Below are positions 1 through 64,000 of a stretch of DNA of 64,000 nucleotides, in pieces (the stretch's first letter is position 1; each line of letters starts with the position of its first letter). Both the position numbers and the translations under genes were made by a program. The notes below the pieces were generated by a model that saw only the letters and a list, made by a program, of their open reading frames with translations, made no database searches and was not told the DNA's origin. Source of the DNA: Candidatus Methylomirabilota bacterium (GTDB lineage: Bacteria; Methylomirabilota; Methylomirabilia; Rokubacteriales; CSP1-6); contig DATBIM010000053.1 of assembly GCA_036556905.1 (NCBI GenBank), forward strand, positions 63,118-127,117, written 5' to 3'.

Positions 1-388
1 AGGCTTTCACGGGTTGAGCAACAGGAAGCACGGTGGGTGCCAGGCAATCATGGCCTGCGGCGATCATAGGATACGATCGGTCGTCCAGCCGGCCGCCCTG
101 TGAGCGTAAAATTTTCTGTCGAATATCAGCGACGAAGCCCACTTGGCAGGAACATCAGTGTAAATTTTATGAAACGCAATAGGGTGAGGATCTTTCTTGC
201 GAGTCAGTCATACACGTCTCGAGGCATCGAGTTCGTCGGATTTGACAGTTCGGTCGTGAAGGCTGAAGCGATCGTCGCGCTTTCAGCACCTTAGTCGCGA
301 ATACTCGGCTGGCATATGGATTGCCAGACCCCTCCCCCATCGGTTCGCGAAGTAACTATCGCTTGTCAGGTGTACCGGGGAGAGGCCG

Positions 389-694
389 ATGAGACGAGCG
401 CTTGGCCTGGTGGTCCTGGTGTTGCTCCTTGCGTGGGCCAGCGCTGCCCTCGCGCAAGGACAACCATCTGATGGTGGTTCCCTCGTCGGGCTCGCGCCCA
501 GCGATGAAGTGGCCCAGGCCAGGATTGCCGGGCGAGAGGTCGCCCCCCCTACGGTACCTGAGCCATCCCGGGTCATCCTCTGGGACGACGAGCCTCCCAA
601 GGGCGGCAACCCTCCGACCCATTCCTGGGGGCCGCCTAGTGGATTCGGACAAACCGTACCGCATCTGCCGCGGCCTGACCGTTGGCGTCGCTGA
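389..694 (+). CDS. small secreted protein (hypothetical)
   Basis: The ATG at 389 follows GGGGAGAGG. The N-terminus is a clear signal peptide, MRRALGLVVLVLLLAWASAALA-QG, and the mature part is Pro-rich. GC3 is only about 66%, and the 3' end overlaps the convergent protease gene by 59 nt, so this call is tentative. Confidence 0.4.
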   Translation: MRRALGLVVLVLLLAWASAALAQGQPSDGGSLVGLAPSDEVAQARIAGREVAPPTVPEPSRVILWDDEPPKGGNPPTHSWGPPSGFGQTVPHLPRPDRWRR

Positions 695-3023
695 CGCTGA
701 CCGAGCCGGCCGTGCCGGCGCCGAACGTGTAGCGGCCGTGAAGCTGCCAGCGGCCGCCTTCCGTCCGCTGGTTGAATCTTCGGGTCGTGCTGCCCCCGGT
801 GTGGGTGACGGTGATCGGGACCTGACTGGAGCGGGTCTGGCTGGCCGTCCACCAGACGTACACGTCATAGGTGCCGGCGGCGGCGAGACGAGGGGTCCAC
901 CGGTAGGTGTCACGGCGGAATCCGCAGCTCTGAAGCGAGGTTCCCCCGAACGGCCCCGGGGCCGACGAGGTGCACCAGCGCCCGCTGAAGGTCCGGCCCC
1001 CGGCCGTATCCTGAGTGCCGGCCGGAGCGTTGTCCAGGATGAGCTCGCCTCCGGCACTGCTCGGGGTGACTGTGAGGGCGACGGCGGTGACATTGTTGCT
1101 CTCGCTGCTCTCGGCCATGCCCCCGGCAGCATCGGCCTGGGCCAGGACGTGGTAGCTGCCGGCGGTCGTCGTCGCGGGGACCGCCAGGTTGCTCGAGCCC
1201 GAGCTTGCCCCGCCGGCGGCGAGGGCTCCCACCGCCCGGTGGCCCAGGACGACGTCACCAGGGTCGAGGATGGTGTCTCGGGACAGGAAGAATCGGGTCG
1301 TCGAGGCGCCGGAGGCGGCGGTGCCCTGGTTGCGGGTGGTGTCGTTGACGGAGAATCCGGTTCCTACCGCCACCGATCCCGCTGCGGAGAGCGCACTCAC
1401 CACCAGGTCGGGCGCGCCGGCCGGCGACGGCTGGACCGCCAGCGAGGTCGCGGCCACGTTGTTCGTCTCGTTGCTTTCGGTCACCCCAGCCGCCTCGTCG
1501 GTCTGCACGATGATGAAGTGGGTCCCGGCGGCGGTTGAGGCCGGGATCGTCAGAGGTTGAGACAACGAGACGGTAGCGTTCGGCGCCAGCGGGGTGGACC
1601 GCGGCGCGGTCGTCATCAGGAGGATATCCGCAGCGTCGAGGGTCGTGTTGGTCGACAGGTAGATCCGCTCGCCATAGGTGCCGCTGACCGCGAGCGTGCC
1701 CCGATTGGCGACCGCATAGCTGACCGTGGCCCCGGCGCCGGGAGCGAGGCTGCTCGGGGACACCGCAAGGGCCTCGACCACGAGGTCGGAACCGCCTGCG
1801 GCGGCCCCTGGATAGACGAAGCGGAGGCCTGCGGAGTCGTCGGCCCGGAGGCTGGCACCCCGCCCGTCGAAGTGGGCCCGCGGGGCCATGGTGGCGTCGG
1901 AATCCGACGAGTGCCCGAGTCCGAGCACGTGGCCGAGCTCGTGCGTCACCACTTCGGCCAGATTGGCGAAGCGCTCGTAGAACCCGCAGCCGTCCCATCC
2001 TCGGTTCACCACGACGTCGCCCTCGACGATCCGGTTGAAGGTCTGGCCGTTGACCATCCGCCGCTGGGCGCTGGTGCTGAAGTAGCCACCCATCGCGAGC
2101 ACACCGCCGCAGTTCACGGGATCGTCCATCTGGCCCAGAGGATCGCCGAAGGAGACGGTGCTCACCCCATCCCGCCGGTGGCCCACGGTCGTCGTGGTCC
2201 CCCCGTCGTGATACCGGAAGCTGGAGCCGCTCACCGAGCTCCAGGCGGCATAGGCGGCTCCGACCTGATCGAATCCACGGCCCGGCGCCCGCGGCTCGCC
2301 CTCGGCGTTGAGCAACATCGTCACCGGCGCGCCGGTGTCGGGTTCGAACCAGCGCGACGGCGTGCCCAGGAAGGTGAAGGATTCCTGGGCCTCGGTGGTT
2401 CCCACCGGTGCGGGAGGCGTGAAGAGTGGTGCCGTTGCCCCGCGCAGACCGAGCCGCCCGCGCACGGCGCCCCGGATCCGGTCCCGGATGTCACGCAAGC
2501 GATGCAGCTCGTCAGTCGTGGGCCTGGCGCCCGAGCCGCGTGGGGTCGTGACCACCACGCCGGCCGGCGTCTGTCGGCGCGCGAACCGCTCGCCCGTGTG
2601 CAGGTCGGTCAGGATCGAGAACTTGCCGAGGTACAGGTGGGCGGTGCGCAGCGTTCCGTCACCGCGGGTCGTGAGGAAGAGCAGGACTCGCTCGCCCAGC
2701 CGAAACTCCGGGCTGCCCTCCACACGCGACTCGACGTCACCGACCTTGCCCCCCAGCTGGCGGATCGTCAGCTCGGGCGTGGGGATCGCCCCCTTGAGGA
2801 CCTCGTCGAGCCTGACCGTGATATCGGTGAGGATCTGGCCCTGCCCGGGATCCCAGTGGCTACTGATGTCGATGACCTCACCGATGACAATCAGCCGGGC
2901 CTGCTCGGTGAGGAGCCCCTCGGGCAGCACACCCACGACGGTCGCCTCCACGGACGGGGCCCCCGCGATCGCGATGATCAGGGCGGCCAGGCCCACCGGG
3001 AGCGGGCGGATTCGTCTCAGCAC
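636..3023 (-). CDS. secreted zinc metalloprotease (matrixin/metzincin-like) with two CARDB repeats and a golvesin-C-like C-terminal domain
   Basis: Zinc site HELGHVLGLGHSSDSDATM (HExxHxxGxxH plus Met-turn). Two about 110-aa repeats begin (S/P)DLVV and end ESNE(T/S)NN, which is CARDB-like. The C-terminus ends ...GQAAADAVRFVRIH. The likely start is GTG at 3023, 5 nt after GGAGGA, which gives the signal peptide VLRRIRPLPVGLAALIIAIAGAPSVEA. The ORF itself extends to 3113. Confidence 0.9.
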   Translation of the reverse strand: MLRRIRPLPVGLAALIIAIAGAPSVEATVVGVLPEGLLTEQARLIVIGEVIDISSHWDPGQGQILTDITVRLDEVLKGAIPTPELTIRQLGGKVGDVESRVEGSPEFRLGERVLLFLTTRGDGTLRTAHLYLGKFSILTDLHTGERFARRQTPAGVVVTTPRGSGARPTTDELHRLRDIRDRIRGAVRGRLGLRGATAPLFTPPAPVGTTEAQESFTFLGTPSRWFEPDTGAPVTMLLNAEGEPRAPGRGFDQVGAAYAAWSSVSGSSFRYHDGGTTTTVGHRRDGVSTVSFGDPLGQMDDPVNCGGVLAMGGYFSTSAQRRMVNGQTFNRIVEGDVVVNRGWDGCGFYERFANLAEVVTHELGHVLGLGHSSDSDATMAPRAHFDGRGASLRADDSAGLRFVYPGAAAGGSDLVVEALAVSPSSLAPGAGATVSYAVANRGTLAVSGTYGERIYLSTNTTLDAADILLMTTAPRSTPLAPNATVSLSQPLTIPASTAAGTHFIIVQTDEAAGVTESNETNNVAATSLAVQPSPAGAPDLVVSALSAAGSVAVGTGFSVNDTTRNQGTAASGASTTRFFLSRDTILDPGDVVLGHRAVGALAAGGASSGSSNLAVPATTTAGSYHVLAQADAAGGMAESSESNNVTAVALTVTPSSAGGELILDNAPAGTQDTAGGRTFSGRWCTSSAPGPFGGTSLQSCGFRRDTYRWTPRLAAAGTYDVYVWWTASQTRSSQVPITVTHTGGSTTRRFNQRTEGGRWQLHGRYTFGAGTAGSVSVSDANGQAAADAVRFVRIH

Positions 3024-3275
3024 CGGGCATCCTCCTCGTGCACAGGGCGCGGGTCGGGAGCTTCGCTGCCCGGGAGGAGCATCAAAGATCGCGCCAGAGG
3101 CGTGGCCGGCCAAACGTGCGACCCGGCACGGCGCGGCTGGGGCCGGTTGCCATTCCGCCCCTCACGCTGGCACCGCCCGTCAGCCCGCCAACACGGATGC
3201 GGACGCCGTGGCCTTCCGCGTTCGCAGTGGCAGCGTTACACTGGGGCGACCGTCGGACCGGGAGGACATGATCGG

Positions 3276-4490
3276 ATGCCAATCACGCTGCGACTGCCGA
3301 ACGCCCAGGGAGCGCTGGCCCCCTACACCCTGACCGGAAGGACCCCCCTCCCACCGCCCCCGGGTCCCATCACCAGCCGCGTGGCGTTCGCCGCCGTGCA
3401 CGTCGTCGCCGACCCGCTCGCCGACATCGATCCGACGCAGGACGTGGCCCTCGACTGGGAGGCCACGCTGGCGTATCGGCGCTACGTCTGGTCGCTGGGG
3501 CTCGCCGTCGCCGAGGCGATGGACACCGCCCAGCGCGGCATGGGCCTGCCCTGGGCCACGGCCCGGGAGCTGATCCGGCGCACCGTGGCCGAGGCCCGGA
3601 CGAACCCGGGGGCCGTGGTGTTCTCCGGCGCCGGCACCGACGACCTGCCGCCCTCGTCGCGGGTCAGCATCGCCGATGTCGACCGAGCCTACGAGGAATC
3701 GTGCAGCTTCATCGAGTCGGTGGGAGGCCGCATCATCCTGATGGCGAGTCGGGCCCTGGCCGCCTGCGCCAAGGGACCCGACGACTACGTGAAAGTCTAC
3801 GGCCGCATCCTGGCGCAGGTGCAGCAGCCGGTGATCATTCACTGGCTCGGCGACATGTTCGACCCTGCGCTGGCCGGGTACTGGGGCTCACGCGACCTGG
3901 ACCAGGCCGCCGCGACGCTGCTCGCCGTGATCGGCGAGCACGCCGCTCGGGTCGACGGCGTCAAGGTCTCCCTGCTCGACCAGCGCCGGGAGATCGCCCT
4001 GCGCCGCCGCTTGCCGGCCGGCGTGCGGATGTACACCGGGGACGATTTCGACTATCCCACCACCATCGCCGGCGACGAGCACGGCCACAGCGATGCCCTG
4101 CTGGGAATCTTCGACGTCATCGCGCCCCTGGCCTCGGCGGCGCTGCACGCGCTGGACGGTGGGGACCGCGCCCGCTTCGACGAGCTGCTGGCGCCGACCC
4201 TGCCGCTCTCGCGCCACGTGTTCGGCGCGCCCACCCGGTTCTACAAGACCGGGGTGGTGTTCGCCGCCTACCTCAACGGCCACCAGGCGCATTTCCGCAT
4301 GGTCGGTGGCCTGGAGAGCGCGCGCTCGGTCGTGCACCTGAGCCGGCAGTTCGTCCTGATGGACCAGGCGGGTCTGCTCCACGACCCCGCGTTAGCCGCC
4401 GCGCGGATGCGGAGTGTGCTGGCCACCGCCGGTATCGACGAGCCGCCTCAGAACCAGCGGGCCTTGTCGACCACGTTGCGCAAGGGCTGA
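3276..4490 (+). CDS. DUF993 family protein (TIM-barrel, DHDPS-like)
   Basis: ATG at 3276, in frame with ORF 1557..4490. The block VAFAAVHVVADPLADIDP...LDWEATLAYRRYVWSLGLAVAEAMDTAQRGMGLPW is what I recognise as DUF993. The ORF part upstream of 3276 is R/G/P-rich shadow on the antisense of the protease gene. Confidence 0.75.
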   Translation: MPITLRLPNAQGALAPYTLTGRTPLPPPPGPITSRVAFAAVHVVADPLADIDPTQDVALDWEATLAYRRYVWSLGLAVAEAMDTAQRGMGLPWATARELIRRTVAEARTNPGAVVFSGAGTDDLPPSSRVSIADVDRAYEESCSFIESVGGRIILMASRALAACAKGPDDYVKVYGRILAQVQQPVIIHWLGDMFDPALAGYWGSRDLDQAAATLLAVIGEHAARVDGVKVSLLDQRREIALRRRLPAGVRMYTGDDFDYPTTIAGDEHGHSDALLGIFDVIAPLASAALHALDGGDRARFDELLAPTLPLSRHVFGAPTRFYKTGVVFAAYLNGHQAHFRMVGGLESARSVVHLSRQFVLMDQAGLLHDPALAAARMRSVLATAGIDEPPQNQRALSTTLRKG

Positions 4491-4966
4491 CCGGCAAGGA
4501 AGCGGCGGCAGTTGTCGAGCAGGATCTCGAAGCGACGCTCGTCGAGGTACGGTCCGTACCCGGCGGTGTGCGGGGTGAGGAGCACGCCCGGCATCGTCCA
4601 CAGCGGATGATCCTCCGGTAGGGGTTCCTGCTCGAACACGTCGAGGCCCGCCCCCGCGATCTCATGGGCGCGCAGGGCTTCGACCAGGTCGTCGAGCCGG
4701 GTCGTCATGGCGATCAGCTCCGGATAATAGTACCCGGCGGGCGGCGCGGCCTGGGGCGCCTGGAGCCAACGGAGCCGTGCCGCCCGCTCGAGGAGGGCGG
4801 GCGGTAGCGTGCCGAACATCGCCTCGGCGTCGCCGACAACCTTCGCCGCCTGCGCCGTACCCTCGGCGACCACCACGGACAGCGCCGGCAGCGCGGCGGC
4901 GATCCGCGAGGCCCACGCGCGGGTGATGGGGGTGTGGGGCGGCAGCATCAGGAGCGTCGGGTTCAT
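4448..4966 (-). CDS. D-isomer 2-hydroxyacid dehydrogenase remnant lacking the NAD-binding domain
   Basis: The 172-aa ORF has an N-terminal substrate-domain start (MNPTLLMLPP...RLRWLQ) joined directly to the C-terminal catalytic end (GAGLDVFEQEPLPEDHPLWTMPGVLLTPHTAGY). No GxGxxG Rossmann segment is present. Confidence 0.6.
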   Translation of the reverse strand: MNPTLLMLPPHTPITRAWASRIAAALPALSVVVAEGTAQAAKVVGDAEAMFGTLPPALLERAARLRWLQAPQAAPPAGYYYPELIAMTTRLDDLVEALRAHEIAGAGLDVFEQEPLPEDHPLWTMPGVLLTPHTAGYGPYLDERRFEILLDNCRRFLAGQPLRNVVDKARWF

Positions 4967-5084
4967 GGTGCCGGACCTTACGCGACGCCGGGGTTCGTCG
5001 TCAACGCGCGCGGGAGGGCTGGCACTCGGCCCGGAAACGGTCTATAAACCGATGTCGCGGATTTTGTCGGCGAGGGAGGGCAAC

Positions 5085-6131
5085 GTGGCGAAGTACACGA
5101 TCGTCACACCAGCGGGCGCGAGCTTCTCGGTGCCGGGAGTCGGGTACAAGCTGGAAATGGAGGCCCTGGGGCCGCTCGACGCGGAGATCGTGGAGATTCC
5201 CGCCGGGACCGAGGACGAATTCGTGAGGGCCGCCCGGGACGCCGACGCCCTGTATGCCAAGGGGCGTCGGATCACGGGGCGGATGATCGATGGACTCGCC
5301 CGGTGCCGGGTGATCGCGCTGGGCAGCGTCGGGGTCGACTCGGTCGACGTCGCCGCCGCGACGGCGCGGGGGATCCCGGTCACCAACGTGCCCGATACGT
5401 TCATCGAGGAAGTCGCCGATCATGCCATGATGCTGATCCTGGCCACCTATCGGCGCCTGGTCACCATGGACCGGTTCGTCAGGGACGGCCGATGGACCCA
5501 GGGCCGCCCCTTGCTCTCGCAGTGGCCGCGGCTGATGGGCCTGACGCTGGGCTTCATCGCCTTCGGCCACGTGGCCCGGGCGGTGGCGGTGCGGGCCCGG
5601 GGGTTCGGCTTGCACATGATGGCCTACGACCCCTACCTGGAGGAGCTCGTCATGCCCCGCTACGGGGTCGAGCCGGTGGGGCTGCCCGAATTGCTGCAGC
5701 GGTCCGACATCGTCTCCATGCATGCGCCATCGACGCCGGGGGCCCACCACCTGCTCACCGAGCACCACTTCCGGTCGATGAAGCCAGAGGCGATCTTCAT
5801 CAACACCGGCCGGGGCCCCACGGTCGACGAGCCGGCGCTGATCCGCGCCCTGCGGGAGGGCTGGATCGCCGCCGCCGGCCTCGACGTCCTCGAGCAGGAG
5901 CCTCCCGATCCGACGAATCCCCTGCTGACGATGGAGAACGTCATCCTCACGCCCCACGTGGCGTCGGCTTCGGCCCGGTTCGATCCGGTGCGCAAACGCC
6001 GCGTCGGCGAGGAGATCGCGCTGGTGCTGAGCGGCCAGTGGCCGCGGAGCTGCGTGAACCCGTCGGTGCTGGAGAAGAGCGGGCTCCGGCGCTGGCAGCC
6101 CTACTCGATGGAGCGGGGGCCGGGCGCTTAG
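5085..6131 (+). CDS. D-isomer specific 2-hydroxyacid dehydrogenase (CtBP/PGDH-like)
   Basis: Full-length architecture: GSVGVDSVDV, NAD site LGFIAFGHVARAV, NTGRGPTVDE, and AGLDVLEQEPP...LTPHVAS. GTG at 5085 lies 4 nt after GAGGGAGGG. An alternative ATG start is at 5052. Confidence 0.9.
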   Translation: MAKYTIVTPAGASFSVPGVGYKLEMEALGPLDAEIVEIPAGTEDEFVRAARDADALYAKGRRITGRMIDGLARCRVIALGSVGVDSVDVAAATARGIPVTNVPDTFIEEVADHAMMLILATYRRLVTMDRFVRDGRWTQGRPLLSQWPRLMGLTLGFIAFGHVARAVAVRARGFGLHMMAYDPYLEELVMPRYGVEPVGLPELLQRSDIVSMHAPSTPGAHHLLTEHHFRSMKPEAIFINTGRGPTVDEPALIRALREGWIAAAGLDVLEQEPPDPTNPLLTMENVILTPHVASASARFDPVRKRRVGEEIALVLSGQWPRSCVNPSVLEKSGLRRWQPYSMERGPGA

Positions 6132-6139
6132 CCTCGCGG

Positions 6140-6676
6140 CTACAGCACGTAGAGCAGCCCGCGGGTGTGGAGGCTCCCTGGCGCCCAGAAGCCCGCGCTG
6201 GCGAACCACTCCACGGCCTGGGCCGCGTCGGCCGTGCGGCACAGCGCGAAGGTGTCGCCGTCGGGAAAGAACCCCCCGAAGGCCAGACGGCCCGCGCCCC
6301 GCAGCTCGATCAGCGCGAACTGGGCCATGTCGTGCTCCGCCGTCCGGCCCTCGACGACCGTCGCTCGCCGGGAGCCATCGAGCACGATGGGAGGCAGCTC
6401 CCAGGGCTCGATGAACTCGGCGAAGCTCCGCGGCGTGTAACGGGTCCAGGCCCCGGCCGCCCAGTAGGGGTCCTCCTCGACAAGGGCCGCGAGCTGATCG
6501 GGTTGCCCCAGCCGGTAGACGAGGTCGACACTGCGCCCGTCGGGCGCCGGCCCCCCGCCGATGACGACACCGCCGGCGCGCAGGCCGGCCAGCCGCTCGA
6601 TGTGCGCCCGGCGGTGCGGCTCGCGCTTGGCGACGTACTGCTCGGCGGCGGTGATGGCGACGTGGACCACGATCAC
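6140..6676 (-). CDS. YciI-like / dimeric alpha-beta barrel protein (two tandem halves)
   Basis: GTG at 6676 lies 7 nt after GGAGGAGG. The first half, VIVVHVAITAAEQYVAKREPHRRAHIERL...DPYWAAGAW, is YciI-like. The ORF part upstream of 6676 is antisense shadow of the helicase gene. Confidence 0.7.
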   Translation of the reverse strand: MIVVHVAITAAEQYVAKREPHRRAHIERLAGLRAGGVVIGGGPAPDGRSVDLVYRLGQPDQLAALVEEDPYWAAGAWTRYTPRSFAEFIEPWELPPIVLDGSRRATVVEGRTAEHDMAQFALIELRGAGRLAFGGFFPDGDTFALCRTADAAQAVEWFASAGFWAPGSLHTRGLLYVL

Positions 6677-6721
6677 GGGCGGCCTCCTCCACGGGATGAT
6701 CGCATGATAATGTGAACGACG

Positions 6722-9307
6722 ATGGACGTGCTCGCGCAGTTCCGCGCCCGCTATCCATTCGCGCTCGACGAGTTCCAGGTAGAAGCGTGCCAGGCCATCG
6801 CCGCCGGGTCGTCGGTGATCGTGGCCGCCCCCACCGGGGCCGGCAAGACGCTGGTGGCCGAGTTCGCCATCACGCTGGCGCTCGAGCGGGGCAAGCGGAT
6901 CGCCTACACCACCCCGCTGAAGGCGCTGTCCAACCAGAAGTTCGCCGACTTCACCCGGGCCTACGGCGAGGATCGCGTGGGCATCCTGACCGGCGACGTC
7001 AAGGTGAACCCCCAGGCCCGGATCCTCGTGATGACGACCGAGATCCTCCGCAACATGTTCTACACGGGGGGGCTCAGCGATCTGGGATGGGTCGTTCTCG
7101 ACGAATGCCACTACATGGGCGACGAGGGCCGGGGCACCGTCTGGGAGGAAATCATCGTCAACGCGCCCCCGGACGTCGCCCTGGTGGCGCTGTCAGCCAC
7201 CGTGGCCAACGTGCGGGAGATCGCCGACTGGATCTCCCTGGTGCATCGCCCGATCGTGCCGGTCTACCATCCCCACCGGCCGGTGCCGCTGTCCTATGCG
7301 CTGGCCGATCTGGCCGGCGAGGTTCACGACTTCGACAAGGTTCGCACCGGACAGGCCCGGATCGCCGGGGACGAGCGACACGGCCCCGACGAGCGGGGCC
7401 GATGGTTCACGCGTCGGGTCGTCGATCCGACCGTCCTCATCGAGGAGCTGGAAGCGCGAGGCTGGTTGCCCGCCATCTACTTCATTTTCAGCCGCGCGGG
7501 CTGTGAGCGGGCGATGGGCGACGTCCTCACCGAGGGCCGTGGCCTCCTCTCCCCCGAGCAGCGTCGGGAGGTCGACGTGGCCATCGGCGAGGCGCTGGCC
7601 GAGAGTCCCGGGATGGGGGATTCCGAGCTCAACCAGACGATCTTCCGCGCGCTGGGCCTGGGGGTCGGCGTCCACCACGCCGGTATCCTGCCCAGCCTCA
7701 AGCGCCTCACCGAGCGTCTGTTCGAGCGCGGCCTCTGCAAGGTGGTATTCGCCACCGAGACCATGAGCCTGGGCATCCACATGCCGGCCCGCGCAGTGGT
7801 GCTCCAGAGTCTCACCAAGCGCACGGAACGCGGCTTTCGATCCCTGTCCCACAACGAGCTGACTCAGATGGCCGGGCGGGCCGGACGGCGGGGGATCGAC
7901 ACCGAGGGCAAATGCGTCATCGCGCTGGACGCCCGGGACGGCGTCGACGACGTGATCCGCGTGGTGGACGGCTCGCCGGAGCCGATCGAGAGCCAGTTCA
8001 GGCTGGGCTATGGCTCGGTGGCGCTGCTGATCGCCTCCGGAGCCCCCCCCGAGACCCTGCGCCGCCGGGTGGAAGCGTCCTTCGGGCAGTACCAGAATCT
8101 CAAGCGCATGCGGGAGATGCAGGCCGAGGTGCAGCGGCTCGAGGCCGCGGCGGTCGAGGCCCGCGCGTTCGCCGCCCCCTGCGGAGACTTCGGGCGCATG
8201 GGCCGCTACCGCAAGCTGCGGGAGGAGGTGGAGGCCCGCCGCCGGGCCAGTGGCCGCGGTGGCCGGGGCGAGCGCGGCCCGATCGAGGCCGAGCCGGGGC
8301 GGCTGGCCATCGTCAAACGGCGGGGCGGGCCGAGCCTGGCCCTGGTCCTCGGTGTCCACGGGATCCGCGGTCACCGGGCCCTGGTGGATGCGCTGCTGCC
8401 CCACGGCGCCGTCGTCCGGCTCAAGGCGGGCGCCATCAAGCAGATCCTCTGGTCGACGCCGCCGCTCGTCGTTCCCCGTGACCGCGGTCGCGACCCGCGC
8501 GGCCTGCGTCACCTGGCCGGTCAGCTGACGGAGCTTGATGCGCGCGAGCTGCTCGAGCGCGAGCGCGCGCAACGGCCGGAGGCGGCGCTGGCCACCGTGG
8601 AGTGCCACCGCTGCCCGTGGGGCTCGACGGTCAGGTGCGAGGGCGCCTGGCGCGACGTGGCGCGGCTCGGCGAGCGGCTCGAGCAGCGCCGGCAGGCCCT
8701 GGAGGCCCTGCGGGGAGCTTACTGGCACGAGTTCCTGAGAGTGGTGGAGGTGCTCGAGCAGTTCGGAGCGGTACGCGCCGGCCGGCTCGAGGCCAAGGGG
8801 CGGCTCATCGCCGGCCTGCGCCACGACAACGAGCTGCTGGTGGCCGAGGTGATGGCCCGCGGCATCCTTGCCGATCTCACCCTGCCCGAAGCGGCGGCGC
8901 TCTGCTCCGCGCTCTCCGAGGAGGCGCGCTCGGGCGAGCCGGGGGTGGCCCGCGGGTTCCTCAAGTCGCGACCGAAGCTTCGCCGCAAGCTCGAGCAGAT
9001 CGCCGCCGTGGCCGAGACCGTGGGGGAGGCGCAGCGCCACCGGCGCCTGGGCATGCCGCTGAGCGTCCATGCCGGGTTCATGCCGGCGGTCTTTCGCTGG
9101 GCCTCCGGGGAGGACGACTGGGCGGCGATCGTGCAGGAGGCTTTCGGCGGCCACGAGGGCGACCTGATCCGCGCCATGCGGCGGCTTATCGATCTGCTCC
9201 GTCAGCTCGGTGAGAACGCGGAGGTCCCGCCGGCCACGGCTCGGCTCCTGCTCCAGGCGGCCCGGATCATCGACCGCGGCATCGTGCTGGAGTCCGCCCT
9301 GATCTGA
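6722..9307 (+). CDS. Ski2-like DEAD/DEAH-box helicase (HelY-type)
   Basis: Walker A AAPTGAGKT, DECH box (VLDECHYMGD), SAT, helicase C motifs (MAGRAGRRGID), and a long C-terminal DSHCT-like region. Confidence 0.95.
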   Translation: MDVLAQFRARYPFALDEFQVEACQAIAAGSSVIVAAPTGAGKTLVAEFAITLALERGKRIAYTTPLKALSNQKFADFTRAYGEDRVGILTGDVKVNPQARILVMTTEILRNMFYTGGLSDLGWVVLDECHYMGDEGRGTVWEEIIVNAPPDVALVALSATVANVREIADWISLVHRPIVPVYHPHRPVPLSYALADLAGEVHDFDKVRTGQARIAGDERHGPDERGRWFTRRVVDPTVLIEELEARGWLPAIYFIFSRAGCERAMGDVLTEGRGLLSPEQRREVDVAIGEALAESPGMGDSELNQTIFRALGLGVGVHHAGILPSLKRLTERLFERGLCKVVFATETMSLGIHMPARAVVLQSLTKRTERGFRSLSHNELTQMAGRAGRRGIDTEGKCVIALDARDGVDDVIRVVDGSPEPIESQFRLGYGSVALLIASGAPPETLRRRVEASFGQYQNLKRMREMQAEVQRLEAAAVEARAFAAPCGDFGRMGRYRKLREEVEARRRASGRGGRGERGPIEAEPGRLAIVKRRGGPSLALVLGVHGIRGHRALVDALLPHGAVVRLKAGAIKQILWSTPPLVVPRDRGRDPRGLRHLAGQLTELDARELLERERAQRPEAALATVECHRCPWGSTVRCEGAWRDVARLGERLEQRRQALEALRGAYWHEFLRVVEVLEQFGAVRAGRLEAKGRLIAGLRHDNELLVAEVMARGILADLTLPEAAALCSALSEEARSGEPGVARGFLKSRPKLRRKLEQIAAVAETVGEAQRHRRLGMPLSVHAGFMPAVFRWASGEDDWAAIVQEAFGGHEGDLIRAMRRLIDLLRQLGENAEVPPATARLLLQAARIIDRGIVLESALI

Positions 9308-9324
9308 TCTGCTATGCTCTCGTC

Positions 9325-9807
9325 GTGACGCGCCGACTCCTGGGTCTGGTGGCGCTTTCGCTGGTGCTGGCCGCGTGCGCCTCGGCCAGGGCAGTGGAGC
9401 AGCGGACGACCCAGGGGCCCACCGCCGAGCAGTTCTGGATGCTGCGCATGATCGAGGCCAATGGCCGGGAGCCGAACTTCGACGAACGCCGACACTGGCA
9501 GAACCAGATCGACGATGACATCGCGCGCTACCTGCGCAGCCATCCCGAGGCCGCCAGTAGCCTGGAGGTCTCCACGTTCCGATTCTTCCGTCGCACCACG
9601 GTGGGGATGACCAAGGAGCAGATCGTGATCCTGCTGGGTCCTCCCGAGACGACCACCACCGAACCCGCCGAGATGGAAAAGCTGGCCCGCCAGTACTGGC
9701 CGGCGGTCAAGGCGCGCGCCAAGGAGGCCTGGACCTATCCGCTGGGCTGGCGTTTCTACTTCGCCGGCGACCGGGTCGTCGATATCACGCAGTACCTGTC
9801 CCGCTGA
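9325..9807 (+). CDS. lipoprotein (hypothetical, BamE/SmpA-like C-terminus possible)
   Basis: GTG start. Signal peptide with lipobox: MTRRLLGLVALSLVLAAC. Confidence 0.8.
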   Translation: MTRRLLGLVALSLVLAACASARAVEQRTTQGPTAEQFWMLRMIEANGREPNFDERRHWQNQIDDDIARYLRSHPEAASSLEVSTFRFFRRTTVGMTKEQIVILLGPPETTTTEPAEMEKLARQYWPAVKARAKEAWTYPLGWRFYFAGDRVVDITQYLSR

Positions 9808-9824
9808 TGATCCAAGGAGGCCAT

Positions 9825-10085
9825 ATGCCGGAGCTGGAGGAGAAAGTCATCGCGAGCTGGACGTACCGGAAGGGCGCGCTCGATCCCAAGACGGCGTCGC
9901 TCTGCTATCTGGCCGCCAACCTGGCCGTCGGCAACACCCACTGAGCCAAGCGCGACCTGGCGGGCGCCAGGACAGCCGGAGCCACCGAGGCGGAATTGCG
10001 GGAAGCGATCAGCTTTGCCATCCGGGCCAACGCGGCCCGGGCCCACGCCGACATCCTGAAGGTGTGGACCGATGGCGGACGTTAG
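9825..10085 (+). CDS. carboxymuconolactone decarboxylase/AhpD-like protein with in-frame TGA at 9942..9944 (candidate selenocysteine)
   Basis: The ATG at 9825 lies 4 nt after AAGGAGG. The product is 39 aa + TGA + 46 aa = 86 aa, the size of one CMD domain. LDPKTASLCYLAANLAVGNTH-U-AKRDLAGARTAGATEAELREA aligns without gaps to my recollection of the CMD consensus (ldpktreLialavaaalgCpyClaaHtraalkaGateeei), placing TGA on the second Cys of CxxC. GC3 is about 92% before the TGA and about 83% after it. The stop at 10083 overlaps the next gene's ATG at 10072. Both halves are under 60 aa, so they are absent from the ORF track. Confidence 0.6.
9956..9971 (+). promoter_or_regulatory. SECIS-like hairpin 11 nt downstream of the in-frame TGA
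   Basis: CCTGGC-GGGC-GCCAGG: a 6-bp GC-rich stem with a G-rich 4-nt loop. The stem starts 11 nt after the TGA, and the apical loop starts 17 nt after it. Confidence 0.45.
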
Positions 10086-10383
10086 GCTGACGGCGGCATT
10101 CTCCACCGTCCCCACGGGCGAGCAAGAGGAGATCAAGCGCGTCCTGGTCGAGACCGTGGAGCAGCTGGCCCGTGACGATCGGACGTTCGCCACGGCCCGG
10201 ATCGTCTTCACCGAGTCCGACGAGCGGTGCGGTCTCACCGCCGAGCTCGACGGCGTGAAGCGGGAGGGCGTGCCGTTGCAGCTCGACATCGAGCAACTGG
10301 AAGACGCCAAAACCTCGGCCGGGGCCCGGGCCCAGCTCAAGGAGGCCCTGCGCCTGTACTTCCGCCGGGTGCTCGGCAAGTGA
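10072..10383 (+). CDS. hypothetical protein
   Basis: 103-aa ORF with high GC3 and balanced composition. The start overlaps the end of the AhpD-like ORF. The stop overlaps the GTG of the next gene (GTGA). Confidence 0.7.
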   Translation: MADVRLTAAFSTVPTGEQEEIKRVLVETVEQLARDDRTFATARIVFTESDERCGLTAELDGVKREGVPLQLDIEQLEDAKTSAGARAQLKEALRLYFRRVLGK

Positions 10384-11087
10384 CCGACGACGACGGCCAG
10401 CTCCTGTTCGCCTGGCGGGACTGTCTGTTCCGAGTCCCCGATCGGGTGCAGTCGCCCAAGGCCGGATCGCTGTTCTTCTGTCGCCACCTGACCGTGCGGC
10501 GCGGCGAGCGCGTGCTGGAGATCGGTGCCGGGCTGGGGCTGGCTGCGGTGATGGCGGCCCGTGCCGGCGCTCACGTCGTCGCCACCGATATCGTGCCGGA
10601 GGCGGTCGACGCGATCCGCGCCAACGCCGCCCTCAACGGGGTGACGGTGGATGCCCGCCTGGGCGACGGCTACGCGCCGGTGGCCGGTGAGCGCTTCGAT
10701 CTCGTCTGCACCAACGCCCCGCAGATGCCGACCCCGCCGGGCCGGGGTCGCCCGGATGCCCAGGCGGCGGCCGACAACGGTGGCCTCGACGGCTGGGAGA
10801 TCCTGGACCGTGTCATCGAGGGCGCCACCAGCCATCTGCGCCCGGGGGGCCGGCTCGTCTTCTCTCTGTTCGCGTTCCTGGGCCGCAAGACCGCGTTCGC
10901 CAAGCTGGAGAGACAGGGTCTCCTGCCGACGGTGGTGGCCAGCGAGACGCAGGCGTTCCCGCGTTTGGGTTACGAGCGCCTCGACCACCTGCGCAGTCTC
11001 GATGGCGAGGGGACGCTGCCGGCCGGCATGCCCGCGACCGTCGAGCGTCTCATCATCCAGGGTACCCGGCCATGCTCCGGCGGCTGA
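10380..11087 (+). CDS. class I SAM-dependent methyltransferase (HemK/small-MTase-like)
   Basis: SAM motif I VLEIGAGLGLAAVMAA, acidic loop VVATD, and a motif IV variant, CTNAPQMP. GTG at 10380 overlaps the upstream stop. Confidence 0.85.
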   Translation: MTDDDGQLLFAWRDCLFRVPDRVQSPKAGSLFFCRHLTVRRGERVLEIGAGLGLAAVMAARAGAHVVATDIVPEAVDAIRANAALNGVTVDARLGDGYAPVAGERFDLVCTNAPQMPTPPGRGRPDAQAAADNGGLDGWEILDRVIEGATSHLRPGGRLVFSLFAFLGRKTAFAKLERQGLLPTVVASETQAFPRLGYERLDHLRSLDGEGTLPAGMPATVERLIIQGTRPCSGG

Positions 11088-11815
11088 TCGTCAACGCCGA
11101 CGACTTCGGCATGACACCGGGCGTGAGCGCCGGGATCTTGCTCGCCCACCGCCACGGTATCGTCACGAGCACCACGGTGCTGGTGACGGCGGACGTCGAT
11201 CGCGACCAGCTCGCCGCCGCCCTCGATTCCGGCCTGGGGCTGGGCATCCACCTCAACCTCACGCTCGGGAAGCCGCTGACCCGCGCGCCCTCGCTGGTCG
11301 ACGCCGACGGCCGCTTCATTCGCGACGCGCGCCGGGCGGCGGCCCGAGCCGAGGCCAAGGAGGTCGAGGCCGAGATCGAGGCCCAGCTCGAGCGCTTCGT
11401 CGCGCTCACCCGGCGCGCGCCCACGCACCTGGACACCCACCATCACATCGGCCTCCTGGCGCCGGTGGACGAGATCTTGATATCGGCCGCCCGCCGGCAC
11501 GGCGTGGCCGTGCGCAGCCAGACGGACCTGGTCCGGGCGCGGGCCCGCACGGCGTCGCTCAAGACGCCCGATCACTTCTTTGGCGAGGCGGGCCCCGAGG
11601 CCTACTGGTCGGCGGCGCGGCTGCGCCGGGTGCTGCGTGCGTTACCCGCGGGCGTCTCCGAGTTCATGACGCATCCCGGCCAGTGCGACGGGCCGCTGAC
11701 GGCGAGCCGGTACGGCCGGCAGCGCGAGACCGAGCTGATCGGGCTGGGGAGCCTCGAGGCCCGGGCGGCCGTGGCCACCCTGGGCATCCAGCTCTGCCAC
11801 TTCGGTGACCTCTGA
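11072..11815 (+). CDS. ChbG/HpnK (YdjC) family carbohydrate deacetylase
   Basis: MLRRLIVNADDFGMTPGVSAGIL...HGIVTSTTVL is the hallmark N-terminus. HLDTHHH motif is present. Confidence 0.85.
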   Translation: MLRRLIVNADDFGMTPGVSAGILLAHRHGIVTSTTVLVTADVDRDQLAAALDSGLGLGIHLNLTLGKPLTRAPSLVDADGRFIRDARRAAARAEAKEVEAEIEAQLERFVALTRRAPTHLDTHHHIGLLAPVDEILISAARRHGVAVRSQTDLVRARARTASLKTPDHFFGEAGPEAYWSAARLRRVLRALPAGVSEFMTHPGQCDGPLTASRYGRQRETELIGLGSLEARAAVATLGIQLCHFGDL

Positions 11816-11822
11816 GACGACC

Positions 11823-12821
11823 ATGACGTCCGTCGTGGTTGGCGTCGACGTCGGGGGGACGACGACCGCGGCGGGCGCGGTGACCGGCGAAGGCGAGGTG
11901 CTGATCGACGAGCAGGCCCCTACGCACGGTGGCGGGCCCCGCACGGCCGGCCAGACCATCGTCGAGCTGGTGCAATCCGTCCTCGATCGCGCGGCGACCC
12001 GTGGGCTGCGCGTGAACGGCATCGGGGTGGGGGTCCCCGGTGTCGTGGATGCTGCGAGCGGGCTGATCGGCGAGGAGGCCGCCCACGTCCCGGATCTCCA
12101 GGGCCAGCCGTTGGCGGCCCGGCTCAGCGAGCGTTTCGGGCTCCCCGCCTTCGTCGACAATGATGTCAATGCCTTGGCCCTTGCCGAATACGCGTTTGGT
12201 CAAGGTCGCGGGGCTCGCTCGCTGGTGGTGTTGGCCCCGGGGACGGGCTTTGGGACCGGCATCATCCTCGACGGCCGCCTCGTCCGCGGTGCCCAGGGGT
12301 TCGGCGGCGAGTTCGGTCACGCGCCCGTGAAGTTCGACGGGCGTCCCTGCTGGTGTGGAGGGCGGGGCTGTCTGGCCGTGTATGCGAGCGGACGCGGGAT
12401 CGCCGAGGCGGCGCAGGAGCAGGCGAGCGGGGCACGGGGCAGCCAGTTGCTGCGCCTGGCGGGAGGCGATCGCGGTGCCATCACGGCGCCGGTCGTCTTC
12501 CAGGCGGCGTCGGCCGGCGATCCCCTCGCCATGGCCGTCGTCGAGGAGGCCTGTCGGGCGCTGGGCGCGGTCATCGCCGTCATCGTGAACGGGCTCAATC
12601 CGGAAGTCGTCGTGATCACCGGTGGCGTCGCTGCCGCCTACGCGCCCCTGGAGAAGCGGGTGCTCGCGGCCGCCGCCGAGCACGCGTTTGCCCGGGCCCT
12701 GGCCCTGACCAGGGTGAGCATCGTGCCCGCCGACAAGCGCCGGACTGTGCGCGGGGCGGCGGCTCTGGTGCTCTACGAGACTCAATGGCGGGGGGACACA
12801 GCTCAGGGAGGTCGGTCATGA
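11823..12821 (+). CDS. ROK family sugar kinase
   Basis: VGVDVGGTTT ATP motif and the ROK zinc motif CWCGGRGCLAVYASG. An alternative GTG start is at 11805. Confidence 0.9.
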   Translation: MTSVVVGVDVGGTTTAAGAVTGEGEVLIDEQAPTHGGGPRTAGQTIVELVQSVLDRAATRGLRVNGIGVGVPGVVDAASGLIGEEAAHVPDLQGQPLAARLSERFGLPAFVDNDVNALALAEYAFGQGRGARSLVVLAPGTGFGTGIILDGRLVRGAQGFGGEFGHAPVKFDGRPCWCGGRGCLAVYASGRGIAEAAQEQASGARGSQLLRLAGGDRGAITAPVVFQAASAGDPLAMAVVEEACRALGAVIAVIVNGLNPEVVVITGGVAAAYAPLEKRVLAAAAEHAFARALALTRVSIVPADKRRTVRGAAALVLYETQWRGDTAQGGRS

Positions 12822-13870
12822 AAGCGATCACGTTCCAAGGAGTGGGCGACGTTCGGGTCGAAGACGTGGCCGATCCCAAGGTTGTCGATTCTGCCGATGT
12901 GGTGTTGCGCATCACCACCAGCGCCGTGTGCGGCTCCGACCTCCACCAGTATCACGGCCGGGGCGGAGGCCTCGTCGCCCGGGGCGCGGTGATGGGCCAC
13001 GAGTTCATGGGGGTCGTGGAGGAGGTGGGGCCGGCCATCAAGGGCCTGCGTCTCGGTGATCGCGTCGTGGCGCCGTTCTCAGTTTCGTGCGGGCACTGCG
13101 AATGGTGCCAGCGCCGGCTGCCCACCCAGTGCACGACCACGGGCCGCGCCGTCTTCGGGGGCCGCTTCGGCACGGTCTTTCCCGGCGGTCAGGCCGAGCG
13201 CATCCGGGTTCCCTTCGCCGACTATCTCTGTGAAAAAGTCCCAGCCGGCATGTCAGACGAGGATGCGCTCTTCCTGGGCGACATCCTCTCCACCGGATAC
13301 TGCTGCGCCGAGAACGGCGGCATCCGCCCCCGCGACACCGTTGCCGTCTTCGGCGCTGGCCCGGTCGGCCTCCTGGCCATGCAATCCGCCCAGCTCTTCG
13401 GGCCGGCCCGAGTCTTCGCCGTCGACCGCGTCGATTACCGGCTGGCCCTGGCCCGGGAGCTCGGCGCCGAGCCGGTCGATCTCGAGCGCGGTGATCCGGC
13501 CGAGCAGCTCCGGGCGCTGACCGGGGGCCGGGGCCCCGACGTCGTCCTGGAGTGCGTGGGTCACGAGACGCCCTTCACCCAGGCCATCCAGGCCGTGCGG
13601 GCGGGCGGCGTCGTGTCGTCGGTCGGCGTTTATGTGGAGCCCACCATGGGCTTCCCCGCGCGAGAGGCGTTCTTCAAGGACCTGACGCTCAAGATGGGGA
13701 TCTGCAACGCACGCAACTACATCACGCCGCTCATGGAGCTGGTCCGGCTGGGAAAACTCCGGCCCGCCCGCATCATCACGCACACCATGGCCCTGAAAGA
13801 TGCACCCCGCGGCTACGCCATCTTCGACGGCAAGGAAGACCGCGCGGTGAAGGTGATGTTGAAGCCCTGA
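12818..13870 (+). CDS. zinc-dependent alcohol dehydrogenase family protein
   Basis: MKAITFQG..., CGSDLH, GHEFMGVV, structural-Zn cluster CGHCEWCQRRLPTQC, and GAGPVGL. The ATGA overlaps the ROK stop. Confidence 0.9.
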   Translation: MKAITFQGVGDVRVEDVADPKVVDSADVVLRITTSAVCGSDLHQYHGRGGGLVARGAVMGHEFMGVVEEVGPAIKGLRLGDRVVAPFSVSCGHCEWCQRRLPTQCTTTGRAVFGGRFGTVFPGGQAERIRVPFADYLCEKVPAGMSDEDALFLGDILSTGYCCAENGGIRPRDTVAVFGAGPVGLLAMQSAQLFGPARVFAVDRVDYRLALARELGAEPVDLERGDPAEQLRALTGGRGPDVVLECVGHETPFTQAIQAVRAGGVVSSVGVYVEPTMGFPAREAFFKDLTLKMGICNARNYITPLMELVRLGKLRPARIITHTMALKDAPRGYAIFDGKEDRAVKVMLKP

Positions 13871-13884
13871 CCGGGTGGGTTGCC

Positions 13885-14403
13885 TCACGGGCCCGGCGGG
13901 GCCTCGCGGAGCGCCTCGTCGAGGATCGCCGGCAAGCGTGTCACCGCGGACTCGCCATGGAGACGGGCCACCAGCTCGCCCTTGAGATCCATGACGACGG
14001 TGTACGGGGTGCCTTTGAAACCGAAGCGGTTGCCGATGGTGAGCTGGGGATCGAGCGCGATCGGATAGGCCACTTTCTGGGCCCGCATGAACTTGCGGGT
14101 GTCGGCCACCGTATCCTGCACGTGCAGCGCGACAAACTCCACGTTCTGACCGCGATAGCGGTCGACCAGGCGCCCGAACGCCCGTGATTCCTTGGCGCAG
14201 GGCCGGCAGTAGGAGGCCTGGAAGCGCACCACCAGCACCTTCTTGCCGGTGAGCTCACGGGAGTCGACGACACGGGAGAAGTTGAGGAGCTCGACGCGGA
14301 GACCCGGCGCATCCGGTGGGCTGTCCGCTCGACCGGGGCCGGGGGCGGTGCCCACCGCCAGCGCGAGCGCGACGGCCAGCACGAGCCGATGGCGCGGACC
14401 CAC
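13885..14403 (-). CDS. TlpA-like thiol:disulfide oxidoreductase (redoxin)
   Basis: Signal/anchor VGPRHRLVLAVALALAVGTAPG, thioredoxin motif FQASYCRPCAKE, and GTPYTVV. GTG start at 14403. Confidence 0.85.
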   Translation of the reverse strand: MGPRHRLVLAVALALAVGTAPGPGRADSPPDAPGLRVELLNFSRVVDSRELTGKKVLVVRFQASYCRPCAKESRAFGRLVDRYRGQNVEFVALHVQDTVADTRKFMRAQKVAYPIALDPQLTIGNRFGFKGTPYTVVMDLKGELVARLHGESAVTRLPAILDEALREAPPGP

Positions 14404-14408
14404 GCGCG

Positions 14409-14415
14409 TATAATA
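14409..14415. promoter_or_regulatory. shared AT-rich -10-like element (TATAATA / TATTATA) between divergent GTG starts
   Basis: This is the only AT-rich heptamer in the region. On the + strand, TATAAT is followed 7 nt later by GTG at 14422. On the - strand, TATTAT is followed 6 nt later by GTG at 14403. Neither GTG has an RBS. Confidence 0.3.
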
Positions 14416-14421
14416 AGCCCG

Positions 14422-17328
14422 GTGCGCGACCTCGAGCACGAACTTCGCAGAGTCATCGCCGGCGACGTCCGCTTCGACCGAACCTCCCGGCTCCTCTACG
14501 CCACCGACGCCTCGATGTACCAGGTCGAGCCGATCGGAGTGGTCATCCCCCGCGAGGCCGGTGACGTGCAGGCCGCCGTCGAGGTGGCCCGTACGTTCGG
14601 CGCGCCGCTCTTGCCTCGGGGCGGCGGCACCTCGCTCACCGGCCAGACCGTCAACCATGCCGTCGTGCTCGACTTCTCGGCTCACCTCAACCGCGTGCTG
14701 GAGGTCAACGCCGACGAACGGTGGGCTCGGGTGGGCCCCGGGCTGGTGCAGGATGAGCTGAATCACCACGTACGCCCGCTGGGCTTGCTCTTCGGGCCCG
14801 ACACGTCGACCTCCAACCGCGCGACCCTGGGCGGGATGATCGGCAACAATTCCGGAGGCTCCCACTCGATCGCCTATGGCCTCACCGTGGACCACGTGCT
14901 GGAGATCACGACACTCCTGGCCGATGGCACCCGGGTCGTCTTCGGCGAGCTCACCGCCGCCGAGTTCGAGGCCAAGTGTCGGCTCTCGGGCCGCGAAGGC
15001 GACATTTATCGGGCAGTCGCGAAGCTGCGGGACACGTATGCCGATGAGATTCGCGCCCGCTACCCCAGCCACTGGCGCCGCGTGGCCGGCTACAACCTCA
15101 ACGAGCTGGTCGGCGTCAGCATCAAGCCTGGCTCGCCCGCCGGCGGTGGAAACGGCGCGCCCCGGCCGCTCAGCATGGCCCGGCTCCTGGTCGGCTCCGA
15201 GGGAACGCTGGTGACGGTTGTGGACGCCAAGGTGCGGCTGATGCCCCGGCCCCGGGCCACCGCGCTCGACGTCATCCACTTCGCGGAGATGCAGGAAGCG
15301 CTGGAGGCCTCCCAGTCAATTCTAGAATCCGGGCCCTACGCGGTCGAGCTGACCGACAAGATGATCCTGGATCTGGCGCGCGAGAACATCGAGCAGCGGC
15401 AGCGCGCGGCGTTCATCCAGGGCAATCCCGCCGCCATCCTGATGGTGGAGTACGCGGGCGACAGCGAAGCCGAGGTCCGGGCCAAGGTCGAGGCCCTGGA
15501 GGCGCGTCGGCAGCGCGAGCGGTTCGGCTATGCCGCGCACATCACCTATGACGGAGCGGCCCAGCAGTCCATCTGGAAGCTCCGCAAGGCGGGGCTGGGG
15601 CTGCTCCTGGGCATGAAGGGTGACCGCAAGCCCATCGCCTTCGTGGAGGACACCGCCGTCGAGCCCCGCCACCTGGCCAAGTTCGTGGCAAGGTTCCGGG
15701 AGATTTTCGCGCGCCACGACACGGAGGGCGCCTATTACGGCCACTGTTCGGTGGGCTGCCTGCACATCCGCCCCGTCATCAATCTCAAGACCGCCCGGGG
15801 GCTCGAGCAGGTACGGGCCATCGCCGAGGAGATCAACGACCTCGTGCTCGAGTTCGGCGGGACGATCTCCAGCGAGCATGGTGACGGTCGGGCCCGCAGC
15901 CCCTTCCTGGAGCGCATGTACGGCCCGACCCTCATGCGGGCGTTTCGCGAGCTCAAGCAGGCCTTTGACCCCGACAACCGCATGAACCCCGGGAACCTCG
16001 TGCAGAGCCCCGGCATCACGGAGCACATGCGCTACGGGGCGCAGTACACGACCTGGCAGCCCACCACGCTGCTGGATTTCGGAGACCAGGGCGGCTTCGC
16101 TGCGGCCGTCGAGATGTGCAACGGCGTCGGGGTCTGTCGCAAGACGCTGGAGGGCACGATGTGCCCCTCGTACATGGCGACCCGGGACGAGGAGCACTCC
16201 ACCCGCGGCCGGGCCAATGCCCTGCGCGCTGTGCTCTCCGGGCAGATGCCGGCTACCGAGTTCACGGGCCAGCGCCTCTACGAAGTGATGGACCTCTGCC
16301 TGGAGTGCAAAGGCTGCAAGGCCGAGTGTCCGTCCAATGTGGACATGGCCAAGCTCAAGTACGAGTTTCTGCATCACTACTACCGGGCCAACGGCCTGCC
16401 CCTGCGCAACCGGCTCTTCGGTCACCTGGCCCGCCTGAACGCGCTGGGCGCCCTGGCCCCCGGGCTGGTGAACCGGCTCTCCCGTCTGGCTCCGAGCCGG
16501 TGGCTGCTGGAGAAGCTCGCAGGCATCGACCGCCGCCGGCCCCTGCCGCCCCTGGCCACCCAGACGTTCACCGACTGGTTCGCCCGCCGACCCCCGCCGG
16601 CCGCGGCGCCCCGGGGCGAGGTCGTCCTCTTCCACGACACGTTCGTGACCTACAATGCGCCCGAGATCGGACAGGCCGCCGTCGGCTTACTGGAGGCTGC
16701 CGGGCACCGTGTCGTGCTCGTCGACCGTAAGTGTTGCGGTCGCCCGCTCATCTCCAAGGGGCTGCTGGACCAGGCCCGTGAGCATGCGGCCTGGAACGTG
16801 GCGCGCCTGGCGCCGTACGCGAGCCGCGGCATTGCCGTCGTCGGGCTCGAGCCCTCGTGCCTGTTGACCCTCCGCGACGAGTCGGTGGATCTGCTTCGTA
16901 CGGCCGAAGCCCGAACCGTGGCTCGCCAGAGCTTCCTGCTCGAGGAGTTCCTCACCCGCGAGCGCAGTCGCGGCCTGCGCCTGCCGTTCAAGGGCAACGG
17001 ACGCCCGGCGCTCCTGCACGGCCACTGCCACCAGAAAGCGCTGGTCGGCACGGGCCCGACGGTGGCCGCGCTGCGCTGGGCTGGCTTCGAGGTCAGCGAG
17101 GTCGATTCGGGCTGCTGCGGCATGGCCGGATCGTTCGGGTTCGAGCGCGAGCACTACGACGTCTCGGTCTGGCTCGGAAATCGACGACTGGCGCCCGCGG
17201 TGAAGGCCACACCGGCCGACGCCGAGATCGTGGCGCCCGGCATCTCGTGCCGGCAGCAGATCGAGCACCTGGCCGGCCGGCGGGCCAAGCACCCCGCCGA
17301 AGTGCTGTGGGAGGCGCTCTCCGCCTGA
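14422..17328 (+). CDS. FAD-binding oxidase fused to (Fe-S)-binding CCG domains (YdiJ / GlcD-GlcF fusion type)
   Basis: FAD-PCMH domain (PRGGGTSLTGQ), ferredoxin-like clusters CNGVGVCRK...MCPSY and CLECKGCKAECPSN, and two CCG motifs (KCCGRP, GCCGMAGSFG). An alternative ATG at 14389 would overlap the divergent gene. Confidence 0.9.
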   Translation: MRDLEHELRRVIAGDVRFDRTSRLLYATDASMYQVEPIGVVIPREAGDVQAAVEVARTFGAPLLPRGGGTSLTGQTVNHAVVLDFSAHLNRVLEVNADERWARVGPGLVQDELNHHVRPLGLLFGPDTSTSNRATLGGMIGNNSGGSHSIAYGLTVDHVLEITTLLADGTRVVFGELTAAEFEAKCRLSGREGDIYRAVAKLRDTYADEIRARYPSHWRRVAGYNLNELVGVSIKPGSPAGGGNGAPRPLSMARLLVGSEGTLVTVVDAKVRLMPRPRATALDVIHFAEMQEALEASQSILESGPYAVELTDKMILDLARENIEQRQRAAFIQGNPAAILMVEYAGDSEAEVRAKVEALEARRQRERFGYAAHITYDGAAQQSIWKLRKAGLGLLLGMKGDRKPIAFVEDTAVEPRHLAKFVARFREIFARHDTEGAYYGHCSVGCLHIRPVINLKTARGLEQVRAIAEEINDLVLEFGGTISSEHGDGRARSPFLERMYGPTLMRAFRELKQAFDPDNRMNPGNLVQSPGITEHMRYGAQYTTWQPTTLLDFGDQGGFAAAVEMCNGVGVCRKTLEGTMCPSYMATRDEEHSTRGRANALRAVLSGQMPATEFTGQRLYEVMDLCLECKGCKAECPSNVDMAKLKYEFLHHYYRANGLPLRNRLFGHLARLNALGALAPGLVNRLSRLAPSRWLLEKLAGIDRRRPLPPLATQTFTDWFARRPPPAAAPRGEVVLFHDTFVTYNAPEIGQAAVGLLEAAGHRVVLVDRKCCGRPLISKGLLDQAREHAAWNVARLAPYASRGIAVVGLEPSCLLTLRDESVDLLRTAEARTVARQSFLLEEFLTRERSRGLRLPFKGNGRPALLHGHCHQKALVGTGPTVAALRWAGFEVSEVDSGCCGMAGSFGFEREHYDVSVWLGNRRLAPAVKATPADAEIVAPGISCRQQIEHLAGRRAKHPAEVLWEALSA

Positions 17329-17343
17329 GATAGTATCGGCCGC

Positions 17344-18081
17344 GTGTGGCCCGCTCCGCTCGTCGCGCTGGCCGTGCTCGTCTCGGGGTTCGTCAAGGGC
17401 ACGATCGGCATCGGCTTTCCCACGCTGGCCACCCCGCTACTCACGCTCGTCATCGACGTCAAGACGGCGGTCGTCCTGCTCATCCTGCCGAACATTGTGA
17501 TGGACGGCATCCAGTTCGCGCGGCAGGGGGTGCCCCTGGCCACGATGCGGCGGCTGACCGTGCTGATCGTCTTCGGGGCGGTGGGCACGGTGCTGGGGAC
17601 ACGCCTGCTCGTGGATTTACCCGCGTCGGTCGTGCTGTTGGTCCTGGGCATCTTCCTGCTCGTGTTCGTGGCGCTCGAGGTCGCGCGCCTGGCGCCCCGG
17701 ATTTCACCAGGCTGGGAGCCATGGATCGCTCCCGTGGCCGGCTTTGTGGCCGGGGTGCTGGGCGGGGTAACCAACGTCCCCGGCACGCCGCTGGCCGTGT
17801 ACTTCTACGCGCTGGGGATGGACAAGCGCGAGTTCATCCGCGCCGTGGCCTTCACCTTCATGCTCTACAAGCTCGTCCAGCTGGCCGCGGTCGCCTACTA
17901 CGGGCTGCTGAACTGGACGCTCCTGGTCGTCGCGGCCGGGCTCACGGTGGTGGCGGTGGCAGGGTTCACCGGCGGGCTCGCGGTCCAGGACCGGCTGGAG
18001 CAGCGCGCCTTCAACCGTCTCATCCTGATCTTCCTGGCCGGGCTCGGGCTGTGGCTGGTGCTGCGGGCTACACGCTGGTGA
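17344..18081 (+). CDS. TauE/SafE family sulfite/anion exporter
   Basis: Polytopic membrane protein. The FVKGTIGIGFPTLATPLL and GVLGGVTNVPGTPL repeats are typical of TauE/SafE. Confidence 0.85.
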   Translation: MWPAPLVALAVLVSGFVKGTIGIGFPTLATPLLTLVIDVKTAVVLLILPNIVMDGIQFARQGVPLATMRRLTVLIVFGAVGTVLGTRLLVDLPASVVLLVLGIFLLVFVALEVARLAPRISPGWEPWIAPVAGFVAGVLGGVTNVPGTPLAVYFYALGMDKREFIRAVAFTFMLYKLVQLAAVAYYGLLNWTLLVVAAGLTVVAVAGFTGGLAVQDRLEQRAFNRLILIFLAGLGLWLVLRATRW

Positions 18082-18556
18082 GCAGCCCCATGATGCGGTG
18101 CACCAGCTCCTCGTGGTCCGCGACGTTGTTGGGGAAGATTCGGAGCTCTTCGAGCTGGTCGAGGTCGAGCGTCTGGATGGGCTCGCCCAACTGGAGGCGA
18201 TCGAGGGGGATGGCCTGGAAGCACGAGCGCCCGGGCCCGGGGTGGTCGGTGACCAGGATGAAGTAGAGGGATGGCCACTGCCGGCGCGCCAGCAGGAACA
18301 CGGAGCGCTCGCCCCGCTGGTTCTCCACCGAGATGAACTGCTCGACGTAGGGCCGGTATTTCACCTCGACCAGGCGCTGGTACGGGCTGCCGTTCTCGCC
18401 GGGCATGGTGGCCGAGAAATCGGGCGAGAAATCCTCCCGGCCGAAGCGCAGGGGGACGTGCGCGGGTCGGTAGGGCTGGATCTCGTAACGGGCCCGCCGG
18501 AAGATCGACTCCACGAGGGCCTCGGCGATCCGGCTCTTGGCCTCGAGAAGGTCCAC
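18068..18556 (-). CDS. hypothetical protein with PD-(D/E)xK-like motif
   Basis: GTG at 18556 lies 5 nt after the response regulator's stop. The spacing in SPDF...(17 aa)...LVEVKYR resembles D...ExK nuclease-fold cores. The N-terminal part of ORF 18068..18919 is out-of-frame shadow of the regulator gene. Confidence 0.6.
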   Translation of the reverse strand: MDLLEAKSRIAEALVESIFRRARYEIQPYRPAHVPLRFGREDFSPDFSATMPGENGSPYQRLVEVKYRPYVEQFISVENQRGERSVFLLARRQWPSLYFILVTDHPGPGRSCFQAIPLDRLQLGEPIQTLDLDQLEELRIFPNNVADHEELVHRIMGLLTSV

Positions 18557-18561
18557 CGGGC

Positions 18562-19620
18562 TTAGGGCTGAAGGCTGGTGAGCCGGATCTCTGCCAGCAC
18601 GGCGTCGGGCACACGCAAGAACGACGCCACCACGGCGGGATCGAAGTGACTGCCGGCACAGCGGCGGATTTCCGCCTTGGCGGCCTCGAAGGAGATCGCC
18701 CGGGAGTACGGGCGGTCGAACGTCATCGCGTCGAAGGCGTCGACCACCATGAAGATGCGGGCCCCCAGGGGGATGGCCGCGCCCTTGAGCCCCTGTGGAT
18801 ACCCGGTGCCGTCCCAGCGCTCGTGGTGGCAGTACACGATGGGGACCGCGCCCTTGAGAAACGGGATGTTCTCGATGAGGCGTTTGCCGATCTCGGGATG
18901 CCGGCGCATGATCGCCCACTCCTCGGAGCTCAGCGAGCCGGGCTTGAGGAGGATGTTGTCGGGGATGCCGATCTTGCCGATGTCGTGCAGGAGCACCCCG
19001 TGGGCCAGATCGACGAGCTCCTCCTCCATCAGCCCGTGCATCCGCGCGGTCGCCAGCGCGTACCCGTGCACCCGCCGCGAGTGCGCCTCGGTGCCGACGT
19101 CACGGGAGTCCAGCGCCGCCCCCAGCGTTTCCAGCGTCGCCCGGTAGGTCTCCTGGAGCTGCCGATAGGCCAATTGGAGGCTGCGGGTGGCCTCCTCCAC
19201 GCGGTGCTCGAGCCGCGTCTGGTACTCGCGACGCTCGACGAGCAGCTGGCGGCGCTCCAGCGCCCGCTCGGCGGCGATGAGCAGCTCGTCCACGTTGACC
19301 GGCTTCATGATGAAGTCGTCGGCGCCCAGGCGGAGGCTGTCGATGGCGGTCTTCACGTCGGGGGCGCCGGTCAGGACCACGACAGCCGCGTCGGCATCCA
19401 GCTCGCGGATCGCGCTGAGCAGGGCGATGCCGTCGAGCCCGGGCATCCGTAGATCCGTCACCGTGAGGGGCGGCCGCGAGACCCGGAAGATGGCCGCGCC
19501 CTCGTGGCCATTACTGGCCGGCAGGCAGTCATACCCGGCCGACAGGAAGATCTGCTGGAGCATCTCACGCACGTGGGCGTCGTCGTCTACGACGAGGACC
19601 TGGGTCCGCTCGGCGCTCAG
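18562..19620 (-). CDS. response regulator with HD-GYP c-di-GMP phosphodiesterase domain
   Basis: REC domain (phospho-acceptor in LTVTDLRMPGLDG) plus HD-GYP (HSRRVH, LLHDIGKIGIP, HHERWDGTGYPQGL). The first canonical start is GTG at 19572, but the beta1 strand and acidic pocket (TQVLVVDDD) are encoded in frame upstream of it. I extend the call to CTG at 19620, which overlaps the upstream TGA. Confidence 0.85.
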   Translation of the reverse strand: MSAERTQVLVVDDDAHVREMLQQIFLSAGYDCLPASNGHEGAAIFRVSRPPLTVTDLRMPGLDGIALLSAIRELDADAAVVVLTGAPDVKTAIDSLRLGADDFIMKPVNVDELLIAAERALERRQLLVERREYQTRLEHRVEEATRSLQLAYRQLQETYRATLETLGAALDSRDVGTEAHSRRVHGYALATARMHGLMEEELVDLAHGVLLHDIGKIGIPDNILLKPGSLSSEEWAIMRRHPEIGKRLIENIPFLKGAVPIVYCHHERWDGTGYPQGLKGAAIPLGARIFMVVDAFDAMTFDRPYSRAISFEAAKAEIRRCAGSHFDPAVVASFLRVPDAVLAEIRLTSLQP

Positions 19621-20573
19621 AGGATCTTCTCCGGCGAATCCGTCGTCGCCACTTGATTCTTTCCTCCCCGCTTGGCCGAGTAGAGCGCCTCGTCGGCGGC
19701 TCGCACCAGCTCCTCGGCGGTGGCCGCGTCGTCGTCGGGCAGGCTGGCCAGCCCGAAACTGGCCGTGATGGGCTTGCCGTGGCTGAAGGGGTGGGTGGAG
19801 ATCACCTGGCGGATGCGGTCGGCGTAGAGACGAGCGCCGGCCCGCGACGTCTCCACGAGGAGGACGACGAACTCGTCGCCCCCGTAGCGGGCCACCACGT
19901 TGATGCCGCGGGAATGCTTGACGAGGATCTGGGCCACGTCGCGCAGGGACTCATCGCCCACCGCGTGCCCGAGCTCGTCGTTGACGGCCTTGAAGCCGTC
20001 CAGGTCCATCAGGACCACCGACACCGGATGGTTGAATCGCCGGTGCCGCTGCATCTCCTCCTCCAGGCGGATAGAGAAGAACCGGCGATTGTAGAGACCG
20101 GTCACCTCGTCCTTGAAGGACGTCTCCTTGAGGCGGGTGTTGGTATTCTCCAGCTCCTTGTAGGCGGCGTCGAGGCGAGAGGCGAAGCTGTTGATCTCGG
20201 CGGCCTGCTGCTCGATCGTCTCCAGCATCCGGCCGATGGTGTGCATGAGCGTGCCGGCCTCATCACGGCGCTGGACCAGATCGCCCAGGCGTTCCTCCTC
20301 CCCGAGCATTCGGGCCAGGCGCGCCACGGTGCGGCCCATGTCCCACAGCATGTAGCCGCCGGCGAAGATGGCCAACACGGTGAAGAGGAAGAGCCCCAGG
20401 AGCCCGAAGAAGCCGGCGCTGTCGAGCGGGCTCAGGTGGGGAAGCACGAAGCGGTGGGTGACGTAGCCGAGCACCAGCAGCGGGATGACCGCGGAGAGGC
20501 CGAGGGCGAGAAAGACCCTGTGACTGAGCCGCTGGCCTGCTTCCGTCACGCTGGATGCGGGTTTAGACGGCAT
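19617..20573 (-). CDS. membrane-anchored diguanylate cyclase (GGDEF)
   Basis: ATG at 20573. Two TM segments, a coiled coil, then the GGDEF domain (RYGGDEFVVLL, with an RxxD I-site-like region upstream). Confidence 0.9.
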   Translation of the reverse strand: MPSKPASSVTEAGQRLSHRVFLALGLSAVIPLLVLGYVTHRFVLPHLSPLDSAGFFGLLGLFLFTVLAIFAGGYMLWDMGRTVARLARMLGEEERLGDLVQRRDEAGTLMHTIGRMLETIEQQAAEINSFASRLDAAYKELENTNTRLKETSFKDEVTGLYNRRFFSIRLEEEMQRHRRFNHPVSVVLMDLDGFKAVNDELGHAVGDESLRDVAQILVKHSRGINVVARYGGDEFVVLLVETSRAGARLYADRIRQVISTHPFSHGKPITASFGLASLPDDDAATAEELVRAADEALYSAKRGGKNQVATTDSPEKIL

Positions 20574-20714
20574 ATCGGCATTATTTCGGGAGCCGCCGCA
20601 CCGTGTCAACGTCCCCGGCTCGGGGAGCCCAACCCCCCGGAAAGACTCGACAAGGCCCCCGGCGCCCTCCGGTTGCGCCGGGCCACGGGTCAGTGTCAGA
20701 ATCGCCTTCGAACG

Positions 20715-20951
20715 ATGCTCGTCACCCCTGACAAGAAGCTCGACTGCATCGGGCTGTTCTGTCCGATGCCCGTGCTCAAGGTTCGCGAGGCGGTCACGGC
20801 CATGGCCGTGGGCCAGGTGCTCGAGATGCTCGCCGATGACCCCGCCTCCGAGGCGGACCTCAAGAGCTGGTCCGCCCGCACGGGTCACCAGCTCATGGCG
20901 GTGGACAAAGATGGGCCCGTCTTCCGCTTTCTCGTCCGAAAGACCAGGTAG
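20715..20951 (+). CDS. tusA: sulfurtransferase TusA family protein
   Basis: 78 aa. The active-site motif LDCIGLFCPMPVLK (CPxP) is present. Confidence 0.85.
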   Translation: MLVTPDKKLDCIGLFCPMPVLKVREAVTAMAVGQVLEMLADDPASEADLKSWSARTGHQLMAVDKDGPVFRFLVRKTR

Positions 20952-22110
20952 CGGCGGCGCCGTCACTCGGGTCTACCTGGACTACGGCGGCTTCACGCCC
21001 GTCGATCCGCGAGTGGTTGCCGTCATGCGGCCCTTCCTGGAAGGGGGGGCCGGCAATCCGGCGGCGCCGCATTCGCTGGGCCTGGAGGCGCGGGCCTCGT
21101 TGGACGGCGCCCGGGCCAAGCTGGCCCGCCTCTTCGGTGGCGCGTCGGCCGGTGTGATCTTCACCGCCAGCGCCACCGAGGCGAACAATCTGGCCGTCAA
21201 GGGCATCGCCCAGCGTGGGCCGGCGCGGCACGTCGTCACCTCGGCCGTCGAGCACGTCTCCGTCCTGAACTGCTGCCGGGATCTCGAGAAGCACGGCTAC
21301 CCCGTGACCTACGTCGGCGTGGACGCCGAGGGTCGGGTCGACCCCGCTGCCGTCGACCGGGCCCTGCGGCCCGAAACGGCGCTGGTCTCGATCATGGCCG
21401 CCAACGGAGAGATCGGCGCCGTGCAGCCGTTGCGCGAGATCGGCCGGCTTACGCGGAACCGCGGCGTGCCTTTTCATGTCGACGCCGTTCACGCGGCCGG
21501 CCGGCTGCCGCTTTCCGTCGAGGAGTGTGGCATCGACCTGCTCACGCTCTCCTCCAACGATCTCTACGGGCCACCGGGCGCCGGCGCGCTGTGGGTACGG
21601 CCGGAGGTGAAGCTGACCCCGCTCATCCTCGGCGGCGGCCAGGAGCGGGGCTACCGCGCGGGGACGGAGAACCTGCCGGCCATCGTGGGCATGGGCGTGG
21701 CCGCCGAGCTGGCCCGGATCGAGCGCGCCGGTGAGGCGGGCCGGCTGGCCGGCTTGCGCGACCGCCTCCTCGAGGGTCTGCTGAACCGCGTGGCGGGCGC
21801 TCGCCTCACCGGACCACGCGGCCAGGCGCGCCTGCCCCACCACGCCAGCATCGTCGTCACCGGTGTCAAGGCCGAGGCGTTGCTCCTCGAGCTCGATCTC
21901 CGCGGAGTGGCGGTCTCCTCGGGCTCGGCCTGCACGACGATGACCGGCGAGCCCTCTCACGTGCTGCGGGCCATTGGCTGCGACCGCGAGGCCGCCGAAG
22001 GCTCGCTCTGCTTCACGCTGGGGCGGTGGACCACGGCGGCCGAGGTCGACTTCACGGTGGACATCCTGCCGGGCATCGTCGAGCGCCTGCGTCTTCTGGC
22101 CCCCGGATAG
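20911..22110 (+). CDS. cysteine desulfurase-like protein (IscS/NifS family) lacking the PLP-binding lysine
   Basis: VYLDYGGFTP, SAVEH, FHVDAVH, RAGTENLP and catalytic-loop SSGSACTT are conserved. The SxHK motif reads SSND (21550..21561). The only canonical in-frame start is ATG at 20911, which overlaps tusA by 41 nt. Confidence 0.85.
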   Translation: MGPSSAFSSERPGSGGAVTRVYLDYGGFTPVDPRVVAVMRPFLEGGAGNPAAPHSLGLEARASLDGARAKLARLFGGASAGVIFTASATEANNLAVKGIAQRGPARHVVTSAVEHVSVLNCCRDLEKHGYPVTYVGVDAEGRVDPAAVDRALRPETALVSIMAANGEIGAVQPLREIGRLTRNRGVPFHVDAVHAAGRLPLSVEECGIDLLTLSSNDLYGPPGAGALWVRPEVKLTPLILGGGQERGYRAGTENLPAIVGMGVAAELARIERAGEAGRLAGLRDRLLEGLLNRVAGARLTGPRGQARLPHHASIVVTGVKAEALLLELDLRGVAVSSGSACTTMTGEPSHVLRAIGCDREAAEGSLCFTLGRWTTAAEVDFTVDILPGIVERLRLLAPG

Positions 22111-22112
22111 CG

Positions 22113-22304
22113 ATGCCCCTGCAGCGCTCGCGCCGCCACCGCATGATTGCCGGCGTGTGCGGAGGCCTGGCCGAATGGCTCGGCTGGGATCCCACGGTTG
22201 TGCGGGTCCTCTACGTGCTGGTCTCGGTGCTCTCGGCGGCCTTCCCGGGCATCCTCGTGTACCTGCTGCTCTGGATCGTCATGCCCCGGGCCCCCGCGAC
22301 GTGA
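22113..22304 (+). CDS. PspC domain-containing membrane protein
   Basis: RSRRHRMIAGVCGGLAEWLGWDPTVVRVLYVL plus one TM segment. Confidence 0.8.
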   Translation: MPLQRSRRHRMIAGVCGGLAEWLGWDPTVVRVLYVLVSVLSAAFPGILVYLLLWIVMPRAPAT

Positions 22305-22990
22305 GACTGCTGTTGTTCGATGTGGACGGCACGCTGATCACCGCCAGGGGCGCGGGCCGTGAGGCCCTGGGCCGGGCGCTCCGGGCGGTGTACGGTACCG
22401 CTGGCTCCATCGACGGCTACGACTTCCGGGGCAAGACGGATCCTCAGATCGTGCACGATCTCATGCGGGGCGCCGGGCTCGAGGAGCACATCGTGCGCGC
22501 GGGCCTGCTCCGCGTGTTCGATGCGTACGTCACCGAGCTGGAGGCGCTCGTCCTGAACGGGGCGCGCGTGCAGCTCCTGCCGGGCGTGGGCGATGTCGTG
22601 CGGGAGCTGGGCCGCCAGCCCGACACCCTCGTGGGGCTGCTCACGGGCAACATCGAGCGGGGCGCCCAGACCAAGCTGCGCCCGACCGGGCTGCTGCCCT
22701 TCTTCCGTCTGGGGGCCTATGGCTCCGACGACGCGGATCGCCGCCGGCTGCCCGCCGTCGCCTGCGCGAGAGCCGAGACGCTCACGGGGCGGACGATCAC
22801 CTTCGATCGCGTGACGATCATCGGCGACACCCCGCTCGACGTGGAGTGTGCCCGGGCCTGTGGCGGGCGTGCCGTGGCCGTGGCCACCGGTCAGCATCCT
22901 GCCGAGGAGCTGGCGGCGTGCGGTCCCGATCTCCTGTTCCCGGACTTCACCGACGTGGCGGCCGTGCTCCGCGCGCTCGGCGGCCCATGA
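22301..22990 (+). CDS. HAD family hydrolase (phosphoglycolate phosphatase-like)
   Basis: Motif I LLFDVDGTL, motif II LLTGN, motif IV IGDTPLD. GTGA overlaps the upstream stop. Confidence 0.85.
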   Translation: MRLLLFDVDGTLITARGAGREALGRALRAVYGTAGSIDGYDFRGKTDPQIVHDLMRGAGLEEHIVRAGLLRVFDAYVTELEALVLNGARVQLLPGVGDVVRELGRQPDTLVGLLTGNIERGAQTKLRPTGLLPFFRLGAYGSDDADRRRLPAVACARAETLTGRTITFDRVTIIGDTPLDVECARACGGRAVAVATGQHPAEELAACGPDLLFPDFTDVAAVLRALGGP

Positions 22991-23436
22991 CTGTTGTGGC
23001 CGTCTGGCTGCACGTGCTGGGGGTGGTGGTCTGGATGGGTGGGCTCGTGTACCAGGCCCATGCGCTGGCGCCGATGGCGCGTCGTGAGGGCGCGGCGAGC
23101 TTCGCCGCGGCCGCGGCCCGTGGCCGTCCGGCGGCTTGGGCGGCCCTGGGATTGACTGTGCTGACAGGACTTTACAATGTCACGCGTTTGGGGCCACTCG
23201 AACGGGTGATGGAGAGCGGGGCGGCACTGGTCCTGGCCGGCAAGTTCGGACTCGTGCTCGTCATCGTCCTGCTCGCCGGGCAACGTGACTTCGCGCACCT
23301 GCCCCGGTTGCGCCGGGCCCTCGCGGCGGGCAGTGATCCGGGGCCGGCGCTGACGGCCATCAGCTGGCTCGACCGGATCGCCATCCTGCTTGGCGTGATC
23401 GTGATCTACCTGGGGTTGGCGATCTCCCGAAGCTGA
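22987..23436 (+). CDS. CopD-like membrane protein
   Basis: 149 aa with 4 TM segments. The pattern WLHVLGVVVWMGGL...NVTRL is as in CopD-domain proteins. ATGA overlap. Confidence 0.65.
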   Translation: MTVVAVWLHVLGVVVWMGGLVYQAHALAPMARREGAASFAAAAARGRPAAWAALGLTVLTGLYNVTRLGPLERVMESGAALVLAGKFGLVLVIVLLAGQRDFAHLPRLRRALAAGSDPGPALTAISWLDRIAILLGVIVIYLGLAISRS

Positions 23437-23439
23437 TCC

Positions 23440-24084
23440 TCAGAGTCCGGTGATCCGGATTCCGGCGCTCTTTTTCTTATAGCGGCGGTTGATCGTCGCC
23501 AGCAGGGCGGTGATCCCCTCCAGCGGTCCGGCATTCGAGAGCGGCCCGGCGTCGAGCCCCCGCAAGCCCATCGACACGCCCAGGTCCGCCACGGCCTGCT
23601 TGGCGGCGGCGTCGTCGCCGCAGATCAGCAGGTCGCAATCGATCGGTTGCTCGAGATCAGCCAGCTCGTGGGCGGCGATGTGCTGGAAGGCGGCCACCAC
23701 GCGGGCCCCCGGGAGCAGGGCGCTGACCTCTTCGGCCGAGGAGCCCGCGGTGGGCGGGGCGAAGAGGCGAGGCCCTTTGAAGGCCAGGGCCACGACGGTG
23801 CTGACCACGATCTTCCCGTGGCAGGCGTCCGCCAGCGGTGGCAGCGTGGCGGCCAGCCCGTCGGCGGGCAGCGCGACCACCACGAGCCCGCCCAGCGCGG
23901 CAGCCTCGGCGTTGGTGTGGCCGACGATGGGCAGCTTGTGCGTGAACTCGCGGAGCTCGAGCGCCTTGGCCTTCGCCCGCTCGGCGTCGCGTGAGCCGAT
24001 GATGATGCCGTGGCCAGCCAGCGCCCACCGGGCCGCCAGCCCCGCCCCTTCCTTGCCGGTCCCCCCGAGGATGGCGATGTTCAC
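23440..24084 (-). CDS. npdG: NADPH-dependent F420 reductase
   Basis: VNIAILGGTGKEGAGLA Rossmann start. About 214 aa. C-terminal ...LLATINRRYKK. It heads into the cof operon. Confidence 0.8.
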   Translation of the reverse strand: MNIAILGGTGKEGAGLAARWALAGHGIIIGSRDAERAKAKALELREFTHKLPIVGHTNAEAAALGGLVVVALPADGLAATLPPLADACHGKIVVSTVVALAFKGPRLFAPPTAGSSAEEVSALLPGARVVAAFQHIAAHELADLEQPIDCDLLICGDDAAAKQAVADLGVSMGLRGLDAGPLSNAGPLEGITALLATINRRYKKKSAGIRITGL

Positions 24085-24086
24085 GG

Positions 24087-24836
24087 TCAGCGGAAGAGGT
24101 CCCGGGCGGGATCGCGCAGCAGGGGCTTGGAGCCTTCCTCGCTGGACGCCACGGTCAGACCGCGCACGATGGCGACGGGAACACGGTCCAGCTTGCCCAT
24201 GACCAGCTCGGCCGCGCCAGCGATCTCGTCGGCCACGGCCAGGATCGTCGCCTGCAGCTCGCGTCCCGCCTCGTCTCGGCATCCCAGGTAGCTTCGCAGC
24301 GGAGCCATCCCGCTCACGCCGATGGCCACGTTGGTGAGCCCCTCGCGCCAGGGCCGGCCGAAGGTGTCGGCGACGATGACGCCCACGTCCACGGCGGCCC
24401 GCTCGCGAATGGCCTCGCGCAGGCGACGGGCCGAGCGGTCCGGGTCTTCGGGGAGCAGGGCCACGCAGTCACGTTCCACGTTGGACTGGTCCACCCCCGC
24501 GTTGGCGCACACCCAGCCGTGATGCGTCTCCGCGATGAGCACGCCGCGGTCCATCCGCACGATGCGGCGCGACTCGCGGAAGATGACCTCCACGAGGCGC
24601 GGATCGCGGCCGAGCTGGGCGGCCATCGTGGTGGCGGCCGGCGAGGGATGGACGTCGGCCAGCGCCACCAGACGGCCTTCCGCCTTGGACACGACCTTCT
24701 GGCCGACCACGATCAGGTCTCCCCCCCGCAGCGGCGTGCCCTGATGATCGGCGCACTCCACGATGAGCCGACTGAGATCGTCGCCGGGACGAACTTCCGG
24801 GATGCCGGTGACGCCGAGGACTTCGTACCGGATCAC
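24087..24836 (-). CDS. cofE: coenzyme F420-0:L-glutamate ligase
   Basis: PEVRPGDDL...GDLIVVGQKVVSKAEGR...ANAGVDQSN...IVADTFGRPWREG. No C-terminal nitroreductase-like (FbiB) domain. Confidence 0.9.
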   Translation of the reverse strand: MIRYEVLGVTGIPEVRPGDDLSRLIVECADHQGTPLRGGDLIVVGQKVVSKAEGRLVALADVHPSPAATTMAAQLGRDPRLVEVIFRESRRIVRMDRGVLIAETHHGWVCANAGVDQSNVERDCVALLPEDPDRSARRLREAIRERAAVDVGVIVADTFGRPWREGLTNVAIGVSGMAPLRSYLGCRDEAGRELQATILAVADEIAGAAELVMGKLDRVPVAIVRGLTVASSEEGSKPLLRDPARDLFR

Positions 24837-24839
24837 GGG

Positions 24840-25514
24840 TCAGCCCGAGGGCGCCATGACGGCCGCGCGCAGACGCGCATCCAGCCGCCAGCCGGCAACG
24901 AGACGGCCACTCTCGGTTCCGGCGCCTTCGGCGAGCAGGCACCGGAGATCATCGCGGTTATCCACGTCGAGCCCGAGCCCCCGCAGATGCAGGACGCGGG
25001 GCGCCAGCCCGTGCTGGCGGGCGACGTTCAGATGGTTGTCGAACGAGGGCTCACCGAAGACGAGTGGCATGACGTCGGGCGGAATCAGGGCCGCGCCGTT
25101 CGTGCCCCGTCCGGAGCGGGACGGCGTGAACACCACGGTGGGGGCGACCGACTCGGCCGCCTGGACGAGGAGGGCCAGCTCGCTGCTGGTGGTGCAGGGG
25201 ACGTCACCGGGCACAGTGAGGAAAAGCCTGGCGCGGCCACGCGCCGCCTGGGCCTGGGCCAGGGCCACCGCGGCGGTGTGTCCATGGCTCGCCGGCTCGC
25301 CGAGAACTTCGGCACCGGCCCGCCGGGCGATGGCGCTGACCTCGGCGTCTCGGGTGACGACCCAGATCGCGTCGAGGCCGACGCCGGCCAGAGCGCCAAG
25401 CACGTCGGTCAGCATCGCTCGGGCCAGCTCCACACGTTCGGCGGGTGTCAGCACCGTGATCAGGCGCTGCTTGGCGGCGGCGAGATCTTTGACGGGCACC
25501 GCGGCCACCCTCAT
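24840..25514 (-). CDS. cofC: 2-phospho-L-lactate (or related) guanylyltransferase
   Basis: MRVAAVPVKDLAAAKQRL...ML.DVL... and the PGDVP motif. ATGA coupling with cofD. Confidence 0.85.
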   Translation of the reverse strand: MRVAAVPVKDLAAAKQRLITVLTPAERVELARAMLTDVLGALAGVGLDAIWVVTRDAEVSAIARRAGAEVLGEPASHGHTAAVALAQAQAARGRARLFLTVPGDVPCTTSSELALLVQAAESVAPTVVFTPSRSGRGTNGAALIPPDVMPLVFGEPSFDNHLNVARQHGLAPRVLHLRGLGLDVDNRDDLRCLLAEGAGTESGRLVAGWRLDARLRAAVMAPSG

Positions 25515-26458
25515 ACCCCGGGGGCCTCCAGCACCCGGCGAGCCAGCGCCACTTCACGCTCGTGATCAGGCATCAGGATCTCGGTGAGGACCGGGGTGAC
25601 ACCCTGCGCGAGGAGGCCGGGGACGCAGGCCCGGTCGCCGGAATCGATCAGCAGCACGCCCAGCCAGGGCGCGTAGGCCTGGGCCACGCCCACCGGCGAC
25701 ACCGGCATGCCCCGCACGCGCATCAACTGAGCGGCCGGCCCACTCACCGCAGTGCCGCTGACGATCGGGCTCACGCCCACGATCGGCGCCCGGGCCGCCG
25801 TCAGCGCCGCCGGTATCCCGGGGACCGCGAGCACCGGGCCGATCGACGTCACCGGGTTCGATGGACAGATCACGATCAGCTCCGCCTCGGCGATCGCCTC
25901 CACGACGCCAGGTGCCGGCCGGGCCCGGGGCGCCCCCGCGTAGGCGACCTCGAGAACCTCTACGAGCGCTTTCTCACGCACGAAGTATTCCTGAAACGTG
26001 AGCCAGTCGTCTCCGGCGGCCGTGGCCCCCGCGACCCGGATTCGCGTCCGCACGGGATCGTCGCTCATGGGCAGGACGCGGGCGTCGACGCCGAGGCTCC
26101 GGGCGATGTCGGCGGTCACTATCGAGAGTGGCGCCCCCGCCCCCAGCGCCGCGGTCCGGGCGAGATGGGTGGCCAGATCCCGGTCGCCGAGATTGAACCA
26201 CGTCTCGGCTCCCAGCTCGGCCATGGCGCCCAGGCAGCGGAACGTGTCGCCGGCCAGCCCCCACCCGCGCGCCGTGTCGAGCCGTCCGGCCAGAGCGTAC
26301 GTGATGGTATCCAGGTCCGGTGAGACGTACAGGCCCCAGATCTCGGCGTCGTCGCCGGTGTTGCCGATCACCGTCAGATCGCGCGGCGCCAGGCACGCGG
26401 CCAGCCCGCGCAGGAGCTTGACCGCGCCGGTGCCACCGGCGATCGCCGTCACCTTCAC
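25511..26458 (-). CDS. cofD: 2-phospho-L-lactate transferase
   Basis: MKVTAIAGGTGAVKLLRGL...VIGNTGDD.EIWGLYVSPDLDT..Y.LAG. Confidence 0.9.
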   Translation of the reverse strand: MKVTAIAGGTGAVKLLRGLAACLAPRDLTVIGNTGDDAEIWGLYVSPDLDTITYALAGRLDTARGWGLAGDTFRCLGAMAELGAETWFNLGDRDLATHLARTAALGAGAPLSIVTADIARSLGVDARVLPMSDDPVRTRIRVAGATAAGDDWLTFQEYFVREKALVEVLEVAYAGAPRARPAPGVVEAIAEAELIVICPSNPVTSIGPVLAVPGIPAALTAARAPIVGVSPIVSGTAVSGPAAQLMRVRGMPVSPVGVAQAYAPWLGVLLIDSGDRACVPGLLAQGVTPVLTEILMPDHEREVALARRVLEAPGV

Positions 26459-26462
26459 CGGG

Positions 26463-27050
26463 TCACTCGCGGGGCGGCTCGCGCAGGGTCCAGAGCGCGC
26501 TGCCCCCGCGCCAGGCGTAGAGTCCTACCCCGGCCCGACCCGCGAGCGCAACCGGCAGCGTGCTCTCCGGCACAGGAATGAAGCCGAAGCGGATCCACAC
26601 GCGGTCCAGGCCCTGAGGGCGGGCGAAGATCACGTCGGCACCGAGCGCGCTACCGTGATCGAGGGCGGCCGTCACCAGCTGGGCCGCGATTTCCAGGGGC
26701 TCCTCCCCGGCGACGACGACGGGGCCGTGGAGGAACATCGCGCGTCCCTCGCACTCGGCAAGTATCGCGCCGACCAGGCGCTCGCCCTCCGCGGACGGGG
26801 CCGCGAACGCGCCCCAGGCCAGGGCCAGACGGGCCGGCTCGGGCCACGGGAGCGCGGCAAAGTCGAACAGCGGGCGCGCGGCCGCGCTATCCGACAGAGG
26901 GCGATAGCCGACCCCCTGCCAGACGCGGGGGACGGTTGCGTGAGCCAGTGATGGGGTCGGCGCCAGCGCGACCCCCGGAGCTCGAGCCGGTTCCGCTGTC
27001 GGCGCCGACCCGTTGCCGGGACGGCGCCGTCGCGGGCTACTTCTTCCCAA
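26463..27050 (-). CDS. GNAT-like acetyltransferase (hypothetical)
   Basis: The C-terminal 130 aa have a GNAT-like beta4-alpha3 region (MFLHGPVVVAGEEPLEIAAQLVTAALDHGSALGA) and end F.RFGF. TTG at 27050 is the only canonical start, and it overlaps the hup stop by 14 nt. Confidence 0.55.
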   Translation of the reverse strand: MGRSSPRRRRPGNGSAPTAEPARAPGVALAPTPSLAHATVPRVWQGVGYRPLSDSAAARPLFDFAALPWPEPARLALAWGAFAAPSAEGERLVGAILAECEGRAMFLHGPVVVAGEEPLEIAAQLVTAALDHGSALGADVIFARPQGLDRVWIRFGFIPVPESTLPVALAGRAGVGLYAWRGGSALWTLREPPRE

Positions 27051-27324
27051 GCACGGAGTCCTTCAGGCTCTTGGTCAGCCGGAACTTGCAGACGCGCTTG
27101 GCCGGGATCTTGATGGGCTCGCCGGTCTGGGGATTGCGTCCCATGCGCGCCTTGCGGTTGGAGAGAACGAGCTTCCCGAAGCCCGGGAGAACGAAGCCGT
27201 TCTTGGCCTCCTTGCACGCGAGCGTGACCAGCTCGTCGAAGAGTTCACCGACCTGCTTCTTCGAGAGGTTGCTCTTCTGCGCGAGGTGGGACATGGTCGC
27301 CGACTTCGTCATCATCTTCGCCAC
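27037..27324 (-). CDS. hup: HU family DNA-binding protein
   Basis: LSKKQVGELFDELVTL...GFGKLVLSNRKARMGRNPQTGEPIKIPAKRVCKFRLTKSLKD (HU arm and signature). The gene has noticeably lower GC. Confidence 0.9.
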   Translation of the reverse strand: MAKMMTKSATMSHLAQKSNLSKKQVGELFDELVTLACKEAKNGFVLPGFGKLVLSNRKARMGRNPQTGEPIKIPAKRVCKFRLTKSLKDSVLGKK

Positions 27325-27393
27325 GGGCGGCCTCCTGTTCGTCGGGTGAAAGTGAGAGTGACGTGAATTAATACCACAGGCCGCGAACTCCGG

Positions 27394-28636
<1,243 letters not shown>

Positions 28637-28659
<23 letters not shown>

Positions 28660-29779
28660 GGGACTCCTTGACGAGGCCGTCGGCGTCGATGAGATCCGCG
28701 ATCCGCGGCCGGAGTGGCTCGGCGACGAACTCGGGCCGCCGCGTGAACTCCGGATAGATCGCCAGGCGCTCGCGCAGGACGAAGCCTTCGCGCTCGGTCG
28801 CCCGGCGGAGCTCGGTGATGCGCGGCCACGGCTTCTCGGGATTGATGTGGTCGAGGGTGAGCGGCGAGATGCCGCCCCAGTCGTTCAGGCCCGCCGCCAG
28901 CAGGCGGGCGTAGGCGGCCGGCGAGAGATTGGGCGGCGCCTGGATGTTCACGTCCGGGCCCAAGACGAGCCGGGCCACCGCGACCGTGCCGAGCAGATCA
29001 TCGAACGACGGTTCCGGAGCGTCGCGCATGGGGATGGCGGGCTTGGCCCGGAAGTTCTGGATGATGACCTCCTGGATGTGGCCGTACCGCTCGTGGAGCT
29101 CGCGGATCGCCACCAGGGCATCGACCCGCTCCCGCGGCGTCTCCCCGATGCCGATGAGGATCCCGGTGGTGAAGGGGATCTGGAGCTTGCCGGCCAGCTC
29201 GATCGTCTTGAGGCGCCGCGCCGGCACCTTGTCGGGTGCCCGGTCGTGGGCCTGCCCGGGAGCGAGCAGGCGCTCGGCAACCGTTTCCACCATGAGCCCC
29301 ATGCTGACCGTGACCTCACGGAGCGCGGCCAGGTCGCGCTCGCTCATGAGCCCGGGGTTGACGTGGGGCAGGAGCGCCGAATCACGGAGGGTGAGCGCGC
29401 ACATCGACGTCAGATACTGCAGCGTCGTGCGGTGGCCGTGCCGCCGGAGAAATTGGCGGTGTTCGGCGAAGCGGGCCTCCGGCTTGTCACCCAGCGAGAA
29501 CAGCGCCTCCTTGGCGCCGAGCCGCGCCCCGGCCTGGACCAGCGCCAGCACCTCCTCCGGAGTCATGGTGTGGGCGCCGGGCTCGCCGGGGTCGCGGCGG
29601 AAGGTGCAATAGCGGCAGTAGTCCCGACACAACGTGGTGAGCGGGACGAAGACCTTTTTGGAGAAGGTGACGCGCCGACCGCGGCCCCGATCGCGCAACT
29701 CGCCGGCCCGGGCCAGCAGGTCGGGCAGCCCGTCGGCCGGGGTGTCGATCAGGGCGCAGGCCTCCGAATGGCTGATCAT
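28637..29779 (-). CDS. cofG: FO synthase subunit 1 (radical SAM)
   Basis: VTFSKKVFVPLTTLCRDYCRYCTFRR. 23-nt overlap with cofH. Confidence 0.9.
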
Positions 29780-29850
29780 TGTAGCGGGAGCCGCGAGGCC
29801 GGCTTGGACCGAGGGTGGGCTGCCCTGGGAGCGGCGCGGCTCCGTTTCTT

Positions 29851-30852
29851 TTACCGATTGATGGCCGTTGGACCAGGTGCAGGGCGGGCGCGTCCGGTCG
29901 CCAGTCTGGGGCGGACGTCGTGGGCGAAGCGTTCCATGCTGGCCAGGACTTTGCCCAGGTCGGGTCGCACCGGGTCGAAGATGAAGTGCGTGACGCCGAG
30001 GGCCTGGTAGCGCCGGATGTCAGCGGCAACCTCGGCCGCCGTCCCCTGGAACAATGGCCGCTCGCCGCCGGGCGTCCGATCCCGCGGCCCCCGCACCTCC
30101 ATGGGGGCACGGAAGCTCAGGGTGATGCTCTTGGGATTACGTCCGGCCTGCCGGGCATACACGTGCAATTGCCTCACCCGGGCCGCGAAGTCGTCGGGGT
30201 AGAGCAGGGCGGGGGGGCGCAGGCCGATGGGATGCCAGCCATCCCCGAGCCGGGCCACTCGCCGCAGCGCAGCATCAGTGTGGCCGCCGATCCAGATCGG
30301 GATCCCTCCGGGCTGCACCGGCTTGGGCAGGGCGTGAACCTCGCGGACCGTGTAATAGCGTCCCTCGAATGTCACGGGATCGGTCGTCCACATCCGGCGC
30401 ATCAGCCCCAGATACTCATCGGTCACCTGTCCGCGCTCACCGAACGGGGGCGCGGCCAGCGCCTCGAACTCCTCCCGCAGCCAGCCCGTCCCCGCGCCCA
30501 GGATCAGTCGCCCCCGCGAGAGGACGTCGAGCATGGCCAGCATCTTGCCAGTCAGCACCGGGTTCCGGTACGGGATGACCAGCACGCTCGTGCCCAGCCG
30601 GACGGTCCGGGTGGCACACGCCAGATAGCCCAACAGCGTCAGCGGTTCCAGGTAATCCTGTTGAGAGCCGCCCGGGAACTGTCCACTCGTCGCATACGGA
30701 TAGATCGAGGCCGACGTGGTCGCGGGGAGCACGACGTGGTCGGTGGCGAAGAGGGACGAGAAGCGCAGGGCCTCGGCCCGTGCCGCGATCTTGAGGGCGA
30801 CGTCGAGGCGAGCGAACGGTCCGCGGCCCGGCAACGAGAGGCCGAACTCCAT
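29851..30852 (-). CDS. LLM class F420-dependent oxidoreductase
   Basis: MEFGLSLPG..., LGTSVLVIPYRNPVLTGKMLAMLDVLSRGRLILGAGTGW, IPIWIGG. ATG at 30852. Confidence 0.85.
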   Translation of the reverse strand: MEFGLSLPGRGPFARLDVALKIAARAEALRFSSLFATDHVVLPATTSASIYPYATSGQFPGGSQQDYLEPLTLLGYLACATRTVRLGTSVLVIPYRNPVLTGKMLAMLDVLSRGRLILGAGTGWLREEFEALAAPPFGERGQVTDEYLGLMRRMWTTDPVTFEGRYYTVREVHALPKPVQPGGIPIWIGGHTDAALRRVARLGDGWHPIGLRPPALLYPDDFAARVRQLHVYARQAGRNPKSITLSFRAPMEVRGPRDRTPGGERPLFQGTAAEVAADIRRYQALGVTHFIFDPVRPDLGKVLASMERFAHDVRPRLATGRARPAPGPTAINR

Positions 30853-31062
30853 AGCGGCGGTAATGGTAGGCCACGCTCCGGGCCTTTGCAATCGCCGGTC
30901 CCCGCCGGGCGCGCCGTATCGGCTTCGGCCCGGTCCCGGGCGCACGGCGAACCCCCCGACGGCAAGGGGGACAAGCCTCCCCGGTTTCCGCTATCTTTGA
31001 AGGACGGGCATCCCGCTCGGGCCCATGACACCCAAACAAACGCCGCGGCTCGCGGATCGTGC

Positions 31063-32508
31063 ATGAAGCTCAGCGTCAAGCTGTTCCTGGCGTTCTCGCT
31101 CGTGCTCGGCGTCCTCTTCGTCGTCGGTGTCTTGAGCCTGCGGGCCCTGGACCGGCTGGTGGCCGTCAATCGGGACATCACGACCCGTACGCTGCCGGCG
31201 GTGCGACACGTCTCGGCCGCCCACGATGCGATGCCCGGTCTGGCCCGACTGGAAGCCCGCATGTTGATCCTCCGCGACGCCGCCTACGCCGCGGCCTGGA
31301 AGGAGCGAATGGCGCAGGTCCGGGAGGATCTCACCCGGCTGTCGCTGCTGGTCACCGCGCCGAGCCAGACGGTGTTGTTGAGCGAAGCCCGGCTCGCTTT
31401 CGACGCCTACGAGGAGGTGGTGGCCCGAGAGCAGGAGCTCACGGCCAGCGGCCAGCGCCAGCTCGCGCTGGAAGTGGCCCAGACGGAATCGAGCGTGCTC
31501 ATCGAGCAGGTCGAAGGCGCGTTGGGTCGACTCATCGAAGACATCCACAGCGCCGCCCGCGGCGCGCAGCGCGACGCGGCCCGTCTCGAGTCGCGGACGT
31601 GGACGGGCGTGCTCGTGGCCCTGGGCGCGGCGGTCGGCCTGGCCTTCCTGGCTGCCGCCCTGATCGTGCTCCGGCTCACGCGCTCGCTCCGGGCGTTGTC
31701 GGTGGCGACCTCAGCCCTGGCCACCGGATCCTTCCGCGAGCCGGTCAAGGTGGAGGGCCGCGATGAGGTGGCGGCCCTGGCCCTGGCCTTCAACCGGATG
31801 GCCGAGCGGCTGCAGCAGATCGATCGGCTCAAAGAGACGTTCCTGGCCGCCGTCTCTCACGAGCTGCGCTCGCCGCTCACCTCGATCCGCGAGGCCGGCC
31901 ACCTGCTGCACGATGGCGTGCCCGGCAGCCTCAATCCCAAGCAGGTGCGTCTGGTGGCGATCATCGAGAAGGGCGCCGACCGTCTGCTCAGGCTGGTGAA
32001 CCAGATCCTCGACCTGTCGCGTCTTCGGGCCGGCATGCTCACGGTCGCGCGCATGCCCCTGGCCCTCGACCGGGTGGTGGCCAAGGCGGTAGAGGAGCTG
32101 AGGCCCCAGGCCGAGGACGCGGGCCTGGTGCTGGCGCTGGAGCGGGTGGGCACGCGCTTCGACTTCCTGGGCGATGAGGATCGTCTGGTCCAGGTGGTGG
32201 TGAACCTCGTCTCCAATTCCATCCGCTTCACGCCGAGCGGGGGGAGGGTCACCGCGCGCGTGATCGACGCGGACCACGAGGTGGAGATCCAGGTGGAGGA
32301 CACCGGCGTGGGCATTCCCGCCGCGGCTCTGCCTCACATCTTCGGCTGGTACGAGCAGGCCCATCGTGATCGGGGTGGCACCGGCCTGGGGCTGCCGATC
32401 GTGCGGGGGCTGGTCGCCGCCCACGGCGGACGGGTGACGGTAGAATCGCAGGAGGGTAAGGGAAGCCGTTTCACGGTCCTGCTGCCCCGGGGAGGAACGG
32501 ACCAGTGA
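31063..32508 (+). CDS. sensor histidine kinase (4HB/MCP-like sensor, HAMP, HisKA, HATPase_c)
   Basis: N-terminal TM, a second TM, then HAMP (LSVATSALATGSFREPV), H-box SHELRSPLTSI, N box, and G boxes DTGVGIP / GTGLGL. Confidence 0.9.
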   Translation: MKLSVKLFLAFSLVLGVLFVVGVLSLRALDRLVAVNRDITTRTLPAVRHVSAAHDAMPGLARLEARMLILRDAAYAAAWKERMAQVREDLTRLSLLVTAPSQTVLLSEARLAFDAYEEVVAREQELTASGQRQLALEVAQTESSVLIEQVEGALGRLIEDIHSAARGAQRDAARLESRTWTGVLVALGAAVGLAFLAAALIVLRLTRSLRALSVATSALATGSFREPVKVEGRDEVAALALAFNRMAERLQQIDRLKETFLAAVSHELRSPLTSIREAGHLLHDGVPGSLNPKQVRLVAIIEKGADRLLRLVNQILDLSRLRAGMLTVARMPLALDRVVAKAVEELRPQAEDAGLVLALERVGTRFDFLGDEDRLVQVVVNLVSNSIRFTPSGGRVTARVIDADHEVEIQVEDTGVGIPAAALPHIFGWYEQAHRDRGGTGLGLPIVRGLVAAHGGRVTVESQEGKGSRFTVLLPRGGTDQ

Positions 32509-32903
32509 GGAGCGACCGGTTCCTGCTCGGGCTCGCGCTGGTGTCGCTGCTGGGAGGCTGCGCTACGGCGCCGCGCCCCTCGACGTCACTGCTCGAGCAC
32601 GCAGATCGCCTCCTGGAGCACGGACAGTACCAGGCCGCCCTCCGCGCCTACGACGAGCTGTTGGCCACCTACCCGAACGATCCCATGGCGCCCCGCGCCC
32701 AGGCGACTCGCGACACGCTGGGCACCCTGCTGGCCGCCCGCGCCGATGTCGTCCGCCTGAAGGAGGAACTGGCCGCCCGCGACACCGACCTGGGCCGTCT
32801 GAAGCAGGAGCTCCAGCGCCTGCAGACGGAGACCGAGAGCCTGCGCGCCGACCTCGAGGAGCTCAAGCGTATCGATCTCAAGCAGGAGCGCCGCCGGAGA
32901 TGA
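32505..32903 (+). CDS. lipoprotein with TPR-like helix pair and coiled coil
   Basis: GTG start overlaps the kinase stop (GTGA). Lipobox LLGGC. C-terminal heptad-rich segment LKEELAARDTDLGRLKQELQRLQTETESLRADLEELKR. Confidence 0.75.
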   Translation: MRSDRFLLGLALVSLLGGCATAPRPSTSLLEHADRLLEHGQYQAALRAYDELLATYPNDPMAPRAQATRDTLGTLLAARADVVRLKEELAARDTDLGRLKQELQRLQTETESLRADLEELKRIDLKQERRRR

Positions 32904-33006
32904 TGCAACCGGAGTCACCGCGCAGATCGGGTGATCGAAGGATCGCCGCGGGCGATCGCGGAGGGGCACGGGCGGGGCGACAGCCCGGGTGCCCGTGCCC
33001 GGTTCA

Positions 33007-34515
33007 ATGAAACGCCGCGTGCTCATCGTCGACGACGACGCGGCGATTCTCGAAGTGTTGGAAATGCGGCTGGCCGCCATGGGGTTCGAGGTCACCGCCA
33101 CCACCGAGGCCCGGCAGGCGGCCGAGCTGGTGGACAGGGCGCGCTTCGACGTGGCCCTCCTCGATCTCCGCATGGAACCGGTCGACGGCATCAAGCTCAT
33201 GGAGACGCTCCACACCCGGCAGCCCCGCCTGCCCGTGCTCATCATGACCGCCCACGGGACCATCGAGACCGCCGTCGAGGCCGTGCAACGCGGAGCCTTC
33301 GACTACCTCACCAAGCCGTTCGTGCGCGATGAGCTGCGGGCCAAGATCGGACGGGCGCTGGCCGTGCGCCGGTGGGCGCGGGACCGCGAGCGACTCCTCA
33401 TGATCGGGGAGACCTTCGCCTCGTCGGGCGTCATGACCCGCATCCTCGACGCCGTGACCCAGGCCGCGGTCGAAACCACGGAGGCCGAGCGCTCCGTCGT
33501 CTTCCAGCTGAGCCAGGGACGCCTCACGCCCATGGCCAGCGCGGGCTCCCCGCCGCCGTCCTGGGCTGCGCTCGAGAAGGCGGCCGGGCAAGCCATCGAC
33601 AAGGGTGCTCCCACGACGGCGCCGGGTACCGAGAGCCGCGTCATCGTCGCGGCTCCGCTGGTGGTGCAGCGGGGCCCCGTGGGCGCCCTGGTGATCGAGA
33701 CGCCCGCCCGGGTGGAGCCCACCGACGATGACCTCGAGCTGCTCGCCCTCTTCTCGTCGCAAGCGGCGATCGCCATCCGCAACACTCACGAGCTCGAGCG
33801 GCTGCGCAGCGGGGCGCTGGCCGCCCTGGGCCGCATGGCCACCCAGGTCGCCCACGAGCTGAAGAATCCGCTGGCCGGGTTGCGGCTCTACGCCCATCAC
33901 CTGGGGTCGCGGTTGGAGCGCAGCGGGGACGGCGACACCGCCGAGCTGGCTCGCAAGATCGGCTCCACCGTCGATCACCTGGCTGCGGTGGTCTCGGAGA
34001 TCACCGCCTTCGGGCGGCCGCCGGAGCTGCACCGCGCCCCCACGGCGCTGGCGCCGTTACTCGACGAATGCATCGTTCTGGCCCGGGCGCGCTGCCCCGA
34101 CGAGCGCATCGAGGTGGTCCGCGCCTACGACGCCCGCTGCCCGGAGGCTCAGGTGGACCCGCGGGAGCTCCGGAAGGCCTTGCTGAACCTGATGCTCAAC
34201 GGGCTGGAGGCGCTGAATGGCCGGGGTCGGCTCAACCTGGGCCTGACGTACGCGGCCGAGAACCAGACCATCACCGTGGGCATCGACGACACCGGCCCCG
34301 GCATGCCGGAGGAAGTGCTCGCCCGTGCCTTCGACCTCTTCTTCACCACCAAGCCCGAGGGGACCGGGCTGGGCATGGCCATCGCTCGCTCGGTCATCGA
34401 GCTGCACGGCGGCGAGCTCACCATCCAGAGCTCACCCGGCCACGGCACCCGCGTTCGCATCCGCCTGCCTGTGGGCGCGCCGCCGGCGCGGGGTGGGGCG
34501 GGGGAGGGTCGGTGA
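33007..34515 (+). CDS. hybrid REC-GAF-histidine kinase (cytoplasmic)
   Basis: REC (VLIVDDD...LDLRMEPVDG...KP), a GAF-like middle region, H-box AHELKNPLAGL, and HATPase (DDTGPGMP, GTGLGMAIA). ATG at 33007. Confidence 0.9.
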   Translation: MKRRVLIVDDDAAILEVLEMRLAAMGFEVTATTEARQAAELVDRARFDVALLDLRMEPVDGIKLMETLHTRQPRLPVLIMTAHGTIETAVEAVQRGAFDYLTKPFVRDELRAKIGRALAVRRWARDRERLLMIGETFASSGVMTRILDAVTQAAVETTEAERSVVFQLSQGRLTPMASAGSPPPSWAALEKAAGQAIDKGAPTTAPGTESRVIVAAPLVVQRGPVGALVIETPARVEPTDDDLELLALFSSQAAIAIRNTHELERLRSGALAALGRMATQVAHELKNPLAGLRLYAHHLGSRLERSGDGDTAELARKIGSTVDHLAAVVSEITAFGRPPELHRAPTALAPLLDECIVLARARCPDERIEVVRAYDARCPEAQVDPRELRKALLNLMLNGLEALNGRGRLNLGLTYAAENQTITVGIDDTGPGMPEEVLARAFDLFFTTKPEGTGLGMAIARSVIELHGGELTIQSSPGHGTRVRIRLPVGAPPARGGAGEGR

Positions 34516-35888
34516 AGCAAGGCCGGACAATCCTCGTCGTCGACGACGAGCCGACCATCGTCGACGGGCTACGCATGACGCTGGAGGCCGAGGGCTACGC
34601 GGTTCGCATCGCCGGCAGCGTGGACACGGCCCTGACCGCGCTGGCCCAGGTCGATGCCCAGGTGGCGATCGTCGACCTCATGCTCCCCGACGGTGACGGC
34701 ATCGCGCTCACCCGGGAGCTCAAGAAGCGCGATCCCGCCCTCGAGGTGATCATCATCACGGCCTACGGCTCGGTGCGACGGGCCATGGAAGCCACCAAGG
34801 GCGCCGGGGCCTTCCACGTCCTGGAAAAACCCTTCGACCCCGAGGAGGTGCTCGGGCTCGTCAGAAACGCCCTCGACCACCGCAAGCTCGTGGCCGAGAA
34901 CACCGATCTCCGACGGCGCCTGGGCGAGCAGACGACGGACAGCGAGATCCTGTTCACCGCGCCCTCCATGCAGCGGGTCATGGAGACGGTGGCGGCGGTC
35001 GCCGACGCCGACGCCAACGTGCTCCTGGTCGGAGAGAGCGGCACCGGGAAGGAGCTCATCGCCAACGCGCTGCACGATCGCAGCCGGCGGCGGGAGGGGC
35101 CGTGGATCAAGATCAACTGCGCGGCCCTCCCCAAAGACCTCATCGAGTCCGAGCTGTTCGGCCACACGCGGGGCTCGTTCACCGGGGCGACGGCCGAGAA
35201 GCCGGGCCTGCTCGAGGAGGCCCACCGGGGCTCGCTGCTGCTCGACGAGATCACCGAGATGCCCGTGGACCTGCAGGCCAAGCTCTTGCGGGTCCTCGAG
35301 GAGCGCATCGTGCGGCGCATCGGCGGCACCAAGGCCGTCAACGTGGACTTCCGCCTCATCTCGTCCACCAACCGCAACGCCGAGGCCGTGGTCAAAGAGG
35401 GCGGGCTGCGCCAGGATCTCTACTTCCGCATCAACACCGTCACCATCCTGGTACCTCCGTTGCGTGAACGCCGGGACGACATCCCCCTGCTGGTCCGCGC
35501 CTTCTTCGAGCGCTACGTTCGCAAGCACTCCAGAACCCTGGAGGCCATCGAGCCCGAGGCCTATCGCCGCCTCATCAACTACCCCTGGCCGGGCAACGTG
35601 CGCGAGCTCCAGCACGCCATCGAGCACGCGATTCTGGTGTCCCGGGGCCACCAGCTCACCCTGGCCGATCTCCCCGAGGCCGTTCAGCGCGCCGGCGCTG
35701 CCACCGCGGCCATCGCGCCCTCGGCGGTGCCGTCGGGGTCGCTGGAGGAGATCGAGCGCGCCTCGATCCTCAAGGCCCTGGAGACGACCCGCTGGAACAA
35801 GCAGGCGGCGGCGGCGCTGCTGGGGCTGCGGCGTCCGACCCTTTACTCGAAGATGCGCAAGCACGGTATCCCGCAGCGACCCGGCTAG
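34512..35888 (+). CDS. sigma-54-dependent response regulator (NtrC family)
   Basis: REC (ILVVDDE...VDLMLPDGDG), AAA+ (GESGTGKE, ESELFGHTRGSFTGA, R-finger region), and C-terminal Fis-type HTH (NKQAAAALLGLRRPTLYSKMRKHGI). GTGA overlap. Confidence 0.9.
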   Translation: MKQGRTILVVDDEPTIVDGLRMTLEAEGYAVRIAGSVDTALTALAQVDAQVAIVDLMLPDGDGIALTRELKKRDPALEVIIITAYGSVRRAMEATKGAGAFHVLEKPFDPEEVLGLVRNALDHRKLVAENTDLRRRLGEQTTDSEILFTAPSMQRVMETVAAVADADANVLLVGESGTGKELIANALHDRSRRREGPWIKINCAALPKDLIESELFGHTRGSFTGATAEKPGLLEEAHRGSLLLDEITEMPVDLQAKLLRVLEERIVRRIGGTKAVNVDFRLISSTNRNAEAVVKEGGLRQDLYFRINTVTILVPPLRERRDDIPLLVRAFFERYVRKHSRTLEAIEPEAYRRLINYPWPGNVRELQHAIEHAILVSRGHQLTLADLPEAVQRAGAATAAIAPSAVPSGSLEEIERASILKALETTRWNKQAAAALLGLRRPTLYSKMRKHGIPQRPG

Positions 35889-35932
35889 TCGGGGCCGCTC
35901 GAAACGCAGGCAGACGGCCGGGCCATGCCTAA

Positions 35933-36388
<456 letters not shown>

Positions 36389-36449
36389 CGACGAGATTGG
36401 CCGTCCGCCGGGCCGGACCCGACGGCGAGCCCAGAGGGAGGGGTTGACC

Positions 36450-37898
36450 GTGAGGCGATTGACGCTCGCGTTCGCAGTGGTCCTGGTTCTGATGGGGGCG
36501 GTTGCGGTGTCGGCCCAGCAGCCGGCGGCGCCGCCCGCGAGCCCGACGGCGCCGGCCGAGGCGCCCAAGGCCCCGGAGCCGCTCAAGATCGACAAGGGCG
36601 ACACCGCCTGGGTGCTGACGTCGTCCGCCCTCGTGCTGATGATGACGGCGCCAGGGCTGGCGCTGTTCTACGCGGGGATGGTCCGCCAGAAGAACGCCCT
36701 GGCGACCCTGATGCACAGCTTCATCATCGCCGCCCTCATCTCCGTGCAGTGGGTGCTGTGGGGCTATAGCCTGGCCTTCGGGCCTGACAAGGGGGGCATC
36801 GTCGGCGGACTGGAGTGGGTCGGGCTCCGTGGCGTGGGCCTGGAGCCCTTCGAGGCATACTCCAAGACCATCCCCCACCAGGTCTTCATGCTCTTTCAGA
36901 TGATGTTCGCCATCATCACCCCGGCGCTCATCACCGGCACCTTCGCCGAGCGCAAGAAGTTCTCGGCCTTCATCCTGTTCACGCTCCTGTGGGCCACGTT
37001 CGTCTACGACCCCCTGGCCCACTGGGTGTGGGGCGACGGCGGCTGGCTCAAGAAGCTCGGCGCGCTGGACTTCGCCGGCGGCACCGTGGTCCACATCTCC
37101 TCGGGTGTCTCAGCGCTCGTGTGCGCGATCATGATCGGCCGCCGCCGGGGCTTTGGCCACCAACCGATGCAACCCCACAACCTTCCGCTGACCGTGATGG
37201 GAGCCGGGTTCCTGTGGGTCGGCTGGTTCGGCTTCAACGCCGGGAGCGCGCTGGCCGCCGACGGCCTGGCCGCCAGCGCCTTCACGGCCACCAACACCGC
37301 GGCCGCGGCGGCCGCCCTGGGCTGGATGTTCACGGAGTGGATGACGCGGGGCAAGCCCACGGTGTTGGGGGCGGCCTCGGGGGCGGTGGCCGGCCTCGTC
37401 GCCATCACCCCGGCCTCGGGCTTCGTCGGGCCGATCGCTTCGATCATCATCGGCGGGCTGGCCGGCCTTCTCTGCTACAGCGCCTGCAACATCAAGGCTC
37501 GCCTGGGGTACGACGACTCGCTCGACGTCGTGGGTGTCCACGGCGTGGGGGGAACCTGGGGCGCCATCGCCACCGGGCTCTTCGCGTCCAAGGCCGTCAA
37601 CGAGGCCGGCGGCGATGGACTCTTCTACGGCAATCCCGGCCAGCTGTGGACCCAGATCGTGGCGGTGGTGGCCACCTACGCGCTGGCCATCGTGATGACC
37701 GCCATCATCCTCAAGGTCGTGGACATGATGGTCGGGCTTCGGGTCAGTGAGGAAGATGAGGTGGCGGGCCTGGACCTCTCCCAGCACTCGGAGACGGCCT
37801 ACACGCTGGGGGGCGGTTCGTACGGAGAGTTTTCGGGCGGCGGCGCCATGTCCGAGGCCATGCGGGCGGCCGAGGCCAAGGTGCGTACCGCCCACTGA
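36450..37898 (+). CDS. amt: ammonium transporter
   Basis: Signal peptide, then Amt signatures DFAGGTVVHISSG and GVHGVGGTWG. GTG at 36450 follows GAGGGAGGGG. Confidence 0.95.
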   Translation: MRRLTLAFAVVLVLMGAVAVSAQQPAAPPASPTAPAEAPKAPEPLKIDKGDTAWVLTSSALVLMMTAPGLALFYAGMVRQKNALATLMHSFIIAALISVQWVLWGYSLAFGPDKGGIVGGLEWVGLRGVGLEPFEAYSKTIPHQVFMLFQMMFAIITPALITGTFAERKKFSAFILFTLLWATFVYDPLAHWVWGDGGWLKKLGALDFAGGTVVHISSGVSALVCAIMIGRRRGFGHQPMQPHNLPLTVMGAGFLWVGWFGFNAGSALAADGLAASAFTATNTAAAAAALGWMFTEWMTRGKPTVLGAASGAVAGLVAITPASGFVGPIASIIIGGLAGLLCYSACNIKARLGYDDSLDVVGVHGVGGTWGAIATGLFASKAVNEAGGDGLFYGNPGQLWTQIVAVVATYALAIVMTAIILKVVDMMVGLRVSEEDEVAGLDLSQHSETAYTLGGGSYGEFSGGGAMSEAMRAAEAKVRTAH

Positions 37899-37945
37899 GG
37901 CCGGGTGCCTTGATTTTGCCCGGAGAGTTCACTAAGGTAACCGAA

Positions 37946-37971
37946 CCGGCGGCGCCCCACGGTGCCGCCGG
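37946..37971 (+). terminator. stem-loop between amt and glnA
   Basis: CCGGCGGC-N10-GCCGCCGG: a perfect 8-bp GC stem with no U-tract. Its function (attenuator or processing site) is unknown. Confidence 0.3.
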
Positions 37972-38010
37972 CTCGGCCTGGCCACAACTCACCGAGAAGA
38001 GAGGGATTGC

Positions 38011-39435
38011 ATGACCGCCAAGGATGTCCTCAAGCTGGCCAAGGAGAAAGGCGCCAAGATCGTCGATCTCCGCTTCATCGACCTGCCCGGGCTCTGGCAG
38101 CATTTCTCGATTCCCGTGTCCGAGCTCAGCGAGGGCATCTTCGAGGACGGACTCGGATTCGATGGCTCGTCGATCCGCGGCTTCCAGACGATCGATGAGT
38201 CGGACATGCTGCTGATGCCCGATCCGGCGTCGGCGACCATGGATCCGTTCACCGCGGCGCCCACGCTGGTGCTGATCTGCAACGTCAAGGATCCGGTGAC
38301 GGGCAAGCCCTACACGCGGGACCCGCGCTACGTGGCCCAGAAGGCCGAGGCCTATCTCAAGCGGAGCGGCGTGGCCGACACCGTGTACATCGGGCCGGAG
38401 CTGGAGTTCTTCTTCTTCGACGATGTCCGCTTCGACCAGAGCTACAACTGCGGCTTCTATTACATCGACTCCGAGGCCGGGTTCTGGAATGCCGGCAAGG
38501 AGGGCACGCCCGACCGGCCCAACCTCGGGTACAAGCCGCGGTACAAGCAGGGGTACTTCCCGGTGCCGCCCATGGACAAGTTCCAGGACATCCGCTCGGA
38601 CATGGTGCTGGCCCTGGAGAGCGTGGGCGTGCGCGTGGAGGTCCACCACCACGAGGTGGCCACCGCCGGCCAGACGGAAGTCGATATGCGGTACGACACG
38701 CTCACCAAGATGGCCGACAAGGTCATGTGGTACAAGTACTGCGCCAAAAACACCGCGCGGAAGTGGGGCAAGACGGCCACCTTCATGCCCAAGCCGCTGT
38801 TCCAGGACAACGGCTCGGGGATGCACACGCACCAGTCGCTCTGGAAGAACGGCAAGAACCTCTTCTACGAGCGGGGCGGGTACGCCGACATCTCCAAGAC
38901 CTGCCTCTATTACATCGGGGGCATCCTCAAGCACGCGCCGGCGCTGCTCGCGCTGATCGCTCCGTCGACGAACTCCTACAAGCGGCTGGTCCCGGGCTAC
39001 GAGGCGCCGATCAACCTCGTCTACAGCCAGCGCAACCGTTCGGCGTGCATCCGCATCCCGATGTACTCCAAGTCGGAAGGGGCCAAGCGCATCGAGTTCC
39101 GTACCCCCGACCCGACCTGCAATCCGTACCTCTCGTTCGCGGCCTGCGTGATGGCCGGGTTGGATGGCATCGCCAACAAGATCGATCCGGGCAAGCCGGT
39201 GGACAAAGACCTCTACGAGCTGCCGCCGGCCGAGCAGAAGAAGATCAAGCAGCTCCCGGGCGCGCTCGACACCGTGCTGGACAATCTCGAGAAGTCGCAC
39301 GACTGGTTGCTCAAGGGCGACGTGTTCACGCCCGACCTGATCGAGACGTGGATCGAGTACAAGCGCAAGAACGAGGTCGATCCCATCCGGCTGCGGCCGC
39401 ATCCCTGGGAGTTCGCGCTCTACTTCGACATTTAG
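38011..39435 (+). CDS. glnA: glutamine synthetase type I
   Basis: 474 aa. [28 protein letters not shown], and an adenylylation-loop-like KDLYELPP. Confidence 0.95.
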
Positions 39436-39457
39436 ATTGACCGCCGGGGGGCCCGAC

Positions 39458-39682
39458 ATGGCCCTCCACCCCCCCAGCCTTCGGAGCGGCCCGGCAACCC
39501 GGGCCGCTCCGCTATGTGGGCTCCACCGCGGCGACGTTCTTTTCGACCGCGATCCGGCCTGGCGTGCCGTCCAAATCGGCATCGGCGACGCGCCAGCGCT
39601 GATCGCGGCCATCGACGCCGCGTGGGCCGGCGCCCGCGCGGCCCTCGATGGCGCGCCGCCGCTCGCGCTGCGCAAGCTGTGA
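39458..39682 (+). CDS. possible small protein (hypothetical)
   Basis: ORF 39437..39682 has GC3 of about 84-89%. It has no recognisable motif, and its 5' part is the 13-bp hairpin. Low confidence. Confidence 0.3.
   Translation: MALHPPSLRSGPATRAAPLCGLHRGDVLFDRDPAWRAVQIGIGDAPALIAAIDAAWAGARAALDGAPPLALRKL
39482..39511 (+). terminator. strong hairpin downstream of glnA
   Basis: CGGAGCGGCCCGG-CAAC-CCGGGCCGCTCCG: a perfect 13-bp stem with a 4-nt loop, 47 nt after the glnA stop. No clear U-tract. Confidence 0.5.
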
Positions 39683-39735
39683 GCGCGAGGTAGCGGAGCG
39701 CCGACGGTTTCGGGTACACTCGACCCGGACCGGTC

Positions 39736-40353
39736 ATGTTCAATCTCTTCCCGCGGGAAGTCCGGTTCTACGATCTCTTCGAACAGCAGGCCCAGCACAT
39801 TCAGCACGCGGCTGGCCTCCTGCACGACCTCGTGCACAACTTCATGGATGCCCGGGTCAAGCTCCACGCCATCAAGGAGGTCGAGCACCAGGGCGACCAG
39901 ATCACCCACGAGGTCGTCCGCCGCCTCAACACCACCTTCATCACGCCCCTGGACCGCGAGGACATTCACGCCCTGGCCAGCCGGCTCGACGACGTCCTGG
40001 ACTACATCGAGGCCGCCGCCGAACGGCTGGTGGTGTACCGGATCAAGGAACCCACCGCGGCGTCCCGGGCCATGGCGCAGGTCATCGTGGATATCGCCCG
40101 CGCCACGGACCGCGCCGTCCGGTGCCTGCGCACCATGGACCCCGGCTTTCACGAGCAGGCGGTCGAGGTTAACCGCCTGGAGAACAGCGCCGACAACCTC
40201 TTGCGCGACAGCCTCGCCGAGCTCTTCGAGCAGCAGGCCGATCCCATCGAAGTCATCAAGTGGAAGGAGATCTACGAGACGATGGAGATCGTCACCGACC
40301 GCTGCGAGGACGTCGTGAACGTCATCGAGGGCATTATTCTCAAGATGGCCTGA
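39736..40353 (+). CDS. DUF47 family protein (PhoU-like, PiT-associated)
   Basis: MFNLFPRE..FYDLFEQQA... plus EHQGDQITHEV..L...FITPLDREDI..L...LDDV.D and EN.AD.L, typical of the DUF47 partner of PiT. Confidence 0.9.
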   Translation: MFNLFPREVRFYDLFEQQAQHIQHAAGLLHDLVHNFMDARVKLHAIKEVEHQGDQITHEVVRRLNTTFITPLDREDIHALASRLDDVLDYIEAAAERLVVYRIKEPTAASRAMAQVIVDIARATDRAVRCLRTMDPGFHEQAVEVNRLENSADNLLRDSLAELFEQQADPIEVIKWKEIYETMEIVTDRCEDVVNVIEGIILKMA

Positions 40354-41336
40354 TGGAGTCGTCTCTCGCCCTGGTCCTGCTGCTGGTCCTGGCCGCCGAG
40401 TTCGTGAATGGTTGGACCGACGCCCCCAACTCCATCGCCACCGTCGTCTCGACCCGCGTGCTCACTCCACTGCAGGCCCTGATCATGGCCAGCGTCCTCA
40501 ACATCGTTGGCGCCATGTCGGGCACGGCGGTCGCCGCCACCATCGGCAAGGGGATCATCGACCCCAGCGACGTCCATCTGGGCACGGTCGCGGCGGCCAT
40601 GGTGGCTATCGTGCTGTGGAGCACGCTGGCCTGGTACTACGGGCTGCCGACCAGCGAAAGCCACGCCCTGGTGGCCGGGCTCAGCGGCGCGGCGCTGGCT
40701 ACGGCCGGCGCCGGCGCCCTCATCTGGGACGGCTGGCAGAAAGTCCTCATCGGGCTGCTGTTCTCCACCTTCCTGGGGTTCGTGGCGGGCCTGGCCCTCA
40801 CTCTCGCCATCTACTGGACGTTCCGGCAGGCGCGGGCCGGCTCCGTACGCCGGATGTTCGGCCGGCTGCAGATCCTGTCCTCGGCCTTCATGGCCTTCAG
40901 CCACGGCTCCAACGACGGCCAGAAGTTTATTGGTGCCTTCACGCTTGCCCTGGTGCTGGGCGGCATGCTCCCCAGGTTCGAGGTTTCCCTGTGGGTCATC
41001 CTCCTCTGTGCGGTCACGATGGGAGTCGGCACGGCGATCGGCGGGTGGCGTATCGTCAAGACCATGGGCCTCAAAGTGACGAAGCTCGACCCGGTGCACG
41101 GCTTCGCCGCCGAGACGGCGGCGGCCAGCGTCATCGAGCTGGCCTCGCGGCTGGGAATCCCGGTGAGCACGACCCACACGATCAGCACCGCCATCATGGG
41201 AGTGGGCTCGACGCGCCGACTGTCCGCCGTCCGCTGGGGCGTCGGTCGGGAGATCGTCATCGCCTGGATCCTGACCTTCCCGGTATGCGGTTTCATCGCC
41301 TGGGCCGTGGCCAAGGCCTTCGCGCTTCTTCGCTGA
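40353..41336 (+). CDS. pit: inorganic phosphate transporter (PiT family)
   Basis: EFVNGWTDAPNSIATVVSTR and the second repeat FSHGSNDGQKFIG. The start codon shares 1 nt with the stop of the DUF47 gene. Confidence 0.9.
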   Translation: MESSLALVLLLVLAAEFVNGWTDAPNSIATVVSTRVLTPLQALIMASVLNIVGAMSGTAVAATIGKGIIDPSDVHLGTVAAAMVAIVLWSTLAWYYGLPTSESHALVAGLSGAALATAGAGALIWDGWQKVLIGLLFSTFLGFVAGLALTLAIYWTFRQARAGSVRRMFGRLQILSSAFMAFSHGSNDGQKFIGAFTLALVLGGMLPRFEVSLWVILLCAVTMGVGTAIGGWRIVKTMGLKVTKLDPVHGFAAETAAASVIELASRLGIPVSTTHTISTAIMGVGSTRRLSAVRWGVGREIVIAWILTFPVCGFIAWAVAKAFALLR

Positions 41337-41356
41337 CCGTGCGCTAGAGTTGCGGC

Positions 41357-42043
41357 ATGGCCCAGAACGTCCTGGTGGTCGAGGACGAGACCGACATTCG
41401 CAACCTCGTCGTCTTCCACCTCGCCCGGGAGGGCTACCGATGCCGGACCGCCGCCACCGGCACCCAGGCATTGCAGGAGGTGCGGGGGCAGCTGCCCGAT
41501 CTCATCGTGCTCGACCTCATGCTGCCCGAGACGGATGGCCTCGAAGTGTGCCGACGGGTACGCGCCGATCCCGTTTCGGCGGCAGTGCCGATCATCATGC
41601 TGACGGCCAAGGCCGATGAGGTCGACCGCGTGGTGGGGCTGGAGATGGGCGCCGACGACTATCTGGTCAAGCCCTTCTCGCCCAAGGAACTCGTCGCGCG
41701 CGTGCGGGCCGTGCTGCGCCGGGCCCGCGTGACGGTTCCCACCCCCACGCTCCGCGTCGGGGCCCTCGTGCTGGACGCGGCCCGCCACACGGTCGCCGTC
41801 GAGGGCCGAGCCGTCGTCCTGACCCCCAAAGAGTTCGACCTGTTGCAGGCGCTCATGGAGGCCGCCGGTCGGGTACTCTCGCGCGAGCATCTGCTCGACC
41901 GGGTATGGGGGTACGCTCGGGCCGACGAGATCGAATCGCGGACGGTCGACGTCCACGTGCGCCGCCTGCGGGCCAAGCTCGGGGATGAGGGCCGGCGCAT
42001 CGCCACCGTGAAGGGTGTCGGCTACCGTCTGGAGGCGGAGTAG
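41357..42043 (+). CDS. OmpR/PhoB family response regulator
   Basis: VLVVEDE...LDLMLPETDG...KPF, and the winged helix TVDVHVRRLRAKL...VKGVGYRL. Confidence 0.9.
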   Translation: MAQNVLVVEDETDIRNLVVFHLAREGYRCRTAATGTQALQEVRGQLPDLIVLDLMLPETDGLEVCRRVRADPVSAAVPIIMLTAKADEVDRVVGLEMGADDYLVKPFSPKELVARVRAVLRRARVTVPTPTLRVGALVLDAARHTVAVEGRAVVLTPKEFDLLQALMEAAGRVLSREHLLDRVWGYARADEIESRTVDVHVRRLRAKLGDEGRRIATVKGVGYRLEAE

Positions 42044-42047
42044 TCCC

Positions 42048-43856
42048 GTGTCGGTGAGCCTGATTCATCTCCTTCGCAAGCGCATCGCGGTCAAGCTGAC
42101 GCTCACTCTCGTCGGGTTCGTGGCCATCGCGCTCCTGATCGCCGGCCTCTACTTCAACCGGACGCTGCAGCGCCTGGCCGTCGAGGGGCTGGAGGCCCGC
42201 CTGACGACCGCGGCCCAGCTCCTCCACGACGAGGTCCGGGCCCTGCTGGCGCGGACGGCGCCGCCCGAGGAGATCCAGGCCTTCGCGGTTCAGGCCGGGC
42301 AGGCCAGCGACTTCAGAGTCACCGTGATCACACCCGACGGCCGGGTGGTGGCGGACTCCCAGCTCCGGCTTCGCGATCTGGCCTGGGTGGACAACCACCG
42401 TGGTCGGCCTGAGGTGGAAGCCGCCCTGGCGGGTCGCCGGGGTCGCGACCTCCGTCGCAGCGCCACGATCGACTCGCCGCTGCTCTACGTGGCGGTGCCC
42501 ATCCGCGACGACGGACGGATCATGGGCGTGGTGAGGACCGCTCTTCCCCTCGGCGTCGTCACCTCATCGCACGCGGCGATCCACCGGGCGCTGCTGCTGG
42601 GCGGCCTGGTCGCCCTGGGCGTGGCCTTCGGGATCGGGCTCTTCGTCGCGCACCGGGTGACCCGCCCGGTGATTCAGATGCAGTCGGTGGCCCGGGCCAT
42701 GAGCGAGGAGGACTTTTCGGTCCGGGCGCCCATCCGCTCGCCCGACGAGATCGGCCAGCTCGGCCGGGCCCTGAACGTGATGGCGACGAGCCTGCAAGAC
42801 AAGCTCGAGGACCTCCAGCACGAGCGGGCCAAGACCGCGGCGATCCTCGACAGCATGGTCGAAGGGGTCATCGCCGTCGACGGGCAGGATCATCTTCTGC
42901 TCAGCAACGAACGGGCCCGCGTCATCCTGGGAGTCGGGCGGGGGCGGGAGGAGGGCAAGCCGTTCCTCGAGGTCGTCCGCAACGTGGATCTGCACGGGCT
43001 GTTGCGCCAGGCCCGGGCGACCGGCCAGGGGGTACTGACGACCCGGGAGTTCATCATGCCCGGGTTCATGGAGCGGCGCCTTCAAGTGAACGCGGTGCCG
43101 CTGCGTCTGGGCGCCGACGAGATCGGTGTCGTGATCGTGCTCCACGACGTCACCGAGCTCAGGCGTCTCGAGCAGGTCCGCACCGAGTTCATCGCCAACG
43201 TCTCCCACGAGCTGCGGACCCCGCTCACGGCCATCCAGGGGTATCTGGAGACGCTGCTCAGCGGGGCCCTCGAGGATCGGGCACATGCCCGCCGGTTTCT
43301 GGAGATCGTGGCCCGGCACACCGAGCGGCTGGGCCGGCTGCTGAACGATCTCACCGATCTCTCCAACATCGAGCTGGGAAAGGTCAGCCTGCGGATCGAG
43401 CCGACGGTGCTCGGCGAGGTCGTGGACTCCGTGATCGGAATCATCCGGCCCCGCGCCCACAGCGGCGGCGTCAGGCTGGAGGCGGCGCTGCCGCCCGACG
43501 TCCCACCGGTGAAGGCCGATCGCGACCGGCTGGCCCAGATCCTCATCAACCTCGTCGACAACGCCGTGAAGTACACGCCGGCCGGCGGTCAGGTGACCGT
43601 GACGGCTGACGTCACGCCGGGAGAAATGGTAGAGATCGCGGTGCGTGACACCGGCGTGGGGATCCCGGCCGCGGACCTGCCCCGGATCACCGAGCGTTTT
43701 TATCGGGTGGACAAGGCCCGCTCGCGCGAGCTCGGGGGTACCGGGCTCGGGCTGGCCATCGTCAAGCACCTCGTCATCGCGCACGCCGGGGAGCTTCGCA
43801 TCACCAGCGAGGTCGACAAGGGAACGATCGTCCGCTTCACACTCCCCGCCGCCTGA
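42048..43856 (+). CDS. PhoR-like sensor histidine kinase (TM, periplasmic domain, HAMP, PAS, HisKA, HATPase_c)
   Basis: GTG at 42048 follows GGAGGCGGAG. H-box SHELRTPLTAIQGY. DTGVGIP, GTGLGLAIVKH. Confidence 0.9.
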   Translation: MSVSLIHLLRKRIAVKLTLTLVGFVAIALLIAGLYFNRTLQRLAVEGLEARLTTAAQLLHDEVRALLARTAPPEEIQAFAVQAGQASDFRVTVITPDGRVVADSQLRLRDLAWVDNHRGRPEVEAALAGRRGRDLRRSATIDSPLLYVAVPIRDDGRIMGVVRTALPLGVVTSSHAAIHRALLLGGLVALGVAFGIGLFVAHRVTRPVIQMQSVARAMSEEDFSVRAPIRSPDEIGQLGRALNVMATSLQDKLEDLQHERAKTAAILDSMVEGVIAVDGQDHLLLSNERARVILGVGRGREEGKPFLEVVRNVDLHGLLRQARATGQGVLTTREFIMPGFMERRLQVNAVPLRLGADEIGVVIVLHDVTELRRLEQVRTEFIANVSHELRTPLTAIQGYLETLLSGALEDRAHARRFLEIVARHTERLGRLLNDLTDLSNIELGKVSLRIEPTVLGEVVDSVIGIIRPRAHSGGVRLEAALPPDVPPVKADRDRLAQILINLVDNAVKYTPAGGQVTVTADVTPGEMVEIAVRDTGVGIPAADLPRITERFYRVDKARSRELGGTGLGLAIVKHLVIAHAGELRITSEVDKGTIVRFTLPAA

Positions 43857-43902
43857 ATGGGGTAGACTCTGGCGGCGCGGACCCGACTGCGAGGAGGAGC
43901 CC

Positions 43903-44316
43903 ATGGGTGAGACGGTTAGCCTGGTGAACTACTACTACGTGATGGCCCCGGACCGACCCGGCGAGGCCTCCCGGATGCTCGACCATCTCAGGAAGGCCGG
44001 GGTCAACCTGCTGGCCTTCACGGGGTTCCCCAAGGGCAAGCAGGCCCAGCTCGATTTCGTGCCGGCTGACGCCGCGGCCTTCCAAGCCGCGGCCAGGCAG
44101 GCGAAGTGGAAGCTGACCGGCCCCAAGAAGGGCTTCCTGATCCAGGGTGACGACCGCATCGGCGCGGTGGCCGATCTGCTGGGCAAGCTGGCCGCCGCCA
44201 AGATCAACGTCACCGCCACCGACGCCCTCTGTGCCGGCAGCGGCCGCTACGCGGTCCTGCTCTGGGTCAAGCCGCGCGACGTCAAGCGCGCGGCCCAGGC
44301 GCTGGGTGCCGGCTGA
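43903..44316 (+). CDS. hypothetical protein with two ACT-like half-domains
   Basis: ATG follows GAGGAGGAG. The beta-alpha units YYVMAPDRPGEASRMLDHLRKAGVNLLAF and FLIQGDDRIGAVADLLGKLAAAKINVTAT resemble ACT units. Confidence 0.7.
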   Translation: MGETVSLVNYYYVMAPDRPGEASRMLDHLRKAGVNLLAFTGFPKGKQAQLDFVPADAAAFQAAARQAKWKLTGPKKGFLIQGDDRIGAVADLLGKLAAAKINVTATDALCAGSGRYAVLLWVKPRDVKRAAQALGAG

Positions 44317-44320
44317 GTAG

Positions 44321-44349
44321 TTGGAGGGGGGTGAGACACCCCCCTCCAA
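44321..44349. terminator. bidirectional hairpin between convergent genes
   Basis: TTGGAGGGGGGTG-AGA-CACCCCCCTCCAA: a perfect 13-bp stem, 5 nt after the stop at 44316 and 43 nt from the stop at 44392. Confidence 0.7.
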
Positions 44350-44391
44350 CCCTCCCCCATTTCGCGCGGGGCGCGACCACCACGCCTCCCA

Positions 44392-44856
44392 TCACCAGCC
44401 GAAGAAGTCGCAGGCCCACGCGAAGCGTCCGATCCCCGCCAGCGCCGCTGCCTCCCGGTCCTTGTCGGAGTCACCGACGTGCAGGGACGCCGTCAGGTCC
44501 ACACCGTACCGGCGCGCCAGCTCGAGGAACATGCCGGGCTGGGGCTTGCGGCAGCGGCAGCCATCGGCGTCGACGTGAGGGCACACGCGCCAATCCGTGA
44601 AGGGTCGACCGAGCTGCTCGTTGGCCCAGACGAAGCGGCGTAAGACCTCCGCCTCGCTGATCTCGCGCCGCCCGATGCGCGCCTGGTTCGAGACGATGAA
44701 GCAGTGGTCGAAGCGGGACCGCTCCCGGGCCAGCACGGAGGCGACGCCAGGCATCAGGACCGGGTTGCCGGCGGCATCTACGACGGTTCGGTGGTCTCGG
44801 GCCCGGGCCAGGGTGCCGCCCCAATCGAGAAAGAGCGCCGGGGGCCCGGCTGTCAT
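44392..44856 (-). CDS. HAD-IIIA family phosphatase (GmhB/histidinol-phosphatase-like) with atypical motif I
   Basis: Motif I reads LFLDWGGTL rather than DxDGT. Zn-finger-like insert CPHVDADGCRCRKP, motif III KP..GM, motif IV VGDSDKD. ATGA overlaps the ATPase stop. Confidence 0.8.
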   Translation of the reverse strand: MTAGPPALFLDWGGTLARARDHRTVVDAAGNPVLMPGVASVLARERSRFDHCFIVSNQARIGRREISEAEVLRRFVWANEQLGRPFTDWRVCPHVDADGCRCRKPQPGMFLELARRYGVDLTASLHVGDSDKDREAAALAGIGRFAWACDFFGW

Positions 44857-47810
44857 CGGCCCCCCGCGGCCGCCGCCCCCTTCGGATGTTCTGGCTGGTG
44901 GCCCAGGCCGGCAATCGGGCCGGCGACGAGGGGCAGGGCGGCGCTGGCCGCTACCAGCGCCCAATCGCCAGGGCCGAGTGGCGTGAGACCCAGCAGGGCG
45001 CGCAAGGGGGGCACCGCCACCGCGGCGACCTGAAGGGCCAGGCTGCCGCCGATCACGGCGGCGAGCCGGGGGCTGCGATGAACGCCGGCCACTCCGGCGT
45101 CCGCGCTGGCCTGGCAGTTGAACGCGTGAACCAGTTGGGCAGCGGTCAGGGCGCAGAAGCCCACCGTTCCCGCCTGAGCGCCCGGCCCGTGGTGGGCCAG
45201 GGCCAGCGAGCGGGCACCGAGCGTCGACGCGGCCAGGACGGTCGCGTCTCTCGTGATGCCGCCCAGCGCGCTCCGGGAGAGCATCGTCGCGTAGGGCTCA
45301 CGCGGTGGCCGCGCCATGACATCGGGCCCGGGTGGCTCGACCGCGAGCGCGAGGGCGGGGAAGACATCGGAGAGGAGATTGATCCACAGGAGCTGGATGG
45401 CCGAGAGGGGGCGGGGACCGCCAACGGCGAGCGCGCCCAGCGTCACGAGGATTTCGCTGAAGTTGGTGGCCAGCAGATACCGGACGGACCGCTCGACGTT
45501 GTCGCGGATGCTCCGCCCTTGCTCGATGGCGTCTACGATGGCGCTGAAGTCGTCCTTGAGCAGCACGACATCGGCCACGTCGCGCGCCACATCCGTGCCT
45601 CGCTCGCCCATGGCCACGCCGACGACGGCCGCGCGCAGGGCGGCGGCATCGTTGATACCGTCGCCGGTCATCGCGACCACCTCACCCCCGGCCTGCAGGG
45701 CCTGCACGATCCGGTACTTGTGGGCGGGTGACACGCGGGCAAACACCTCGACCTCGCGGGCCAGCCCCAGCAGCTCCTCGCCGCTGAGGTCGGCGAGGGC
45801 GGAGGCCTCGGCCACCCGGACGTGGCCGTCGTGGCCGAGCCCGAGCTCCCGCGCGATGGCGGCCGCCGTGTGCGCCTGGTCGCCGGTGACCAGGACTGTC
45901 CGGATGCCCGCTCGCCGGCACGCCGCGATCGCCTCACGCACGCCCGTGCGCACGGGATCGGTCAGCGCCACCAGCGCAACCCACACCAGGTCGTCGTACG
46001 AGAGCTCCGCACCGGCCTCGACCTGCTTGTAGGCCAGCCCGAGGACGCGCATTCCACGGGCAGCGATGGCCGCGTTCGATTCCAGGATGTCGCGGCGTAT
46101 GTCGTCCGTGATCGGCTGCTCGAGGCCCGCCATCAGGCGGCGGCTGGCGTACCGCAGCACCTGCTCGGGAGCCCCTTTGACGGCGATGAGCCAGCGGGCC
46201 CCGTCGGCGTGAACTGTGGCCATCCAGCTGTCCCCGTCGTTCCGTGGGCGCACGGCGAGCAGGGGATAGCGACGGCGCAGGGCCAGATAGTCGAGGCCGG
46301 CCTGGACGGCCACGCGCAGGAGGGCTCCCTCCGTCGAGCTCCCCTGAACCTCCAGGCCGCCGTTGGCGAGGTCGGCCTCGTTACACAGGACCCCGACGGC
46401 GAGGGCGCGCATCAGGTCCTGGTCGGCGATGGCGATCCCGGCCAGGGGGGCGCGATACGACCGATCGGTCAACTGCCAGGAGTGCACCGACATGCGATTC
46501 TCGGTCACGGTGCCGGTCTTGTCGGCGCAGATCACGGTGGTGGCGCCCAGACTTTCCACCGTGGCCAGCCGGCGGACGATGGCCCCGCGCGCCATCATGC
46601 GGCGCATGCCGAGGGCCAAAGTCGTGGTGGCGACCGCGGGCAGCCCTTCCGGCACCGCCGCCACCGCCAGGGAGATCACCATCCGGGCCAGCTCGACCGC
46701 CGGCATGCCACGCAGCAGGCCGAGCACGAACGTGAGGCCGCAGAATCCCAGGGAGATGCCCACGAGCTGACGTCCCATGTGATCGAGCTGGCGTTCCAGC
46801 GGCGTCTGGGGGGCGGTGGACTCGGCCACCAGCGCCCTGACGCGGCCCAGCTCGGTGTGGCGGCCGGTGGCGGTGATGACGGCGAGCGCCGAGCCCTCGG
46901 CGACGAGGGTGCCAGCGAACACCATGTTTGTCCGCTCGGCGAGCGGGACCGGCCCCGGGCAGGCCGAGGCCGCCGCTTTGAGGACCGGTACGCTCTCACC
47001 GGTCAGTGACGCCTCGTCGACGGCCAGACCGTCGGTGTCCAGAAGGCGGGCGTCGGCGGGAACCTCGCTACCGGCTCTCAGGAGGATCACGTCGCCGGGC
47101 ACCAGGGCGGCGGCCGGCAGGGCGTGCTCTCGTCCGTCGCGACGGACCAGAGCCGGGGGGGCCCCGGCGGTCCGGAGCGATGTCAGGACACGTTCGACGC
47201 GACGCTCGGTGATGAAGCCAACCGTTGTGTTGATGCCCACGACGGCCAGGATCACAACGGCATCGATCAGGGCGCCGCTGAGCAGCGAGAGCATAGCAGC
47301 ACCGCCCAGAAGGAGGACGGGGAGCGTCGTCAGGTGACCGGCCACGATCGCTACCGCCGTCTTGGGCGTTGGTTCGGGCAACCCGTTGGCCCCGGACTCG
47401 GCCAGACGCACCGCGGCCTCGGTGCTCGACAATCCCTTCTCCGGCCTTGTGGCAAGCTGCTCGAGCACGGCGGGCACGGTCATCGCGTGCCAGGCCCCCT
47501 CCCTGGTCGGCCGCCCCGGCGCGAGCCCAGGGGGGATGCCCATCTCCGCACGGACGATCACGCCGGTAAGCGCCCGGAGGTCGAGCTGGCGGGGATCGAA
47601 GAGGACCAGGAGGTTGCCGGTGATGGTGCTGGCGCGGACTCGCTGAATGGCGCCGTGGGCGCCCAGGTGCTCGGTGAGCCGGGTGGCGACGTCGGAGCGG
47701 CCGCGCAGTCCTTCGACACGGAGGCGGGCACGCCCGGGCAACGCCACGAAGAGAGGGACTACACGAGGGGGGAGGGGTGAACCAGCGGGTACACGCAACG
47801 GCCGGCGCAC
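44853..47810 (-). CDS. P2-type cation-transporting P-type ATPase with N-terminal cysteine-less HMA-like domain
   Basis: LTGESVPV, ICADKTGTVTEN, TM4 VPEGLPAV, TGDQAHTA, MTGDGINDAAAL. The N-terminus reads LPGRARLRVEGLRG...ITGNLLVLFDP. The start is uncertain (GTG 47810, TTG 47798 or GTG 47747). The ORF part from 47811 to 48056 has low GC3 and is rejected. Confidence 0.9.
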   Translation of the reverse strand: MRRPLRVPAGSPLPPRVVPLFVALPGRARLRVEGLRGRSDVATRLTEHLGAHGAIQRVRASTITGNLLVLFDPRQLDLRALTGVIVRAEMGIPPGLAPGRPTREGAWHAMTVPAVLEQLATRPEKGLSSTEAAVRLAESGANGLPEPTPKTAVAIVAGHLTTLPVLLLGGAAMLSLLSGALIDAVVILAVVGINTTVGFITERRVERVLTSLRTAGAPPALVRRDGREHALPAAALVPGDVILLRAGSEVPADARLLDTDGLAVDEASLTGESVPVLKAAASACPGPVPLAERTNMVFAGTLVAEGSALAVITATGRHTELGRVRALVAESTAPQTPLERQLDHMGRQLVGISLGFCGLTFVLGLLRGMPAVELARMVISLAVAAVPEGLPAVATTTLALGMRRMMARGAIVRRLATVESLGATTVICADKTGTVTENRMSVHSWQLTDRSYRAPLAGIAIADQDLMRALAVGVLCNEADLANGGLEVQGSSTEGALLRVAVQAGLDYLALRRRYPLLAVRPRNDGDSWMATVHADGARWLIAVKGAPEQVLRYASRRLMAGLEQPITDDIRRDILESNAAIAARGMRVLGLAYKQVEAGAELSYDDLVWVALVALTDPVRTGVREAIAACRRAGIRTVLVTGDQAHTAAAIARELGLGHDGHVRVAEASALADLSGEELLGLAREVEVFARVSPAHKYRIVQALQAGGEVVAMTGDGINDAAALRAAVVGVAMGERGTDVARDVADVVLLKDDFSAIVDAIEQGRSIRDNVERSVRYLLATNFSEILVTLGALAVGGPRPLSAIQLLWINLLSDVFPALALAVEPPGPDVMARPPREPYATMLSRSALGGITRDATVLAASTLGARSLALAHHGPGAQAGTVGFCALTAAQLVHAFNCQASADAGVAGVHRSPRLAAVIGGSLALQVAAVAVPPLRALLGLTPLGPGDWALVAASAALPLVAGPIAGLGHQPEHPKGAAAAGGR

Positions 47811-47836
47811 GGAGGCGCCGGCGGGCCGCCGGCCGG

Positions 47837-47992
47837 CTAGCGGACGGGAGACTCCGTCGTTACGGGGCGGTTGGCGAAGCCGCGCTGTTCGAGGTACCGA
47901 TTCATCTCTGTCCCGAACAACCGATGCGCGGACGCCGCCCTGTCGAACACGATGTCCGCCAGAAGGACCACCATCCACTGGACGATCGCCAT
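47837..47992 (-). CDS. small protein between the two ATPase genes (hypothetical, 51 aa)
   Basis: The ATG at 47992 lies 7 nt after GGGAGGG. Sequence MAIVQWMVVLLADIVFDRAASAHRLFGTEMNRYLEQRGFANRPVTTESPVR. By hand count GC3 is about 86%, against about 55% for the overlapping ATPase-extension frame. Confidence 0.6.
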   Translation of the reverse strand: MAIVQWMVVLLADIVFDRAASAHRLFGTEMNRYLEQRGFANRPVTTESPVR

Positions 47993-48072
47993 CGGCCTGC
48001 CCTCCCTTCCCTGGTGGAGCACCCGACTTTCCGACTCCAGGGTACGGATCGAGCATGGCAGATCGATGACGA

Positions 48073-50196
48073 TTACCGAACGTTTTTGTGACGGCGACCC
48101 TGGTCGCCTGTCGGCCGGCCCTGGCGGCCGACGGCCGTCGCCAGGGCGGCCCCGACCGTCACGCCGTGGCTGATGAGGATGCTGGCCATGGGTCTGGCCA
48201 GGCCCAGGGAGGCCAGGCCGACGACGCCCAGGTTGGCGCCCGCCGCGATCTGCAGCGTGCGGCGGACGCCACCGATCGCCTCATGCGCCAGGTCCAGAGC
48301 CCGGACGACACGATCGAGCCCGCCGCTCAGGAGGACTACGTCGGCCGCCTCCGAGGCCACCTCCGCCCCGCCCGGGACCGCAATGCCCACGTCGGCTTCC
48401 TCGAGCGCGAGCGCGTCGTTCACACCATCGCCCACCATGGCGACCACCAGGCCCCGGCGGCGGAGTCGACGGATCAGGGCGGCCTTGTCTTCGGGCAGCA
48501 GCCCTGCGTAGTGATGGGGCAGCTTCAGGGTCTCGGCGATGACCCGACTGGGCTCGGGGTGATCGCCGGAGAGCAGGATGACGTCGCGCATACGGCGTGC
48601 CCGCAACGCCTCGACGGCGGTGCGGGCGTCCGGGCGGAGCTGATCGTGAAGCACCAGCAGCCCGGTGAGCCGATCGTCGACGGCGACGAAGGTGGTGGCG
48701 CCTCCCGCACGGTGCGCGGCGGCCTCATCGGTAGCGGCGCCCTCCAGGCTGACGCCGCGCTCGTTCATGAAGCGCCGGCTCCCCACGAGAACCTCGCGCT
48801 CACCCACGTTCAGAATGACGCCGAGACCCGCGCTCACCGCCGGGGCGGTCGATTTCGGAATGGTCAGGCGGCGCATGGTGGCGATGTGGGTGATGGCCCG
48901 CGCGATCGGGTGATGGAACCCGCGCTCGGCGGCGGCGGCCAGGCGAACCACCTCTTCCTCGTCGCGCGCCGGCCCGTAGGCCACCACCCGGCTCACCACG
49001 AGCGAACCGGACGTCAGCGTGCCGGTCTTGTCGAAGACGACCGTGTTGACCCGGGCCAGCGCCTCCAGGGCCCGCGGGCCCTTGATCAGAATGCCTTCTT
49101 CGGCCGCGCGGCGCAGGGACGTCACTACCACGGTCGGGATGCCGATCCGAGCGGCGGTTCCGTAGTCGGCGACCAGGATCGCCACGCCGGCGTCGACGCT
49201 GCGGGAGAGCGCCGCGCCGAGGCCGGCGAGGGTGAGCGTGCGCTTGACCTCACGGTCGGCCAGCGTCTCGGCGAAGACCTGGATGTCCGACTTCTGCCCC
49301 GCCGCGTCCTCGATGGCGCTGATGATCCGTCCCACCGCCGTGTCGAGTCCGACGCGGTCCACGCGCACGGCGATCTGGCCGTGCTCCACCCGGGTGGCTG
49401 CGAACACGGGGTCACCGACGTGGCGCTCCACCGGCATGGCCTCGCCGGTCATCGTCTGCTGGTTGACCAGCGCCTGGCCCTCGACGACCGTCCCGTCGAT
49501 CGGGAGCTGCTCGCCGGCGCCCAGGAGGATGACGTCACCGGCCCGCAGGGCGGTCACAGCCACCGCCCGCGCGGGATCGTCCGCGCGGCGGACGTGGCCC
49601 TTCCAGGAGGGCACCAGATCGCGGACAGAGCGGCGTGTGGTCACCACGCTGCGGGCCACGACAAGTTCTCCGAGTGCCCGCAGCCAGGTGAGCAGTGCCG
49701 CCGCCGTGAAGTTCCCGCGTAGCGCCAGGAGCGCCAACGTGGAGGCCTCCAGGACGTCGCCGTTGAGGCGCCGCCGTCCCAGGGCGCGCGCGGCGTGCGC
49801 CAGGGAGGGTAGCCCGGTGGCCAGGACCAGGCCTCCCAGCAGGGGAGCGGAGAGTGGCAGGAGGCTGAGCCCGAGCACGGCGCCAGTGCCGACGACGCTG
49901 AGCAGCGGGGCCTGGCGCGTCGTCAGGGGCTCCGGACGGCGCGCCGCCCCGGGCGCCGCCGAAGGGTCCAGCGCCCGCGTGAGTGCGTGCAGCTTCGTGA
50001 CGAGCGCAGTCTCGGCGACCCGGATGGGGTCGTAGTCGATCTGCACGCTGCCCGTCAACGGGCTGCCCTCGACCCGTCGGATGCCCGGCAGGGCCCGCAA
50101 CCCCGTCTCCACGTCCTTCCGACGCTCGAGCAGCCACCAGGGCGGGTAGCGGACACGGAGGCGCCCGCGCACCGCATGCGCGATGTGGTAGCGCAT
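48073..50196 (-). CDS. P1B-like P-type ATPase lacking the CPC metal motif, with N-terminal cysteine-less HMA-like domain
   Basis: MRYHIAHAVRGRLRVRY...LTGSVQIDYDP, TGEAMPV, VFDKTGTLT, SGDHPE, VGDGVNDALAL. The TM6 position of CPC reads ADYG (49159..49170). Confidence 0.9.
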   Translation of the reverse strand: MRYHIAHAVRGRLRVRYPPWWLLERRKDVETGLRALPGIRRVEGSPLTGSVQIDYDPIRVAETALVTKLHALTRALDPSAAPGAARRPEPLTTRQAPLLSVVGTGAVLGLSLLPLSAPLLGGLVLATGLPSLAHAARALGRRRLNGDVLEASTLALLALRGNFTAAALLTWLRALGELVVARSVVTTRRSVRDLVPSWKGHVRRADDPARAVAVTALRAGDVILLGAGEQLPIDGTVVEGQALVNQQTMTGEAMPVERHVGDPVFAATRVEHGQIAVRVDRVGLDTAVGRIISAIEDAAGQKSDIQVFAETLADREVKRTLTLAGLGAALSRSVDAGVAILVADYGTAARIGIPTVVVTSLRRAAEEGILIKGPRALEALARVNTVVFDKTGTLTSGSLVVSRVVAYGPARDEEEVVRLAAAAERGFHHPIARAITHIATMRRLTIPKSTAPAVSAGLGVILNVGEREVLVGSRRFMNERGVSLEGAATDEAAAHRAGGATTFVAVDDRLTGLLVLHDQLRPDARTAVEALRARRMRDVILLSGDHPEPSRVIAETLKLPHHYAGLLPEDKAALIRRLRRRGLVVAMVGDGVNDALALEEADVGIAVPGGAEVASEAADVVLLSGGLDRVVRALDLAHEAIGGVRRTLQIAAGANLGVVGLASLGLARPMASILISHGVTVGAALATAVGRQGRPTGDQGRRHKNVR

Positions 50197-50201
50197 CGCG
50201 C

Positions 50202-50708
50202 TCAGTCGGGGCCGGGTGTCAGGTTGTAGTCTCGGAAGAGCCCGTGGGCATACCACAGGGCCGTTGACCAGGGCAGCGCCCGCATCGGCCCCCGGGTGGC
50301 GTCGCGTATCGCCCACAGCGTGAGCGCGACGGGCACGAGCAAGCCCAGGGTCAGCGAGCCGCCCGTCGCGCGGGCTACCCGCCGGTTGAGCGACGCAAAG
50401 GTCTCGATCACCGCCCCGGCCACCACCGACGGGGCGCGCCCGCTGCCGTTCGTGGGGTGGGTCCTCACGACGGGAGCAAGATCCGTGTCGGCGTGAGTGG
50501 CGATGGACTCTACGAGGTCGTCGACGACGACCTCGTCAGGACGGTAGAGGGTCAGCAGGCTACGCGTCCGCGGCGACCAGCGACATGCCGCCACGCCGGG
50601 CAACCGGGAAACCGCGTCGGAGACACCCTCGGTTCTCGCCCCGGTGGGAAGACGGACGCGCAGGCGCCCGGGGATGTCGTGCAGGATCGCGAGCTGCGGC
50701 CGGTCCAT
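50202..50708 (-). CDS. HMA2-like domain protein with C-terminal TM segment
   Basis: ILHDIPGRLRVRLP...SRLPGVAACRWSPRTRSLLTLYRP (no CxxC). TM segment LTLGLLVPVALTLWAI. Its stop is 5 nt from the ATPase start. Confidence 0.7.
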   Translation of the reverse strand: MDRPQLAILHDIPGRLRVRLPTGARTEGVSDAVSRLPGVAACRWSPRTRSLLTLYRPDEVVVDDLVESIATHADTDLAPVVRTHPTNGSGRAPSVVAGAVIETFASLNRRVARATGGSLTLGLLVPVALTLWAIRDATRGPMRALPWSTALWYAHGLFRDYNLTPGPD

Positions 50709-50715
50709 GGGCTGC

Positions 50716-51054
50716 CTACGAGGCCTGGCGTCGGGCCGCCCCGTTGGCGCGTCGCCGACGGGCCGGAGCGGGCTCCGGCTCGGCCGCCGGCTCGGCACCG
50801 TTCGTTTCCGCACCGTTCAGCTCGGCGCCATTCATCTCGGCCGCCGCCAGCACCTGCTCCCGGCGCACCCGGGCTTCTGCGGCGATGTCCTCGAGGACCT
50901 CGATCTGCTCGGCGATGACGCGACGTGCCTCGTCGAAGAAACCCATGCCTGCGGCCGCCGCCTCGACCACCAGTGGACGAATGACGCGGGACAGGAGTGG
51001 CAGGGCGAACGCCGCTCCCAGCCCGATGATGAACGACGCCGGTTGGATGCGCAT
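50716..51054 (-). CDS. small membrane-anchored protein (DUF5132-like by recollection)
   Basis: N-terminal TM FIIGLGAAFALPLL, amphipathic helix EQIEVLEDIAAEARVRREQ, NGAE repeats, and a basic tail. Confidence 0.6.
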   Translation of the reverse strand: MRIQPASFIIGLGAAFALPLLSRVIRPLVVEAAAAGMGFFDEARRVIAEQIEVLEDIAAEARVRREQVLAAAEMNGAELNGAETNGAEPAAEPEPAPARRRRANGAARRQAS

Positions 51055-51056
51055 GG

Positions 51057-51584
51057 TCAGGCCGCCGCCTGCTCATCCTTGGCCCGGGCCCGCCGGCGCG
51101 TCCGCCGTGCCGCCGGTTGGGGCGGTTTTCGCAGATCGGTCGAGTGTGCTCGGGCCCGGGTCGTGGCCTCGCCGACGACACCCCGAACCGCGCGCGTCGC
51201 CGCCGAGGCGATCCGATCCGCGGCCTCGAGCGCGCCATCGGCGGCCTCGCTGGCCAGGCGTCCCACATCGCGCCCCACCTCGCGCCCGGCGGTGACCGCG
51301 CCGTTCACGACGTTCTTGGCCACCCGGCTCAGATCACCACTGATCTCCTCGGCGGCACGGATCGAGCCGCGAACGGCAACGACCGCCGTGGAGCCCAGCT
51401 CGCCGCCGATCTCCTGGATGCCACGGAGCGCCGAGACCACCGTGCCGGTCAGGACGTTCACCGCCCCGACCGACAGCGCTTCAACGCCGGCGAACGTCGA
51501 ACTGATGGCGTTGGGGATCCCGTCCGCGTCGAGCAATCCTCCTGAACGCCCGTTCATGCTTGGCTTCCTTGCTTTCCGTGCCAT
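51057..51584 (-). CDS. Ala/Gly/Val-rich helical repeat protein with basic termini (hypothetical)
   Basis: The ATG at 51584 lies 7 nt after AAGGAGG. Degenerate repeats follow (GAVNVLTGTVVSALRG..., VAVRGSIRAAEEISG..., VNGAVTAGREVGRDVG...). The C-terminal tail is RRTRRRARAKDEQAAA. Confidence 0.6.
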   Translation of the reverse strand: MARKARKPSMNGRSGGLLDADGIPNAISSTFAGVEALSVGAVNVLTGTVVSALRGIQEIGGELGSTAVVAVRGSIRAAEEISGDLSRVAKNVVNGAVTAGREVGRDVGRLASEAADGALEAADRIASAATRAVRGVVGEATTRARAHSTDLRKPPQPAARRTRRRARAKDEQAAA

Positions 51585-51616
51585 GGGTACGGCCTCCTTA
51601 TGCCGGCGCCCGCGTC

Positions 51617-51634
51617 CGTAACATAAACGTAACA
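51617..51634. repeat. direct repeat CGTAACA-N4-CGTAACA (11-bp phase) upstream of the ATPase operon
   Basis: Copies at 51617..51623 and 51628..51634, 33-50 nt upstream of the ATG at 51584, in the divergent intergenic region. Confidence 0.3.
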
Positions 51635-51794
51635 ATGGTCAGGCCAGGGGCAGCGAGGGCCACAGGGTGCAAGCAATGAACCGCAGAGTCAAGGGGTTCG
51701 CGCGTCGCAGAAACTTCACAGAGTCCGAGATACGGCGGTCACATCCGATCGGCACGCTCGAGGGCGTGGGCGATCCATTTGTGAGGAGGACTCT

Positions 51795-52586
51795 GTGAAC
51801 GACGACACGTATCCGCGATTTCGTTGGCTGGAGCGCGGTGAGGGCGAGCCGGTGGTGTTCCTGCACGGCCTCATGGGTCACATGCACTTCTGGGATACGA
51901 CGCTCGACATCCTGAGCGGCGGGTGTCGGGCGCTCGCGCCGACGCTTCCCGTCTTCGATGAGGATCTTCCCGAGGTGTCCATTGCCGAGCTGGCCCGCTG
52001 GGTGGTGCGTTTCCTCGACGCACTCAATCTGGGACGCGTCGTCCTGGGTGGCAACTCGCTGGGCGGTCACGTCGCCCTGGCCACCACCCTGGTCTTTCCC
52101 ACCCGAGTCGCGGGACTCGTCCTCACCGGTTCGTCGGGTCTCTTCGAGCGGGGCTTCACCCGCGAGGGCTCGCACCGCCCGTCCAGTGAGTACGTGCGGC
52201 GGAAGATGGAAGACGTGTTCTACGATCGGCGCCTGGTGACGCCCAATTGGGTGGAGGCCGTCCGCGGCACCCTCACGAACCGGGCGACCGCGCTCCGGGT
52301 GCTGCGCTTCGCCCGGGCGGCCAAGCGTGACAACGTGGGGCACGACCTGGGAGTGATCGACGTGCCGACGCTGCTGGTGTGGGGCGCCGAGGATCGCATC
52401 ACGCCGCCGGCCGTCGCCGGGCGCTTCGCCGCGCTCATCCCGAGTTCCCGGCTGGTGTTTTTGCGGCGGTGTGGCCACGCGCCCATGCTGGAGCAGCCGG
52501 AGGCGTTCGGCGCCGTGGTGCGGGCCTGGCTGGAGGATATGGCCCTCATCGGGAGCGGCGCTCTCCCTGACCACGGGCTTCGATGA
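51795..52586 (+). CDS. alpha/beta hydrolase
   Basis: VVFLHGL, nucleophile elbow GNSLGG, and C-terminal CGHAPMLEQPE. GTG follows GAGGAGGA. Confidence 0.9.
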   Translation: MNDDTYPRFRWLERGEGEPVVFLHGLMGHMHFWDTTLDILSGGCRALAPTLPVFDEDLPEVSIAELARWVVRFLDALNLGRVVLGGNSLGGHVALATTLVFPTRVAGLVLTGSSGLFERGFTREGSHRPSSEYVRRKMEDVFYDRRLVTPNWVEAVRGTLTNRATALRVLRFARAAKRDNVGHDLGVIDVPTLLVWGAEDRITPPAVAGRFAALIPSSRLVFLRRCGHAPMLEQPEAFGAVVRAWLEDMALIGSGALPDHGLR

Positions 52587-54082
52587 TTGCTCGGGCCGGG
52601 GGGGCGCTGCTCGAGCGGCTGGCCAGCCGGCGGCGGCGGACGCTGGAACACGCGTGGCGTGCTCCCGCCGATGTCCAGGAGGCGGCGCTTCACCGCCTCG
52701 TCGCCTGTGCCCGCGACACCGAGTTCGGCCGCGCCCACGATTTCGTCGGAATCCGTTCGGTGGCCGACTACCAGGCTCGTGTCCCTCTGCGTCGGTACCT
52801 GGATTTTCGGCGGTACTGGCAGCGCGCGCTCCAGGGTGTGCCAGACGTGACCTGGCCGGGGCGGCCTCGCCACTGGGTGAAGACGTCGGGCACCACCGCT
52901 GGGGACAAGCTCATCCCGGTCACGACTGACGCGCTGGCCTCTCACCGGCAAGGTGGTTGGGACGCGCTGTTCATGGCGGTCGAGCGCACGGGCGGGGCGC
53001 AGCTCCTGGGTGGGGCCATGCTCTTTCTCGGCGGTACCAGTCAGCTCACCCCGATCGGCGACGGCGCGCTGGTCGGCGACCTGTCGGGGCTGGCCGTCCG
53101 CCGGCTGCCCCCGGGCTTGCGTGGACGCTACTCACCGGGGCCCGATATCGCGGCGATTCCCGATTGGCCGACACGACTCGCCCGTATCGCCGAGCGGGTG
53201 GCCGGCCAGGACTTGCGGCTGCTCTCGGGGATGCCCTCCTGGATGCTGCTCGTCCTGGAGCACGTGGCCCGCCGCCGCAGCCTGAGGGCCTGCTGGCCGG
53301 ACCTCCGCGTCTTCATTCATGGCGGCGTGGCATTCGGGCCGTACCGTTCGGCCTTCGAGCAATGGTTGGACCGTCGCCTGGAGTACGTCGAGGTCTACCC
53401 CGCCTCCGAGGGCTTCGTGGCGGTACAGACGGAACGGACTGGCGGCCTCAGCGTGATGGTGGACCATGGCGTCTTCTACGAGTTCGTCCCCCTCGAGGAG
53501 CTCGAGGCACCCCGGCCGCGACGACTCACGGTGGCCGAGGTTGAGCTCGGCCCGGCCTATGCGGTGGTCTTGACGACTCCGGCCGGGCTCTGGTCGTACG
53601 TGCTCGGCGACACCGTGCGCTTCACCGGGCGCGACCCTCTGCGACTTCTCATCACCGGACGCATCCGGCACTTCGTCAATGCCTTCGGCGAGAACGTGAT
53701 CGTTGAAGAGGTGGAGAGGGCGCTGCTGGGAGCCTGCGCCAAGGCCGGTGGGGAGGTCGTGGAATTCACCGTGGCCCCGCGCTATCCGACGACCACCGAG
53801 GCTCGCGGGGGTCACGACTGGCTGGTGGAGTTCCGGGTGCCGCCGGGCGACGGGCCGGCGTTCGCGCGGGCGCTCGATGAGACCCTCATCACCCTGAACA
53901 CCGATTACCGCACCAAGCGAAGAGCCGATGTGGGGATGCTGCCGCCCCGCCTGATCGTCCTGCCTCCGGGCAGCTTCCACCACTGGCTGCAGCAGAGGGG
54001 CAAGCTCGGCGATCAGCACAAGGTGCCCCGGGTGACGAACGATCGCGCCGTGGCCGATGCGCTGCTCAGGAATCGCGGTTGA
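52583..54082 (+). CDS. GH3 family (acyl-acid amido synthetase-like) protein
   Basis: TSGTTAGDKLIPVT adenylation motif, YPASEG, and C-terminal ...GDQHKVPR. ATGA overlaps the hydrolase stop. Confidence 0.85.
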   Translation: MIARAGGALLERLASRRRRTLEHAWRAPADVQEAALHRLVACARDTEFGRAHDFVGIRSVADYQARVPLRRYLDFRRYWQRALQGVPDVTWPGRPRHWVKTSGTTAGDKLIPVTTDALASHRQGGWDALFMAVERTGGAQLLGGAMLFLGGTSQLTPIGDGALVGDLSGLAVRRLPPGLRGRYSPGPDIAAIPDWPTRLARIAERVAGQDLRLLSGMPSWMLLVLEHVARRRSLRACWPDLRVFIHGGVAFGPYRSAFEQWLDRRLEYVEVYPASEGFVAVQTERTGGLSVMVDHGVFYEFVPLEELEAPRPRRLTVAEVELGPAYAVVLTTPAGLWSYVLGDTVRFTGRDPLRLLITGRIRHFVNAFGENVIVEEVERALLGACAKAGGEVVEFTVAPRYPTTTEARGGHDWLVEFRVPPGDGPAFARALDETLITLNTDYRTKRRADVGMLPPRLIVLPPGSFHHWLQQRGKLGDQHKVPRVTNDRAVADALLRNRG

Positions 54083-54120
54083 GGATCCCGGCTGACGGCG
54101 CCGGATCGGTTCGAACCGGC

Positions 54121-54498
54121 ATGCGCACACTGGCGTTGATCGCGCACGACAACAAAAAGGTGGATCTTCTCGCCTGGGCGACCTTCAACCGCGAGACCCT
54201 TGGCCGCTTCGGCCTGGTGGCGACCCGCCACACGGCGCGCGTGCTCCGCGACAAGGTAGGGCTCGAGACCGCAGAGCTGTTGAGCGGTCCCGAGGGAGGT
54301 GACGCCCAGATAGCCGCCCTGATCGCCACCGGGCAGGTGGACGCCGTCTTCTTCTTCGTGGACCCGTTGAGCGCGCTCCCGCACGACCCTGACGTGCGGG
54401 CCCTGCTCCGGGTCTGCAACGTCCACTGTGTGCCACTGGCGACGAACGTAGCGACGGCGGATCACATCATCGCCGGGCTCGGCGCCGAATGCCGGTGA
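54121..54498 (+). CDS. mgsA: methylglyoxal synthase
   Basis: LALIAHDNKK, SGPEGGDAQI, DPLSALPHDPDVRALLR, and PLATNVATAD all align to E. coli MgsA. The phosphate loop reads ATRHTA instead of ATGTTG. Confidence 0.9.
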   Translation: MRTLALIAHDNKKVDLLAWATFNRETLGRFGLVATRHTARVLRDKVGLETAELLSGPEGGDAQIAALIATGQVDAVFFFVDPLSALPHDPDVRALLRVCNVHCVPLATNVATADHIIAGLGAECR

Positions 54499-54581
54499 CC
54501 GGGTCGAACGTCACGCGTTCGTCATCATCGCGTAACACCGCGGCGGCAGGATTCCGGCTGACAGTTGGCCAAGGGGGCCGT

Positions 54582-55289
54582 GTGATCGAAGTGCTCGGAA
54601 TCGGCATCGCCGACGGCGCGACCGACTGGCTGATGCGTCGCGTGTGTGCCCGCATCAGCCCGGGCGCCCTGACGCTGGTAGTGTCCCCACGAGCCCAGGG
54701 GCGGCGGGCGTTCCTGGACGCGCTGGCCGGCCGCCGGGTGCCTCAAGAGGGACGGGTCTGGGTGAACGGGATCCCGGTGACGCGGGAGACCGCGGGCTGG
54801 CTCCGCCGGAGGGTCGCCGAGGTGGAGTTGTCGGCGCCGCTGCTCGAGCACCGGTCGCTGCTCTGGAATACGCTGGCCGTCGCCCCCCGTGGGCTCCGCA
54901 CGATGCGGGGCTGCATCCGCCTTCCTCAGCCGGCCGCTCGACGAGCGGCCGCGGCGGCTCTCGAGAGCGTTGAGCTTGGGGGCGACGTCGGCCAGCCCGT
55001 GTCTGCTCTGCCCGGGTGGGGACGCATGCATGTGCGGATCGCGCGCGCGCTCGCGCGCCGCCCGGAATGCCTGCTGGCCCGAGAGGTGGACCTGGCCCTG
55101 CCCGCGGAGGAGGCGCAGGCCGTCCTGACCCTGCTCCGCGGCGTGGCGCGCCGCCTGTCGCTCATGGCCATCGCCAGCGTGGAGGACGAGTGGCTGGCCC
55201 ATTGTGCCGGTGACCACGTGGTCACGCTGGACGGATGTGGCCTGGCCTCCACGGCGTTTGATCGACGCGATTCGGAGATCGGGGCCTAG
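54582..55289 (+). CDS. degenerate ABC-ATPase-like protein (all catalytic motifs eroded)
   Basis: ABC order is retained. Walker A is SPRAQGRRAF, the signature is LPGWGRMHVRIARAL, Walker B is CLLAREVD, and the H-loop is ASVED. GTG follows AAGGGGG. Confidence 0.5.
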   Translation: MIEVLGIGIADGATDWLMRRVCARISPGALTLVVSPRAQGRRAFLDALAGRRVPQEGRVWVNGIPVTRETAGWLRRRVAEVELSAPLLEHRSLLWNTLAVAPRGLRTMRGCIRLPQPAARRAAAAALESVELGGDVGQPVSALPGWGRMHVRIARALARRPECLLAREVDLALPAEEAQAVLTLLRGVARRLSLMAIASVEDEWLAHCAGDHVVTLDGCGLASTAFDRRDSEIGA

Positions 55290-57346
55290 CCGGAGGCGCG
55301 GAGGCCGCCGGCCAACTCGTACAGCCGTTCCTGGGAGCGGAGCGTGGGCGCGCCGTCGGCTCGGCGACGCTGGGAACTGCCCTCGGCGGTGATGATCCGC
55401 GCCTTCACCGTGTCAGCCAGCTGGATGGCCAGGATCTCGTCGATCTGGCGCTGCAGATCGGTGTCGAGGATCGGAAAGGCAATCTCGACCCGGTGATCGA
55501 AGTTGCGGGGCATCCAGTCCGCCGAGGCCAGCCAGTACTCGGGAATCCCGGCGTTGAGGAAGTAGAAGACCCGAGCGTGCTCCAGATACCGGTCGACGAT
55601 GGAGATGACCCGGATACGCTCGGAGAGGCCGGCCAGGCCCGGGCGCAGACAGCAGATCCCGCGGACGATGAGGTCGATCGTCACGCCGGCCTGGCTCGCC
55701 GCGTAGAGCTCGACGATGATCTCGGCGTCGACCAGGCTGTTCATCTTGGCCACGATGCGGGCGGGCCGCCCATTCCGCGCATGCTCGGCCTCACGGCGGA
55801 TGCGGGCCACCAGGCCCTCCCGCAGCGCGATCGGGGCCACCATCAGGTGGTGGAACAGGCGGGGGCGCGTGTAGCCGGTGAGCAGGTTGAAGAGCTCGGT
55901 GAGGTCCTCGCCAATCGTCTCCCGACAGGTCAGCAGCCCGAGATCGCTGTAGATGCCGCTCGTGCGGAGGTTGTAATTACCGGTGGCCAGGTGACAGTAA
56001 CGGCGGAGCCCATCATGCTCCTGCCGGACCACCAGGCAGGCTTTGCAGTGCGTCTTGTAGCCCACCAGCCCATAGACCACGTGCGCGCCGACCTCCTCCA
56101 GCGCCCGCGCCCATCGGATGTTCGCCTCCTCGTCGAAGCGCGCCTGCAGCTCGACGAGCACCGCGACCTCCTTGCCCTGCTCGGCGGCCAGGGTAAGCGC
56201 CTGGGCGATGGGCGAGGTCGGGCTCACCCGGTAGAGCGTCATCTTGATGGCGAGGACCTTGGGATCCAGGGCCGCCTCTCGGACGAAGCGGGTCACGACC
56301 TCGAAGGAGTGGTAGGGGTGGTGGATCAGGATGTCGCCGGCCCGGATGGCGCCCCAGATGTCGGGGGCGGCCTCGAGGGCGGGCAGGGGGTGGGGCGGCT
56401 GCGGGACATCCTTCAGCCGCGGCAGGTCCACCGCGGCGTAGAGCTGAAAGAGATCGGAGAAGGCCGTGAAGCCCTGACCGGCGAACAGATCGTCCCGGGT
56501 CAGCTCCAGCTCTTCCACGAGCGTGGCCAGGATGGCCGGCGGCAGATCGGGCTCGTACTGCAGGCGGACCGCGGTGCCCATGCGCCGTTCGCGCAGGCTC
56601 TCCTCCACGCTGGTGAGCAGACTGTCGGCCCGGGCCCGCGGGAGCTGCAGGTCGCCATCGCGGGTCACCCGAATGGCCTGGCAGGCCACGATCTGATAGC
56701 CGTGATAGAGCCGCGACAGGTGCAGCCGGATGACGTCCTCGAGGAGCATGAAGGCGTACTGCCCCGGCGGGGCCGGCACGGCCACGAACCGCGGCACCCC
56801 CGTGGGGATGTGGACCACGGCGAGGGTTGTGTGGGGCAAGGGCGAAGGCTCGGCCGGCTGCATCGACGCGACGAGGCAGAGGGCGCGATTGCCCAGGTGC
56901 GGGAAGGGATGGCCGGGATCGATGGCCAGCGGCGTCACCACGGGGAGCAGCGTCTGCCGAAAATACGTTTCCAGAAACTGCTCCTGTTCCGCGGTGAGGT
57001 CTTTGGCCCGAAGCAGGCTCACGCCCTCCAGGGCCAGCAGCGGCTGCAGCTCGTCGAGGAAGCAGCGGTGCTGCTCCTCCACCAGCGTGTGCACCCGGGC
57101 CGAGACGGCAGCCAGCGTCTCCGCTGGAGTGAGACCGTCGGGACCGGAGGCGGTCTCGCCGGCGTGGATCAGGCGCTTGAGAGAGGCCACCCGGACCATG
57201 AAGAACTCGTCGAGGTTCGCGCTGAAGATGGCCAGAAACTTCACCCGCTCGAGCAGCGGCACCCGGGGATCCTGGGCTTCTTCGAGGACCCGGCGGTTGA
57301 ACTCCAGCCAGGAGAGCTCGCGATTGACGAACTGCTCGCGACTCAT
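55286..57346 (-). CDS. ppk1: polyphosphate kinase 1
   Basis: FVNRELSWLEFNRRVLEEA...RVKFLAIFSANLDEFFMVRV, two PLD-like HKD regions, 686 aa. Confidence 0.95.
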   Translation of the reverse strand: MSREQFVNRELSWLEFNRRVLEEAQDPRVPLLERVKFLAIFSANLDEFFMVRVASLKRLIHAGETASGPDGLTPAETLAAVSARVHTLVEEQHRCFLDELQPLLALEGVSLLRAKDLTAEQEQFLETYFRQTLLPVVTPLAIDPGHPFPHLGNRALCLVASMQPAEPSPLPHTTLAVVHIPTGVPRFVAVPAPPGQYAFMLLEDVIRLHLSRLYHGYQIVACQAIRVTRDGDLQLPRARADSLLTSVEESLRERRMGTAVRLQYEPDLPPAILATLVEELELTRDDLFAGQGFTAFSDLFQLYAAVDLPRLKDVPQPPHPLPALEAAPDIWGAIRAGDILIHHPYHSFEVVTRFVREAALDPKVLAIKMTLYRVSPTSPIAQALTLAAEQGKEVAVLVELQARFDEEANIRWARALEEVGAHVVYGLVGYKTHCKACLVVRQEHDGLRRYCHLATGNYNLRTSGIYSDLGLLTCRETIGEDLTELFNLLTGYTRPRLFHHLMVAPIALREGLVARIRREAEHARNGRPARIVAKMNSLVDAEIIVELYAASQAGVTIDLIVRGICCLRPGLAGLSERIRVISIVDRYLEHARVFYFLNAGIPEYWLASADWMPRNFDHRVEIAFPILDTDLQRQIDEILAIQLADTVKARIITAEGSSQRRRADGAPTLRSQERLYELAGGLRASG

Positions 57347-58257
57347 GAGACGGGCGCTCGCCCCGCCGCGACCAGGAGCAGGCCGTCGCGGACGCCGCGC
57401 ATGCAGACGGTGAGGGCGGGATAGTCTCCGGAGAGCATCAGCTCCTCGACGATCAGCGCGCCGGCCACGATGATGTCGGCGCGCTCGGCCTTGAGGCCAG
57501 GCACCCGCCGCCGCTTGCGCAGGGGCAGGGCTTCGAGCCGGGCCCGGATCCGGGTGATGTCGTGCCGGCTGAGCCTGAGACCGTGACGCTCCCGGCGATG
57601 CCGACCGCTGAGGTGGATCGCCGCCAGGGCCCGCACGGTGCCGCCAAGCCCGACCAGGGTGGACCCCGGCTCCACGGGCGGTGACGCGGCGGCGAGCTGC
57701 TGACGGATCTCGTCGCGCAGCCTGGTGAGCTCTTGCCGGCGGGGCGGGTCATGGCGGAGAAAACGTCTCGTCGTGCGGACGACCCCCAGGGGGAAGCTGA
57801 CGGCGGCGTGGGGAAGGCCGTCCCGCACGTGGGTGAGCTGCAGGCTGCCCCCGCCGAGATCCATGACGACTCCGGCCCGGAAGCGCAGGCTCTCGAGCGC
57901 TGCCAGCGCCCCGAGGCGGGCTTCTTCGCAGCCGCTGAGCACGGCGACTTCCACACCGTGGCGGCGGCGTAGCGGCTCGAGCAGCCGATCCCGATTGCCC
58001 GCGTCGCGCACCGCCGAGGTCGCAATCGCCAGAACGCGGAGGGGCTGCCCGTTGCGCACCACGCGCAGGAAGCGGCGCACGGCGTCGAGCGTGTCGGCGA
58101 TCGCTTGCCGCGGCAAGCGGCCGGATCGGCCACCGCCGAGCCGGGTCTGGGCTCGCGCCTCGCGCAATATGCGTATGTGGCGGCCGGGACCGAGCTCGGC
58201 GAGCAGAAGCCGGACGGCGTTGGAGCCTAGGTCGACGAGCGCGACCTGCCCGGGCAT
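57343..58257 (-). CDS. ppx: Ppx/GppA family exopolyphosphatase
   Basis: VALVDLGSNAVRLLL, DLGGGS. ATGA overlaps ppk1. An alternative TTG start is at 58293. Confidence 0.9.
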   Translation of the reverse strand: MPGQVALVDLGSNAVRLLLAELGPGRHIRILREARAQTRLGGGRSGRLPRQAIADTLDAVRRFLRVVRNGQPLRVLAIATSAVRDAGNRDRLLEPLRRRHGVEVAVLSGCEEARLGALAALESLRFRAGVVMDLGGGSLQLTHVRDGLPHAAVSFPLGVVRTTRRFLRHDPPRRQELTRLRDEIRQQLAAASPPVEPGSTLVGLGGTVRALAAIHLSGRHRRERHGLRLSRHDITRIRARLEALPLRKRRRVPGLKAERADIIVAGALIVEELMLSGDYPALTVCMRGVRDGLLLVAAGRAPVS

Positions 58258-58317
58258 GCCCCTGAGTGTCGGAGCCGGCTCGGGGGCGGTCAAATCACAA
58301 AGCTGTTACAGCCTTGA

Positions 58318-58356
58318 TATCCACCGCTATCCACAGGCTTATGCGCAGCTATCCCC
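58318..58356. promoter_or_regulatory. phased direct repeats TATCCAC / TATCCAC / TATCCCC in the ppx-PHP divergent control region
   Basis: Copies start at 58318, 58328 and 58350 (offsets of 10 and 22 bp). They sit inside the most AT-rich intergenic stretch of the window (58294..58517). Confidence 0.35.
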
Positions 58357-58517
58357 AGCAACACAATATTTGCGGTGTCGTAATGCTGGAGTAACAAGAT
58401 ATTGTGGTACAGTGCCGCAGAATACAGCTCAAACGGATTGCGCGTTGAATAGCAAAGAGTTGGGTCCGGTGAATTGCGGTGGAGGACCGTGGAAAGAAGC
58501 ATGAGAGGAGGCGCCGG

Positions 58518-59300
58518 TTGAGGCGGATCGATACCCATACGCACCCCAAGATGTCCAAACACTTTCTCTTCGACTCCCGATCGCTCGATCGTATGGAACA
58601 GATGGCGCTCAAGATCGGGCTCGACGGCGTGGCGGTGACCGAGCACTTCCACGGCGTGGGCTTCTGGACGATCTACGATCACTTGCAGGCGACCCATCCG
58701 TACGAATACGGGTTGTTCTGGACGGGCCGACTGGCCTTGATCCCCGGGGCCGAGATCAACATCCGGGAAGGCGCCCACATCATCGTGCTCGGCGATGTGA
58801 GTGAGCTGCGTCGGCTCGACCGGGCGTTTCCGACTCCCCTGTCCCACGGCTATGAGCCAACGCTTCGGGAGTTTCTCGACGTCACCGACGACTTCGACGT
58901 CGTGCGGGTGGGCGCCCACATGTTTCGTCTCGGCAAAGAGCTGGGGAAATTCACCGCTGCCGACCTGCGGCGACTGCACGCGTTGGAGGTCAATGGCAAG
59001 GACTTCGGCACCGAAGTGATGTTGCTCGCCCAAGCGCGCGCCCTCGGCCTGCCCATCGTCGCGGGAAGCGACGCTCACCACTGGCTCCAGCTCGGCGTCC
59101 GCCACACACTCGTCCACACCGACGAGCTCACTCTGCGCTCCGTGCTCAAGGGAGTGAGAGAGGGCTTGACGGGGTTTGCGACGCGCCCCTATACTCCGCC
59201 CCGCGTCAAGGCCGCCAAGACCCTGAAAACTATTACGAAAATGTTACGAAAGTATTACGGCGGTCGCGCGGTGTCGGCAGCCACGTCGCTCGGCCGGTAG
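58518..59300 (+). CDS. PHP domain phosphoesterase
   Basis: The TTG at 58518 lies 6 nt after GAGAGGAGG. RIDTHTH metal motif, TEH, and GSDAHH. The ORF start GTG at 58479 is an alternative. Confidence 0.85.
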   Translation: MRRIDTHTHPKMSKHFLFDSRSLDRMEQMALKIGLDGVAVTEHFHGVGFWTIYDHLQATHPYEYGLFWTGRLALIPGAEINIREGAHIIVLGDVSELRRLDRAFPTPLSHGYEPTLREFLDVTDDFDVVRVGAHMFRLGKELGKFTAADLRRLHALEVNGKDFGTEVMLLAQARALGLPIVAGSDAHHWLQLGVRHTLVHTDELTLRSVLKGVREGLTGFATRPYTPPRVKAAKTLKTITKMLRKYYGGRAVSAATSLGR

Positions 59301-59380
59301 CAAAGCCGACGCACTGATCCCGAGCGCATCGCCGGCGGGTCCTCCGTCGGGCGACGGCCTGCGCCATCGGCGCTAGGCGG

Positions 59381-59704
59381 GTGGAGGGACGGGTGACAGG
59401 CGGCATTCCAGTGCGGTTCCGCGGGCGAGCCCGCCGGGACGCTGCAGCGTTCTACCTCTCGCAGCTCGCCAAGGGAGTTCTGTCGGGAGAGTTGGCGGTG
59501 GTGTCGGGTGAACAGGCCACATCGCTGGTAACCACCGAGTATCTGCTGCTGGACATCGAGGTGAAACAGAAGAAGCGGGCGAACCACGTCGCGATGAAGC
59601 TCCGCTGGCCGCGCCGGCCGCTCATTCGGGCTGGCGGAAAGTTTCGCTCGTCTGAGGCGGCCGCCGGGAACACTCACGAAGGGGGAGGGGATGGGGAATC
59701 GTGA
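59381..59704 (+). CDS. amphi-Trp domain protein 1 (divergent, basic)
   Basis: Ends the domain with HVAMKLRWPRR, parallel to KIEIAIAWKR and KIELQIGWKR in the next two genes. GC3 is about 76%. The start is uncertain. Confidence 0.6.
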   Translation: MEGRVTGGIPVRFRGRARRDAAAFYLSQLAKGVLSGELAVVSGEQATSLVTTEYLLLDIEVKQKKRANHVAMKLRWPRRPLIRAGGKFRSSEAAAGNTHEGGGDGES

Positions 59705-59942
59705 CGCGTTCGAGTTCGAGGGCATGGCGACACCGGGCGAGGCGGCCGACGCGCTGAACAGGATCGCCGAGGGGATCCGGGCCCGGTCGCTGTCGCTCTC
59801 CATGGGGGACGACGACATCGTGGTCTATCCCGACGGGGATCTATCGATGGAGATCGAGGCCAGCGACAAGAAGGGCAAGGCCAAGATCGAGATCGCCATC
59901 GCCTGGAAGCGCCGCTCACAGGGTGATGACGAGGACGAGTGA
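59691..59942 (+). CDS. amphi-Trp domain protein 2 (acidic C-terminal tail DDEDE)
   Basis: 83 aa. A 70-residue gapless alignment with protein 3 (DAFEFEGMATPGEA... versus DRFEFARIASPEEV..., ...GKAKIEIAIAWKR versus ...RKGKIELQIGWKR). Confidence 0.8.
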   Translation: MGNRDAFEFEGMATPGEAADALNRIAEGIRARSLSLSMGDDDIVVYPDGDLSMEIEASDKKGKAKIEIAIAWKRRSQGDDEDE

Positions 59943-59958
59943 GCGCTGAGGAGGAGCC

Positions 59959-60291
59959 ATGGCCAAGGATCGCTTCGAATTCGCCCGTATCGCCTCCCCG
60001 GAGGAGGTCGCCGAATACCTCACCTCCCTGGCCGTCGGGCTCAAGCGCGGCGACGTGAGCCTGGAGTCTGGAGACCGGAGTTTGCGGCTCAATCCCGGCT
60101 CCGAGGTGAAGCTCGAGTTGAAGGTCGGCCAGAAGGACCGCAAGGGCAAGATCGAGCTTCAGATCGGCTGGAAACGGCCGGCCGGCGCCCGCGCGGGCGA
60201 CCTGCGGGTCGCTGTCGGCCCGCGCCCGACAGAATCACGCCCGACAGAACCCAGCCCGCCGTCTCGGCGCCCCGCCCGCCGCACCGCCTAG
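59959..60291 (+). CDS. amphi-Trp domain protein 3 (Pro/Arg-rich C-terminal tail)
   Basis: ATG follows GAGGAGGAG. Paralogue of protein 2, with a 40-aa tail ...PRPTESRPTEPSPPSRRPARRTA. Confidence 0.8.
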   Translation: MAKDRFEFARIASPEEVAEYLTSLAVGLKRGDVSLESGDRSLRLNPGSEVKLELKVGQKDRKGKIELQIGWKRPAGARAGDLRVAVGPRPTESRPTEPSPPSRRPARRTA

Positions 60292-60308
60292 ACAGCGGTT
60301 GCCGGACG

Positions 60309-61922
60309 ATGGGTACCGTCCTGTTCGAGGACCTCGGGTCGGATCTCGCCCGCATGGCGAGGCTGGTGCAGTCGCAGCTCGTCGCCGCGATGACCGCCTT
60401 CTTCCGGCGCGACACCGCCCTGGCCGGCAAGGTGATCGGCAAGGACGATCACGTCGACAATCTCTTCGGCTTCATCGAGGAAAAGTGCTTCGAGCGCATC
60501 GCCGGCGAGCCCCCGGATAGCGCGCGATCGCGACGGCTGCGGGGCGTCTTCCGGGCGGCCCTGAGCCTCGAGAAGCTGGGCGACTACGCCGTGAGCATCG
60601 CCGAGCAGGCGGTGCACGCCTCCCGCCTGCCGCCGCGGCCGGCGCCCTTCGACCTGACCGGCCCCACGCGGGTGGCCCTGGCCGCCCTCGACGAGGTCAT
60701 CACCGCCTTCACTGACGCCAGCGCCGAGAAAGCCAAGCACGCCTGTCGTTGCGAGGTGGAGCTCGATCGGCAGTACCGGACGGCCCTGGCCGAAGCCTTT
60801 CAGCGGCTCGGCCGCGGTGAGGATCCGGCGTTCGTCGTCACCCATCTCTTCGTCGCGAAATTTCTCGAGCGGGTCGGTGACTCCATCCTGAACATCGGCG
60901 AGACCACGCTCTTCATTCTCACCGGCCAGCGACTCAAGCTCCACCAATACCTGCATCTCGAGGAGATGGTGGGCCCGGTAATCGCGACCCCCCAGGACCC
61001 GGTCGCCCTCGACGTCCGCCACATCTGGGGCGGCATCAGCGGCGCGCTGGTCAGTCGCCTGTCAGTGGCCGGGAGCAGCCCGCTCATCTGGAAGGAGGGG
61101 AGCGAGGGGAAGATCGACGAGGAGATCCGCCAGCTGCGGGAGTGGGACCGCATCGTGCCCGGCGTCGTGCCTGCGGTCAAGGCGGAGTATCACCACGAGG
61201 GCCGCGAGTCGTTCCTGGGACAGTTCCTGGACGGCATCCTGCTCCGTGACATCTACCTCACGCGGCCCTGGAAAGACAAGCTGCGGGCCACCCGGGCCCT
61301 GCTGGAAACGGTCCGCGACGTGTGGCTGGCCACCGTGCGCGAGGAACGCCCTCGCGTGGACTACGTCCACCAGATTCGCGAGCGCCTGCCCGAGCTCTAC
61401 ACGATGCACCCCGAGCTGGCCGCGCTCCGCGGCGGCGAGACGCGGATCTTCGGCATCGCGCATCCCTCGCTGGAGGTGCTGCTGGAGCACATGAGCCAGG
61501 CCGAGGCCGACCTGGCCCCTCCCGTCACCGTCCGCGTGCACGGGGACTTCAACACCAATAACCTCGTGTGGAACGAGCACGACGAGCGTGTGCACTTCAT
61601 CGACGTCCACCGCAGCGGGGATGGCGACTATCTTCAAGATATTGGGGTGTTGCTGATGTCCAACACCCGTACCCCGATCGAGGACCCGCGTGTAGTCGGT
61701 GAGCTCGAGCGGGTGAACCGGCTGGTGGAGGACTTCGCCGGCGAGTTTGCCCGGCGGATTGGCGATGAGTGGTACGGCGCGCGGCTCACGCTCTCCCAGG
61801 CGCGATCCCACATCACGTCGGCGCGGCTCGTGACCGATCCCGCGTTTGCCCGTGATCTCTATCTCAAGGGCGTGCGGCTGCTCGAGCGGGCCGTCGAGCT
61901 GGGTGGATGCGTGTCGCGGTGA
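60309..61922 (+). CDS. PhoU-domain / aminoglycoside-phosphotransferase-like kinase fusion protein
   Basis: The N-terminal 210 aa or so hold two PhoU repeats (DDHVDNLF..., KLGDYAVSIAEQA, EVELDRQYR, ERVGDSILNIGE). The C-terminus has the kinase catalytic loop VHGDFNTNNLVW and the metal-binding FIDVHRSGDGDYLQDIG. Confidence 0.85.
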   Translation: MGTVLFEDLGSDLARMARLVQSQLVAAMTAFFRRDTALAGKVIGKDDHVDNLFGFIEEKCFERIAGEPPDSARSRRLRGVFRAALSLEKLGDYAVSIAEQAVHASRLPPRPAPFDLTGPTRVALAALDEVITAFTDASAEKAKHACRCEVELDRQYRTALAEAFQRLGRGEDPAFVVTHLFVAKFLERVGDSILNIGETTLFILTGQRLKLHQYLHLEEMVGPVIATPQDPVALDVRHIWGGISGALVSRLSVAGSSPLIWKEGSEGKIDEEIRQLREWDRIVPGVVPAVKAEYHHEGRESFLGQFLDGILLRDIYLTRPWKDKLRATRALLETVRDVWLATVREERPRVDYVHQIRERLPELYTMHPELAALRGGETRIFGIAHPSLEVLLEHMSQAEADLAPPVTVRVHGDFNTNNLVWNEHDERVHFIDVHRSGDGDYLQDIGVLLMSNTRTPIEDPRVVGELERVNRLVEDFAGEFARRIGDEWYGARLTLSQARSHITSARLVTDPAFARDLYLKGVRLLERAVELGGCVSR

Positions 61923-62800
61923 TCGGCGTGCCGGGAGCCTGGTCGACCGAGCGGTTGGCCAGCGCGCTCGGGCAGGCCGGCGCCGACCCGCTGGTGGTGG
62001 ATCTCGCCGCCTGCAGCCTGCGCCTGCCCGATCCCCGCCTCTTCCATCAGGGCCGACCCGTCGAGGGACTGGCCGGGGCCCTGGTGAAGAAGATCGGCGA
62101 CACGGCGGAGGGGCCAGGGGTGATCCAGCGTCTCAACCTGCTCCACCACCTGGAGCGGACCGGCGTACCGGTCCTGAGCCCGCCGGGTCGGCTGGAGGTC
62201 GCCGCCAACCGCTATCGGATGACGCTGGAGCTGGCCCGGGCGGGTGTTCCCCTTCCTGACACGCTGGTGACCGAGGATCCCGCCGAGGCCGAGGCTGCGG
62301 TGGAGCGGTTCGGGGCGGCCGTGGTGAAGCCGCTCTACACCTCCAAGGGCCGGGGGATGCAGCGGGTGGATCCCAGCCTCGATCTCCGGGCCTTCTTCGC
62401 GCGCTGGCGACACGAGACCGGTCCCATCTATCTCCAGCGCTTCATCAAGCATCCCGGCCGTGACCTCGGACTCGCCGTGCTCGAGGGCAAGTGCCTGGGG
62501 GCGTACTGGCGGGTTGCCCGTGACGATCAATGGATGACGACGATCCATTCGGGGGGCCGTTACGAGGCTGCGGAGCCGGGATCCGAAGCCATTGAGATCG
62601 CGCTCCGGGCGGCCGGGCACTTCGGCCTCCTCTTCACCGGCGTCGATCTGATGGAGACGCCCGAGGGCGGCTGGGTGGTGCTGGAGGTGAGCGCCTTCGG
62701 CGGGTTCCGCGGGCTCCTCGCGGCGCACGGAATCGACGCGGCGCCGGCTCTGGCGGGGGCTGCGCTCAACCGCTTCGGGCGCCGCCGCCCCTCGCCGTGA
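61907..62800 (+). CDS. RimK-like ATP-grasp ligase (GAK-system type)
   Basis: VVKPLYTSKGRGM, IYLQRFI, and GVDLMETPEGGWVVLEVSAFGGF. 16-nt overlap with the upstream gene. Confidence 0.9.
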   Translation: MRVAVIGVPGAWSTERLASALGQAGADPLVVDLAACSLRLPDPRLFHQGRPVEGLAGALVKKIGDTAEGPGVIQRLNLLHHLERTGVPVLSPPGRLEVAANRYRMTLELARAGVPLPDTLVTEDPAEAEAAVERFGAAVVKPLYTSKGRGMQRVDPSLDLRAFFARWRHETGPIYLQRFIKHPGRDLGLAVLEGKCLGAYWRVARDDQWMTTIHSGGRYEAAEPGSEAIEIALRAAGHFGLLFTGVDLMETPEGGWVVLEVSAFGGFRGLLAAHGIDAAPALAGAALNRFGRRRPSP

Positions 62801-63846
62801 CCGACCTCCACGCGCTCGGCCGCGGGGTGCCGACGCCCTACGTGCTCTCGCTCCGCTTCGTCGACGTTCCCCTGCGGGTTCGCACCAACGATGCCGACGT
62901 ATGGGCGAGTCTCGGACACTACTTCGAGCCCTGGGTGACGCCGGGCGATGCTGCTCCGGTGGCGGTGGTGACCCTCGTCCAGGGTCATCCGCGCCCGGAG
63001 GGAACGTTCGCCGACGTGGCCCGCCGCGACGGGAAGGCGGTGAAGGAAGCGGTGCGGCTCGAACCGCACGGGCGGCTCATCCTCAAGCGTCGCACCGGAG
63101 TGCTCATGGGGCTCGCGCCGGGTCGTGCCGTCGCCGTGGGGGACCTCCGGGCCAACCTGAATCAGGCGATCAACCTGGTCAACGCCTGTTACGCCAAGGC
63201 CGTGGTCGAGCGCGGCTACCTGCTGCTTCACGCCTCGGCGGTGGCGAAGGGCCAGGATGTCGTGGCCCTGGCCGGGGTGCCCGGCGCCGGCAAGTCTACG
63301 GCGGCGCTCCACCTCGTCGAGGCCGGCTTTCGCTTCGTGTCCAATGACCGCCTGCTCGTCCGCGCGACCCCCGGGGGCGTCGACGCGTTGGGCTACCCCA
63401 AGCAGCCGCGGGTCAACCCGGGAACCGTGCTTCACCATCCCCGGCTCGCGGCGCGACTCAAGCCCGAGGAGCGGCAGGCGCTGGCCGCGATGGAACCGGC
63501 GTCGCTCTGGGGCCTCGAGCGGAAATGCGACGTCGATCTCGATGCGCTCTACGGGCGGGGGACAGTGGTGTTGCGCGGCAGGCTGCGGGTCCTCGTGCTC
63601 CTGCGCTGGAGGCTGGGCGGCGACGGTTTCGCGGTGCGGCCGATCGCCGGCGCCGCCGCCCTGAGCCAGCTCGACCTCTTCGCCAAGGACCTTGGCGTGT
63701 TCGATCTGGACCAGGCGCCCGGCGCTCCCCGTGACGCGGAGGCCTCGGCCAGGTACGCGAGGCTACTCGACTGCCTGCACGTGCTCGACGTGACGGGCCG
63801 ACCCGATTTCCCGGCCCTGGTGGGCGTCGTGCGCGGATTGCTGTAA
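62797..63846 (+). CDS. HprK-related P-loop kinase (kinase B type)
   Basis: LLLHASAV followed by the P-loop LAGVPGAGKSTAAL and FVSNDRLLV, as in the HprK/P C-terminal domain. GTGA overlaps the ATP-grasp stop. Confidence 0.85.
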   Translation: MTDLHALGRGVPTPYVLSLRFVDVPLRVRTNDADVWASLGHYFEPWVTPGDAAPVAVVTLVQGHPRPEGTFADVARRDGKAVKEAVRLEPHGRLILKRRTGVLMGLAPGRAVAVGDLRANLNQAINLVNACYAKAVVERGYLLLHASAVAKGQDVVALAGVPGAGKSTAALHLVEAGFRFVSNDRLLVRATPGGVDALGYPKQPRVNPGTVLHHPRLAARLKPEERQALAAMEPASLWGLERKCDVDLDALYGRGTVVLRGRLRVLVLLRWRLGGDGFAVRPIAGAAALSQLDLFAKDLGVFDLDQAPGAPRDAEASARYARLLDCLHVLDVTGRPDFPALVGVVRGLL

Positions 63847-64000
63847 CCGGGCGGGGCCGAGGCCGCTCGTCCGGCTGGTAACGGAAGATTTACTCGCCCG
63901 TCATTGACTGTTAACGCTGGAGTCGGACTCTGGGTCCGTGGCGAAGACGACGGGAGAGGTGGGTCGGCAGCCCGGGCGGACGCCCGCTCCCCAGCGTCTC

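What the first reader, a model, noticed from the sequence alone, without database searches (positions are those of the whole stretch)
59381..60291. Three tandem amphi-Trp paralogues with different tails, one ending like a RimK substrate
Proteins 2 and 3 align without gaps over 70 residues. The shared pattern is (D)xFEF...SP.E.A..L...A.G......SL..GD....L.P.......E......K.GK.KIE..I.WKR. Protein 1 keeps only the amphipathic strand plus Trp (HVAMKLRWPRR).

The tails differ sharply. Protein 1 has a Gly/Glu-rich tail, protein 2 ends in the acidic run GDDEDE, and protein 3 carries a 40-aa Pro/Arg-rich tail.

RimK-type ATP-grasp ligases extend the acidic C-terminus of ribosomal protein S6 with glutamates. 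An acidic-tailed small protein encoded two genes upstream of a RimK-like enzyme is therefore a plausible ligation substrate. The conserved Ser residues (SLSLS / SLES) are candidate targets for the HprK-like kinase, by analogy with HPr Ser46.
Basis: partly seen in the sequence, partly recalled or inferred. Interest (0 to 1): 0.7.

Follow-up and report, generated by a model that had tools for sequence, protein, structure and literature searches.

The report
Three amphi-Trp paralogues in a GAK cassette
Three small tandem genes are specialised copies of the "amphi-Trp" protein in a conserved but never-studied enzyme cassette that sits among phosphate-control genes; the acidic tail of the middle copy is conserved, but there is no evidence yet that the neighbouring ligase extends it.

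Summary
Three co-directional, translationally coupled ORFs all carry the amphi-Trp domain and align to each other without gaps: P1 59393-59704, P2 59691-59942, P3 59959-60291.

They belong to the database-defined "GAK system". The order amphi-Trp(1-3) > PhoU-fused APH-like kinase > RimK/LysX-like ATP-grasp > HprK-related kinase B recurs in all 32 related loci fetched, as far as each contig reaches, across about eight lineages.

In Rokubacteria the trio is orthologously conserved and charge-complementary (mean +11.5, -10.4, +4.9). It also occurs as collinear natural fusions (P1-P2, P2-P3, P1-P2-P3), which suggests a hetero-oligomer.

- **P2 tail:** 100 of 113 orthologues end in D or E.
- **Limits on that:** the tail is Asp-dominated, its last residue is not fixed, and it is almost confined to Rokubacteria. 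Outside them, 26 of 27 cassette-linked amphi-Trp proteins end in a conserved terminal strand instead.
- **P1 and P3 distal tails:** by-products of an overlapping ribosome-binding site and of read-through into a spacer.
- **Serines:** no Ser is conserved family-wide.
- **Context:** strongly phosphate-linked (ppk1/ppx, PhoU fusion, phoB-pst-phoU next door).

The function has never been tested. The RimK-substrate idea is possible but weakly supported. The Ser-target idea is not supported.

The parts
59393..59704 (+). P1: basic amphi-Trp paralogue (103 aa from GTG 59393; the ORF caller starts it at 59381). The conserved tail core W-P-R-R-P-L-I-R runs from W at 59606-59608 to PLIR at 59618-59629. 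The Gly-rich end overlaps the ribosome-binding site and start of P2.
   Evidence: TIGR04354 31.1 bits. Orthologues in 11 Rokubacteria loci. Mean net charge +11.5, pI 11.3. Overlap with the Shine-Dalgarno region of P2.
59691..59942 (+). P2: acidic amphi-Trp paralogue (83 aa). It lacks the family's terminal strand and ends in a basic-then-acidic tail, KRRSQ-GDDEDE. Trp is at 59904-59906; the acidic run is at 59922-59939.
   Evidence: TIGR04354 56.4 bits. 113 orthologues, 100 ending in D/E. AF2 model pLDDT 71: helix plus four strands, tail disordered.
59959..60291 (+). P3: canonical-type amphi-Trp paralogue (110 aa). Trp at 60169-60171. Conserved terminal strand D-L-R-V-A-V-G at 60199-60219. Lineage-specific Pro/Arg extension at 60229-60288.
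   Evidence: TIGR04354 58.8 bits. About 115 orthologues of 90-94 aa with a conserved xxxx[KR]xx[DE]L[RH]VxVG. The distal part aligns to the stop codon plus spacer of relatives.
58518..59300 (+). PHP-domain phosphoesterase, the first gene of the cassette in Rokubacteria and Dehalococcoidia. The probable start is TTG 58518 behind GAGGAGG; the ORF caller gives 58479.
   Evidence: Pfam PHP_C 31.1 bits. Syntenic in 17 loci. The only related solved structure is 7rty 'PsfC'.
60309..61922 (+). PhoU (two repeats) fused to an APH/protein-kinase-like phosphotransferase. In the loci fetched it always follows the amphi-Trp gene(s) directly.
   Evidence: Pfam PhoU 106.6 bits, APH 37.1 bits. Present in 30 of 30 loci that cover the position, each with an intact HGDxNxxN motif. 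PDB relatives cover only the PhoU half.
61907..62800 (+). GAK-type ATP-grasp ligase of the RimK/LysX/MptN clade. It carries an invariant E-V-S-A-F-G-G where RimK and LysX have E-V-N.
   Evidence: TIGR04356 281.5 bits (cutoff 300), MptN 178.7, RimK family 125.6, LysX 106.8. PDB relatives. Motif survey.
62797..63846 (+). HprK-related kinase B (P-loop GVPGAGKS).
   Evidence: TIGR04355 257.7 bits against a cutoff of 200. Syntenic in all loci that reach this position. No related PDB sequence.
58318..58494 (.). Candidate operator and promoter region of the cassette. TATCCAC occurs twice, 10 nt apart (cores at 58320 and 58330), followed by TATCCCC (core 58352). A conserved AT-rich block follows, then an inverted GTGGA pair 10 nt apart (58479, 58489).
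   Evidence: The same layout occurs upstream of the PHP gene in L001, L004, L005, L006, L007 and L010, and partly in L008, L009 and L026. That a PhoB-type regulator binds here is inference only.
55286..58293 (-). Context: the divergent ppx (57343-58293) and ppk1 (55286-57346) polyphosphate genes.
   Evidence: Pfam Ppx-GppA 168 bits; all four PP_kinase domains.

Best explanation
The three genes are the small-protein component of a Rokubacterial variant of the 'GAK' cassette. That cassette consists of a PHP phosphoesterase, amphi-Trp protein(s), a PhoU-fused APH-like kinase, a RimK/LysX-like ATP-grasp ligase and HprK-related kinase B.

**Shown**
- One ancestral amphi-Trp gene has become three orthologously conserved, specialised paralogues. 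P1 is strongly basic. P2 is acidic and has replaced the family's terminal strand with a short poly-Asp/Glu tail. P3 keeps the canonical form with the terminal strand.
- All the enzymes keep their catalytic motifs.
- The cassette lies among phosphate-homeostasis genes.

**Inferred**
- P1, P2 and P3 assemble into a charge-complementary hetero-oligomer.
- That oligomer is the common target or scaffold of the cassette's enzymes. It would be reversibly phosphorylated by the two kinases and the phosphoesterase, and modified by ATP-grasp ligation of an amino acid.
- Activity would be gated by phosphate status through the PhoU domain and Pho-type transcriptional control.

The P2 acidic tail is most simply an electrostatic element of the complex: a partner for basic P1/P3, or a polyanion mimic. 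It may in addition be a ligation site in this lineage.
For: - **Domain identity and paralogy:**
- **Invariant gene order:** amphi-Trp > PhoU-APH > ATP-grasp > HprK-B in the 32 loci from Rokubacteria, Dehalococcoidia, Myxococcales, Nitrospinota, Gemmatimonadales, Desulfarculus, Desulfatirhabdium and Lambdaproteobacteria.
- **Trio conserved:** in 11 complete Rokubacteria loci, with group-specific tails.
- **Charges:** P1 +11.5, P2 -10.4, P3 +4.9 on average.
- **Collinear natural fusions:** P2-P3 (P0003, identical in three samples), P1-P2 (P0363) and P1-P2-P3 (P0362). Two-domain proteins also occur in other lineages.
- **A phosphoesterase is always associated:** PHP upstream in Rokubacteria and Dehalococcoidia, or a calcineurin-like phosphoesterase fused to an amphi-Trp domain in L018, P0474 and P0490.
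- **Catalytic motifs intact everywhere:**
- **Low monomer confidence:** AF2 gives pLDDT 54 and 71 with an amphipathic sheet. This is compatible with an obligate oligomer.
- **Phosphate context:**
  - ppk1/ppx next door in the window.
  - The PhoU fusion itself.
  - PhoB, pstS and pstC, and a stand-alone PhoU-like ORF further on, directly downstream in Rokubacteria.
  - PhoH2 and/or PhoU near the cassette in Desulfarculus, Myxococcales and Dehalococcoidales.
  - Conserved direct-repeat boxes upstream.
Against: - No experiment exists on any component. Literature searches found nothing on function.
- No residue other than the Trp and one Leu is conserved family-wide, so no modification site can be named.
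- The models are monomers only and of modest confidence. No complex was modelled.
- Some fused ORFs in metagenomes may be errors. P0361 looks frameshifted.
- The relatives MptN and CofF of the ATP-grasp act on small molecules. Other lineages add a CofD-like transferase, so the enzymes might make a metabolite rather than modify the proteins.
- One proteome reports an amphi-Trp protein among the 20 most abundant proteins. That fits a structural or storage role better than a signalling substrate.
Confidence: 0.4

Rival explanations
1. First reader's model. The ATP-grasp extends the acidic C-terminus of P2 with Glu/Asp, as RimK does on ribosomal protein S6. HprK-B phosphorylates the Ser residues of SLSLS/SLES, by analogy with HPr Ser46.
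For: - The closest solved relatives of the ligase are RimK, LysX and ArgX.
- The P2 tail is disordered in the model.
- The tail is conserved as acidic in 88% of 113 orthologues.
Against: - The same ligase is conserved where no acidic-ended amphi-Trp exists: only 1 of 27 proteins outside Rokubacteria has an acidic last hexapeptide.
- P2-type tails make up 6 of 141 family clusters.
- The tails are Asp-dominated and the last residue varies; 12% end in A, S, K, N, G, T or V.
- The tail is internal in P2-P3 and P1-P2-P3 fusions.
- The serines are not conserved in P1 or outside Rokubacteria.
Confidence: 0.15
2. Carrier-protein model (LysW-like). P2's C-terminal carboxylate is loaded by the ATP-grasp with an amino compound. 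The kinases and the phosphoesterase then process that compound while it is tethered.
For: - LysX and ArgX are among the closest solved relatives.
- The pairing of a small acidic-tailed protein with an ATP-grasp and a kinase echoes LysW, LysX and LysZ (established knowledge of the AAA lysine pathway).
Against: - There is no invariant C-terminal motif comparable to EDWGE.
- No reductase, aminotransferase or release hydrolase is in the cassette.
- Acidic-tailed members are absent from most lineages that carry the cassette.
- The LysX equivalog score is far below its cutoff (106.8 against 275.6).
Confidence: 0.08
3. Metabolite model. The enzymes build or tailor a phosphorylated, glutamylated small molecule, as CofD/CofF do for F420 and MptN does for methanopterin. 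The amphi-Trp proteins are not substrates. They would be abundant binding, storage or scaffold proteins, possibly binding polyphosphate or another polyanion, with the P2 tail acting as a polyanion mimic.
For: - The second-best NCBIfam hit of the ligase is MptN (178.7 bits), and CofF is also hit.
- A CofD-like protein (TIGR04357) is part of the cassette in seven of the fetched loci, from Desulfarculus, Desulfatirhabdium, Gemmatimonadales, Lambdaproteobacteria and Myxococcales.
- An amphi-Trp protein is among the 20 most abundant proteins in Dissulfuribacter thermophilus (PMC13490349).
- P1 is extremely basic, and ppk1/ppx are adjacent.
Against: - The amphi-Trp genes are strictly adjacent to the enzyme genes and translationally coupled to them in every lineage.
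- Phosphoesterase-amphi-Trp fusions point to a direct enzyme-protein relationship.
- No other biosynthetic genes are conserved in the cassette.
Confidence: 0.2

Closest known systems
GAK system (NCBIfam/TIGRFAMs TIGR04354 amphi-Trp, TIGR04355 HprK-related kinase B, TIGR04356 GAK ATP-grasp, TIGR04357 CofD-like, TIGR04358 XXXCH)
   Same: The amphi-Trp proteins, the ATP-grasp (best hit TIGR04356) and HprK-related kinase B (above cutoff) are adjacent on one strand. The same core recurs in 32 loci.
   Different: - The Rokubacteria/Dehalococcoidia form has no CofD-like or XXXCH gene nearby. It has a PHP phosphoesterase upstream instead.
- The PhoU-APH kinase, for which I found no dedicated family model, is an invariant member.
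- The amphi-Trp gene is triplicated into three specialised types.
- The system is defined only by database models. I found no experimental paper.
RimK / ribosomal protein S6 C-terminal glutamylation
   Same: A RimK-family ATP-grasp with an N-terminal pre-ATP-grasp domain. A small protein with an acidic, disordered C-terminal tail is encoded nearby.
   Different: - The candidate substrate is not S6.
- The tail is Asp-rich, with a variable last residue.
- The ligase scores below the RimK-family and S6-ligase cutoffs (125.6 against 143.4; 52.2 against 331).
- It has E-V-S in place of the E-x-N metal-binding motif.
- No modification has been shown.
LysW/LysX (ArgX) amino-group carrier protein system
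   Same: Among the closest solved structures (3vpd, 1uc8, 5k2m, 3vpb). A small acidic-tailed protein sits beside an ATP-grasp and a kinase.
   Different: - No zinc-finger LysW fold.
- No invariant EDWGE end.
- No LysY, LysJ or LysK genes.
- The kinases belong to unrelated families.
HPr / HprK-P
   Same: A P-loop kinase distantly related to the HprK C-terminal domain (Pfam 20.5 bits, below the cutoff of 33.3; TIGR04355 above its cutoff) lies next to small proteins.
   Different: The amphi-Trp proteins show no detected similarity to solved structures and have no conserved Ser. From memory, not tested: HprK-like kinases of lasso-peptide clusters phosphorylate a C-terminal Ser of a small precursor. 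That may be a closer functional analogy, given the recurrent [LIV]x[IV]-S-S motif in non-Rokubacterial tails.

Membership tests
GAK system | At least one amphi-Trp domain protein (TIGR04354 / PF20068) | tested here: met
   P1 31.1, P2 56.4 and P3 58.8 bits against a cutoff of 31. PF20068 is above its cutoff for P2 and P3.
GAK system | GAK-type ATP-grasp (TIGR04356) adjacent | tested here: inconclusive
   It is by far the best hit (281.5 bits, E 6e-84, full length) but lies just under the curated cutoff of 300. It shares the invariant EVSAFGG and KPL[FY]TSKGRG motifs with loci that also carry the CofD-like gene.
GAK system | HprK-related kinase B (TIGR04355) adjacent | tested here: met
   257.7 bits against a cutoff of 200, full length.
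GAK system | CofD-like protein (TIGR04357) in the cassette | tested here: not met
   No homologue in the 64-kb window or in any Rokubacteria or Dehalococcoidia locus. It is present in L022, L023, L024, L028, L029, L030 and L032. The window ends 154 nt after HprK-B, but syntenic Rokubacteria loci have PhoB there.
GAK system | XXXCH domain protein (TIGR04358) | tested here: not met
   Found only in the Desulfarculus loci L024 and L028 and in the fusion P0471.
RimK-S6 modification system | Ligase is an S6--L-glutamate ligase equivalog | tested here: not met
   NF007764: 52.2 bits against a cutoff of 331. RimK family TIGR00768: 125.6 against 143.4.
RimK-S6 modification system | Substrate has a fixed C-terminal Glu(-Glu) acceptor | tested here: not met
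   P2 orthologues end in D 64 times, E 36 times and another residue 13 times, out of 113.
RimK-S6 modification system | Post-translational addition of Glu to the protein C-terminus | not testable with these tools
   Needs mass spectrometry or an in vitro assay.
LysW/LysX carrier system | Carrier protein with an invariant C-terminal EDWGE-type motif, plus LysZ/Y/J/K genes | tested here: not met
   There is no invariant C-terminal motif and no such genes in the cassette. LysX equivalog: 106.8 bits against a cutoff of 275.6.
HPr/HprK-P | Conserved phospho-acceptor Ser in the small protein | tested here: not met
   No Ser column reaches 60% across 62 distinct cassette-linked amphi-Trp sequences.

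The most novel reading that the evidence does not exclude
The amphi-Trp trio is a new kind of phosphate-status switch. It would be a charge-complementary hetero-oligomer of a fold with no solved relative. Its assembly or polyanion (polyphosphate) binding would be set by combined phosphorylation (a PhoU-gated kinase, an HprK-like kinase and a PHP phosphatase) and ATP-grasp amino-acid ligation.

On this reading, the genetically encoded poly-Asp/Glu tail of P2 is a hard-wired mimic of, or primer for, the ligase product that other lineages add post-translationally. That would be a bacterial counterpart of tubulin or S6 polyglutamylation, tied to the Pho regulon.
Probability: 0.12. Interest if true: 0.8.

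Novelty: new variant of a known kind. Interest (0 to 1): 0.55.

Why it matters
The GAK cassette is widespread. The amphi-Trp family alone has 1891 clusters at 50% identity. It combines three ATP-using enzymes with a small protein of a fold that has no solved relative, yet none of it has been studied experimentally.

This locus adds four concrete, testable handles:
- An invariant PhoU-fused kinase and a consistent phosphate or polyphosphate gene context.
- Alternative phosphoesterase, or CofD-like, accessory modules in different lineages.
- A conserved terminal strand after the Trp, only partly covered by the current domain models.
- A natural three-way subfunctionalisation (basic, acidic-tailed and canonical) with collinear fusions, which predicts a defined heteromer.

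If the proteins are indeed modified by the ligase and the kinases, this would be a new bacterial protein-modification pathway linked to phosphate starvation.

Tried and rejected
- **Fold assignment.** The AF2 model of P3 had pLDDT 54 and that of P2 had pLDDT 71. Foldseek against the PDB gave nothing better than E about 1 for either. A profile search against PDB sequences returned only de novo coiled coils and noise. No fold could be assigned.
- **Modelling the P2-P3 interface through the natural fusion P0003.** MAFFT placed the P3 orthologues on the first (P2) half. The alignment was therefore unusable and the job was not run.
- **Anti-phage defence.** No PADLOC family matched any cassette protein, apart from a marginal PHP hit. 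Rejected.
- **Literature.** Searches for amphi-Trp, GAK system, the TIGR/PF accessions and the enzyme names found one proteomics table entry and nothing on function. A search for 'PsfC' was uninformative.
- **Promoter and terminator scan of 58000-64000.** Nothing above the shuffle expectation.
- **P1 and P3 distal tails as functional 'different tails'.** Rejected. They are explained by overlap with the ribosome-binding site of P2 and by loss of a stop codon.
Full report
**1. Observation**

The + strand carries three short ORFs at 59381-59704, 59691-59942 and 60291-ending 59959-60291.
- All three match the amphi-Trp models. TIGR04354 scores are 31.1, 56.4 and 58.8 bits against a cutoff of 31. 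PF20068 scores are 16.6, 40.2 and 45.6 bits against a cutoff of 27.
- Local alignments between them are gapless and far above shuffled controls: z = 25 for P2/P3, 13.5 for P1/P3 and 10.8 for P1/P2.
- P1 therefore retains the whole domain, not just the last strand and the Trp.
- GC3 is 0.75-0.88 in frame.
- P1 probably starts at GTG 59393. A GGAGGG lies upstream, and orthologues begin MTATIPAKFRG.

The genes are tightly packed and partly overlapping:

| Junction | Spacing |
|---|---|
| P1 / P2 | 14-nt overlap |
| P2 / P3 | 16-nt gap, with GAGGAGG |
| P3 / next gene | 17-nt gap |
| PhoU-APH kinase / ATP-grasp | 16-nt overlap |
| ATP-grasp / HprK-B | 4-nt overlap |

**2. What the locus is**

Downstream lie three enzyme genes:
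- A 537-aa fusion of two PhoU repeats with an APH/protein-kinase-like phosphotransferase.
- An ATP-grasp whose best family is TIGR04356, 'GAK system ATP-grasp enzyme' (281.5 bits, cutoff 300). The next-best hits are MptN, the RimK family and LysX.
- HprK-related kinase B (TIGR04355, 257.7 bits, cutoff 200).

Upstream lie a PHP-domain phosphoesterase and, divergently, ppx and ppk1.

This is the database-defined 'GAK' system (Grasp, Amphi-Trp, Kinase). I found no paper on it. The only literature hit is a proteomics table listing an amphi-Trp protein among the 20 most abundant proteins of Dissulfuribacter thermophilus.

**3. Comparative genomics**

An alignment of ATP-grasp orthologues (A1) retrieved 32 loci from species-representative genomes. 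They come from Rokubacteria/Methylomirabilota, Dehalococcoidia, Myxococcales, Nitrospinota, Gemmatimonadales, Desulfarculus, Desulfatirhabdium and Lambdaproteobacteria.

Wherever the contig allows, the order is amphi-Trp (1-3 genes) > PhoU-APH > ATP-grasp > HprK-B. Two accessory layouts exist:
- Rokubacteria and Dehalococcoidia have the PHP gene upstream and no CofD-like gene.
- Desulfarculus, Desulfatirhabdium, Gemmatimonadales, Lambdaproteobacteria and one Myxococcales locus have a CofD-like gene (TIGR04357) after HprK-B. They often add a further amphi-Trp gene, an XXXCH-domain protein and PhoH2.
- In other Myxococcales loci, and in two unrelated family representatives, a calcineurin-like phosphoesterase is fused to a C-terminal amphi-Trp domain.

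The catalytic motifs are intact throughout: HGDxNxxN in the APH-like kinase, the Walker A motif in HprK-B, and KPL[FY]TSKGRG in the ATP-grasp.

The ligase has E-V-S-A-F-G-G where RimK and LysX align E-V-N. This is a family hallmark and I did not interpret it further.

**4. Phosphate link**

- The window has ppk1/ppx adjacent to the cassette and a PhoB/PhoR-like pair at 41357-43856.
- In most Rokubacteria loci, HprK-B is followed by PhoB, then PstS and PstC. A stand-alone PhoU-like ORF lies about 8 kb downstream.
- PhoH2 and/or a stand-alone PhoU lie next to the cassette in Desulfarculus, a Myxococcales locus and a Dehalococcoidales locus.
- Upstream of the PHP gene, Rokubacteria share a conserved non-coding layout. 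It has two TxTCCAC boxes 10 nt apart, a TxTCCCC box 22 nt further on, a conserved AT-rich block, and two inverted GTGGA boxes 10 nt apart just before the ribosome-binding site. This is the geometry expected for an OmpR/PhoB-type regulator, but that is inference.

**5. The tails**

*P2.* Among 113 orthologues of 76-90 aa, 100 end in D (64) or E (36). In 81 the last three residues are all acidic. Asp dominates, with 400 D against 119 E in the last eight positions. The acidic run follows a short basic stretch, [KR][RHQ]x[KR]. The acidic character is therefore conserved, but the terminal residue is not fixed.

*P3.* About 115 orthologues are 90-94 aa long. After W-K-R they share xxxx[KR]xx[DE]L[RH]VxVGxR. 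The window's extra 20 Pro/Arg-rich residues lie where six relatives have their stop codon and spacer.

*P1.* Orthologues share W-P-[RK]-R-P-L-I-R-[IVA], followed by a short Gly-rich end. That end is simply the reading of the Shine-Dalgarno region and start of P2 in another frame.

*Family-wide.* The family has 1891 clusters at 50% identity.

| Feature of the tail after the Trp | Observed | Shuffled tails |
|---|---|---|
| Hydrophobic-x-hydrophobic element (peak 10-13 residues after the Trp), of 137 tails | 81% | 41% |
| That element followed by S/T | 37% | 7% |
| That element followed by two S/T | 16% | 1% |
| P2-type tail (short, acidic, no strand) | 6 of 141 clusters | not applicable |

Among the 27 cassette-linked amphi-Trp proteins outside Rokubacteria, 26 have the terminal element, 3 end in D/E, and 1 has an acidic last hexapeptide.

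Across 62 distinct cassette-linked sequences, only the Trp and one helix Leu reach 90% conservation. No Ser column is conserved.

**6. Evidence that the paralogues work together**

- Mean net charges are +11.5 for P1, -10.4 for P2 and +4.9 for P3, consistently across loci.
- Collinear fusions exist. P2-P3 (P0003) is identical in three sequencing runs, with P1 and the PHP gene upstream and PhoU downstream. P1-P2 (P0363) and P1-P2-P3 (P0362) also occur. Other lineages have two-domain proteins.
- In these fusions the P2 tail is an internal linker.

**7. Structure**

- AF2 with alignments of orthologues and paralogues gave pLDDT 54 for P3 (strand-helix-four strands; the region after the Trp was unmodelled) and pLDDT 71 for P2 (helix 15-30, strands 34-38, 43-47, 51-60 and 65-74; tail disordered).
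- Neither model matched anything in the PDB by Foldseek.
- The family profile did not match any PDB sequence.
- The ligase's nine closest solved relatives (E 7.5e-18 to 9.5e-13) are LysX, RimK and ArgX-type enzymes.
- HprK-B has no related PDB sequence.
- The PHP protein matches only 7rty 'PsfC'.

**8. Interpretation**

I rank the possibilities as follows.

1. *Heteromeric target or scaffold.* The trio forms a hetero-oligomeric target or scaffold of a Pho-linked, multi-enzyme modification cassette. This rests on strict adjacency and coupling, the fusions, the charge complementarity, the ever-present phosphoesterase and the intact enzymes.
It cannot be the conserved role of the ligase, because most lineages have no acidic-ended amphi-Trp protein. 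The variable, Asp-rich terminus and the internalised tail in fusions also argue against it. The proposed serines are not conserved. If HprK-B phosphorylates these proteins, the recurrent [LIV]x[IV]-S/T-S/T motif after the terminal strand in other lineages is a better candidate site, but Rokubacterial P1 and P3 lack it.
3. *Metabolite model.* A metabolite-building role for the enzymes, with amphi-Trp as an abundant binding protein, is not excluded. The affinities to MptN, CofF and CofD, and the high abundance in one proteome, keep it open.

**9. Novelty and score**

- The system is already named in family databases, so this is not a new kind.
- The Rokubacterial form is a distinct variant: PHP instead of CofD-like, an invariant PhoU-kinase, and a subfunctionalised trio that includes a rare acidic-tailed subtype.
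- The whole system is experimentally untouched.
- Interest is moderate (0.55).

Noticed in passing
window 58318-58494: A conserved non-coding layout lies upstream of the PHP gene. TATCCAC occurs twice, 10 nt apart, followed by TATCCCC, a conserved block 'CAGCAACACAATATTTGCGG..GTAAT..GCAACA.GATATTGTG', and an inverted GTGGA pair 10 nt apart. The layout is shared by at least six other Rokubacteria loci. It looks like a pair of operators for an OmpR/PhoB-type regulator flanking a promoter.
   Followed up: partly
window 62675-62700 (ATP-grasp residues ~257-266) and all loci L001-L032: The GAK ATP-grasp has an invariant E-V-S-A-F-G-G (E-I-S in one locus) where RimK and LysX align E-V-N, the usual metal-binding Glu-x-Asn of ATP-grasp enzymes. 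This is a family-specific change in the active site.
   Followed up: partly
L018:6063-7934, L027:393-1805; proteins P0474, P0490: Calcineurin-like metallophosphoesterases of about 560-620 aa carry a C-terminal amphi-Trp domain, in cassettes that lack the PHP gene. Another representative (P0393) fuses amphi-Trp to a response-regulator receiver domain. P0471 fuses it to an XXXCH / cytochrome-c'-like four-helix domain.
   Followed up: partly
L022, L023, L024, L028, L029, L030, L032 compared with the window and L001-L017, L020, L025, L026: The PHP phosphoesterase and the CofD-like protein look mutually exclusive in the fetched cassettes. PHP occurs in Rokubacteria and Dehalococcoidia; the CofD-like gene occurs in the other lineages. 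This may be an alternative accessory module.
   Followed up: partly
window 58479-58518: The PHP ORF is probably called 13 codons too long. Homologues align from residue 14, and a TTG at 58518 sits 6 nt after GAGGAGG. The GTG at 58479 lies inside the inverted GTGGA box.
   Followed up: partly
window 41357-43856, 44853-50316 and 52583-54082: A PhoB-like response regulator and a PhoR/PnpS-like histidine kinase lie at 41357-43856. Two P-type ATPases, one Ca-type and one heavy-metal-type, lie at 44853-50316. An OlsH-like lyso-ornithine-lipid synthetase homologue (below its cutoff) lies at 52583-54082. Ornithine lipids are a known phosphate-sparing membrane lipid (from my own knowledge).
   Followed up: no
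L031:7357-7799, L011, L026: Several syntenic loci from metagenome-assembled genomes show split or frameshifted cassette genes: P1 in L031, PhoU-APH in L026 and L031, and HprK-B in L011. These are probably assembly errors in long-read genomes rather than decay.
   Followed up: no
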